The notes under the pieces were generated by a model, which was given only the letters and a program-made list of their open reading frames with translations, was not told the origin of the DNA and ran no database searches. This document shows, piece by piece, positions 1 through 64,000 of a DNA stretch of 64,000 nucleotides; the stretch's first letter is position 1, and each line of letters starts with the position of its first letter. The stretch spans positions 39,246,001 to 39,310,000 of the forward strand of contig OX597837.1 in the NCBI GenBank assembly GCA_951406725.2, in the 5' to 3' direction. Both the position numbers and the translations under genes were made by a program. The DNA comes from Octopus vulgaris. Taxonomy: Eukaryota.

Positions 1-74
1 AAGTAGAAATATGGTAACAAAAGTGTTAAAGTGATCTAAATGAAACCCTTCTATGAAAATTTCATGTTAGTTTA

Positions 75-380
75 TAATAATAATAATAATAATAATAATT
101 GTGTACAGTGCTCAGGTGCACTACAACTCATCTAAAGTGTATATATAATCAGGTGTAGTTTCGGCGGATTTCGGAAAGCATGAGGGCCTTAAAGGATGCA
201 GTGTCATGGCAGTCAACAACTGACGCAGGCAGTTTATTCCATGCTTCAGCAACTCTGAGCGTGAAAAAATGTTTCCGAAAGTCGTGGGAGCTGTGTTGTT
301 TTCTGACTTTGTAGGCATGTCCACGTGTGTTAGACACATGGAGATCAAAAAGGTGTTCAAAAAGGTGTTATGTTGCAGGC
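75..380 (-). mobile_element. CR1-group LINE 3' end (ORF2 C-terminus, 3'UTR, (ATT)n tail)
   Basis: TRGHAYKV...FFTLRVAEAWNKLPASVV...SFK is typical of CR1/L2 ORF2 ends; microsatellite tail at 75-99. Confidence 0.8.
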
Positions 381-421
381 ATCATCCTAATAACCAAATT
401 ATTTTACTAAATTCTTTATTT

Positions 422-1639
422 TTAACCCTTTCATTACTGTATTTATTTTGAGATGCTCTGTGTTTCTTTCAGTTATTTTAAATATAACAAAGAATTTAGT
501 AAAATAACTTAGTTATCATTCAACTAGTGTTAGGAACATAAATTGTGACTAAGGTTTGGTGGAAGATTTTAATTTAAAACTTATGAAAACAAGATATTTA
601 TACTAAAGAGCCAGAGCCGGTTTCAGCCGGGTTGGTAACGAAAGGGTTAAGAGAAGGTATTTAAGGAAGAAAGAATGATTTTATTGCTGCTGAGGTCATC
701 TTCATCTTTCATATCTTCAACATCAATACTAATGGGACCTGTGGAAATTCCACAGAGTGAAAAAGATTAACCCTTTTGTTACCATATTTCTGTTGAGATG
801 CTCTGGGTCTCTTTCAATTAATTTTAAATATAACAAAGAATTTAGTAAAATAACTTAGTTATTATTAAGCTAGTGTTAGGAACATAAATTGTGACTAAGG
901 TTTGGTGGAAGATTTTAATTCAAAACTTATGAAAACAAGACATTTGTACTCAGAGCCAGTTTCAGCCGGGTTGGTAATGAAAGGGTTAAAATAAATTGAA
1001 AGAAAGAATGATTTTCTTGCTGCTAAGGTCATCTTCAACATCAATACTAATGGGACCTGTGGAAATTCCACAAAGCAAAAAAAGATTAACCCTTTTGTTA
1101 CCATATTTCTGTTGAGATGCTCTGGGTCTCTTTCAATTAATTTTACATATAAAAAAGATTTTAGTAAAATAACTTAGTTATCATTAAGCTAGTGTTAGGA
1201 ACATAAATTGTGACTAAGGTTTGGTGGAAGATTTTAATTCAAAACTTATGAAAACAAGACATTTGTACTCAGAGCCAGAACTGGTTTCAGCCAGGTTGGT
1301 AACGAAAGGGTTAAGAGAAGCTATTTAAGAAAGGAAGAATGATTTTCTTGCTGCTAAGGTCATCTTCAACATCAATACTAATGGGACCTGTGGAAATTCC
1401 ACAAAGCAAAAAAAGATTAACCCTTTTGTTACCATATTTCTGTTGAGATGCTCTGGGTCTCTTTCAATTAATTTTACATATAAAAAAGATTTTAGTAAAA
1501 TAACTTAGTTATCATTAAGCTAGTGTTAGGAACATAAATTGTGACTAAGGTTTGGTGGAAGATTTTAATTCAAAACTTATGAAAACAAGACATTTGTACT
1601 CAGAGCCAGTTTCAGCCGGGTTGGTAATGAAAGGGTTAA
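422..1639. mobile_element. Four tandem piggyBac-like MITEs (TTAA-CCCTTT...AAAGGG-TTAA)
   Basis: Copies 422-650, 767-989, 1086-1314, 1417-1639 with duplicated spacers; degraded relatives at 1-70, 2810-3240, 8130-9440. Confidence 0.75.
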
Positions 1640-1765
1640 AATAAATTGAAAGAAAGATAGTGTATTTTAAGAGAAATAGTTTTAAAAAGGTTTTTTAAAA
1701 AAATCTAACGCCTGTGGTAATGCGGCAATTGTGCTGGTTTGTTTCAGTAGGTTCTGTTAAACCTT

Positions 1766-2255
1766 AAAGGCGAGCTGGCAGAATCGTTAGCACGCCGGAC
1801 GAAAAGCTTAGCGGTATTTCGTCTGCCACTACGTTCTGAGTTCAAATTCTGCCGAGGTCGACTTTGCCTTTCATCCTTTCGGGGTCGATTAAATAAGTAC
1901 CAGTTATGCACTGGGGTCGATATAATCAACTTAATCCGTTTGTCTCTCCTTGTTTGTCCTCTCTGTGTTTAGCCCCTTGTGGGTAGTAAAGAAATAAGTA
2001 TTTTTATTATTATTATGGCGTAATAAAGCGGCGAGCTGGCAGAATCGTTAGCACGCAGGGCGAAACGCTTTGCGGTATTTCGTCTGCCACTACGTTCTGA
2101 GTTCAAATTCTGCCGAGGTCGACTTTGCCTTTCATCCTTTCGGGGTCGATTAAATAAGTACCAGTTATGCACTGGGGTCGATATAATCAACTTAATCCGT
2201 TTGTCTCTCTTTGTTTGTCCTCTCTGTGTTTAGCCCCTTGTAGGTAGTAAAGAAA
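1766..2255 (+). mobile_element. SINE family B, tandem dimer within one 18-bp TSD
   Basis: Two copies with gcctttcatcctttcggggtcgat body (resembles a conserved SINE central domain; assignment tentative); taggttctgttaaacctt at 1748-1765 and 2256-2273. Many other copies (15.9-16.3 kb, 44.6-45.2 kb, 52.9-54.0 kb, 59.7 kb, 61.9 kb). Confidence 0.8.
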
Positions 2256-3412
2256 TAGGTTCTGTTAAACCTTGTGGTGTGTGATCAGTTGTGATAAAAA
2301 ATGGTTTCAATCCACAAATGGTTTCAATATTCTTTTACCAGAAAGATTTGGAAGAATTAGATGAAAGTTCTCCTGTAATTTTCTTTCATGTACATTTTAA
2401 AATTTGCCAGCAAAATCTTATAAAATGACAATGTTTTAAAAGATGTACATATTTGTTATCGAAATCGATTAACATCAATGGAAATTGCAGCTGTGATACC
2501 AGTGCCGGTGGTATGTAAGAGAACCATCTGAACATGGCCGTTGCCAGTGCCGCCCTGACTGGCCTCGTGCCGGTGGCATGTAAAAAGCACCATCCGATCG
2601 TGGCCGTTTGCCAGCCTCGTCTGGCACCTGTGCCAGTGGCACGTAAAAAGCACCCACTACACTCACGGAGTGGTTGGCGTTAGGAAGGACATCCAGCCGT
2701 AGAAACATTGCCAGATCAGACTGGTGCAGCCTTCTGGCTTCCCAAACCCCAGTTGAACCGTCCAACCCATGCTAGCATGGAAAGCAGACGCTAAACGATG
2801 ATGATGATGATTTAAACCTTCCATCAAAATTTTATGCAAATTTATCTTCCAAATGTCAGATTAATAATTCTTTGTTAATTTCAAAATTAATTGCAACATA
2901 GACAATATATTTCAACAGAACTATGCCAACAAAAGGCGTTAAAATGGTAGTGTGTTTAATTTGAAGGCCATTATTTATTAAAATGACTCAGCTGATCAGA
3001 GAGATGACCGAGACGATAAGGATGTATAATGGGAAATATATAAACTTCCTGTCTGAATGTGTTCTGAATTAAAACCTACCAACAAAATTCCAGGTTAATT
3101 CATGCTCCAAACGTCATCTTGATAATGAGTTATTTTACTAAATTCTTTGTTTTCTAGCTTAATTGAATCAAAGGCAGCGTATTTCAGCAAAATATGGTAA
3201 CTATAGGGTTAAAGTGATCTAAATTAAAACTTTTCATTAAAGTTTGTTTCCGGGCTCAGGAGTGGCTGTGTGGTAAGTAGCTTGCTTACCAACCACACGG
3301 TTCTGGGTTCATCCCCACTGCGTGGCACCTTGGGCAAGTGCCTTCTACTATAGCTTTGGGCCGACCAAAGCCTTCTGAGTTGATTTGGTAGATGGAAACT
3401 GAAAGAAGCCCG

Positions 3413-3450
<38 letters not shown>

Positions 3451-5244
3451 AGTATATGTAAAAAAATACAAACTGGGACAAGAACGCAAAACATTTAGAA
3501 GACAATACAAAAAACACGGACGGGACATTCGAAGCCTTCAATCTTCAGTCAAGAACCGGATCGTGTGTGTGTGTGTGTGTGTATGTATGTTTGTTTGTGT
3601 GTCTGTGTTTGTCCCCCCCTCCAACATCGCTTGACAAACGATGATGGTGTGTTTATGTCCCGGTAACTTGGCACCAAAATTCACTGCCGACTTATTTGAC
3701 ATCAAACCTTTTCCTCCTCTTCCTCCCTCCCTCCCTCTTTGTTTGTGTATGAGCATCTAGTTATGTTTGTGTGTGTGTGTGTGTATGCATAACATACTGT
3801 GGACAGTCGTGTGTATGTATAAGGCATATGTGTGTGAGAAGTCTGTGTGTCTAAGGCATTGTATGTGTTTGTGCATGTGTGTGGAGTTAGTCAAGGTGTT
3901 GTGTAGATGGTTGTGTCTATGTAAGCCACTACGTGAGTGCATGTGTGTGGGAGGGTGCATGTATGTATTTGTGTGTGGGTGTGGGTGAGCGAGAAGAAAT
4001 GTGTCCATGTATGTGTGTGTGTGTGTCTGTAGGATAAAAAAAGCAATGTGTGTGTGTGTGTGGGGGGGACAGGCAGTGTGCGCGTGTGGGAGATTGTGTG
4101 TGTGTGTGTGTGTGGGAGATTGTGTGTGTGTGTGTGGAGGAGGGAATGTGTGTGTGTAGGAGGCAACATGGGTGTGGGTAGGAGCCATCGTGTGTGTGTG
4201 TGTGTGTGTGAGGCAATGTGTGTGTGGGGGAGGAGGCAATGTGTATATGTAGGAAGCAACATGCGTGTGTGTGTGAGAGAGAGTAAGACCCTGTGTGGGA
4301 GTGTGAGAAAAAGGCATATGGGTGGGTGTGTATCCATGAGAAAGAAGACATGTATGTTTGGGTGCAAGAGAGACAGAGAAAAAGACAGACGGGGTATATA
4401 TATATGCGTGTATATATGCGTGTATTTATGTATGTATGTATGCATGTATTTGTATGCGTATTCATGTGTATGTTTGTGTGGATGTGAAAGACACATGGGG
4501 CATACATGTAATTGTGTATGTATGTGTGTGTGTGTATGTGTTTGTACACCTCTTTCACTTTTATACTCTCTTCTACTCTTTTACTTGTTTCAGTCATTTG
4601 ACTGCGGCCATGCTGAAGCACTGCCTTTAATCGAGCAACTCGACCCCGGGACTTATTCTTTTGTAAGCCCAGTGCTTATTCTATCGGTCTCTTTTGCTGA
4701 ACCGCTAAGTTACGGGGACATAAACACACCAGCATCGGTTGTCAAGCAATGCTAGGGGACAAACACAGACACACAAACACACACACGCATATATATACAT
4801 ATACATATATACGACGAGCTTCTTTCAGTTTCCGTCTACCAAATACACTCACAAGGCTTTGGTCGGCCTGGGGCTATAGTAGAAGACACTTGCCCCAAAG
4901 TGCCACGCAGTGGGACTGAACCCGGAACCATGTGGTTGGTAGACAAGCTACTTACCACACAGCCACTCCTGCGCCTATATATAATACACCTTTTTAAAAG
5001 AACAAACAAGGCATTAGCATCACAACACCGTGACATACTCGCAACCATCCACGACCGCCATCGTGACCACCAACGCAACCGTTTCGCCATTTCCCCAACT
5101 CCTTAAGTACCACTCTCCACCCCCACATCCTTTATCCAATCACAATTCATCACCGACACCGACATCACCCCTATAACGGTTGGCTGAAGCGGATATTGTC
5201 TGCCCAGGAAAAAAAAACAAAAAACGATAAAATAAAATAAAGAA

Positions 5245-5280
<36 letters not shown>

Positions 5281-5677
5281 GACAAGGTCACGCTATTGGC
5301 GTCCTTCTCAAGGACACAACACTTCTTTCCATGGTAACCAATGTGCGTGGGATGAATAAATATGGAGCATGTGATTGAGGCCTTTTATTTGTAGTAGTTG
5401 TTGTTGTTGTCGTTGTTGTTGTTGTTAAACATTAATCTTATGAAATATTAAGGAATTGTGTAAATGGACATTGGCATCAAAACCACTTACCCCCCCCACA
5501 CACTCCCCCCCCTCTGTTGCTTCGTTTCTGATACATGTATAGATATATAGATATGCAGCAGGCGCACGTGATGGTATGTGTGTCCATGTATATGCCTGTG
5601 TGTGTATACGCATGGTATGTATGTATGTATAGATATATATAGATTTGTGTATATATATATATATATATATTTGTTTG

Positions 5678-5714
<37 letters not shown>

Positions 5715-6166
5715 ATATACTTATAAATGTGTATATGTATATATACTTTTAAATATATGCATATATATGTATACGGGTATATATATATGTATGTATTATA
5801 TATGTGGGGCGGGGGTGAATGTAGACACACACACACACACACACACAGAATAATGAGTTTTGTTGCCACCCCTCCTCCATGGCCACTCCTTGTGACTTTA
5901 TATCTCCAATACAGAGCTCATTTATTCTGTGACCCATTTATTTGTACTATGTATACATACATAATGAATACAATCATGTATGTATGTATATATATATATA
6001 TATGTGCATATTTTTATATATACCTATGTAAGTATATATCTCTGTATTTTATATGTGTATGTATACATACATATACACACCCACTCATACAAGTACATTT
6101 GTGCAAAATAAATACATGTATACACACACGTCTCTGTGCCTATCTCTCTCTATATATATGTGTATG

Positions 6167-6197
<31 letters not shown>

Positions 6198-6486
6198 ATC
6201 ACGTGACCGACCAGACCATCAGATGTTGTTACACATCGCTGGTCACGATGCGTTTGCATCGTTTTAGCCTTCGAATGACGCCACCCCGCTGGCTAAGCGA
6301 GCAGGCCAACAGAAGAAAGAGTGGGAGAAAGAGTATAGCAGGGATCACCACCATCCGCTGCCGCAGCCTCGTGGGGCTTTTTAGGTGTTTTCGCTCAATA
6401 AACACTCACAACGCCCGGTCTGGGAATCGAAACCGCGATCCTGCGACCGTGAGTCCGCTGCCCTAACCACTAGGCCATTGCGCCTC

Positions 6487-6520
<34 letters not shown>

Positions 6521-7139
6521 GGTATGTTTGCATGTATTAGTGTGTATATATATGTACATGCTTATGTCATCATTTTACTTCTGGGTTTTCAATATTCAAT
6601 TGGTTGTGTGTCTCTTGTCCACTATAGTATCTCAGTACTTGGTCTCTGCTCTTCGTCCCCTCGTTCACACAACTCAATGCCCTGAGATCAGCCCTCAACA
6701 TTTTCCCCCCTGCATTTTCCTCAGTTTTCCAATCTTGCTGTTGCCTCCCTTTGGCACCACATCCATCCCTCTCTCTCTCTCTCTCTCTCTTTCGGAGAGG
6801 CACTGAGCAGCTATACGCACACATACACACACGGCAGTAACTTCCACCTACCGAATTCAATCACAAAGCTTCGGTCGACTCGGGGCTATTGCGGAAGACA
6901 CCTACCCAAAGTGCCACGCAGTGGTCCATATTCTTCAAAATGCAGCTGATTCTTCTTGAAGCCAGTTTTTTCTTTTATTCAACTGCTGTAGTTTTTGGGG
7001 TTCATTCACATGAACATTACACCCCGAGAGGAGAAAATTCCCCTTATTCTTTCCAGCTTTCATATACCCATTGCTTTCAATAGCCATGTCTTGCTAACAT
7101 GTAATGTTGCACTTTACATATGTGCAATATTCAATATTA

Positions 7140-7857
7140 CTGCATGAAGACCTGTTGAGGCAAGTGAAATCAAAATCAAATTGGATGACTGGCATCCGTG
7201 CTAGCGGGGTGCAAAGAGCACCATACGAGTGTGATCGCTGACAGAGCGACTAACCAGCTTCCGTGCCAGTGGCACATAAAAGGCACCATTCAAGTGTGAT
7301 CATTACCAGCGTCGCCTTACTGGCACTTGAGTCCCGTGCTAGTAGGGTGCTAAGAGCACCATCTGAGCATGATCGTTGCAGAGCAGCTAACTGGCTTCCG
7401 TGCCGGTGGCATGTAAAAGGTACCATTCAAGAGTGATCATTACTAGCATCGCCTTACTGTCATTTGAGTCCCGTGCTAGTAGGGTGCTAAGAGCACCATC
7501 CGAGTGGGATCGTTGCCAGAGCAGCTAACTGGCCTCCATGCCGGTGGCATGTAAAAGGCACCATTCAAGTGTGATCGTTACCAGCATCACCTTACTGGCA
7601 CCTGTGCCGGTGGCATGTGTAAAAAGATTCAAGCGAGGTCGTTGCCAGTACCGTCTGATTGGCCCCATGCCGGTGGCACGTAAAAGCACCTACTACACTC
7701 TCGGAGTGGTTGGCATTAGGAAGGGCATCCAGCTGTAGAAACTCTTCCAGATCAAGATTGGAGCCTGGTGCAGCGATCTGGTTCGCCAGACCTTAGTCAA
7801 ATCGTCCAACCCATGCTAGCATGGAAAGCGGACGTTAAACGACGATGATGATGATGA
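7140..7857 (+). mobile_element. RTE-type LINE 3'UTR with internal tandem subrepeats and (GAT)n tail (representative copy)
   Basis: Ends ccatgctagcatggaaagcggacgttaaacgacgatgatg. Other copies at about 2460-2810(+), 9700-10103(-), 12635-12860(-), 19010-19650(-), 27955-28250(+), 37400-37897(+), 38975-39348(+), 45172-45455(-), 54376-54770(-), 58240-58475(+). Adjacent 7860-8040 encodes RTE-like VEGTCGRGR...EVVKHDL. Confidence 0.75.
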
Positions 7858-9655
7858 TCGAAGAAAGCTGTGTAAAGAAGTGCTGATCTCTCTAACTGTG
7901 GAGGGAACCTGTGGAAGAGGAAGACTTAGGACGAGGTGGTGAAGCACGATCTACAGATGTTGAGTCTCACGGAGGTGATGACATGTAATTAAAACCTTTG
8001 GTAATTTTCTGTGCTTGAGAAGACTCGTCAAGCCTAGTGAAATGGTAGTCATGGCCGATGTGGGTGTCATGTAACAGGTATTCGTGCCAGTGGTACGTAA
8101 AAGGCACCCTTCGGAAGTTGGGCCTCTATTTCAACAGAAATAGGGTTACAAAAGGGTTAAAGTGATCTAAATTAAAACTTTCCATCAAAACTTAATTTAT
8201 GTTCGAAATACTAAATTAATAATGATAGTTATCTGACTAAATGCTTCATTAGTTTTTAAATTAATGAAAAGGATGGCAATATATTTCCACAGAAATATGG
8301 TAACAAATGCATTAAAATGGTTGTGTGTGTGCAATTCGAGAGAGAGAGAGAGAGTGTTTATTAAAAGATATCAGCTGATGTCTGTGAGAGAGATAACTAA
8401 GATGATAAGGATGTGTAATGGGAAGGGAAGAGAAATAATGGGTATTAACCCCTTTGACAAGGTTCAGTGGTTAGAGCATCGAGCTTATGATCGTGAGGTT
8501 GTGAGTTCGAATCCCGGACCGGGCTGCGCGTTGTGTTCTTGAGCAAGACACTTTATTTCATGTTGCTCCAGTTAACTCAGCTGTAGAAATGAGTTGCGAC
8601 ATCACAGGTGCCAAGCTGTATCGTGGAGAGGGGAGGCCGGTATGCATGGGCGACTGCTGGTCTTCCATAAACAACCTGGCCTGGACTTGTGCCTGGGAGG
8701 GTAACTTTCTAGGTGCAATCCCATGGTCATTCATGACCGAAGGGGGTCTCAACAACCCCTTTGACACTAACATCTCTGAGTTCTACGACACAATCTTCCT
8801 GTTTTAAAGTAATTCAAATTAAAACTTTTCATTATAATTTTATCTTAATTTATATTCCAAACATCAGTTCAAATATGACAGTTATTTGAGTAAATAGTTC
8901 ATTAATTTCCAAATTAATTGAAAAGAAAAAAAGTAGTGTATTTCAACCGAAATATGGTTACAAAAGGGTTGATGTGATCTAAATTCAAACTTTCTATTAA
9001 AATTTTATCTTAATTTATTTTCCAAACATCAGTTCAAATATGACTAAATTGTTCGTTAATTTCCAAATTAATTAAAAAAAAAAAAGTAGTGTTTTTTCAA
9101 TAGAAATTTGGTAACAAACTGTGGTACCATGTGATTTGAGGGAGATCATTTATTAAAAGGCATCAACTGATGTATATAAGACTGTGATGATAAGGACATG
9201 TATTGGGAAGGGAAGATAAATAATGGGTATTAACCCTTTTGGCTTGGTTCTATGGCACAAGCTTCCTATCTTAAATTGATCCAATCTAAACTTTACATTA
9301 AAATTTTAATCTTAATTTATGTTTACAAAAAGCAGCTTAATAATGGCCAAATTATTTTACTAAATTCTTCATTTTGTTTTCCCCCAAATTCATTGAAACA
9401 AACGCAGTATATTTCAACAGACATATGGTAACAAAAGGGTTTAGGAAATTTGCCACCAATTGCATTTTCTGAGAAAATGTATAGTGTGGAATAACTGGTT
9501 TTCATAGCGATCTTATTGAATATTTTATCAAGTGTAACAGCTGTGTGGGAGTGTTTGCTGATCAAGGAAACGAATAGTCTATTAGACATGGTTGTGTGTC
9601 TAAGAACATTGCTTCACAAACACATGACTTCAGAAAAGTGAACGTTAAAATGATG

Positions 9656-9701
<46 letters not shown>

Positions 9702-10405
9702 CATCATTATCATTTAGCATCCGCTTTCCATGGTAGCATGGGTTGGACGGTTCAACTGGGGTCTGGGAAGCCAGAAGGCTGCATCCGGCCCAGTCTGATC
9801 TGGCAGTGTTTCTACAGCTGGATGCCCTTCCTAACGCCATCCACTCCGTGAGTGTAGTGGGTGCTTTTTATGTGCCACCTGCACAGGTGCCAGACGGGGC
9901 TGGCAAACGGCCACGGACGGATGGTGTTTTTTATGTGCCACCGGCACGGGGGCCAGGTGAGGCTGGCGACGGCCACGATCAGATGGTGCTTCTTACGTGC
10001 CGCCGGCACGGAGGCCAGTCGGGGCGGCACTGGCAACGGCCACGGTCGGATGGTGCTTTTTACGTGCCACCGGCACGAGGGCCAGGTGAGGCTGGCAACG
10101 GCCTATATATATATATATATATATATATTTACTTCATCATTATCAATTAACATCTACTTTTTCATGCTTGTATTTGTTGGATGGAATTAGTTGGGGCAGA
10201 TGTTTTATGGCTGGAGGCCTTTCCTGTCGCCAACCCCCATTGGTTTCCCTTATATTTCCTTTCCCAGAGTAAGGTAAAATTTCCCCATGACAAGACATAT
10301 TTTTACAGATGACACTGAAACTTATTTACAATTATATATATATATTTATACGTTTATATATTTGTTGTGCAAGATTTTTTTATGTGAAGTCGTGTGCTGA
10401 AACAG

Positions 10406-10752
10406 ATATTGTTATATTTCGGAATGGTCATTTTGCCAGTTTAGCCAATAAAAACACACGCACTATATATTTGGTGTTATTTTGCTTCAGTGTTATTTAT
10501 TTTTTACATTAATCTTAATCTTATTTTGGCCAGAGTTCTTTCTTTGTATTACTAAATGGCTGACGGTTAGTAAGGAGAGACACACAAATAAGAAAGAAGA
10601 AAGCAAAGGACCACTGATGCGGTCACAGGAGTGCGACGAAAGAACTCTGGCCGAAATAAAATTAAGATTAATGTAAAAAATAAATAACACTGAAGCAAAA
10701 TAACACCAAATATATAGTGCGTGTGTTTTTGACCATTCCGAAATATAACAAT
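10406..10752. mobile_element. Fold-back (Penelope-like terminal) element with degenerate hammerhead at 10611-10650
   Basis: About 115-135 bp inverted arms (10406-10543 vs 10638-10752); cca-CTGATGC-ggtc...gac-GAAA-gaac-TC-tgg with stem I cca/tgg. Confidence 0.55.
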
Positions 10753-10915
10753 ATATATATATATAAAGCAGTATTAATAAAATAGATGGAAAAAAAGATT
10801 TTATTTAGTATGATACACGTTCCTGCAATCTACCAATCTACGGATAATAACAGGTAGTTGAAACTATGCTGGTTCTTTACTCATCATCCACTTATACATT
10901 TTGTATAATTTCTCC

Positions 10916-10976
<61 letters not shown>

Positions 10977-11392
10977 ACACACACACACACTTGTAAATAT
11001 AATACGTGACAATTATTCGGTAGCCATGATAAAACTTTGAGTTTTATCATGGCTACCAAATAATGGTCACATATTATATTTACAGATAAATTTCCTCTAT
11101 TTACATAATATCGAGGTATCTTTCAATCTTTTGTTGTCTTATCGTTTCTACCAATATGTGTGTGTGTGAAGGTGCATGGCTCAGTGGTTTGAACATTGGA
11201 CTCACAATCATGAGGTAGTGAGTTTGATTCCCAAAACGACCTGTGGGTTGGGTTCTTTATTTCATGTTGCCCCAGCACACTCAGCTGTATGAGTTGTGAT
11301 GTCACTGGTGCCAAGCTGTAATGGCCTTTACCTCTTCCCTTGGTTTCTGCCGGGGATTCTTAACTCGGCAGTGCTAGTCATGTACGGAGTGG

Positions 11393-11640
11393 TAATAAGA
11401 AAAGAGAAGACAAAGGAACAAGCAATTATCTTACGAGCTTCATCAGCTTACAGCTGTTTCCCGTATAAGATGTGGTGGACTCCTACTCAAGTACCTGAGT
11501 TACATACTTAAGGCTCTGATGAAACTATGTTCCCCAGGCACTCAACGATGAATCCTTCACATCCTATAGCAGAAACAGCTGTAAGGTAATGAAGCTCATA
11601 AGATTATCGGTTGTTCTGTTGTCATCACTTTTCTTATAAA
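11393..11640. mobile_element. Fold-back element with degenerate hammerhead (CTGATGA at 11516; GAAACAGCTGTA at 11572)
   Basis: Inverted arms cttacagctgtttc / gaaacagctgtaag; same palindromic stem III as the 36.6 kb motif. Confidence 0.5.
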
Positions 11641-12019
11641 ATATCATGTAGTCACGCGTATACACTCATACTTGTATTATTTCAACCAACTTTGTCTTGC
11701 ATCCACTAAATAAAGCAGGTTTTAGTCAAAGAAATCGATCCCAGGACTTATTCTTTGTAAGCCTAGTAGTACTTATTCTATCAGTCTCTTTTGCTAAACT
11801 GCTAAGTCACAGGGACGTAAACCACATCAACATCAGTTGTGAAGTGATGGTAGATATACACAGACACATAAATATATGTGTGTGTGTGTTGTAAGAAACT
11901 TGCTTCCGAACCACACTGTCCTGGGTTCAGTTCCACTGTGTGGCACATTGGGCAAGTGTCTTCTACTATAGCCTTGGGCTGACCAAAGCCTTGTTAGTGG
12001 ATTTGGTAGACAGAAGCTG

Positions 12020-12060
<41 letters not shown>

Positions 12061-12295
12061 CACACACACACACATATTTGTGTCTGTTTGTCCCCTCACC
12101 AATGCTGGATAACCAATGTTGGTGTGTTTAGGTCTCCGTAATTTAGCAGTTCAGCAAAAGAGACCAATAGAAATAAACACTAGGCTTACAAAGAATAAGT
12201 CCTAGGTTTGATTTGTTTGACTAAAGGCGGTGCTACAGCATGGCCACAGTCAAATGACTGAAACAAGTAAAATAACATACATACATACAAACATA

Positions 12296-12544
12296 CAGTG
12301 GGGTGCAAAAGTAGGTACCCAGTAAGTCTCCCATCAATGTTATAATAATTAATTCATTAAAATCATTAGCACATGAAATTAGTTAGCCTCATTTTTGACA
12401 TCTTCAGTGTCGTTAATCATAATTCATTTATCATAATTACAATAATACTTTTATCGTAACGTTTAATTATTTTGATAACCATATCAATAAATGCGTATTG
12501 TATATACTTTCCTTTTTCATATCTGTATACCCACTTTTGCACCA

Positions 12545-12548
<4 letters not shown>
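12296..12548. mobile_element. Tc1-type MITE
   Basis: TA|CAGTGGGGTGCAAAAGTAGGTA ... TACCCACTTTTGCACCACT imperfect TIRs, AT-rich interior. Confidence 0.55.
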
Positions 12549-12588
<40 letters not shown>

Positions 12589-12976
12589 GGCTTCTTTCAG
12601 TTTCCATCTACCAAATCCACTGACATATCTATCATCATCATCATCATCGTCGTTTAATGTCCACTTTCCATGCTAGCATGGGTTGGACGATTTGACTGAG
12701 GGCTGGTGAACGAGATGGCTGCACCAGGCTCCAATCTTGATCTGGCAGAGTTTCTACAGCTGGATGCCCTTCCTAATGCCAACCACTCCAACCACTGTAG
12801 TGGGTGCTTTTACGTGCCACCGGCACAAGGGCCAGTCAGGCGGTACTGGCAACGGCCACAAATATCTTTATATATATATATATATGTGTGTGTATTTATG
12901 TGTGTGTGTATATGTGTGTGTATGTATGTGTGTGTATATATATGTGTGTATATGTGTGTGTGTGTGTATATATGTG

Positions 12977-13007
<31 letters not shown>

Positions 13008-13078
13008 ATATGTGTGTGTATATACATATGTGTGTGTATGTATATATGTATGTATGTGTGTGTATGTGTGTATATACA

Positions 13079-13131
<53 letters not shown>

Positions 13132-14071
13132 ATATATATATATGTATTTTTATTAATAGTTAGCAGAAGCAGCAGAGTGACTCAAGGGCCTATAGTTTCG
13201 TATGTTAGCACTCACCAACCTAGTTACCGATCGAGGAGGTGTGAATTTGTATACTGCTGATAATAGTATTTCCCGAGATAGTTCTGGAACAAATAAAAAA
13301 AAAAACACAATTTCAATGTCACGTGGATAATTAATATTTGTCAAATAGTTTGCTCATTATCCCATTCAGTAAGTAAACACATAAATAAAATCAAACAGAT
13401 AACGATAATTTGTGTGTATTTATACACACTTATAAGTGAGTGCTGGTGTAAATACAATACACAGGGTGACCCAAAAGTAGGTTTACGGTTATCATGTAGG
13501 TACCTTAAATTTCTTTTAAAGCATTTCATTACATTTAAATTTCTATCTTCCCAAGATGCCACGCGGTGGGACTGAGCCCGGATCCATGTGGTTGGTTAGC
13601 AAGCTACTTACCACACAGCCACTCCTGCGCCTATATATATATTCATGCTAGTCAAGGCATAATTATAGATATAGATACACACACACACAGGCATGCACGC
13701 ATGTAACTAGTTTGAGTGCCTATGCATGAAACTTTTTCAACCCTTGAATCACTCTGTTGCTCCTGCTACTTATAAATAGGTGTGGCTGTGTAGTAAGAAG
13801 CTTGCTTCCCAACCACATGGTTCTGGGTTCAGTCCCAGTATGTGGCACCTCGGGCAAGTATCCTCTACTATAGCCACGGGCCGAGTCGAATCGAATTTAT
13901 CGATTTTTTTCAGAACTGGGGGAACTTTTCAAAATTTTCGCTGCGTTAGTTTTGAATTATGACATTGGGCTATGTGTGTGTCAAGTTTCATCAGAATCGG
14001 TTGAAAGCCGTGGCAATGGATATTAAGAGATTATGACATATGATATACAGAGCAATTGTGGGAAAAGTTTT

Positions 14072-14101
<30 letters not shown>

Positions 14102-14102
<1 letters not shown>

Positions 14103-14510
14103 GGCGTAGGAGTGGCTGTGTGGTTAGTAGCTTGCTTACCAACCACAAGGTTCTGGGTTCAGTCCCACTGCATGGCACTTTGGGCAAGTGTCGTCTACTA
14201 TAGCTTCGGGCTGACCAAAGCCTTGTGAGTGGATTTGGTAGATGGAAACTGAAAGAAGCCCGTCGTATATATATATATATGTGTGTGTGTGTGTATATGT
14301 TTGTGTGTCTGTGTTTGTCCCCCCAACATCGCTTGACAACTGATGCTGGTGTGTTGACGTCCCCCGTAACTTAGCGGTTCGGCAAAAGAGACCGATAGAA
14401 TAAGTGCTAGGCTTACAAAGAATAAGTCCTGGGGTCGATTTGCTCGACTAAAGGCGGTGCTCCAGCATGGCCACAGACAAAATGACTGAAACAAGTAAAA
14501 GAGTAAAAGA
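14102..14510 (+). mobile_element. tRNA-derived SINE family A (representative; internal (TA)/(TG) tract, tail gtaaaagagtaaaagag)
   Basis: Head ggcgcaggagtggctgtgtgg...ggttcagtccc. Other copies at about 3252-3670, 4560-4976(-), 21955-22378(-), 35965-36470, 40435-40960, 46730-47070(-), 59908-60270. Confidence 0.8.
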
Positions 14511-14681
14511 GAATACATGTGTATGCGTATGTGAATGTGTATATATATGTGTGTGTGTATATATATATCTCTCTTTTTTGACTGCGGCCATGCTGGAGCA
14601 CTGCCTATATATATATCCTCTTTATAATATTTTTCTGATTCCATACCTGAGTCTGTTTATAACAGTAGAGTCTATGAGAAA

Positions 14682-15016
14682 ATGTTGTTAGGGGCAGCAG
14701 GTGGATCCCTAATTATTATCATTATTATCGTTATTATTATTATTTTATGTATATCTTATTTTTACTTTATTACATATTTATTTCCACCTAAGTCCACCAC
14801 CTTTTTATTTTTTTCTCCCAACTCCCTCCTGTCCTCTCACCTTACCTGCACCTTCTCACACCTCACCCCACCTCACCCCCTCCTCATCTCTAACTCCACC
14901 TCCTTCCTTCCTTCCTTCCTTCCTTCCCCCACCTCTGACAACATCCACCACCACCACCACCACCGCCACACACCCAACCACCCACCCTCCTTGTCTACAC
15001 CCCTTAATCAAACAAG
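14682..15016 (+). other. Candidate upstream (5'UTR or N-terminal extension) exon of the EGF-ligand gene
   Basis: Unique island among repeats ending AAG|gtaaag; the phase-2 donor would join acceptor 29099 in frame with the 29178 ATG. ORF content is low complexity, so it may be non-coding. Confidence 0.3.
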
Positions 15017-15032
15017 GTAAAGGTAACAGCTA

Positions 15033-15046
15033 GTCGCCATAGCAAC
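15033..15046 (+). promoter_or_regulatory. RFX X-box-like motif GTCGCCATAGCAAC
   Basis: Matches GTNNCC-AT-RGNAAC; in unique sequence just downstream of the candidate first-exon donor. Confidence 0.35.
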
Positions 15047-18000
15047 TCTCTCTTTGCAATCAATAAGACCTGTTGCTGAATGTTCTTTGGTTTTTTTAGA
15101 ATACCTGAGCGTTTTTTTGGTTCAGCTTGGTTTTTTTTTTCCTTTATTTTTGTTTTTGCTTCTCTTTTTGTTTTTGATATGTTGTTTGTTTGTTTTTGTT
15201 CATTTATTCTTACATTCATTTATTTTACTTTTTTTTTATATTTTATATTTTCGTTATCTGTTTGTTTTATTTCCTTTTTTTTGAGTTCACCTTCAACTGG
15301 AGGGGGGGGGGTTAAGTTCCCCCCCACCGCCGCCCCCAACAACCTTGTTTTCGCTTTACTGTATTCATTTATTCCAGGATTTTCTCGTTCCCCCCCACAC
15401 CTTTTTTTCTGGCAGTCGGTGATTGGATTATTGCCATGCTGGAGCACCACAACCACTACCACTGCCGTATCTCCACAGCCTCCCACTGTTACCATCATCA
15501 TCATCGTCATCATCATCAAAGGAGTTTCTGCACTCAATTATTATGTATCAATCACTGCCCACTTCCGTACCACCCCCCGTCCTCCTTTCTCACACCCACC
15601 ACATTCCCACCGAACTGTACTTGCCGACTGGTACTTTATTTCCATCACATGATCCACAAGGGAGGAGCAGGAGTTGCAAGGGGTGGGTGGGGGGGGGGAA
15701 CCAAGCCATCGACCTAGAAGAGAAGAGAAGAGATAGAAATTTAACTCAATGACACAGATCATCATCATCATTTAATGTCCGTTTTCCATGCTGGCATGGG
15801 TTGGACAGTATGACAAGAACTAATAAGGCCATTAAGGAACTAAGACTATTAAGGCAGCAAGCTGGCAGAATCGTTAGCATGCTGGGAGAAATGCTTAGCG
15901 GTATTTCGTCTGCTGTTATGTTCTGAGTTCAAATCCCGCCGAGGTCAATTTTTGCTTTTCATCCTTTCAGGGTCGATAAATAAAGTACCTATTTCTTTAT
16001 TACCCACAAGGGGCTAAACATAGAGGGGACAAACAAGGACAGACATAGGTATTAAGTCGATTATATCGACCCCAGTGTGTAACTGGTACTTAATTTATCG
16101 ACTCCGAAAGGATGAAAGGCAAAGTCGACCTCGGCGGAATTTGAACTTACAACGTAATGGCAGACGAAATACCGCTAAGCATTTCGCCCAACGTGCTAAC
16201 GTTTCTGCCAGCTCTCCGCCTTTATAGTACCAATAAAGTACCAGTTACGCACTGGGGTTGATGTAATCGACTTAATCCCTTTGTTCTTGTTTGTCCCTTC
16301 TATGTTTAACGCCTTGTAGGCCATAAAGAAATAAAGAACTAATAAGGCCAGGAGCTGCCCCCAGGTTTCACAGTTTTGGCCTGGTTTCTATGACTGGATG
16401 CCCTTTCTAATACCAACCATTTTGCACAGTGTACTGGGACACTGTTCATATAGCACCTGTGCTTTTTATGTGGCACCAGGACCAGTGTTTTTTACATAGC
16501 CCTGGCACCAGAGGTGAAACCATCACTAGTGCTTTTTTACGTGGCACCAACAGTAGTGCTTTTTATGTGACAAGAGCAGCAGTGCTTTTAACATGGCTTT
16601 AGTACCAGTGCATTTGATGTGGCACCAGCTCCAGTGCTTTTTATGTGACACCAGGACCAGTGCCTTTTACATGGCACCAGATGTGAAACTATCACCAATG
16701 TTTTTTATGTGGCACCAATACCGAGCTTTTTCTGTGGCACTTAGTACCAGTGCTTTTTACGTGACCGCATAATCATGAGGATAATAAACTGGACAGTTTG
16801 AGCCCAAAACAGGTAGAATAGTTGAACCCTGATATTTGAGCCAGTTTAAATGCTAAACAATTATAAGTCAGGTTGATCTTGATGGCTTAATTGATTACAG
16901 CTGATCTAGAGCTAGACAACTGCGAAACATGCGTTTGATCAACCTGCTTGATGTGCTTACTAAAGCTCCCTCAAATAGGACCTTGCTGTTGTCTTAAGGA
17001 AAAGATATGTTGGTTATATACTGCATTCTAGATGACCTTGAGAAAAAAAAGAGGATGGTTCTTGCTGGAATACTTTCTGGTATAGCCAACTTGATTGGGG
17101 TTAACCTAAGGGCTGATCAACTATAAAATGTAAAGAAACACACATACCAATCCCCCTTCCACACACACACGTTACAACAAAGTTACAACAAGCACACTCG
17201 TTGCAGCAAGCACACTCTGCTCGTTGCAGCACGCACACTCCACTAGTTACAGCAAACTGCCACGTTGCAATACACACACACACATTACTACTACTACTAC
17301 TACTACCTGACACCCACATTCACACTACATACATGCCTCCCACAAAATATCCATACATATATTTACATCAAAACCACATCACACACACATACACACAACC
17401 CACTGCATCCTCCCATGCCACACCATTCATACACACATACACATCATCATCTTGTTCATTCATCAGAGCAACAAGAAACGATCTCGTCATCTTTCAGGAT
17501 GACTGGTGACCCGCACAGCAACTTTGTTTAAAGTGAAGAAGAGTCGCTCACGGTCAGCCTTACTCTCTCCTCCATGACCATCTTTACTCGCAAGACCAGG
17601 TCAAGACAACTGAGGATGGAGACAGATGCAGTGAATGACCAAGACGTCTTTCTTACTTCATCTTGCGCTCTGCACCCCACAATGCATCACTGCAGCTGCC
17701 TGCTCCTTCGTTGAACCATGAAGGGTTTTCTTGTGCAGATTTTTCCAGATCCTGCTTTCATACTTTCATATGGATGGTCAGAACAGGCAAGGACCTAATA
17801 TGCTAATTAACCTACAACGAAGACCCTGACAGGTGCTGCTCCTCTGTGGTCAGAATAGATCTGGGAACAATAGGGGCCAAGAGGTGGTTCTACTCTCTTC
17901 AAAATGCTGGGATTCCTGAATCAGAGCACTCCTCTACACACACACACACACACACATCCCTGAACACTTATATACACACACACACAAAAACATGCACACA

Positions 18001-18394
18001 CACACACACACACGCACACATACACACACATCCCTGCACACTTATATACCTCCTCACATACATAGATCCCTCCACACATGCACCCATACATACCGATGTA
18101 CCTTCTCCCACATACCCCTACAGGCATACCTTTGCACTCGCATACCAATCTACACACATGCACACCTACATCCCCAACACGTATACAAAAGAATATACCC
18201 ACCCACACATAAATAAGCCATTTTTCTCCATTATATTCTTGATAAAATTCTTCAATGTTTTATTGTTTTCAAACTTATTAAGCAAGATTTTTCGCTTCAC
18301 AGAAATCCTCAAACGATCAGAGGAAAGGGGAATTTATTCCATTGCTGCCACCGCCAGGCATACCTTTGCACTCACATACCAATCTACACACATG

Positions 18395-18426
<32 letters not shown>

Positions 18427-19899
18427 CATATACATACCTACATATACATACCTACATATACATACCTACATCCCCAACACACACACATACCTACATATAC
18501 ACACCTACATCCCCAACGCATACCTGCCCACACATAAATAAGCCATTTTTCTCCATTATATTCTTCATAAAATTCTTCAATGTTTTATTGTGTTCAAACT
18601 TATTAAGCAAGATTTTTCGCTTCACAGAAATCCTCAAACGATCAGAGGAAAGGGAATTTATTCCATTGCTGCCACCGCCAGCAATAGCCATTATTTACTC
18701 TGCCAAGAAACTTTCAAACAGTTGCCAAGACTTAATAAAATTCATTTCATTTTGGAGCTAAATTACTTATAAAACTAGTTTAAACTGGATCTCTTACATA
18801 CATACGTACATACATTCATTGTGTGTGTGTGTTTGGTAAGAAGCTTGCTTACCAACCACATGGTTCCAGGCTCAGTCCCACTGCATGGCATCTTGGGCAA
18901 GTGCCTTCTACTATAGCCTCGGGCTGACCAAACCCTTGTGAGTGGATTTGGTAGACGGAAACTGAAAGAAGCCCATCGTATATATGTATATATATATATA
19001 TATATATATCATCATCATTTAACATCCGCTTTCCATGCTAGCATGGGTTGGACGATTTGACTGAGGACTGGCGAACCAGATGGTTGCACCAGGCTCCAAT
19101 CTTGATCTGGCGGAGTTTCTACAGCTTGATGCCCTTCATAATGCGAACCACTCAGAGAGTGTAGTGGGTGCTTTTACGTGCCACCGGCACGAGGGCCAAT
19201 CTGGCAGTACTGGCAACAGCCATGTTCAAATGGTGCTTTTTACATCCCACCTGCACAGGAGCCATCCAGGGGCACTGGCAATGACCTCGTTTGAATGTTT
19301 TTTCATGTGCCACTGGCACAAGTGGCAGTAAGGCAATGCTGGTAACGATCACGCTTGAACGGTGCTTTCTGGCAATGATCATGCTTGGATGGTGCTCTTA
19401 GTGCTCCAGTCATCGAATTTGATTTTGTTTTCACTTGCCTCAACAAGTCTTTGCAAGCAGAGTTTAGTGTTCAATGAAGGAAAGGTACGCATAAGTGTGC
19501 TGGTTACACCCCTGGCATAGGCCACAGGTTATGGTCTCACTTGGCTTGCCAGGTCTTCTCAAGTACAGCATATTTCCAAAGGTTTCGGTCACTAGTCATT
19601 GCCTCGGTGAGGCCTAATGTTCGAAGGTCATCCTCCACTACCTCATCCCATATATGTATGTGTGTGTATATATGTTTGTGTGTTTGTCCCTGCAACATCA
19701 CTTGACAACCAATGTTGGTGTATTTGTGGCCCCATAACTTAGTGTTTCGGCAAAGGGGACTGATAAAATAAGTACTATAAAGAATAAATCCTGGGGGCGA
19801 TTTTCTCGACTAAAAGGTGGGGTTCCAGCATGGCCACAGTCAAATGACCGAAACAGGTAAAAGAATAAAAGGACTGTAAGTACTATTGTCAATAATACT

Positions 19900-21760
<1,861 letters not shown>

Positions 21761-23048
21761 TATTAGCATTTATGCGTGGGTGTGCTTCTTAATGCCAATC
21801 ACCTCACAGAATGGACTGAATGATTTTTATGTGGCACCAGCACCAGTGAGGTGTTTACTATATACATGTTTTGCGTGTGTATATGCTCATATATTTCTGT
21901 GTTTGTGTCCTAAGGTGTGTTTTGTGTGCATCTGTGTACTCTATTATTATTATTACTTGTTTGGCATGTGTCATTTGACTGCGGTCATGCTGTCAGCACC
22001 GCCTTTAGTCGAGCAAATTCGACCCCGGGACGTTGCCATTCTTTGGCCCAAAAAAGTGGGGCCCAGTACTTATTCTATTCGGTCTTTTGCCGAACCGCCT
22101 GACGGGGACGCAAACACACCAGCATCGGTTGTCAAGCAATGCTAGGGGGGACAAACACAGACACACCAACACACACAAACACACACACGCATATATATAT
22201 ATATACATATATATGACAGGCTTCTTTCAGTTTCCGTCTACCAAATCCACTCACAAGGCTTTGGTCGGCCCGGGGCTATAGTAGAAGACACTTGCCCAAG
22301 ATGCCACACAGTGGGACTGAAACCAGAACCATGTGGTTTGTTAGCAAGCTACTTACCACACAGCCACTCCTGCGCCTATATGTATGCACACAAACATCAT
22401 CATGAGATGTCTGTTTTCCATGCTGGCATGGGTTGGACAGTTTGATAAATGCTGGCTAGGCAAAAGACTGCACCAAGTGGTTGGCGTTAGGAAGGGCATA
22501 CAGCTGGATACCCTTCTTAATGCCACCCACCTTACAGAATGGACTGAATGATTTTTATGTGGCACCAGCATCAGTGAGGTGTTTTGGCATGCTTTATACA
22601 GCTAAATCATCATCATCATCATCCATAACTTTAAATCTGGGTTGTTGTTTTTTTGCCAGCTGAGTGAACTGGAGTAAAGTGAAATAAAGTGTCTTGCTCA
22701 AGGACAAAATGCATCACCAGGAATTGAACTCATAACCTTATGATCGTGAGCTAAATACCCTAACCACTGGGCCACGTACCTTCGTGTATGCCATCATGTA
22801 CATCCTTTTTACCTATACAGTTTGACTAGCCTGTATCCTGTTCCACCAGGAAAATGTGGAGGGGATAGGTGAAGGAGGAGATTGGGAGGGTTCGCTTGAG
22901 AAGGGAGGACACCCCAAACCGGGTGATTGTCAGTGGATGAGGGACTTTCCGTGGGTTCACTTTCATACTCACTTTGTCTATCATTCTGCTGTCTACATAA
23001 ACGGCCAGTGCTTTTGTTGGGTCTGCACTGGGAAGACCTAATTTTCCC

Positions 23049-23610
23049 CAAAGTCCATCCCCTCCTCACCGTGGTGGGGACGCTGGCAACGGGTAGTGTC
23101 AGAGCTATGCCGTCGGGAACTTCGGTTCCTGGCAGAGCCACCCAAGGCGGATTGGTCCAACACCGAGTAGTATTAGGGCCACAACCCGGCAGACGGGGCT
23201 CTGGTGAAAATCCTCGGAGTGTCTGTTTCGGCAACCGGCGGCTCCTCGGTCGTTCTGTCCCTGCGTCTGCGGACAATCTGCAGAAAACAGGATGTCTCTA
23301 CATGCGGGATTGTTGGGGACCGCTTGTGAAATCCACATATTCCCATGAAACTTCTTCCATGTAGTGTCCTTCTCCCAACTCCACTTCCCAACTGGTGGAA
23401 ACGCTGGGCGGGTAGCTGAAGATCAAGGAGGACCTCTCCCTGCTCACGGGACCACAGGTGGTCGGCCTGCGCCAATGGAACCATGACTGGCTCGCTATCT
23501 CCAGTGAACTGGTGCAGGACCGTCGTGTGGGGGCTGCCATGGTTCGAGATGCCTCGAGGGTGGTAGAAGAAGCCGACTCCACCCGCCCAGGGTGAATGTC
23601 GCCACAAGTA
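23049..23610 (+). mobile_element. Short non-autonomous RTE-derived element
   Basis: 5' part gagctatgccg...agagccacccaaggcgga resembles RTE 5'UTRs; ends gtcgccacaagta; second inverted copy at 26227-26598. Confidence 0.6.
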
Positions 23611-23749
23611 TGTATTTTCCATATTTAACAACTTTCCAGGATAACATTTCTGAGTTCTGTCTTTGTTTTCCCGAATCTCTAAGTGCAAGCGTACCAATAT
23701 CCATCCGCCCACACTTCTCGTCCGCCCACAATGTCTTAAATGTCTATAG

Positions 23750-24486
23750 TACATACTCACACACACACATGTGTAACTATATATAGATTGCTACAGATGT
23801 ATATGTGTGTGTGTGTGTATATGAATATACCCACTGACACTTCAATAGAAGTATACAGTATATATGTAAATATACACACACACACATCTCTATCTTACAC
23901 ACACGTGTGTGTGTGTATGCATATGTATATATGCGTGTATATATGTATGCATATTTGTATATATATATGTATGCATATATGTATATATATGTATGTATTT
24001 ATATATATGTATGTATTTATATGTATGTATTTATATGTATGTATGTATTTATATATATGTATCTGTCTATATATATTGTATGTATATATATATATGTATA
24101 TTTGTGTATACGTATATATATGTATATTTGTGTATATATATATATGTATATTTGTGTATATATATGTATATTTGTGTATATATATGTATATTTGTGTATA
24201 TATATGTATATTTGTGTATATATATGTGTATATGTGTATATATATATGTATATTTGTGTATATATATATGTATATTTGTGTATATATATATGTATATTTG
24301 TGTATATATATATGTATATTTGTGTATATATATATGTATATTTGTGTATATATATGTATATTTGTGTATGTGTATGTATATTTGTGTATATATATGTATA
24401 TTTGTGTATGTGTATATATATGTGTGTATATAAGTGCACATACATGTGTGTATATATGTGTATATATATATATATATGCCCGTGTA

Positions 24487-24530
<44 letters not shown>

Positions 24531-24603
24531 TGTGTATGTGTGTATATGTATATATATATATGTTTGTGTGTGTATGTATTTTATGTTTTTATATATATAT
24601 GTT

Positions 24604-24635
<32 letters not shown>

Positions 24636-25872
24636 CACACATCGCTTGATATCTAAATAAAAGTCTATTTGACCATTTATCTCAGACAGGAAATGCTGCA
24701 ATGTTTACAGGATTATTGGAAAATGTGTGGGTCTTAATGCAGCTGCTTCCACATACAGGTTTCTGTGCACATGCCTATACGTATATATACACACACACAT
24801 ATATATATATATACACTGTGGGTGTGTCTTCGGATGAAGTTTGTATGTATTGCATATCTATGAATATATGTATGTGCAGGCGCATACATGCGCACACTGC
24901 CTGCTATTTATATATGCACTTTAGTTGTGGGTCTCGAATATGTGTATTTTGAGAGACGGATGTATGTATAATATATAATATATAATCAGATCTATATATA
25001 TATATATATATATATATATGTGCTCTATATTGTTGTACTGTACATATGTATGTACATATACACACTATATATATAAATGTGTATAAGTGTGTATATATTC
25101 ATGACACACACACATTACATATATGCAGCCTACATATCTATAGCCATGTACCGGATATGCTGACAAATGGTATAGTATATATATAGTGTATTTATAAACA
25201 TATATATATATATGTATATATATATATGTATATGTATATATATGTATATGTATATGTATATATATGTATATGTATATGTATATGTATATATATGTATATA
25301 TATATGGATATATATATATGTATATATATGTATATATATATGGATATATATATATATGTATATATATATGTATATATATGTATGTATATATATGATATAT
25401 GTATATATATATGTATACATATGTATATATATATATATATATATGTATGTATATATGTATATATATATGTATATATATATGTATATATATGTATATATAT
25501 ATGTATATATGTATATATATATATATATATGTATATATATGTATATATATGTATGTATATATATGTATATATATATATGGATATATATATGGATATATAT
25601 ATGTATGTATATATATGTGTATATATATGTATATATATATATATGGATATATATATATATGGATATATGTATATATATATGGATGTATATATATATGGAT
25701 ATATATATATGTATATGGATGTATATATATGTATATATGTATATATATATATGGATATATATATGGATATATATATATATATATGTATATATGTATATAT
25801 ATATGGATATATATATATGGATATATATATATATATATGTATATATGTATATATATATGGATATATATATAT

Positions 25873-25916
<44 letters not shown>

Positions 25917-25953
25917 ATATATATGGATATATATATATGGATATATATATGTA

Positions 25954-26002
<49 letters not shown>

Positions 26003-26010
26003 ATATATAT
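23750..26010. repeat. (TA)/(TG)-rich microsatellite region
   Basis: Units tatatatgtatatttgtg and tatatggata. Confidence 0.95.
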
Positions 26011-26226
26011 GTTCACCATGTTGGACTGCTGAACTCTACAAGTTTTTTTTTCATCCTCTCTGTTAATTTCTCTTATTCCTTTCTGTCGAAATAATAACTG
26101 GTACTTATTTCATTGACCCTGAAAGGATAAAAGGCAAAAGGTGACCTGGGTAGGATTTGAACTTAGAACATAAAGACAGACGAAATTCCACTAGATGTTT
26201 TGCCTAGTGTGCTAACGATTCTGCCA

Positions 26227-26598
26227 GTACTTGTACTTGTGGCGACATTCACCCTGGGCGGGTTGAGTCAGCTTCTACTCATGGAAGAAGTTTCGTTGGA
26301 ATATGTGGATTTGACAAGCGGTCCCCAACAATCCCGCATGTGGAGATATCCTGTTTGCCATAGATTGTCCGCAGACGCAGGGACAGAACAACCGAGGAGT
26401 CGGTGCAGTTACCGAAACAGGCACTCCGAGGATTTTCACCAGAGTCTGCTGGGTTGTGGCCCTAATACCACTCGGTGTCAGACCAATCCGCCTTGGGTGG
26501 CCCTACCAGGAACCGAAGTTCCCGACGGCATAGCTCTGACACTACCCGTTGCCAGCGTCCCCACCATGGTGAGGAGGATGGACTTTGCGTCCCCAAAT
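26227..26598 (-). mobile_element. Internally deleted copy of the 23049 element inserted in a SINE, 11-bp TSD
   Basis: (CAAGTA)2 tail; cgattctgcca duplicated at 26216-26226 and 26599-26609. Confidence 0.75.
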
Positions 26599-27014
26599 CG
26601 ATTCTGCCAACTCACTGCCTTAATCATCATAACGATGATGATGATGATGATGATTTCTTGTAGTTGCCACAGGGGCATCAGGTGAGGGGAACATTACAAG
26701 GACATGCTGTAATTTGTATGGAGCTTTACAGAAAAGATTACAGGAAGAATGGTAGAGAAGGGTGAACCAAGTGGATGGGTGGGGTTGGGTTGCAAAATGA
26801 GTAATTTTCTGATTACTTCATGTTCTCTCCCCACCTGTTTGAAACTATTGTGTTGCAAGAATTACACCATCAGTTTGTTCTGTTGCATCATCTTTGGGAA
26901 TAAAAATTGGCCAGAATAGTTGTTGAAGTTAAGAGAGTTTGAAAAATAGTCAGCAGGTAGATACTTTTTTTTTTATGTACCAAGACAGATTTCCTCAACT
27001 TTCACCTGATTGTA

Positions 27015-27720
27015 GTAATTAAGATCGCTAATGAAATATCTGGAAAATTTTCGGTATTTAACTATCGATATTCTTTTCTCTCTTTGATTCCAATTCAATT
27101 TTTTCCTCTCCATATTGTTAAATTTGATCATTTTCAATTTCCAAAAAATGTCTAAAGTGGGGCAAAACGAGTAATGACTAATTTTCCATAATCTTGCCTT
27201 GTTAAGGAACAGAGCTGTTCCAAGAGATCACGAAGAAGCTATAAAGAATATTTTATACTGAGTTTTTAGATTGTTAATAATAATTAAGATCACTAATAAA
27301 ATATCTGGATAATTTTTGGTGTTTAACAATCAGAATTATTTTCTCTGTTGGGATTCCAAGTCAATTTTTTCCCCACATTAACGTCTAACGTGGGGCAAAA
27401 TGAGTAAAATAGCTTATTTCAGTAATTTTATTGTGCTAAATGCATGGTGAGGGAGAGAGCCACTAGAAGAATATTTTATACTGAGTTTTTAGATTGTCAA
27501 TAATAATTAAGATCACTAATAAAATATCTGGATAATTTTTGGTGTTTAATAATCAGTATTATTTTCTCTGTTGGATTCCAAGTCAATTTTTTCCCCCCAT
27601 ACATTAATGTCTAACGTGGGGCAAAATGAGTAAAATAACTTATTTCAGTAATTTTATCTTGCTAAATGCATGGTGAGGGACAGAGCCACTAGAAGAATAT
27701 TTTCTGCTGAGTTTTAGATT
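27015..27720. repeat. ~230-260 bp tandem repeat, 3 copies
   Basis: Repeating taattaagatcactaataaaatatctgga...gtggggcaaaatgagtaa...actgagtttttaga. Confidence 0.8.
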
Positions 27721-28364
27721 TAGTCAAGTTTCATCAGTTTCATATCATGTGCCATTTTCTCGAGATTGTATTTCGTTTGACCCAGATATTTTAAGTTTTT
27801 GTCACATTTCTGATATTATCTACATTTGACAGATATTTGTCTTCATCTTGTTTGATAACATGTTTTGGCTGATATAGGTGTCTTGGGGAAATTTCAAACC
27901 TGGGTTCTCATTCCTAAGGTATTTTTTGATGTTGTTATTATTATTATTATTATTGTGCCGTTGGCATGTGTAAAAAATTCGAGCGAGGTCGTTACCAGTA
28001 CCGCCTGACTGGCCCAAAAAATTCGAGTGAGGTCGTTGCCAGTACCACCTGACTGGTCCCTGTGACGGTGGCACGTAAAAGCACCCGCTACACTCTCGGA
28101 GTGGTTGGCGTTAGGAAGGGCATCCAGCTGTAGAAACTCTGCCAGATCAAGACTGGAGCATTGTGCAGCCATCTGGTTCGCCAGCCCACAATCAAACCGT
28201 CCAACCCATGCTAGCAAGGAAAGCGGATGTTAAACGACGATGATGATGATGGTGAGGTCACTACCTGGAATCGAACTTGGAATCTTGGGGTTAGTAGCCT
28301 GCGTGCTTAAAGATAGGAAAACATTAGATTTATAAGCTCTAAAGTTCACTCCATAAATGCCGAT

Positions 28365-28435
28365 GGGCATATAGCGTAGTGGTTATGAGCACAGGTTAGT
28401 AACCCCAAGATTCCATGTTCGATTCCAGGCACTGA

Positions 28436-28467
<32 letters not shown>

Positions 28468-28630
28468 TCAAAAATTACATTAGAAATGAGAACCCAGGCT
28501 TGAAATTTCCCCAAGACACCTGATGAAGGCTGGAGGGTATATCAGCCAAAATGTGTTAACAAGATGAGGACAAATATCTGTCGAATGTAAATAATATACA
28601 TAATTCCTCATCTCTTAAATATAGAACTGT
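28365..28630 (+). mobile_element. tRNA-headed SINE with hammerhead-like 3' module
   Basis: A-box TAGCGTAGTGG, B-box GTTCGATTCC, (AAT)n, then acac-CTGATGA-aggctg...cagcc-aAAA-tgtgt. Inverted sister copy at about 27815-28310; 3' module also at 61200-61340 (-). Confidence 0.6.
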
Positions 28631-29177
28631 GCATTTCTGATATTTCTGATGTCTAAGGATGGATATTGTTGTGTATGAGTCTGTTTTCAAATGTAATTCT
28701 GAAGAACTGATGAGGCAAATCGTCAAACCGTCCAACCCATGCCAGCATGGAAAGCGGACGTTAAACGATGACAATAATGATGATTCGACCGGCTTCTTTC
28801 AGTTTCCGTCTACCAAATCCACTCACAAGGCCATAAGAGAAGACACTTGCGTTAGGTGCCACACAGTGGGACTGAACCTGGAGCCATGTGGTTGGTAAGC
28901 AAGCTACTTACCACACAGCCACACCTGTGTCTTTCTACCTTTATTTCTCTCTCTCTCTCTTTCAATCTATCTTCATTTAGTTCTATATCTTTCTTTCTCT
29001 CTTCCAGCCTCCCTCTGTCTGTCTGTCTGTCTGTCACTCTCTCTCTCCCTCTCTCATTCTGCTCTCCTAACCCTTGTTCTTCTTCTTCTCCTTTCCAGGA
29101 TCTCAAATGATCAAGGCCAACCACTCAGGACTACAAACGGAGGTAAATCTACCCAATATCAAAATCACCACCAAATT

Positions 29178-29235
29178 ATGCAACTTCTGTTTACCGTGCT
29201 ATTTATTCTTGGATTAGCATTTCAAAGTTTTGTCG
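29178..29235 (+). CDS. Spitz/Keren-like EGFR ligand, first coding exon (signal peptide MQLLFTVLFILGLAFQSFV-D); exon begins at 29099
   Basis: Polypyrimidine tract plus cag acceptor (AG 29097-98); ATG at 29178 with A at -3; 19 mostly hydrophobic codons then G|gtaagt phase-1 donor that joins exon 35672 in frame (G|AT = Asp). Confidence 0.85.
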
Positions 29236-29499
29236 GTAAGTACTACTACTACTACTACCACTGCTGGTTACAGAGTGGTCACGGTTTCAAATAACTCCTT
29301 CTCCCTTACCTGACAAACCTTTCTCATTTCTTTTTTCTCTTTCACCCTATCACTTTTCCCCTTCTTCCTCACTCTCTCTTTGTCTCTCTTTCTCTCATTT
29401 TCACCCTCATTGTTATTGCTTCATTCTCTTTCATTCTCCCTCTCTCTCACTCTCACATACTCATTCTTTCACAAACTATCCCTCTTTCTCTCTTTCACA

Positions 29500-30380
29500 C
29501 ACAATCCGTCTCTCTCTCTCTCACACACACCATCTCTCTCTCTCTCACACACCAATCTCTCTCTCTCACACACCATCTCTCTCTCTCTCACACACCATCT
29601 CTCTCTCTCTCTCACACACCATCTCTCTCTCTCTCACACACCATCTCTCTCTCTCTCACACACCATCTCTCTCTCTCTCACACACCATCTCTCTCTCTCT
29701 CACACACCATCTCTCTCTCTCTCACACACAATCTCTCTCTCTCTTTCACACACAATCTCTCTCTCTCTTTCACACACATCTCTCTCTCTCTCTTTCACAC
29801 ACAATCTCTCTCTCTCTCTTTCACACACAATCTCTCTCTCTCTTTCACACACAATCTCTCTCTCTCTTTCACACACAATCTCTCTCTCTCTTTCACACAC
29901 AATCTCTCTCTCTCTTTCACACACAATCTCTCTCTCTCTTTCACACACAATCTCTCTCTCTCTTTCACACACAATCTCTCTCTCTCTTTCACACACAATC
30001 TCTCTCTCTCTTTCACACACAATCTCTCTCTCTCTTTCACACAATCTCTCTCTCTCTTTCACACAATCTCTCTCTCTCTTTCACACAATCTCTCTCTCTC
30101 TTTCACACAATCTCTCTCTCTCTCTTTCACACAATCTCTCTCTCTCTCTTTCACACAATCTCTCTCTCTCTTTCACACAATCTCTCTCTCTCTTTCACAC
30201 AATCTCTCTCTCTCTTTCACACAATCTCTCTCTCTTTCACACAATCTCTCTCTCTCTCTCTCTCTTTCACACAATCTCTCTCTCTCTCTCTCTTTCACAC
30301 AATCTCTCTCTCTCTCTCTCACACAATCTCTCTCTCTCTCTCTCACACAATCTCTCTCTCTCTCTCTCTTTCACACACAA
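29500..30380. repeat. (CA)/(CT) compound minisatellite cacacaatctctctctctcttt
   Basis: 22-24 bp units; about 270 nt downstream of the coding exon 1 donor. Confidence 0.95.
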
Positions 30381-31384
30381 GAGAGTGGTTGTGTGTGAAA
30401 GAGTGGGTGGCTGTGTGTGTAAGAGGGGGTGCTGTGTGAAAGGGAGAGAGACCATGCCTACATCCCCCTCCCCAACCTCCACAGTCATTTCTTAACAAAA
30501 ATACCTTCAAATTTTTCATTTCTCATCAAATATATTTCCAAGGTAACAGGTGTGTGTGTGTGTGTGTGTTTGAGGAAGGTACCAGTTGGTAGGAACAAGT
30601 GACAGAGTGGGGATGGAGCGGTGACTAAAACTTCCCCCTACCCCAGGGAAAATATACCAGTAATTCTCAGACTGTGTATATGGGGCAGGGGAAATATAGT
30701 GTCTTGCTACTATTTTTTTTTTTTTTGTTCTTTAGACTTGGGATGTTGTTGTTGTTTATAGACAGAATAAGAGTTTGATGGTATTGTGCTGTTGTTGTGG
30801 TGGTAGTGTGCTGGTGGTAGTGGTGTTGTGAAGATGTATTCTTGGGCTTGTGTTGTAGTATTTTGCATGTGTGTGTGTATGTATGCTTGTACTGTGTTTG
30901 TATGGGAAAGAGATAGGAGAAAAGACTGTGTATGTATGTGTGTGTGTGTGTGTGTGCGTGCTCGCTGTATGTGTTTGTATGGAAGGAAGAGGGGAGGAGG
31001 AAGTCTGTGTGAATGAGACACTTTGTGAAAGTGTGTGTGTGTGTGTGCATGCATGCACTGTAGGTGTTTGTATGATGGAGTGAGAGTCTGTAGGAAAAAG
31101 AGTCTGTGTGAGCGATATAAAGAGATTGTATGAGTAAAAGAGAAATGGCTTTGAGAGTGATAAAAGGAGATTGTGTGACTGTTAACCCCCCCCCCCACGA
31201 CCACCACCTATGAGGGGGGGGAGTGAATGTACAAGTGGAAAGAGGAACTGTGAGGGTTGCAACTTTGGGCCATTCTTATGCGCTCTACTCTGTTATACAA
31301 TGAACCCTTGATTACCCTAATACAGAAGTACCTCGGTGTTTGAACACCTCTGATCAAAAATGAATTATGCTTTATATTTATATA

Positions 31385-31755
31385 CTAGTAGTATCGCCTG
31401 GCGTTGCTCGGGGTTTGTTTCGACCCTTTAGAATTGGAATTTTTGGAAAGTAAAAATGTTGCATTATGTAGCTTGTTATTCTCTTTAAGTGAACATTTTT
31501 CTGGTTGAAATACACCGAAAAATGGCGACACAGCAGTCAAAAAATCATAAAATGTAGGGATTTTCATAGAAAAAAAAGCACCTTTTTGAAGTAAATAATT
31601 TTTGGTCCGATTTGAATTTTTTCTTCCACGGATGGAAGAGCAAGCCTTCTATCATACTCTTAATTTTGGTCAACTTGTGCCACAGGGTCTTGGAGGAGGT
31701 AGTGTTAGTTGAAGGCTACCAAACCTGCTATACACAGACAACTTCAGCTTATATA
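31385..31755 (-). mobile_element. Helitron-like non-autonomous element
   Basis: Minus strand ends in a GC hairpin followed by CTAG|T; related ends at 36972-37270. Confidence 0.6.
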
Positions 31756-32965
31756 TATACATATATATATATACATATAAATGCGCCCTTTTAAAGTCTA
31801 GCTCATGGGCTCGGTTTCCTGGTTTATATGTCGTATGTGTTCCCCAGCTGGACAGGACGCCAGTCCATCGCAGCGTTACACATTTTTGCCAGCTGAGTGG
31901 ACTGGAGCAACATGAAATACAGTGTTTTGAAGTGTTTTGCTCAAGAACACAACGCGTTGCCTGATCCAGGAATCAAAACCACAATCTTACGATCATGGGG
32001 CTGACACCCTGACCACTAAGCCACGTGCCTCCACATATATATATATATATAAAATTTGAGGGAATATTATTCCTAACTTACAGGGAAAAATTCAATTTAG
32101 AAATACTAAATCAAATTTCACAAAGTATAATATATATATATATATTTATATAAATTAGAAAAAAACCCACCTTTTATCAATTCAAAATGAAAAAATTAAA
32201 TTACACCATCTAGAAAATTACATATAGAAATATTAAATATAATGGTAGTGCTGGTGGAAGTAGTGATGGTTGTGGTGGTGGCAGTGATGGTGCTAGTGGT
32301 AGTGATGGTGGTAGTGTTGGTGGAAGTAATGATGGTGGTTGTGGTGGTGGAAGTCGTAATGGTTGTGGTGATGGTGGTAGTGTTGGTACAAGTAGTGGTG
32401 GTGGTGGCAGTGATAGTGGTAATGTTGGTGGAAGTTGTGACAGTTGTGGTGGTGACAGTGATGGTTGTGGTGATGGTGGTAGTGTTGGTGGAAGTATTGA
32501 TGGTTGTGGCAGTGGTGGTGGTGGTGGTAGGGATGACTACTGTTGGTGCCAGTGGTGGTGGTGGTGGTGGTTGTGGTACTTCTACTGTTATTAATAATAG
32601 TAATATTCGTAGTAGTGGTGGTGGTGGTGGTGGTGTTTGTGCTGTTGTGATTATTGAGTAGATTAACACCATCCTCTTAGGTGGATTAAGTAAAAGATTT
32701 GAAATTCCGGGTTCCTTTCTGTGGACTTACTCAGATCTGTTTGTCAATTTACCTGACAAATAGACACAGTGGCAACAACAGTATTGGTTGTAGCATCAGC
32801 GGTGTTAAACATAGGGGTGTGTTTGTAAGGGTCTGTAGTTGTGTGTGTTTAAGGGTGGTGTGTGTGTGTGTGGGGGGGGACATTAGTTAGCAACGGTGGG
32901 GCCCTTTTTTTAAAATTTTCTTTTTGGTCAGTATAGCAAAGGTGTTTAACACAAACATTTAAAAT

Positions 32966-32997
<32 letters not shown>

Positions 32998-33483
32998 GTG
33001 TGTTGTAGTGGTGGTGAAGCGATGATGTGTTGTGGTGGTGGTGGTGGATATTTATGGATTCATAGCCGGGGTGAGGTTAGAAAGCATTCCATTGAAAGAA
33101 TCTCAAACAAGACCGAGAGATTCTGTTAACTACTTCGACCATCAACACCCCACCACCACTACTACCACCGCCACCACTTTCGTTTTATGTTTATATAGTG
33201 GTAGGGGTGGCGAGCTGGCAGAATCGTTAGCATGCTTGGTGAAGTGCTTTGCGGTATTTCTTTCGTCCTTACACTTTCTGAGTTCAAATTCTGCTGAGGT
33301 CAACTTTGCCTTTTCTCCTTTCAGGGTTGATAAAATAAGAATTAGTCAAGAACTGGGGTCAGACCTCAAATATATATATATATATATATATATATCCGAA
33401 GATCTAAAAATCTTTGGATTTTTAAAAATAAGCTAAGCCACTGGTTTTAATTATTTCTACCCTTATTATTTAATTTATATATA

Positions 33484-34027
33484 CAGTGGCGGCCAAAATA
33501 TTCAGAACGGCATTGTTTTCGTCAGAAAAGTAGATATAATTTTTTATCAAAGTTGTTTTATATTCTATAATTTTCACAGACAATAAATACGATATTATTT
33601 GTTATTGCCTGAGATTTTGGTGTAATTTGAGAGGATAATACAAAAGTTATGGATGATTTAGTGATTTACTGCAAAGCCCATGGCGACCAAAATGATCAGA
33701 ACGGTTGCTTTTACTCCGTGTTTTAGTATATTTAACCGGCGAACTCTAATGTTTTGAATTTGTTTACGTGACGGTTCGTTTACTAAACATTAGTAAGAAT
33801 ATTTGCAGTGTACTTTGTTAATATAATGCCACTTACTACGTTACCAATTCGCCAGCAGATTATTAAGCTTCGAAAGGAGGATAATTTAAGTATTGGGTCT
33901 ATTGCAAAGATTGTTAACAAGTCAAAAAGTGTTGTATACGGTATTCTTAAGGACTACGATGATTGTGGTTCGTGTGAAGCAAGAAAGTTTACAGCTAGGC
34001 CAAGAAAAACGACCAAGAGAGAAGATG
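33484..34027 (+). mobile_element. Tc1-family transposon 5' fragment (IR/DR end and N-terminal transposase), truncated by a SINE
   Basis: TA|CAGTGGCGGCCAAAA terminus, internal direct repeat tggcgaccaaaatgatcagaacg near 33681; ORF from 33826 MPLTTLPIRQQIIKLRKEDNLSIGSIAKIVNKSKSVV...ARPRKTTKRED (HTH plus GRPRK-like). Confidence 0.8.
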
Positions 34028-34584
34028 AGGGTTCCGGTTACGACGATGAGGGAACGGCCTGCTCGTGAAATTAACGTGTAAGTGGCTGAGCACTCCACAG
34101 ACACATGCACCCTTAACGTAGTTCTCGGGGATATTCAGCGTGACACAGAGTGAGAAGGCTGGCCCCTTGAAATACAGGTACAACAGAAACAGGAAGTAAG
34201 AGTGAGGGAAAGTTGTGGTGAAAGAGTACAGCAGGGATCACCACCATCCCCTGCCGGAGCCTCGTGGAGCTTTTAGGTGTTTTCGCTCAGTAAACACTCA
34301 CAACGCCCGGACTGGGAATCGAAACCACGATCCTACGACCGCGAGTCCGCTGCCCTAACCACTGGGCCATTGCACCTCCACCATGATTATTCTAACACCC
34401 AGGTCATTAATCCTATTGAATTACCTCTCAAAAGGCTTGAGTTTTCAGGAGGGGGATTTTCAGAATGAAAGGCTAGAAATCTACAATTGTTATCAAGATG
34501 AATAAATCTGCAGGTCGCTTTGTTTTCAATATTTTGTTCCTAGTTCTCACTTACCTTTAAAAAAAAATCATGTCTGAAAAATTT

Positions 34585-34930
34585 ACCATAACTTAGATAA
34601 CTTAGATATGTTTCGACCAAAGATTGGTCCAGGCCATGTCTAACTTAATAGCACCACCTGATAGGATTATTCGAATCCTGTTTAAGTCAAGTTTTGTTCA
34701 AGTAGTGAGTTCTTGTTGGGTGAGTTGTATCCAATTATGGGTGGCTTATCTGGTATTCTTTGAAGGAATCTATCCAGACTCCGTTTAAAGTTGATGGGAT
34801 CCTTTTCCTCTTTGATCTCCCCCGGGACAATGTTAAATAGGGCTTGCCCTGGAAAAATTTGCTGTAAATTTGCTTGGAGTTTTCATGCATTTTAAATTAC
34901 ATCCTCACATTTTTTTTTAATGTTTCACAT
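34585..34930 (-). mobile_element. CR1-group LINE 3' fragment (degenerate)
   Basis: Minus-strand translation ...NFKRSLDRFLQRIPDKPPIIGYNSPNKNSL resembles the CR1-type C-terminal FKxxLDxFLxxIPDxP motif. Confidence 0.6.
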
Positions 34931-35671
34931 TGAATTAAAGACTTACCTATTTAATGCTGTTTAAAAAACCTTTTATTTTAAAAAGTCTTGATATAAATTG
35001 CTTTATTAATGTCCATATGGCGAAATCTTTTATGGCAAAGATGTTTCCGGTGAAATTTCCTAAAACCATAAAAAATATATTTACTTTCATAGAATTTTCC
35101 TGTTTTATTTCTGTTTTTTCTATTCTCTATATTTTCTACATCTCACTACTTCATCTCTCTTTTAACCTTTCTCTCATCTTCTCTTCATCCTCTCTCTCTC
35201 TCTCTCTCTTTCTAGTCTCTTTCCTTCACCCTTACATTTCCTCCCTTTCTTTTCTCTCTCATTTCTCTCCTTCCCTTATTGCACTCTTACTCTCTCTTTC
35301 TCCCCACTCTCTCATTTCAATCTTACTCCTTTATCATCTCACCCTGTTTCTGTTTTCAGTCTCTCCTTTCTCCTCTCTACTTCCTCTCACTTTGCTCATC
35401 TCTCTCTTGTCACTCCCCCCCCCTCTGACTTCTCTCGTCTCTTATGTCTCTCTTCCTTCCATATCCTTCATCTCTCTCATCATGCCACTCTCCCATCTCT
35501 CTCTCTACTCCTCATATCTCTTTCTTCATCTCTCTCTCATCACTTCCCTTCCCTCTTTCTCTCTATCTTTCTTCCACATCCCTTGCCTCTCTTACTCTCT
35601 CTCCTCATATATCTCTCTCTCTCCTCCTCTCCATATCTCTCTCACTTTCCTCCTCTCTCTTTCTCACACAG

Positions 35672-35891
35672 ATGCCTGCAGTCGTAAATCTCCCAGACCT
35701 GTGGTCGATCACAGCAAATCCACAACCGCCGCCACCGTCTCTTCTTCCTCCTCCTCCTCCACCACCACATTTAAACCTGTACCTCCAAACAGATTCAACT
35801 GTACGGAGGAGCAAATTTCAAGTACATCTTGTCTCAATGGCGGCGTATGTTTCTCTATGATGCTTGGTGGAAGCAAGGCGTCCGCCTGTAA
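35672..35891 (+). CDS. Spitz/Keren-like EGFR ligand, coding exon 2 (N-terminal Cys, Ser/Thr stalk, EGF Cys1-Cys4)
   Basis: Long CT tract plus cacag acceptor; encodes (D)ACSRKSPRPVVDHSKSTTAATVSSSSSSSTTTFKPVPPNRFNCTEEQISSTSCLNGGVCFSMMLGGSKASAC-K; ends AA|gtaagt (phase 2); CLNGGxC EGF motif. Confidence 0.92.
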
Positions 35892-36472
35892 GTAAGTAGC
35901 TTGGTTGGTTTTCTTCCTTTTGTTTTGTTTTCTTTTGTATTTTGTTTTTTCATATATATTGCGTGTCACCTTGGGCAAGTATCTTCTCCTATAGCCTCGG
36001 GCCGACCAAAGCTTTGTGAGTGGATTTGGTAGACGGAAACTCAAAGAAGCCCGTCGTATGTATATATACTCTCTTTACTACTTTACTTGTTTCAGTCATT
36101 TGACTGTGGCCATGCTGGAGCACCGCCTTTAGTCGAGCAAATCGACCCCATGATTTATTCTTTGTAAGCCTAGTACTTATTCTATCGGTCTCTTTTGCCG
36201 AACCGTTAAGTTACGGGGACGTAAACACACCAGCATCGGTTGTCAAGTGATGTTGGTGGGGGACAAACACAGACACACAAACATATACACACACACATAT
36301 ACATATATATGACAGGCTTCTTTCAGTTTCTGTCTACCAAATCCACTCACAAGGCTTTGGTTGGCCCAAGGCTATAGTAGATGACACTTGCCCTAGGTGC
36401 CACACAGTGGGACTGAACCCGGAACCATGTGGTTTGTATGCAAGCTACTTACCACAGAGCCAATCCTATGCC

Positions 36473-36506
<34 letters not shown>

Positions 36507-36583
36507 ATATATATACGTTAAATAAAATTAGACAACAAAACCAAAACTGTGGAATTTATAAGGCATTTATTAAGAGAAAAGTA

Positions 36584-36631
36584 GTCTTACAGCTGTTTCA
36601 GGGATATTAAGGATATCCCTTCATCAGAGAC
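36584..36631 (-). ncRNA. Minimal type-I hammerhead ribozyme motif (intact)
   Basis: Minus strand reads gtct-CTGATGA-agggatat(cctta)atatccct-GAAAC-agct-GTA-agac: stem I gtct/agac, 8-bp stem II, palindromic stem III ACAGCTGT, GUA cleavage triplet. Confidence 0.8.
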
Positions 36632-36701
36632 GATATGAGAAAGTTAACTAGAGGGAAATAGTAGAGTTCAAACTAACTCCTTATATTAACTTTCTCATGT
36701 C

Positions 36702-36749
36702 ATCTCTGATGAAGGGATATCCTTAATAACCCAGAAACAGTTGTAAGCC
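36702..36749 (+). ncRNA. Degenerate hammerhead copy (inverted partner of 36584-36631)
   Basis: atct-CTGATGA-agggatatccttaataaccca-GAAAC-agtt-GTA-agcc; core intact, stems I and II mismatched. Confidence 0.55.
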
Positions 36750-36927
36750 AACTTTTCTCTGTATAAACGTTCTGTAAATTAGTTTTATTGTTTCATTTTA
36801 ACATATGCATGCTCACACAAGACCCGCATTAAACTCCTCACTCCTATTATCAAACCAAGAGTCTAACTACGGTCCTTCCATAGCACTTACATAGCTTTGC
36901 CACCTTGGGTCTTCTGGATACCATTAC

Positions 36928-36964
<37 letters not shown>

Positions 36965-36971
36965 ATACATA

Positions 36972-37270
36972 CTAGCAGTATTGCCCGGCGTTGCTCAGAT
37001 TTGTAAGGGAAATAACTATATAAGCATTTTTAGAGAGTTACTTCCCATATATAAACCGAGCAAAAAATGCATTAAAAATGTGGAAAAATGATGGTAAATT
37101 TCTTTTTAAATCATTGACTCATCGTAGATGCGCGCTAATACCCAGAAGGGCTCGATATGAATCACGACTATAAGATACCCGCTTTTGGCTAAACTGCACC
37201 GTAAAATGTGGGAGTAGTTAGGAATCTAAATCGGAGTAGACAGACACACACACAACTTCAGTTTTATATA
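36972..37270 (-). mobile_element. Helitron-like non-autonomous element
   Basis: actagcagtattgcccggcgttgctc end and caacttcag..tatata end shared with the 31385 copy; different interior. Confidence 0.6.
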
Positions 37271-37292
37271 TATATATATATATATATAACCT

Positions 37293-37329
<37 letters not shown>

Positions 37330-37904
37330 TTTCCCTCTCCCCACATGCACACACATTTGCTTGACAACCCATGTTGGTGTGTTTATGCCTCCCAGAAACT
37401 AAGTAGATGATCATGTGCCTATGTATGGCATTGTGTCGTGCTTGAGAAGTCAACCCCTAAAACTGAGCAAAATTGCAGTCATGGCAGATACTGGTGTTAC
37501 GCAAATGGCACCCATGCCGGTGGCACATAAAGAACACCTTTCGAACGTTGGGCCTCGTGGAAGCAAAAGGACTGATTTCCTTTCAAATGTTGGACCTCAC
37601 AGAGGCAATGACTAAGACCTTTGGCATTATGTCATGCTTGAGAAGAAGACCCATCAAGCAGAACAAAATCGTAGTCATAGCAGATACCAGTGTCACACAA
37701 ATGGTACCCATGCCAGTGGCACATAAAGGCACCCATTACACTCTTGGAGTGGTTGGTATCAGGAAGGGCATCCAGCTGTAGAAAACCATGCTAAATCAAG
37801 TTGGAGTCAGTTGCAGCCTTCTAGCTTCCCAGCCCTGGTCAAACTATCCAACCCATGCCAGCATGGACAACGGATATTAAATGATGATGATGATGATGTA
37901 TGTA

Positions 37905-38160
37905 TGTATACTGAAGATGAACAAAATGAGGAATCAACAGGATGATAAGAGTGACAACAGGTTTAACGAATATTATCTGGAAAATAAAAACTCCGAAATT
38001 GTCATTCACGGGACGCGTATTTAGAAGAAAGGGGAATAGATGGGGAAACGAAGTGGACGCCATGTCCAGAAGAAAAAAAACCGAAAGGGAAGACCATGCA
38101 GAGACTGGAATGATGACTTCTGATGGAGTTGTAGTGCACCTGAGCATCATAAACAATAGG
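37905..38160 (+). mobile_element. RTE-like LINE ORF C-terminal remnant
   Basis: IRVTTGLTNIIWKIKTPKLSFTGRVFRRKGNRW ... GRPCRDWNDD (frameshifted) resembles the RTE C-terminal WAGHVxR..RW...GRP..RW.DD motif. Confidence 0.6.
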
Positions 38161-38528
38161 TTCATTAGGCACATGTATAGTGAAGGTGCATGGCTCAGTG
38201 GTTAGAGTGTCATGCTCACAATGATGTGATAGAGAGTTTGATTCCTGGACTGGGATGTGTATTGGGTTCTTGAGCAGGATGCTTTATTTCACGTTGCTCC
38301 AGTTCACTCAACTGTAGAAATGAGTTGCAACGTCACTGGTACCAAGCTATATCGGCCCCTTTGCTTTTCTCTTGGATAACATTGGTGGTGTGGAGAGGGG
38401 AGGCTGGTATGAATGGGTGACACAGCTGGTCTTCCATAAACAACCTTGTCCCGACTTGTGCCTTGGAGGGCGGGGAACTTTGTAGGTGCTGTCCCTTGGT
38501 CATTCATGACTGAAGGAGCTCTTATATA

Positions 38529-38810
38529 TAAATGGTCTGATTAATAAGTATTTGGACTGTTTCCATAGTAACAAAGCTAAAGCATTCTGAGTGAAGCCAC
38601 TTGGCACAGATCAGCCTTGAACTCTGCTGTGCATGAGCACTAAGTTTTGATATTCTAGCTCACTTCCGGTTTGCAGCAGTGCTTGGAAGGAAGGTGTGTA
38701 GCATGTGATCGTCACATTCACCATGACAGAGAAAGTTGAGCAGAGAATCTGCATAAAATTTTGCCAAAAGCTTGGTGAAACCTGCTCAGAGGCCAACGCA
38801 AAGTTTCCAT
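38529..38810 (+). mobile_element. Mariner transposon 5' remnant
   Basis: ATG at 38723 gives MTEKVEQRICIKFCQKLGETCSEA, typical of mariner N-terminal HTH; TIR-like ggtctgattaataagtatttggact upstream. Confidence 0.7.
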
Positions 38811-39649
38811 CATTCTCGACACAATCAAGGAGATCTTGAGCAAGTGAAACTCGAGTGTCTTTTCGGTCATTAGATTCAGCAAACTCCCCAGCATGAAACT
38901 AATACACCTGCTTGTTGTTCATACACCTGTCTTCGTCTTTTGTTTTCCTGCAAATTTATATATATATACGTAAAAGCACGTAAAAGCACGTAAAAGCACC
39001 ATCCGTTTCGTGGCCGTTTGCCAGCTCTGTCTGGCCCCCGTGTTGGTGGCACGTAAAAGCACCATCCGTTCGTGTCCGTTGCTAGCCTCGCCTGGCCCCG
39101 TGCCGGTGACACGTAAAAGCACCATCCATTCGTGGCCGTTTGCCAGCTCTGTCTGGCACCTGTGCGGGTGGCACGTAAAAAGCACCCACTACACTCCCGG
39201 ACTGGTTGGCGTTAGGAAGGGCATCCAGCCGTAGAAACACTGCCAGATCTGACTGGGCCTGATGAAGCCTTCCAGCTTCACAGACCCCAGTTGAACCGTC
39301 CAACCCATGCTAGCATGGAGAACGGACGCTAAATGATGATGATGATGATATATATATATATATTATTCAAAGAAATTCCAACTCTGTCTGTTTTTTTATG
39401 TTTTATTTATATTCTTTATAATATTAATGTAGAATATAGTATAAGTTGAAAAATTCCTGCCAGATGTTTCCCATTCCATCCAAACTTGTGTACAAAATAT
39501 TTTTCAACATTTAGAAAGTTGTCAATTTCTAAATTGCTGTCATCTACACATCAAAAATATGTGTGACTTTTCATTTCTTTGTGTCAGCATTTTATCTGCC
39601 ATGGTTGATCTGAAAGAAAAAAAATCTTTTTAATTGATTTGTAAGTAAG

Positions 39650-40340
39650 TAACTACACTAAACCACAAAAGGAACGTGAGACACGTGTGACTGTGAAATA
39701 CGTTTTAATTTCATTATATCAGAGATAAATATTGATAAATTTGATTAAGTCAATTTCTTCGATGCACTTTGGCCACAGTCTATGGGTCGTTGTCGTATAT
39801 TCTGATAGTGGGTGGATCCAGCACATTGAGATTGTAGGGCGTGACATGTTCAATATCATGTATGCCCTCTCTGGATGTTCAAAATGGCCATACACTGTCG
39901 GTACATGGAGTGCATGAGGCAGTTTACAAAAGCCATTGGCACCTGTGCCCACACCCTGAGGAAAGCTGCCTCCAGTTCCACACAAGTTGTTGGCCTTTGG
40001 ACCACATGGTTCAGCCATCTCTGGATTTCATCCCACAGGTGTTCAGTTTGGTTCTGATGTGCTGATGCAAGAAGTCCATGGTGACCCTGGACATGTGGGA
40101 GGGAGCATTGTCTTGCTGAAACAGGTGGCTATGGTAATGTATGAAGAAGGGCATGATGTGAGGTCTTAGGATCTGCTCAATGCAGCGCTCTGCCTGCACC
40201 AATATTTTGGGACACATGGGGCCCAGTTCTCTGATTCGGGCCTATAGCACCCCAAACCATAATGTTTTGGCCACCCCACACATCTCTCATAACATATGCA
40301 TCTCTATAGTGTTCACCCCTCCTACGCCACACCCTCACTG
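39650..40340 (-). mobile_element. Tc1-family transposase 3' remnant
   Basis: LFQQDNAPSH catalytic-Asp motif, then frameshifted EHLWDEIQR...LRVWAQVP...SM. Confidence 0.8.
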
Positions 40341-41018
40341 CCATCCGCTAGCTTCTTACCACACATGGTTCCACACCATGGTTCCAAGTTCAGTCCCATT
40401 GCATGGCACCTTTGGCAAGTGTCTTCTACTATAGGCAGAGGCGTGGCTGTGTGGTAAAAAGCTTGCTTCCCTACTGTATGGTTCTGGGTTCAGTCCCACT
40501 GTGTGGTACCTTGGGCAAGTGTCTTCCAGTATAGCTTCAGGCCAGCCAAAGCTTATATATATATATATATATATATATATAGGTGCAGGAGTGAATGTGT
40601 GGTAAGTAGCATGCTTACCAGCCACATAGTTCTGGGTTCAGTCCCACTGCGTGACACCTCTTCTACTATAGCCTCGGGCCGACCAAAGCCTTGTGAGTGG
40701 ATTTGGTAGATCTAAACTGAAAGAAGCCCGTCGTATATATGTATATATGTGTGTGTGTTTGTGTTTGTCCCCTGCCCCCAACATCGCTTGACAACTGATG
40801 CTAGTGTGTTTACGTCCGAGTAACTTAGTGGTTCGGCAAAAAGAGACCAATAGAATAAGTACAAGACTTTCAAAGAATAAGTCCTGAGGTCAATTTCCTC
40901 GAGTAACGGTGGTGCTTCAGCATGGCCGCAGTCAAATGACTGAAACAAGTAAAAGAGTACAGCCTTGTGAATGTATTTGGTAGACAGAAACTGCCTAAGC
41001 AGAAAGAAGCCCATTGTG

Positions 41019-41083
<65 letters not shown>

Positions 41084-41407
41084 TTATGTGTGTGTCTGTG
41101 TCTGTTTGTCCCCACCACCATCACTTGACAACCGATGCTGGTGTGTTTATGTCTCCGTAGCTTAGCAGTTCGGCAAAATGAGACTGATAGAATAAAAGTA
41201 CTAGACTTTAAAAAATATGTCCTCGGGTCGACTTGTTTGACTAAAACCCTTCAAGGCAGTGCTCCAGCGTGGCCGCAGTCAAATGACCGAAACAAGTAAA
41301 AGAATAAAAGAACACCCCCCCACACACACACACGCATGCACATTCTACCCACTTTCCCCCAAATCCACTTTGTACTGCATTATCCATTTCTCTTTCTGTC
41401 TTTACAG

Positions 41408-41460
41408 ATGCCCTGCAAAGTACACAGGGCTAAGATGTGAAGCTTTAGCCTTTCACCCTG
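41408..41460 (+). CDS. Spitz/Keren-like EGFR ligand, coding exon 3 (EGF Cys5-Cys6)
   Basis: tttctgtctttacag acceptor; AA|A completes Lys, then CPAKYTGLRCEALAFHP; G|gtaagt donor. Completes the C-x-C-x3-Y-x-G-x-R-C signature in frame with exon 2. Confidence 0.92.
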
Positions 41461-42152
41461 GTAAGTTATCCTTACTTTCACTTTCACCCTTCTTTTAATT
41501 CCTTACTTTCACAGCCTTTCTTACCATTGTTATGTGTAGTTTATGTGTGTGTATGTATGTATGTATATATATATAAATTAGAAAAAAACCCACCTTTTAT
41601 CAATTCAATATTATAAAGGAATAAACTACCTTGATAAAATGTGGTTTCTTTTCTAATTTATATATATATATATATTATATTAAATTAGAGATAAAACCAC
41701 TATTAGGCAAATCAAACAATGAAAAACTTAAGCCAGTTCTTAAAATTAATTAATTTATATTATTTTAAATATATATCAAAAGTATTAAAAGTTTAATAAA
41801 AGATAATGAGTAAAACACTAATAGTGGTTTTATCTCTAATTTAATATAATATAATATTTTACAATAAAATTGGATTCAATCCTAAATCTGATTTTTCCCA
41901 GTAAGTTTGGATTTATTCCCGAATATTTTATTATATATATACTACAAAATTAGAAAATGGAGAAACATACTTAAATCAATAAAACATCAACTATCAGATG
42001 ATACCCAATCAATACTTTATTACACCATTACATATCATTAAAGGCATTATACAAAATATATATATATATAATACTTTCTGAAATTTGATTTAGTAATTCT
42101 AAATTGAATTTTTCCCTGTAAGTTTGGAATAATATTCCCTCATATTATTATC

Positions 42153-42190
<38 letters not shown>

Positions 42191-42293
42191 GAGATAGGGG
42201 TTGTAGTGTAACCCTCCTATATAATTAGTTAATAAATTATATGAATTGGTATTATCTAGTAGTTGATGATTGATTAAAATATATTCCTCCATT

Positions 42294-42336
<43 letters not shown>

Positions 42337-43411
42337 TAAGGGTAGAAATCAATATTTATCAATTAAAACCAGTGGTCTAGCATATTAAAAGAATCCGAAG
42401 ATTAAATATTTATATATACCAATTAAGGACTGAACCGAAAAAGTGGACAGTCAACGTTCTAGATATAGACGTCAAATCGCCATTCTCCACAAAAGATTAT
42501 GTTCTCAGATCAAACTCAACACAAACCCAAGCAATAAACAAGTGAAAATATACGAAAAACAATACTTAATTGGTATATATATATATATATATATATATAA
42601 ATGTTTTTATGTTGAGTCATAATAAAAGCAATTTTACATTAAATTGAAGAATTACTCAATACTTTTTGTAGAGTATATATTTATTATTCTTTAACAAGAA
42701 TTAGAGTTGACAGTGACTTCGAAGTTTCAGCCAGCTTAGCCTTCATCTGATTATGATACATTTGGTATGTGTAGTTGTAGCTACTTAATTTTTTAGTTTA
42801 AGTCTCATAATTTGGATGGTAAAATTTGTGATGGCACTTAGGTGTAGAAATCAGCACATCGTTAGAAGCATGACATCATAGCTACTTAGTTTAAGTGTAC
42901 TAATTTGGAGGGACAGGGGTGATATCACTTTGGTGTAGAGGTTAGCATAGCTATATGGTTTACCGTGCAGAAGGAGCATTTGAATTTTACAGGCAGTGTG
43001 TGAGTCTGTGCATATATAGTAAGCTATAGAATATTATTCAAGCACTCCATTTTCCTGGTTTCTATGGAGCATGTGTTCCCCTCAGCTGGATGGGACACCA
43101 GTCCATCGCAGCATTACTCAAGAAACAGGAAGGAAGAGTGAGAGAAAGTTGGGTCGAAAGAGTACAACAGGGGGCGCTACCAACCCCTGCCGGAGCCTCG
43201 TGGAGCTTTAGGTGTTTTCGCTCAATAAACACACACAACACCTGGTCTGGGAATTGAAACCGCGATCATCCAACTGCGAGTCCACTGCCCTAACCACTGG
43301 GCCATTGCGCCTCCACTAGAGTAGTATATAGTAATATATAAGAGAAAAGAATGAGAATATAAAGATATCAATGATGGGGAAATATGTGTATGTAATATGC
43401 ATACATGTGTA

Positions 43412-43452
<41 letters not shown>

Positions 43453-43671
43453 CTAAACACACAAATGTGAAACAAGGTGGAAAAAAGAGTACTCAAATAC
43501 CAGTGGTAGAGTAATATGCTTTATTTAAAGGAGCAGAAAATTAAACAAAACCTGTTACTCTGAGTTTCCCGTTGCCGTTCACCGGACAGTTTTTGCTATG
43601 TTGAGAAACTGAACGGCAATGGGAAACTCAGAGTAACAGGTTTTGTTGAATTTTCTGCTGCTTTAAATAAA

Positions 43672-43703
<32 letters not shown>

Positions 43704-43707
<4 letters not shown>

Positions 43708-44253
43708 TGAGTTAAAAAGTAATGCCATTTTGTTTAGGACAGGTATAATTACCAACAGAGGAACATGTATCATACATCAGAATAAAACTGGTCCTCTGTG
43801 GATCACATCCCTACTTCTCAACATAGTCGCTGTTTCTCTCAATAGCAATGCTCCACTTTTGAATGAGAGCATGTATTCTTGCCCCATAAAATTCTGTTGA
43901 CTGTTTTTTGAGCCACTTCTTCACTACAGTTTTCACTTCCTCGTCACTGGAATGATGTTTGCCTCTTAAACCCTCTTTCATGGGTCCGAAGAGATGATAG
44001 TCCAGTGATGAAGGAAGTGAAAACTGTAGTAAAGAAGTGGCTCAAAGAACAGTCAACAGAATTTTATGGAGCAGGGATACATGCTCTCATTCGAAGATGG
44101 AACATTGCTATTGAGAGAAACGGTGACTATGTTGAGAATTAGGGATGTGATCCACAAGGGACCAATTTCATTTTGATGTATGATACATGTTCCTGTGTTG
44201 GTAATTACACCTGTCCTAAACAAAATGGCATTACTTTTTGATTCACCCTCATA
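43704..44253. mobile_element. Palindromic mariner-derived MITE made of two inverted 3' ends
   Basis: Arms 43706-43951 and 44001-44250 are reverse complements, each encoding EVKTVVKKWLK.QSTEFY...IHALI..W.IAIERN.DYVE*; TA flanks. Confidence 0.85.
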
Positions 44254-47189
44254 TAGTAGATATTTAATTATTCTCTTTAATTAGACGCTTTCGTTACTGA
44301 ACCGAAGACAAAGTTCCAATTTCTTGTCAAACCCTCTTCACATCAGTCTACTTTGGCTCCTAATTATTTTTCATTGGAATAGGCATGAACATCACAGCAT
44401 CTGATTCCTTTCAATGCTCTCCTGCCCCCTCCATACACATACACAAGGTAATACGAGAACTGCAGCATAGTTACTTGACTTACAAGAAATAACAGCCAAA
44501 TATCTCGCAAACCATACCAAACTGTCTGGGGAAAGAATAAGGATTTTTTTCCTTTGTTTTTTTTTTTGTTTTTTTTTATGATTTTCTCCTAGTGTAGGGG
44601 ACGACATGCTTAAAGATTGGTGGAATTGTTAGCACATCGGACAAAATGCTTAGTAGCATTTCTTACAGCTCTTTATGTCCTGAGTTCAAATTCCACCAAG
44701 TTTTGATTTTGCCTTTCATCCTTTTCAAGCTCAATAAGATATGTACCATTATAGCATTGGAGTTGATGTAATTGACTAGGTCCCGCAAAATTTCAGGCTT
44801 TCCTCCTATAGTAGAATTATTATTATTATTATTAAGGCAGTGAGGTGGCAAAATTGTTAGCACACCAGGCAACATACTTAGCAGTATTTCATCTACCTTT
44901 GCGTTCTGAGTTCAAATTCTGCTGAGGTCGACTTTGCCATTTATCCTTTTGGAATCGATAAATTAAGTACCAGTGAAACACTGGGATCAATGTAATCAAC
45001 TGGTCCTCTCCCCCCAAAATTTCAGGCCTTGTGCCTTTAGTAGAAAGGGTTAGGCAAATAGCTGGCAGTCATGTTAGCATGCCCGGTGAAATGCTTAGCG
45101 GTATTATGTCTGCTATTATGTTCTGAGTTCAAATTCCACCGAGGTCGACTTTGCCTTTCATCTTTCCAGGTTCATCATCATCATCATCGTTTAACGTCCG
45201 TTTTCCATGCTTGTATAGGTTGGACCATTCGACCGGGGTTAGGAAGCCAGGAGGCTGCACCAGGCTCCAGTCTGATCTGGCAGTGTTTCTACAGCTTGAT
45301 GCCCTTCCTAACGCCAACCATTCTGTGAGTGTAGTGGGTGCTTTTTACGTACCACATGCACAGAGTCCAGAGGAGGCTGGCAATGTCCACGATCGGTTGG
45401 TGCTTTTTACATACAACCGGCATGGAAGCCAGTCAAGGTGGTGCTGGCATCGGCAATAAATTAAAAACCAGTTTCTCCTGTGCAGATACGTGTGCATAGG
45501 ACAATTAAATTATTGCACAGGGGTTCCTTGAGCCAGGGAAATGTTTTCTTGGGGTTCCGCTCCAGCAAAAAGTTTGAAAAGCACTGATTTAGGGGTTAAT
45601 ATAATATAGTTCCAGTTGAGCGCTGGAGCCAGAGGCATTGACTTAAATCTCTCCACCAAAGTTGCTGGCCTTGTGCCAGACTTTTGAAAACCTCTCACCA
45701 AAAGCACACCATACTTATTAAGCAAAGTGTTCCAACCATTTATTCCAGACATGTGTATTAGACTATGTTACCTATAACGATGATGATGATGGTGACGACA
45801 AAGATGTTGCCGCTGACAATTTGCGACTGATTGATCAATTGAATAAAACGACGACTCTTAATGACTTAATTACAAAGGTGGCGGTGAGAGAGGTGGCGGG
45901 GAGGGGGGACACACTTGGTTAATTGCCTGCTGTCGTCCTATCCTAGATATTATTACCAATCATTATAATTAGTACCCTGTAGTGGATGGTGGTGGCGGCG
46001 GCGGTGGTGGTGAATGGGGGGGGCGGGCGGGAGGATGAAGAGCGACGAAGACTCTTCTAAGTTGTGTAATGAGACAAGAATGATGGAGGGGGGGGCATGG
46101 ATGGGTGATCGTGCGGAATGTGTGGGTGGGTGGGTGGGTGGGGAGAGTTAGGGGGGGTGAGGGCGGACGTTCATTAAACTTTAATCTGGGTTGTAGAGGT
46201 CAGGATGGGTGGGGGAGAGGGAAGTGGGGGGGGTCGTATTTGTAGTTGAGAGAGGAGGCGGTGGCGGTAACGTCTAGACATGTAGGGGTGGTGTTGGCGT
46301 TGGTGATAGTAGCAGTGGTGGTGGTTGTGGTGGTTGCAGTGGTAGTGTTAATGGTCATTCATCAAAGTAAACTGCCTGAGAAAAGGGAATAAGTGTAAGG
46401 AAGGTGGGGTGGGCGAGAGTGGATTGGGGGCTCGGGTTTGGTGGGGTGGGGGGATGAGTATATTAGCCAGTGGTCATTCATTAGACAACTGCTTAGAACC
46501 ATGAAGTTGGCAAGCAAACTTCTTACTATTAATTTTTCTAAGGACACTGAAAAATGGGGTCACACACATGACTCTCCCTTCTCTGACAAAGCAAAAAGGG
46601 GATTTTAAAAAAAACCCAACAATGTCCTGGTCTATCAGACATGATAAAAAAACCTTTCCTGCCATGACTATCCTATCATTGTTTCTCTTTCTGATTTTCA
46701 AATCATCATTTTCATTTAACATCTATTTTCCATGCTGGAGCACCACCTTTAGCTGAGCAAATCAACCCCAGGACTTATTATTTGTAAGCTTAGTACTTAT
46801 TCTATCGGTCTATTTTGCCAAACCGCTAAGTTACAGGGACGTAAACATACGACCATCGATCGTCAAATGATGTTGGGGGGACAAACACAGACATACAAAC
46901 ATATACCCACACACATATACATATATACGATGGGCTTCCTTCAGTTTCCGTCTACAAAATCCACTCACAAGGCTTTGGTCGACCCGAGGCGGTAGTAGAA
47001 GACACTTGCCCAAGGTGCCACGCAGTGGGACTGAACCCGGAACCATGTGGTTGGTAAGCAAGGTACTTACCATGCCCATTTATATAAAAAGTCTGTTTTT
47101 ACATTAAGTGTGGTTTGAGAGAGATTTGGCTACTATTTCTAAAAAGTTGGTAACGTATATTGTCAACACAATAATAAATTGATTCTAAA

Positions 47190-48557
47190 TTTACCTCTTT
47201 GTAAGTTGAATGTAAGTTTGTCATTGTTAGCAGGTGAGGTTGAATTCAAAATTGTCATTGCTAAAATCTTGATTCAAATTTGTCATCACTTAAATATATG
47301 TTGACTTTAAGCTTGTCATCATCTCAGTGTATACAGAGATGATTACGCTGTCATCATTACACCAAAAAAAAAGTTACCTAAGTTTGTCATCATGCCAATA
47401 CATGATGAATTAAGTCTTGTCATCACTGCAGTGCTAGTTGCCTCTAAATTTGTCATCATGGCTTATAAATGTTAAGTCTCTACTTGTCATCACTGTAAGA
47501 TTAGTCGAATCTGAACTTGTCATCACTTAAATATATGTTGACTTTAAGCTTGTCATCATCTCAGCGTATACTAAAGTCCACTGTCATCACAACAAAAAAA
47601 AGGTCAAATCTTTGTCATCATCCCAATACATGTTGAATTAAGTCTTGTCATCACTGCAGTGCTAGTTGCCTCTAAATTTGTCATCATGGCTTATAAATGT
47701 TAAGTCTCTGCTTGTCATTACAATAAGATAAGTTGAGTCTAAGTTTGTCATCACAACTGTACAAGAATCGAATTTAAGTTTGTCATGGTTTTTATATGTC
47801 AAATATCGGTTTGTCATTACATAAATAGTTCTCACAAAGTTTGTCATCACAGTAATAAATCAACTCTAAATTTGTCATCACAGTAATAAATCAACTCTAA
47901 ATTTCTCATCACAGCTTAGACATGTTAAATCTCAGCTTATCATGGCAATAATACAGATTAAGTCAAAGTTTGTCTTTAATGAAATATGTGTTGCATTTAT
48001 CAACACACCAATACAAATCTGACCCTTTTTTTTTTAATCGTCAGAGCAATAGTACAAATTGAATCTAATTTTTGTCATCATGGTTTATAAGTGTAAAATC
48101 TCAGCTTGTCATCACAGTAATTTACATCGAATCTCAGTTCGTCATCACTGGTTGCCTCTAAATTTGCCACCACAGCTTGTATACATTAAATCTCAGTTTG
48201 TCATCACAGTAGCAGAGATTAATCTAAGGTTGTCATCACAGCAATACAAATTGTTTCTAAATTTCGTTTTCATCACAATAATAATATAAATTGAATCTTT
48301 GTCATCATTGCAGTAATATAAGTTGATAGTAGTCCACCTCTAAATTTGTCATCACAGCTTATATACATTAAATCTCAGTTTGTCATCACGGTAATGCATG
48401 TTAAATCTCAGTTTGTCATCACAAAAATTTAACTTTGTCATCACAGCAATAGAAGTTGATCCTAATTTTTTTTTTGTCATCACAATAATAATACAAATTA
48501 AATCTAACTGGGTCATCATCACGGCAATATAAGTTAAATCTTGGCTCATCATTACAG

Positions 48558-48596
<39 letters not shown>

Positions 48597-48750
48597 TAAA
48601 ACATAATATCATGAATAGCGATTGTGAAACCGGTCGATATATTAAAAATTATATTAAAACTATGTAAGTGTGCTTATTTTCCTTTTTTAATTTCTTATAT
48701 ACATTACAATTCACCACGTGGGGATAATCGAAATTCCTCCTTTCTGTTAC

Positions 48751-48789
<39 letters not shown>

Positions 48790-49190
48790 AACTTTAATTT
48801 TGTCAACACAGCAATACATATTAATCCCACTTTTTTGTCATCCTGGCTTATAAATGTTAAATCTCAGCTTGTCACCATGGTAATATAGATTAAACCTAAG
48901 TTTATCATCACAGCAATATATGTAAGATATAACTCTGTTATCACAGTAACACAAATCGATTCTAAATTTTTTGTCATCACATTGATAATATAAATTGAAC
49001 CTAACTTGACACAGTATTATGCCAATTCTAAATTTGTCATCATGGCTTATGAATGTTAAAATCTCAGCTTGTCATCACAGTAATATAAGTTGTTGAATCT
49101 TATATTACTGTCATCACAGCAATATGTACCAACTCTAAAATTTGTCATCATGGCAGTACAAGAGTTAAATGTAAAGATGTCTTCGCAGTA
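47190..49190. repeat. Degenerate ~30-35 bp satellite with TTGTCATCAC core
   Basis: Dozens of tgtcatca(c/t) cores at regular spacing; interrupted by a (TA)n-flanked insert at about 48560-48785. Confidence 0.85.
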
Positions 49191-49231
49191 ATGTTAACAT
49201 TCTGTGTTGGTCTGTGTTTTTCTAATTTCAG

Positions 49232-49258
49232 GCTTTATTTTCAGCTATTACTCATCTG
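49232..49258 (+). CDS. Candidate 27-nt phase-1/1 micro-exon of the EGF-ligand gene (GFIFSYYSS)
   Basis: ttttctaatttcag acceptor and G|gtgaga donor; frame-preserving after exon 3; unique sequence at the end of a satellite. No homology support. Confidence 0.45.
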
Positions 49259-49811
49259 GTGAGATGGGATTCCTTCAAATGCGCCAACCTGCCCAACCCC
49301 TAAATCTCTCTCTCTCTCTCTCTCTCCTTATCTCTTTATCCAATTATCTCTCTGCTAATCCAAATTAGGATATCAAGCTTCTATTATCATTTCCTCCTAT
49401 ATTTTCTTTTTTCCTCAGTGGGTCAAGAAGGGAGTGGGGTGAGGCGGGTGAGAAGTCCTGCAGATGTTGTTTAGCCCCGGGTCGGCTTCGATCAAGCAGA
49501 CTTTACGATGACAAGCTTTCAAGCTGTGACCATCCTATCTTATTTCCACTAAGCCTTAAATGACAGGAAAAGATTGCATGATTGTGTGTGTGCCAAATAA
49601 GCAAAAAAATAGATCTTATTTTTATACTTATTTTCACTTTGAATTAGTACAAAAACTATTATAATTGTTAGTCTCTTGCACCGTAAAATTTACAATCTCA
49701 TTATTAGAAAGTGCCCTTAAAATATTGACTTTCCTTTGTTGACAGCCATATTCATAAGCATGTCTGCTGTTCTCTAATGAAACCTCAGTTGATATCTGCT
49801 GTTTAAGGGTT

Positions 49812-50210
49812 AAGCTCAGTACCCAAGGACTAGATGTTAGTGTTAAACGGGGTATCCAAGGACCAGCTGTTGATGTTAAACTGGGCACCCAAGGACCAGG
49901 TGTTAGTTTTAAACTGGGCACCCAATGACCAGATGTTGGGTTTAAACTGGGCACCCAATGACCAGATGTCGGGTTTAAACTGGGCACCCAATGACCAGAT
50001 GTCGGGTTTAAACTGGGCACCCAATGACCAACTGTTTGTTTGAAACTGGGTACCCAAAGACCAAGTGTTGGTTTTAAACTGGGCACCCAAGGACGAGGTG
50101 TTAGTTTTAAACTGGGCCCCACCCAAGGACCAAGTGTTGGTTTTAAACTGGGCGCCCAGTGACCAGGTGTTGGTTTTAAACTAGATATCCAAGGACCAGC
50201 AGCTGGTGTT
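49812..50210. repeat. 33-bp minisatellite (aaactgggcacccaatgaccagatgttgggttt) between two MITE-like direct repeats
   Basis: About 12 units; explains the 11-aa repeats in spurious ORFs. Confidence 0.9.
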
Positions 50211-50496
50211 AACCCTTAAACAGTGAGAAAGAGTTGTATGAATGTGTGTGCCAAATGGACAAAAACCAAAAACATACCTCTTTTTTTTTCTTGGGGGTAA
50301 GTTTGGTATTTATTTTAATTTTAAACAAGTACAAAAACTACAATAATTGTTAGTTTTTTTTGTACAATAAAATTCACAATCTCATTATCAAAAAGTGCTG
50401 TAAAATATTCACTTTACTTTGATAATGGCTGTATCCATGTAACATTTTTGCAATATCAGTTGATGACGTCTACTGTTCTCTGATGACACGTACTCA

Positions 50497-50920
50497 TTAT
50501 AGATATTAGTTTACTGGTTCATGTGACCCCTATTTATTTTAAAGGTAGTATGCGTGGGGAAGGGGTCATTAATGATGTATCTATTATAGATATTTATTTA
50601 CTAGTTCCTGTAACCCCTATTTTAAAGGTGGCATGAATGGGGGAGGGATCATTAATGACATAATACCTATGATAGATATTTATTTACTGGTTCATGTGAC
50701 CCCTATTTATTTTAAAGGTAGTATGAGTGGGGGGTCATTAACGATGTATCTATTATAGATATTTATTTACTAGTTCCTGTGACCCCTATTTTAAAGGTGG
50801 CATGAGTGGCGGGGTGTCAATAATGATGTAATACTTATGATAGATATTTATATACCGGTTCATGTGGCCCCTTTTTTAAAGGCAGCATGAGTGGGATTAT
50901 TGATATGTGATACCTCTTAT
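50497..50920. repeat. ~85-bp tandem repeat, about 5 copies
   Basis: Recurring atagatatttatttactggttcatgtgacccctatt...ttaaagg. Confidence 0.8.
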
Positions 50921-52524
50921 AAAGATAGTAGATGGTATGAGGGGATTTGGAGATTTATTAATTGTGATTGGGCTGTTGAATTCATTATTATCATGAAGCC
51001 CTGAACATTGTTCTCGAGTTCTTGGACTCATGGGGCCAGTTGCCCAGTTTTCATTGTATGTAAATGACGAAGATCACAACACTCCCCCTCAACAAAATAC
51101 TAGACCACCACAAGGTTACCCGTTTACAGTTGGGTGGGCTGGAACTACACGAATTGAAAAGACCAGGGGGTAATGAGGGAGAGACAGTGATGGGAGCTAT
51201 ATTTACTTGTAAGGAAGGGAGCAAGCAATGAATACTAAAAGGCTTACTGTTCTACTGCCTTACACAATTACTTTTAAATCAGTTTGGATACCTACCATAG
51301 GAGATATGGGCTGCTACATAGAGCAGAACTTGTGGCCAGTCCATTGCAGCGTTACTCAAGAAACAGGAAGAAAGAGTGAGAGAAAGTTAGGTCAAAAGAG
51401 TACAACAGGGGTCACCACCACCCCCTGCCAGAGTCTCGTGGAGCTTTTTAGATGTTTTTGCTCAATAAACACACACAACGCTTGCTCTGGGAATTGAAAC
51501 TGCGATCCTCCGACCGCGAGTCCGCTGCCCTAACCACTGGGCCATTGTGCCTCTGAATGTTTGATTAGTACATTTGAACTGATAATAACATTGCATTTAT
51601 ACATATCTCTGCGTATCGCAACCACCCGGTAATAGTAGATATTTTGTCAAAGGAAATTTGCCCTGCGACATTGAGTAGGACAAATGACTGTTCAGAAGCT
51701 TCCTGGCTGACCCCTAATCCCTTTTCATAAGACGGCGGATATTTTGTGAAAGGAAATTTGAGTTGCTTCATCAAAACAGGTCAACGCTTATTAGGAATGC
51801 CCCGTCACAAGTTCATATGTCCCCTATTCTTTAGGCATTTATTGAGGAAGATTTGGCTATCGCATTGAGCTGACTGAATGCCTACAAAGCCCTTTCCTTG
51901 GCTTCTCAGCTCTTCCATAAGTATCTACAGGCGAGCAAGCAAGCAAATGCATATTCTGCGAAATATTTCGACCATTTTGCTCAATATTTGCTTTGTATTT
52001 TATATTTTATATTTTAATGCTTTTTATTTTTTTTTATTTTTGATTTTCTGTCTTTTTTGTTTTTTGTTTTGTTCAATTTTTATTCTTAAATTTCTTTATT
52101 ATGTATTCAATATGTGGAAAAATGCTTTTAATTACTATGTATGGAAAGCAAATGTTTAAATGTTAACGACTATTACTACGTGTACTAATTATTACTGTTA
52201 GTATTAATAATAATGGTAAATAATGGTAATAGTGATGTTTTTTCTATTGGCACAGAGTCTGAAATTTAAACGAAGTTAGTTAATTAAATTGACCCTTTTC
52301 TCAACTTTGGGGAGATAAAATACAAAGTTGACCTCAGCAAGATTTGAACCGAAAGATCTAAAAACCCAAAACAATCACCCAAAACATTTTATCAATGCTC
52401 TAACATCACCTTTATAATTATAGTAATAATGATCCTTTCTGACCTAGGTACAAGGCTTGAAATGTTAGGGGAGGGGGTGAGTCAATCATATCAACACCAA
52501 TGCTTGACTGCTACTTAATAGATT

Positions 52525-52900
52525 GACCCTCATAAGATGAAAGGCAAAAATTGACCCCGAAAGGATAAAAGGCAAACTCAGCTCTGAAAAAGATAGAAGG
52601 CAAAAATCGACCCCAAAAGGATAAAAGGCAAAAATTGACCTGAAAAGGATAAAAGGTGAAAATCAACCCTGAAAGGATGAAAGGCAAATTTGACCCTCAA
52701 AAGAATGAGAGGCAAAATTGACCCCGAAAGAATGAAAGGCAAAATTGACCCCGAAAGGATGAAAGGCAAAATTGACCCCGAAAGGATAAAAGGCAAAATT
52801 GACCCCGAAAGGATAAAAGGCAAAATTGACCCCGAAAGGATAAAACACAAAAATTGACCCCAAAACGATGAAAGGCAAAAATTGACCCCGAAAGGATAAA
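52525..52900. repeat. 27-bp minisatellite derived from the SINE B body
   Basis: Unit attgaccccgaaaggataaaaggcaaa, about 13 copies. Confidence 0.9.
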
Positions 52901-53269
52901 AGGGAATGGGAGGAGAATAGTCAATCACATCGACCCCAGTGCGTAACTGGTATTTAATTTATCGACCCTGGAAGGATGAAAGGCAAAGTCAACCATGGCA
53001 GAATTTGAACTAAGAACATGAAAACAAATGTAATGTTGCTAAGCATTTTTCTTTGTGTACCAGTAATTCTACCAGTTTGCTGCCTTAATAATAATAATCA
53101 TAACAACAACCCTTTCTGCTATAGGGACATGGTCTGAAATTTTGGCGGGAGGAGACCAGTTGATTACACTGACCCCAGTGTTTCACTGATATTTATTTTA
53201 TCGACCCCAAACAGAAGAAAGGTAAAAGTCGACCTTGGCAGAATTTGAACTCAGAACATAAAGACAGAT

Positions 53270-54010
53270 GAAATATCTATTTCCTTACTACCCACAAGGG
53301 GCTAAACACAGAGGGGACAATCAAGGACAGAGACAGGTATTAAGTCGATTACATCGACCCCAGTGCGTAACTGGTACTTAATTTATCGACCCCGAAAGGA
53401 TGAAAGGCAAAGTCGACCTCGGTGGAATTTGAACTCAGAACGTAACGACAGACGAAATATCTATTTCTTTACTACCCACAAGGGGCTAAACACAGAGGGG
53501 ACAAACAAGGACAGACATAGGTATTAATTCGATTACATCGACCCCAGTGCGTAACTGGTACTTAATTTATCGACCCCGAAAGGATGAAAGGCAAAGTCGA
53601 CCTCGGTGGAATTTGAACTCAGAACGTAACGACAGACGAAATATCTATTTCTTTACTACCCACAAGGGGCTAAACACAGAGGGGACAAACAAGGACAGAC
53701 ATAGGTATTAATTCGATTACATCGACCCCAGTGCGTAACTGGTACTTAATTTATCGACCCCGAAAGGATGAAAGGCAAAGTCGACCTCGGTGGAATTTGA
53801 ACTCAGAATGTAGCGACAGACGAAATATCTATTTCTTTACTACCCACAAGGGGCTAAACACAGAGGGGACAAACAAGGACAGACATAGGTATTAATTCGA
53901 TTACATCGACCCCAGTGCGTAACTGGTACTTAATTTATCGTCCCCGAAAGGATGAAAGGCAAAGTTGACCTTGGCGGAATTTGAACTCACAATGTAACGG
54001 CAGACGAAAT
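53270..54010 (-). repeat. Four near-identical ~180-bp tandem copies of SINE B 3' part
   Basis: Repeating gaaatatctatttctttactacccacaagg...gaactcagaacgtaacgacagac. Confidence 0.9.
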
Positions 54011-54196
54011 ACCAATAAGCGTTTTGCCTGGCTAGTAACTCTGCTGGTTCACTGCTTTAATGATAATGATAATTTTTTTTTTTCTAATTATTGCTTTCTA
54101 ATTTGTTCTTATTTCATACATGTATTCAATGTATAGAGACAGACGATTGTGTCTGGAAGGCAGATGTTTCGATGTCAAGGTCTGTTCGTAGTTGTA

Positions 54197-54230
<34 letters not shown>

Positions 54231-54773
54231 TAGTAATAATAATTTCTAATTTAGTTACGAAGTCTGAGATTCTGACTAGACTGGTACTTAATTGACCTAA
54301 AATTTGAAAGCAGAACATAGATGGGCAAAGTGCTTAGCGGCATTTTGCCCAGCATGGTGGTAATAATAATAATAATCATCATCATCATCATCATCTAACG
54401 TCCGTTCTCCATGCTAGCATGGGTTGGACGGTTCGACTGGGGATCTGGGAAGCCAGAAGGCTGCACCAGGCTCCGGTCTTATCTGGCAATGTTTCTACAG
54501 CTGGATGCCCTTCCTAACGCCAACCACTCCGTGAGTGTAGTGGGTGCTTTTTACGTGCCACCTGCACAGGTGCCAGGCGAGGCTGGCATCGGCCACGGTC
54601 GGATTGGTGCATTTTACGTGCCACCGGCACAGAAGCCAGTCGAGGCGGCACTGGCTTCGGCCACGATTCGGATGGTGCTGGTGCTTTTTACGTGCCACCG
54701 ACACGGAAGCCAGTCGAGGCGGCACTGGCTTTGGCCACGATTCGGATGGTGCTTTTTACGTGCTACCAACACA

Positions 54774-54864
54774 TAATAATAATAATAATAGAAATAATAA
54801 TAATAATAATAATAGAAATAATAATAATAATAATAATAATAATAGTAATAATAATAATAATAGA

Positions 54865-54922
<58 letters not shown>

Positions 54923-54999
54923 GAAATAATAATAATAATAATAATAGAAATAATAATAATAATAATAGAAATAATAATAATAATAATAATAATAATAGA

Positions 55000-55081
<82 letters not shown>

Positions 55082-55174
55082 GAAATAATAATAATAATAA
55101 TAATAATAATAGAAATAATAATAAATAATAGAAATAATAATAATAATAATAGAAATAATAATAATAATAATAGA

Positions 55175-55208
<34 letters not shown>

Positions 55209-55333
55209 GTAATAATAATAATAATAGAAATAATAATAATAATAATAGAAATAATAATAGTAATAATAATAGAAATAATAATAATAGTAATAATAATAAT
55301 AGTAATAATAATAATAATAGAAATAATAATAAT
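54774..55333. repeat. (AAT)n array with periodic AGA variants
   Basis: About 560 bp trinucleotide repeat. Confidence 0.95.
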
Positions 55334-55569
55334 TAGGTTAATCCTTTATACCATAGGCACAAGGCCTGAAATTTGGTGGGAGTGGGGGATAAATTATATT
55401 GACCCCAGTATTCAACTGGTACGTATTTCATTGACCCTGAAATGATGCCAACCTTGGCAGAATTTAAACTCTGCTAAGAATTTTGCCCTACATGCTAATG
55501 GTTCTGTTAGCTCACTGCTTATAATAATAATCAATAATAATAATAATAATAATCAATAATAATCATAAT

Positions 55570-56117
55570 AGTGTAATACCAGGCAGTGGCTCTCATGACT
55601 TCTGATCTTAACTGATTGGAAGTGTTATCATGTACATTGTTTTGTCTTGGTATAAAAGATGGGCTACAGCAAATATTCTGCTCAATACCACAGATTTGCC
55701 TCTCAGTTGCTTGACCTTAACCAGTTGAGCATGTCCCTTAGTGGCTGACGATATGTGCATCTCTGATCATGAGCAGAAGTAGTGGGGGAGCATCATAGCC
55801 ATATGTCGATAGTAATTCTTTGGGGTTTGAATAATTCACCTGGAAACATAGGTATTTTGTTCATCATCCTTAAAAAAACCCTTGTTGAGGGGCCTTTTGA
55901 GTGAGATGGGCTACTCGACCCGAAGAAATTTCTAACTGGGCCCCACCTGCAAAGTCATGCACTGTTTATCTCGATATGAGGTCATCATGTCATGCACATG
56001 TGGTTTTGATGCATGTGCCTTGTGTACCCTTATCAGATGGTAAGTCATGGTGGGTATATTAAGCATCATATATTTATCCCCTAATGTTACGTAGATTGCT
56101 CTTTCACTCAATAATAA
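55570..56117 (+). repeat. Interspersed repeat, probable LINE 3'UTR ending in (AAT)n
   Basis: Complex non-coding block bounded by (AAT)n, ending ctctttcactcaataataat; family not assignable from this window. Confidence 0.4.
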
Positions 56118-57095
56118 TATTTTCTATTATAAATGGATTATAGAATTTTTTTTTATTGTCTTCCATTTTTTTCTTAATTATTTTATTTACGCATTTAATA
56201 TATGGAAATTGGTTAACATGTATAGAGGGCAGATGTTCACATGTCAAGGATACTTGTCATAGCTATAGAGTACAGTTGACAGAATCATACCTAAATATTT
56301 TGCTTAATTACTTTATTGATTGATCTTAGAAATTTAGAGTTATTTCCATAATTAACTTCACTACCCTTAGTCATTTGCTATTAATTGCTTTAGTAACTGC
56401 AGCAATTTTACTGTAAATTATTTTGCTCTTTGCTGTTCAACCCCTAGAATTTCATGGTGAATTACATTTTTGAAACTAAAAATTTAACTGAAAATTAATT
56501 TAATGCCCCCCCACACACACACACACATACACACCAAACTCCTGAAAATTTGCTGGGATTTAAAAAAATTTTTATTGACCCTTAAAGTTTAATAATAATC
56601 CTTTCTATTATAAGCACAAGGCTTGAAGTTTGTGTGGAAGGGCCCTGTCAATTAGATTGACCCCAGTACACAACTGGTATTTAATTTATCGACCCTGAAA
56701 GTACGAAAGACAAAGTCGACCTCTGTAGAATTTGAACTCAGAATGTAACAACGGACAAAATGCTGCTAAGCATTTCACCCAGTGTGCTAATGATTCTGCC
56801 AGTTCACTGCCTTAATAATAATAATCATCATCCTCTCTACTGGAAGCACACTGATATTACCATAAAGACTGGGTTTATGGTTTTATTACTAAATTACCTC
56901 AAAGCAGTTTCTTCAATTTTTTACCAACTTCACCATCCACAATTCCTGAAGGTATTTTTGACATTGCCATTGATGAAAACCAGAAGTTTATTGGAGATAA
57001 GTATGCTCACTTGAAGAAACCCTCGTACATAACTGGTATTCATTTTCTCTCTCTCCAGGTTCTCTTCTGAACTCAAAAACCTGACTCAAGCCAAC

Positions 57096-57484
57096 AATGA
57101 TGAAGCACTCCGTCGGTTACGACGCTGAGGGTTCCGGTTGATCCGATCAACGGAACAGCTTGCTCGTGCAATTAACGTGTAAGTGGCTGAGCACTCCACA
57201 GACACGTGTACCCTTAACGTAGTTCTCGGGGATATTCAGCGTGACACAGAGAGTGACCAGGCCGGCCCTTTGAAATACAGGTACAACAGAAACAGGAAGT
57301 AAGAGTGAGAGAAAGTTGTGGTGAAAGAGTACAGCAGGGATCACCACCATCCCCTGCCGGAGCCTCGTGGAGCTTTAGGTGTTTTCGCTCAATAAACACT
57401 CACAACGCCCGGTCTGGGAATCGAAACCGCGATCCTACAACCGCGAGTCTGCTGCCCTAACCACTGGGCCATTGCGCCTCCACG
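57096..57484 (-). mobile_element. tRNA-derived SINE family C, full length with 9-bp TSD
   Basis: Head gtggaggcgcaatggcccagtggttagggc...gtttcgattccc; caagccaac at 57087-95 and 57485-93. Related copies 6195-6488, 34024-34381, 43050-43316, 51335-51552. Confidence 0.8.
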
Positions 57485-57809
57485 CAAGCCAACTATATCT
57501 CTTCCATGTCTGGTCCACATTACTCTAGGCTCTGTTCTTTGACCTGTCCAGCATACGGTCAGGCTTGACCAAGAGTTCGGGTTCTTCTGACATAGCTTTC
57601 AGGGTCATTAAGGCATAAAAGTCCACAACACAAAAACAAGGATTGGACCTTAGAGTAGCAGTTATGCATTAGGGTCTTTCGAATTGCTCATACAAATGAA
57701 CATCACCACTTCACCCTAGTTCCCTTCTTGCTATTTCTGTGCCAATACAAGACATTACTGTTATAATTGTTGCTATTTATTACTGTTTTACCCTTTGTTA
57801 TTGTTGCTG

Positions 57810-57846
<37 letters not shown>

Positions 57847-58472
57847 GTTATTATTGTTGTTGATAATGTTTGTTGTTGTTGTTTGCTAGCTGTCCAGTAA
57901 GTTTCTTTAATTATGTTCTTAATCCAAGTAAGTACTATCTACTGTCTTTATAAACAAAAGACATGCCTAGTCTAGTCCTCTCTCTCTTTCTTTCTCTCTC
58001 TCTCTCTCTCTGTCTTAGTCCTAACCATCTGTTTAGATTCAGCACCATTTTCTTCATCCTTCTTATCTCCCTTTGCAAGTTACCTCTCTCTCTCTCTCTC
58101 CCTCTCTCTCTTTTTCTCTTATTCAACATACAATTTTTCCCTGCTCACACGCACAAATTGATGGAGCATTCTCTTTGTGCAACTTACACTGGGTGTGTAT
58201 GTATGTGTGTGTTTGTATGTATATATATATATATGTGCTGGTGACAAGTAAAAAGCACCAACCGATCGTGGCCGCTGCCAGCCTCCCCTGGCACCTGTGC
58301 CAGTGGCATGTAAAAAGCACCCACTACACCCGCGGAGTGGTTGGCGTTTAGGAAGGGCATCCAGCTGTAGAATCATTGCCAGATCAGAATGGAGCCTGGT
58401 GCAGCCTCCTGACTTCCCAGACCCCAATCGAACCGTCCAACCTGTGCTAGCATAGAAAACGGATGTTAAACG

Positions 58473-58506
<34 letters not shown>

Positions 58507-60021
58507 ACTGATGGTGCCCAGCATGGCCACAGCTTTAGGACTGTAATGTATAAAAGAATAAATATGTATAAAAACAATGAAGGCAGCTATATGCAATATA
58601 AAACCTGAAGGGAAAAAATTTATTATAGACATCAGAGCACTTGCATTTGGGCTCCACTGGTTACCTGCGGCACATCTACATGATGCTCAATTTCTTTTGT
58701 AAAGATAATGTATGAACAGCGTATGTGTGTCTATGTATGTATGCATGTATATATATGTATATGTGTGTGTGTGTATGTATGTATATGTGTGTGTGTGTAT
58801 GTATGTATGCATGCGTGTGTGTATATATGTATGCATGCGTGTGTGTGTGTGTATGTATATATGCATGCGTGTGTCTGTGTGTGTGTATGTATGTATGTAT
58901 GCGTGCGTGTGTGTGTGTGTGTATGTATGCGTGTGTGTGTGTATATGTATGCATGCATGCGTGTGTGTGTGTGTGTGTATGTATATATGCATGCGCGCGT
59001 GTGTGTGTGTATATGTATGCATGCATGTGTGTGTGTGTATGTATGCATGTGTGTATGTGTGTATGTATGCGTGTGTGTATGTATGCATGTGTGTGTGTGT
59101 GTGTATATATATATGTATGTGTGTGTGTGTGTGTGTATTTGAATGTCCTCATCTTGACATCACATGATGGTTGTAAATGTGTATCACTGTCGTACAAGCG
59201 ACATCATTCACTTTCAGTCTGCAGTGAAAAACATTTTCTGGTCATGGGGGAAATATTACATTACCTTTCTTGCAGTCAAAGTAAGGGTTGGTGACAGGGA
59301 GGGCATCCAGTCACAGAGAAGTCTGCCTTAATGAATTCCATCTGACCCATGCAAGAAGCCAGGAAGAATGAGCACTAAAATGATGGGGATGATGATATTG
59401 GTATGAGGATGGCTATGTGGTTAAGAAGTTTGGGGTACCTTGAGGCAATGTCTTCTAAGAAACTCTTGGGAGTGAATTTGGTAGATGGAAATTAGAAGAT
59501 GGCTTCTGTGTGTGTGTGTTATTAGAAAGGGCATCCAGCTTTAGAAACCATGTCAAATTGGACAGTTTGGCACAGTCCTAGATTGCCAACTCCTGTTAAA
59601 CCATCCAACCCATGCCAGCATGGAAAATGGGCATTAAATGATAATGATGATATATATATATATATATATTTCTTTACTACCCACAAGGGGCTAAACACAG
59701 AAGGGACAAACAAACGAATTAAGTCGATTACATCGACACCAGTGCGTAACTGGTTCTTAATTTATCGACACCGAAAGGATGAAAGGCAAAGTCGACCTCG
59801 GCAGAATTTGAACTCAGAACACAACAGTGGACGAAATACCGCAAAACACTTCGCCCGGCGTGCTAATGTTTCTGCCTGCTCGCCTTATATATATATATAT
59901 ATATATAGGCGCAGGAGTGTGGTAAGTAGCTTGCTTACCAACCACATGGCTCCGGGTTCAGTCCCACCAACCAAAGCCTTGTGAGTGGATTTGGTAGATG
60001 GAAACTCAAAGAAGACTGTCG

Positions 60022-60062
<41 letters not shown>

Positions 60063-60903
60063 ATGTTTGTGTGTCTGTGTTTGTCCCCTAGCATTGCTTG
60101 ACAACCGATGGTGGTGTAGTTATGTCCCCGTAACTTAGCAGTTCGACAAAAGAGAGACCGATAGAATAAGTACTGGGCTTACAAAAGAATAAGTCCCGGG
60201 GGTCGATTTGCTCGACTAAAGGCGGTGCTCCAGCATGACCGCAGTCAAATGACTGAAACAAGTAAAAGAGTATATACACACATATACACATGAATGTGAG
60301 TGATGTCTAACAGCCCCTATAACATTCAGAAACTTACATCACTGCCCCCATTTTCCTCCCCCTATAAACACACACACTGTTGTATAATGGATCATGTAGT
60401 GTGTAGAAAGCATGGTAATGTAGTATGTATATTGATTGTTTTTGTAAGCATTATACACACACACACTCCTAAAGGCCTGTCTTTGACAGTCATAGAATAT
60501 ACACCCTTCACTTGTCATGTTAGTGTTTTTATAAATCATACATAATCCTGTATTTGCATATTGATCTTTATCTATAATATTTAGCGATTGATCTAGTTAT
60601 TTGTCTATGTACTAGTGAAATACTAAAGGAGGGTATAAACATTTGTAGCAATTTTTATGTATATGTATGTGTATATAGAGATATATATATATATATATAT
60701 ATGTGTGTATATATGTAGTTTATAATTGTTCGAAAATTTACAGAGCTTGTTTTTGGCATTTGCTGACTTCACAAGGATTGTCTGTGGGGAGAGATAAATG
60801 CAATTTGTAGATGTTGACAGTAAAGATAAGCGCTGCATGTTGCTGTTGAATAGATAGAGAAACAGATAGATAGATAGCTAGATAGATAGATAGATAGATA
60901 GAG

Positions 60904-61122
60904 CAGTGCTTTTCAAACTTTTTGCTGGAGCGGAACCCCAAGGAAACATTCCACTGGCTCAAGGAACCCCTGTGCAATAATTTGATAGTCTTATGCACAC
61001 ATATCTGCACAGGAGAATTAAAAATTACTGCCGATTTTAGCAGTTTTGTAACTTCTTGTGGAACCCCTGGACTGTACTGGCGAAACCCTAAGGTTCCGTG
61101 GAACCCTGGTTGAAAACCACTG
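60904..61122. mobile_element. hAT (Charlie-like) MITE in a (GATA)n tract
   Basis: TIRs CAGTGCTTTTCAAAC / GGTTGAAAACCACTG; 8-bp flanks agatagag/agatagat; truncated copy at 45474-45586 (-). Confidence 0.75.
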
Positions 61123-61514
61123 AGATAGATAGATAGATAGATAGGTGGGCAAACTGTGATTTTGACTAGATTGGTACATAGATAAGTACAGTACTGTTCG
61201 ATATTTTTGAGATAAGGAATTCTGTTCATTATTTACAACGGACGGATATTTGTCCTCATTTTGTTTGTTGTTACCACAACATTTCGGCTGATGTACTCTC
61301 CAGCCTTCATCAGGTGTCCTGGTAGAATTTTGAACCCAACCCTCCATGCCTGCACCTATACCATCGGTCATGGTTGTTTTGCTTAATTTTTATCGGTTAA
61401 TTAGTGTAACATTAAAAAAAAAATGTGACAGATGTTTGTTTACAGCTTTGACTATAATAGACTGAGGTCGTTTAGTACATATTGCCTTTACCTACATAGT
61501 TGTATCTGCTTGAA

Positions 61515-61840
61515 AGCACATGGCTCAATGGTTAGAGTGTCGGGCTCACAATCATGAGGTTGTGAGTTCGATTCCCAGATTGTGCCGTGAGATTGAGCAA
61601 GACACTTTATTTCACGTTGCTCCAGTTCACTCAGCTGTAGAAATGAGTTGTGATGTCACTGGTGCCAAGCTGTATCGGCCCCTTTGCCTTTCCCTTGGAT
61701 AACACCGGTGGCATGGAGCGAGGAGGCTGGTATGCATGGGTGACACTGCTGGTCTTCCATAAACAACCTTGCCCGGACTTGTGCCTCGGAGGGGAACTTT
61801 CTAGGTGCAGTCCCTTGGTCATTGACGACCAAAAGGGGTC
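61515..61840 (+). mobile_element. tRNA-derived SINE family D (representative)
   Basis: tggctca.tggttagag...gagttcgattccc head, cttgagcaagacact core; copies at 8460-8750, 11170-11340, 38182-38520. Confidence 0.75.
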
Positions 61841-62340
61841 TTCACCAGTTGTATCTGCTTATTTGTGAATATGTGTTTCTTTACTACCCACAAGGGGCTA
61901 AACACAGAGGGGACAAACAAGGACAGACAAAGGGTATTAAGTCGATTACATCGACCCCAGTGCGTAACTGGTACTTAATTTATCGACCCCGAAAGGATGA
62001 AAGGGAAAGTCGACCTCGGCGGAATTTGAACTCAGAACATAATGGCAGACGAAATACGGCTCTGCATTTCTCCCGGCGTGCTAACGTTTCTGCCAGCTTG
62101 TCGCCCTCCTTATTTGTGGATATGTCATCATCATCATTATTTTAATGTCTGTGTCGGTGCATACATGAATCAGACGGAATTCGTTAGCAAAAGCAGATTC
62201 TCCATGGCTCTGGATGCTCTTCCTGTTGCTAACCTTTGCCTTGTTTCCAAGCAAGGTCATATTGACATCACTTGTATGGTGGTGAATCTCATTCACAGCT
62301 GTCATGCAATGACAAGACAGAGACACGAAAACACACACAC

Positions 62341-62377
<37 letters not shown>

Positions 62378-62679
62378 CTCTTTTTACTAGTTTCAGCTGT
62401 TTGATTGCAGCCATGCTGGGGCACCACCTTTAGTCAAACAAATCGACCCCAGGACTTATTCTTTGTAAACCTAGTACTTATTCTATCGGTCTCTTTTGCA
62501 ATGCAGCATGTCACTTCCAAGTTTCTGGCAGAGAATTGCATCATGGTGCTGTTTTTCTCACACACAGTGCCCAACTGACCCTACTATACTGTGCAGTTGA
62601 CAAAATCAAAAACAATGTGCAGGTACGAAATTAAAAATATAAAACGGTGACAATTTACCCATTTGCACCGTGTATGTAT

Positions 62680-63093
62680 ATAAGTTAAGTTAATTTTTTG
62701 GCGCAAAAAGCAATGTAGGGGAACATGGAGTTATGTACAGGGTGGTGTTCATGCAAAGAGTTCAGGCCATTTGTGGTCAAGGGAGACTTTGAACCGAGCG
62801 GTCGTCAGCATCTTCACTATCTCATCCGGCAGCTTATTCCACGGATCCGCAACCCAGACGGAGAAAGCCCCTCTCCGATTGAGATGAAATCGTCGCAGAT
62901 AGAGCTTTTCGGAGTGACCCCACAGCCGACGCTCTGAAGCAGGAGTGAAGAACAGCTCTTTCAAGAGGTTACACTTTCCGCTTATGATGTGAGCAAGAAT
63001 GAGATCACCATGGCATCGTCGTTTTTCTAGAGAATAAAGGTCGAGCGTTTTCAGCCTTTCTTCATAAGACAAATGCTTGAGACCAAGAACCAT
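62680..63093 (-). mobile_element. CR1-group LINE 3' fragment
   Basis: GLKHLSYEERLKTLDLYSLEKRR..GDLI...GHSEKL...WNKLP...FKVSLD; short tandem tail near 62681. Confidence 0.85.
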
Positions 63094-63264
63094 GCGGTAT
63101 ATGATGGGCTTCTTTTAGATTCTGGCTGTGAAATCTACTCAAAAGGCTTTAGTTGGCCCAGGAGTATAGTAGTAAACACTTACTCATGGTGCTGTGCAGT
63201 GGGATTGAACCTCCAAATCCTGTGACTGAGAAACAAACCTCTTAACTGCACAGCCACGTCTACA

Positions 63265-63328
<64 letters not shown>

Positions 63329-63640
63329 CACACACAAAAGGGATATGGCCTAATTGTTAGGGTGAAGGGCTCAGTCATAATGTCAGGGTTTCAATTCCTG
63401 AACTAAGAAATCTCATTGTGGGCTTGAGCAAGACACTTCATTTTATGTTGCTCCAGTTAACTCAGTGCTGGTGATGTCCTCTCTCTCTCTCTCCTTCCAG
63501 CTGTCGCATCTTCATCATGTGTTGTCGAGTGAATGACTGAGAGGTTCAATATAGCATTTGGTGTCTCTTCATTATGACTTAATCACTCAAAACAATTAGA
63601 AGCATGGAACATGCTACCAAGTCAAACACATTTGCAAATG

Positions 63641-63671
<31 letters not shown>

Positions 63672-63767
63672 AAAGCTAAGAGGTCATATTTATTAAACTA
63701 TTTCTGCAGCAAAAGGTCTTCTCATATTCAAGTACACATGAGCATATCAAATATCACTGTACATGCA

Positions 63768-63869
<102 letters not shown>

Positions 63870-64000
63870 TGTGTTTGTTTGTATATGTGTGTGTATGTAT
63901 ATATATGTGTGTGTGTGTTTGAATATATATGTGTATGTGTGTGTTTGTATATATGTGTGTTTGTATATGTGTGTGTGTGTTTGTATGTGTGTGTTTGTAT

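What the first reader, a model, noticed from the sequence alone, without database searches (positions are those of the whole stretch)
29178..41460. Spitz/Keren-type EGFR ligand with a predicted N-terminal palmitoylation cysteine in a cephalopod-like genome
Seen: three exons splice in frame to 110 aa, MQLLFTVLFILGLAFQSFVDA|CSRKSPRP...NCTEEQISSTSCLNGGVCFSMMLGGSKASACKCPAKYTGLRCEALAFHP, with Cys spacing C-x9-C-x5-C-x12-C-x-C-x8-C and an intron between Cys4 and Cys5. Known: that intron position is typical of EGFR-ligand genes, and Drosophila Spitz (VEA|CSSR..PKPR, then a Ser/Thr stalk) is palmitoylated on the Cys exposed by signal cleavage by the MBOAT enzyme Rasp, limiting its range. Inference: VDA|CSRKSPRP closely parallels Spitz, suggesting the lipid-tethered EGF-ligand mechanism extends to molluscs. 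The ORF track misses this gene.
Basis: partly seen in the sequence, partly recalled or inferred. Interest (0 to 1): 0.85.

Follow-up and report, generated by a model that had tools for sequence, protein, structure and literature searches.

The report
Ancient lipid-tethered EGF ligand in octopus
This is a real, spliced octopus gene for a membrane-anchored EGF-type growth factor whose predicted mature end begins with a cysteine that is also conserved in other molluscs, worms and arthropods, so the fat-tethering known from the fly protein Spitz is likely an ancient invertebrate mechanism, and alternative first exons in several other molluscs would switch it off.

Summary
Observation confirmed; interpretation largely supported but too narrow. 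The three exons are real (GT-AG; RNA contigs join exon 1 to exon 2 in 4 of 4 runs). Two more exons beyond the window add a transmembrane helix, giving a 162-aa protein identical to an unnamed Octopus vulgaris record. It meets the published sequence criteria for an EGFR ligand: one EGF module, intron between Cys4 and Cys5, Arg before Cys6, adjacent transmembrane helix. It also has a rhomboid-type site in Spitz's register. Cys22 is unpaired and fits HHAT substrate rules. The small-residue/Cys/basic motif occurs in 82 of 98 single-EGF homologues, including four mollusc classes, nemerteans and annelids. By eye it is in 13 of 18 protostome species but 0 of 24 non-protostome ligands of a published set. 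It is therefore likely a protostome inheritance, not a molluscan parallel. Unexpectedly, seven molluscan genes have paired isoforms that differ just upstream of the Cys; the long form buries it, mostly beside an odd number of extra cysteines, a possible lipidation switch. No long exon was found in octopus. Palmitoylation, cleavage site and receptor binding are untested; the EGF domain is no closer to Spitz than to neuregulin.

The parts
29100..29177 (+). 5' part of exon 1 upstream of the ATG, after a pyrimidine-rich AG acceptor
   Evidence: sequence; RNA contigs cover 29099-29234 in 4 of 4 runs
29178..29235 (+). coding part of exon 1: residues 1-19 of the predicted signal peptide; phase-1 donor
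   Evidence: best hydrophobic ATG-to-phase-1-donor exon outside repeats in window 1-35600
29236..35671 (+). intron 1 (6436 nt, phase 1, within the codon two residues before Cys22); matches the point where long and short isoforms diverge in other molluscs
35672..35891 (+). exon 2: end of signal peptide, Cys22, basic N-terminus, Ser/Thr stalk, EGF Cys1-Cys4
35677..35679 (+). codon of Cys22, the unpaired cysteine predicted to become the N-terminus and to be palmitoylated
   Evidence: invariant in alignments A1 (37 rows) and A2 (29 rows), whose rows were chosen as motif-bearing
35800..35889 (+). EGF module, Cys63 to Cys92 (Cys1-Cys4)
35892..41407 (+). intron 2 (5516 nt, phase 2) between EGF Cys4 and Cys5, the diagnostic EGFR-ligand intron
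   Evidence: criterion from PMC1618406
41408..41460 (+). exon 3: EGF Cys5-Cys6 with Gly100 and Arg102; phase-1 donor
41461..64000 (+). intron 3, running past the end of the window. It leads to exon 4 (G000:C24:39321116-39321218: rhomboid-type site L117/A120/I122 and transmembrane helix) and exon 5 (G000:C24:39326599-39326653: short tail and stop; least certain exon), both outside the window
   Evidence: no read support obtained for these junctions

Best explanation
This five-exon gene encodes a single-EGF membrane protein with the sequence marks of an EGFR ligand, which is likely palmitoylated by Hedgehog acyltransferase on Cys22 and likely released by a rhomboid protease, as fly Spitz is. Shown: gene structure, splicing of intron 1, one EGF module next to a transmembrane helix, an unpaired Cys22 followed by Ser and basic residues, wide conservation of that arrangement, and HHAT-, rhomboid- and EGFR-like exons in the genome. 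Inferred, in order: signal peptidase cuts after Ala21; HHAT adds palmitate to the exposed Cys22 in the ER; a rhomboid cuts at Ala120-Gly121; the freed ectodomain stays on the producing cell's surface by its lipid and activates EGFR at short range. The arrangement is likely inherited from the protostome ancestor and lost in flatworms and in some duplicated gastropod genes.
For: Gene and protein. EGFR-ligand criteria met (for the criteria). Best solved-structure matches are neuregulin-1 (E 8e-6) by sequence and Spitz EGF by fold. HHAT rules from PMC8061759 passages: N-terminal Cys, +2 may be Ser and not Lys, a basic residue within seven; Cys22-Ser-Arg-Lys fits. Homologues: 82 of 98 single-EGF transmembrane hits carry small(-1)-Cys-basic, and Lys is not among the six commonest +2 residues, which cover 81 of 83 rows. 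72 of 85 carry the motif when ranked on EGF plus transmembrane part alone; with the -3 rule added, 72 of 90 against a per-position background of 0.083 and 8 of 159 other upstream cysteines. Named carriers: cuttlefish, chiton, four bivalves, four gastropod genera, a nemertean, an annelid. Published set read by eye: 13 of 18 protostome species against 0 of 24 non-protostome EGF-type ligands. Rhomboid motif at the column of Spitz L135/A138 in 67 of 82, against at most 22 of 82 in 12 other registers. HHAT-like exon, E 7e-12 to human HHAT with the His kept; EGFR-like exon E 2e-19.
Against: No biochemical test; no SignalP. Four positions fit the (-3,-1) rule (after 12, 14, 21, 23); a cut after Ser23 would remove the Cys. 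An N-terminal Cys alone is not sufficient, and of 87 human proteins predicted to have one only the Hedgehogs are known substrates. The genome encodes Hedgehog, so HHAT's presence is no specific support. No match to PF05050, recalled as the domain of the Spitz chaperone Star (a weak negative). The rhomboid motif is permissive: alignment-free it is found in 73 of 82 motif-bearing but also 10 of 16 motif-less hits. Orthology with Spitz is not resolved. Homologue counts ignore relatedness, and the set was gathered with the full-length query.
Confidence: 0.68

Rival explanations
1. It is an EGFR ligand, but the conserved Cys22 is not acylated: it forms an intermolecular disulfide (dimer or partner) or serves thiol-based ER retention.
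For: Cys22 is the only unpaired ectodomain Cys. Long isoforms in other molluscs place extra cysteines next to it, which suggests it can pair. Several neuregulin-type ligands in the published set also show a Cys right after a hydrophobic leader, there at the start of a longer N-terminal region (by eye).
Against: A disulfide role would not need the Cys to sit exactly at a small(-3)/small(-1) site followed by a basic residue, as it does in 72 of 90 hits. The same arrangement is palmitoylated in Spitz.
Confidence: 0.15
2. It is palmitoylated or tethered but shed by an ADAM metalloprotease, or acts uncleaved (juxtacrine); the rhomboid-like site is a by-product of transmembrane composition.
For: Alignment-free, the motif also occurs in 10 of 16 motif-less hits. 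ADAM shedding of an invertebrate EGFR ligand is reported for C. elegans SISS-1 (PMC11686035). No Star-like match. Catalytic residues of the octopus rhomboids were not seen.
Against: One fixed register, matching Spitz, holds the motif in 67 of 82, with a second at Gly125 in 22 of 82 that parallels Spitz's secondary site.
Confidence: 0.12
3. The signal peptide is cut elsewhere (after Ser23) or the protein is not an EGFR ligand, and the likeness to Spitz is superficial.
For: Ala-Cys-Ser fits the (-3,-1) rule. Pfam EGF match is below its cut-off (E 0.017). The intron criterion also picks up mucins and meprins.
Against: In 11 of 83 motif-bearing rows the residue after the Cys is Leu, Phe, Met or Trp, which cannot serve as -1, while the residue before it is small. 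All ten best Atlas feature hits with a family share a family or clan, led by EGFR-ligand clusters.
Confidence: 0.05

Closest known systems
Drosophila Spitz, Keren and Gurken (Rasp-palmitoylated or predicted so; rhomboid-released EGFR ligands)
   Same: Signal peptide ending in a small residue, then Cys-Ser and basic residues; Ser/Thr/Pro stalk; one EGF module; transmembrane helix starting with a P4/P1/P2' rhomboid motif. Spitz EGF is the top fold match.
   Different: Keeps the Cys4-Cys5 intron that fly spitz and keren lack; very short cytoplasmic tail; EGF sequence scores no better with Spitz than with neuregulin-1; no Star-like match found. Keren is reported only in flies, so this gene can at most be a co-orthologue.
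C. elegans LIN-3
   Same: Cys right after the signal peptide (Cys23, mutated 'to prevent possible amino-terminal acylation' in PMC4465127); single EGF; rhomboid-processed (title of a cited paper).
   Different: Much longer acidic stalk and tail; acylation not shown in any paper found.
Spiralian EGF-type ligands catalogued by Barberan et al. 2016 (PMC4914847), e.g. Lottia, Owenia EGF-1, Lineus EGF-2, Terebratalia
   Same: Same architecture and, by eye, the same N-terminal Cys and juxtamembrane motif.
   Different: That paper has no cephalopod sequence in the EGF-type list, and its main text never mentions palmitoylation, Rasp or rhomboid.
Hedgehog N-terminus (canonical HHAT substrate)
   Same: Cys exposed by signal cleavage, small residue at +2, basic residue within seven; the common molluscan start Cys-Gly-Arg resembles the octopus Hedgehog start.
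   Different: Unrelated protein; no cholesterol anchor, a transmembrane helix instead.
Neuregulin/Vein-type and vertebrate TGF-alpha/epigen-type ligands
   Same: EGF module is most similar in sequence to neuregulin-1; overall size and layout like epigen.
   Different: No Ig domain; vertebrate EGFR ligands lack the N-terminal Cys.

Membership tests
EGF-family (ErbB) ligands, criteria of Stein and Staros 2006 | Splice site between Cys4 and Cys5 of the EGF module | tested here: met
   intron 35892-41407 lies between Cys92 and Cys94 (criterion)
EGF-family (ErbB) ligands, criteria of Stein and Staros 2006 | EGF module close to a transmembrane helix | tested here: met
   Cys6 at 103, helix about 120-144 in exon 4
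EGF-family (ErbB) ligands, criteria of Stein and Staros 2006 | Arg before Cys6 | tested here: met
   Arg102; 77 of 83 motif-bearing rows
EGF-family (ErbB) ligands, criteria of Stein and Staros 2006 | Binds and activates an EGFR | not testable with these tools
   EGFR-like exons exist in the genome; binding needs an assay
EGF-type ligand (Barberan 2016) | Only one EGF motif, signal peptide, transmembrane helix, no Ig domain | tested here: met
Neuregulin/Vein-type ligand | Ig I-set domain before the EGF module | tested here: not met
   40-residue low-complexity stalk only
HHAT/Rasp substrate | Cys is the first residue after signal cleavage | tested here: inconclusive
   cut after Ala21 fits the (-3,-1) rule and the homologue pattern best, but three other sites fit the rule; no SignalP
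HHAT/Rasp substrate | +2 residue not Lys; basic residue within the first seven | tested here: met
   Ser23, Arg24, Lys25, Arg28
HHAT/Rasp substrate | HHAT gene present with catalytic His | tested here: met
   one exon at G000:C16:56277928-56278116, E 7e-12 to human HHAT, His of the YWHG motif kept; whole gene not assembled; His called catalytic from recall
HHAT/Rasp substrate | Amide-linked palmitate on the Cys | not testable with these tools
   needs labelling or mass spectrometry
Spitz/Keren group | Rhomboid recognition motif (P4 hydrophobic, P1 small, P2' hydrophobic) at the top of the helix | tested here: met
   L117/A120/I122; 67 of 82 by column, but permissive alignment-free; allowed residue sets partly recalled
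Spitz/Keren group | Orthology by the EGF module | tested here: inconclusive
   profile with 8 arthropod-type rows of 37 ranks Spitz first; profile without them ranks neuregulin-1 first, 1.5e-10 against 2e-8; quick tree of 99 columns unresolved at the base
Spitz/Keren group | Star-dependent export from the ER | tested here: inconclusive
   no PF05050 match in the genome; link of that family to Star is recalled, and the search is exon-by-exon

The most novel reading that the evidence does not exclude
HHAT palmitoylation plus rhomboid release of the main EGFR ligand is an ancestral protostome system, not a fly peculiarity, and molluscs toggle it by alternative first exons: a short leader exposes the Cys for lipidation (tethered, short-range ligand), while a long leader buries it and supplies a partner cysteine that caps the thiol (lipid-free, diffusible ligand); some gastropod duplicates have fixed the capped form.
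Probability: 0.42. Interest if true: 0.72.

Novelty: new member of a known kind. Interest (0 to 1): 0.52.

Why it matters
In the review passages read (PMC8061759), Spitz and its two fly paralogues are the only non-Hedgehog HHAT substrates discussed. If the conserved motif is acylated, lipid tethering of EGFR ligands is as old as the protostomes. HHAT loss or inhibition in molluscs, annelids and nematodes would then affect EGFR as well as Hedgehog signalling. The paired isoforms give a natural on/off comparison for how a lipid sets a growth factor's range. The gene itself is an expected member of a known class; the value lies in the conservation pattern and the isoform switch, both cheap to test in cultured cells.

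Tried and rejected
Word-based homologue searches found only the octopus records; the full HMMER scan was needed. A fourth exon inside the window: no convincing candidate; it lies 11 kb beyond the end. A long alternative first exon in octopus: tblastn and exon scans over the window plus 160 kb upstream found nothing convincing; a hydrophobic ATG frame at 24701-24758 with a weak donor did not rank among the top 12 of 3261 candidates. The tblastn part printed nothing (probably a wrong option) and was redone. A second ligand paralogue in the genome: none at meaningful scores with three queries. My first rhomboid count (4 of 82) used columns off by one and is superseded. Co-variation of the Cys motif with the rhomboid site (67 of 82 against 2 of 16 by column) weakened to 73 of 82 against 10 of 16 alignment-free, so it is not claimed. 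The careful tree did not finish; only the quick tree was seen. Atlas search of the six-Cys bivalve extension gave no usable hit. The rhomboid exons were not classified against solved structures. No RNA holder was listed on record; splicing is read from the contigs. Miura 2006 and Hardy and Resh 2012 were not held and are cited only through reviews. Earlier scan findings: none. No complex prediction was run.
Full report
1. The observation. The window lies on contig C24 of a 2.8-Gb genome. Exon 2 matches two database proteins named Octopus vulgaris; one, P0002 (162 aa), continues into a transmembrane helix and a short tail. Its last two exons lie 11 and 17 kb beyond the window's end, and the five-exon CDS translates exactly to P0002. 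In 4 of 4 runs laid, from 4 studies, a single contig holds exon 1 directly followed by exon 2. The exon 2-3 junction was not listed in that cut table, and later junctions have no read support here. The rest of the window is simple repeats and dispersed repeats, with no other credible gene among frames of 150 codons or more.

2. What it is. The protein has a hydrophobic leader (3-15), Cys22, a basic start, a Ser/Thr-rich stalk with one N-glycosylation sequon at 62, one EGF module (63-103) and a helix from about 120. It meets the criteria of Stein and Staros (PMC1618406, passages): intron between Cys4 and Cys5 and closeness to the membrane; it also has the Arg before Cys6. Sequence matches among solved structures are led by neuregulin-1 (E 8e-6), with Spitz at 0.012. 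The model's best fold match is Spitz EGF, with neuregulin-1 next (the model used alignment A1, which has 8 arthropod-type rows of 37). Atlas features point to epigen, TGF-alpha and an arthropod EGF cluster. Pfam alone is below cut-off.

3. The cysteine. The HMMER scan gave 214 hits at E 0.001; the best 150 were examined. I dropped 51 (several EGF modules, over 500 aa, no helix, or truncated), leaving the query and 98 others. Of the 98, 82 have, as the last Cys before the EGF module, one preceded by Ala, Gly, Ser or Cys and followed by a basic residue within seven; 61 also have a hydrophobic stretch just upstream. Ranked on the EGF and transmembrane part alone, 72 of 85 carry it; with the -3 rule, 72 of 90 against a background of 0.083 per position and 8 of 159 other upstream cysteines. 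These counts ignore relatedness. The 16 without it include amphioxus, gastropod paralogues, a mussel protein and two neuregulin-like proteins; 7 of the 16 have no upstream Cys, several apparently truncated. Named carriers cover cephalopods, a chiton, bivalves, gastropods, a nemertean and an annelid. In the supplement of Barberan 2016 (PMC4914847; parts 1, 11, 12, 13 of 15 read; main text parts 1-2 and a term search), 13 of 18 protostome species have such a ligand by eye: both priapulids, C. elegans, Drosophila, Tribolium, Terebratalia, Lepidodermella, Membranipora, Lineus, Owenia, Capitella, Helobdella and Lottia. Three of these have doubtful 5' models. The four flatworms lack it, and Novocrania has it internally. 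Of 24 non-protostome EGF-type ligands none has it; Ciona EGF-2 has a Cys there but no basic residue. The octopus start fits the HHAT rules given in PMC8061759 (passages). The cut after Ala21 is inferred: four sites fit the simple rule, two lie inside the hydrophobic core, and the one after Ser23 is disfavoured by bulky residues at that place in some homologues.

4. The pathway. The top of the helix has Leu117, Ala120 and Ile122 in the register of Spitz L135/A138 (PMC2941825, passages), kept in 67 of 82 homologues; the next best register has 22. Alignment-free the motif is permissive. The genome holds an HHAT-like exon among 7 MBOAT matches, 6 rhomboid-domain matches at 5 loci, three loci on C10 with similar receptor-L exons of which one was tested and is EGFR-like, and Hedgehog. 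No PF05050 match was found.

5. An unexpected pattern. Seven molluscan genes have isoform pairs identical for 62-178 residues from the Cys onward and different from one or two residues before it, where octopus has its phase-1 intron: Mya, Dreissena, Pecten, Biomphalaria, Haliotis rubra, Littorina and a cuttlefish-like pair. Short forms end their leader at the Cys (the cuttlefish model lacks a clear leader at its 5' end). Long forms carry another leader and an extension. Of 8 long forms (Lymnaea added), 5 have an odd number of extra cysteines (5, 5, 1, 1, 1) at every rule-fitting cut; Littorina has 1 or 0 by cut; two had no rule-fitting cut but show one Cys after the hydrophobic core. Gastropod paralogues keep only a small two-Cys loop. 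I infer a switch between a lipidated and a disulfide-capped ligand. These are gene models and one assembled contig, not checked against reads, and no long exon was found in octopus.

6. Mechanism. Most likely: signal cleavage exposes Cys22, HHAT palmitoylates it, a rhomboid frees the ectodomain, and the lipid keeps it near the source (0.68). In flies palmitoylation restricts Spitz movement, and it can be undone by proteolysis of the N-peptide (PMC5875562, passages). Rivals are a disulfide role, ADAM shedding, or another cut site.

7. What is known. Palmitoylation is shown for Spitz and suspected for Keren and Gurken; LIN-3 Cys23 was mutated as a precaution (PMC4465127, passage). Ten literature searches (listings and abstract starts only, apart from the papers named) showed no paper noting the Cys in Spiralia or the isoform pairs; subscription journals are mostly not covered, so this is not proof. 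Also seen as passages: PMC11686035 and bioRxiv 10.1101/2022.12.28.522136 (no link between hhat-2 and lin-3). Orthology to Spitz is unresolved: without arthropod-type rows the profile prefers neuregulin-1, and the quick tree is open at its base.

8. Verdict. A real gene and a new member of a known class. Interest 0.52; 0.72 if the ancestral system and the isoform switch are confirmed.

Noticed in passing
proteins P0021/P0170, P0028/P0180, P0031/P0183, P0022/P0172, P0185/P0156, P0154/P0015, P0005/P0004: Long and short N-terminal isoforms of the same molluscan gene; the long form buries the conserved Cys beside extra cysteines (five in two bivalves, forming a six-Cys module with no Atlas hit).
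   Followed up: partly
proteins P0016, P0044, P0136, P0018, P0098: Gastropod and unnamed paralogues lack the exposed Cys and keep a Cys-x3-5-Cys loop; accession numbers and contig lengths suggest tandem duplicates next to the motif-bearing gene in Biomphalaria and Littorina.
   Followed up: partly
G000:C10 near 39.2, 39.9 and 67.5 Mb (L026-L028): Three loci with similar receptor-L exons, one tested as EGFR-like: probably three EGFR paralogues, two of them 0.7 Mb apart, against one ligand of this type found.
   Followed up: partly
supplement of PMC4914847: All four flatworm species lack the N-terminal Cys in their EGF-type ligands, while several neuregulin-type ligands (Meara, Halicryptus) show a Cys right after the leader.
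   Followed up: no
alignment A1: Many spiralian homologues end in Glu-Thr-x-Val, like a PDZ-binding tail (label recalled); the octopus and cuttlefish models do not, so their last exon may be divergent or mis-modelled.
   Followed up: partly
window 24701-24758 (+): Short hydrophobic ATG frame with a weak phase-1 donor, faintly like the long cephalopod leader; not supported by scoring.
   Followed up: yes
window 29100-29177 and database protein P0001: A second, truncated gene model reads the 5' part of exon 1 in frame and stops after exon 2; probably an annotation artefact.
   Followed up: no
G000:C24:39154794-39154995: Frame that looks like the start of a Tc1-type transposase (label recalled), about 91 kb upstream of the window.
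   Followed up: no
window 27244-27720 and 47276-47754: Two tandem arrays with periods of 226 and 228 bases, about two copies each.
   Followed up: no
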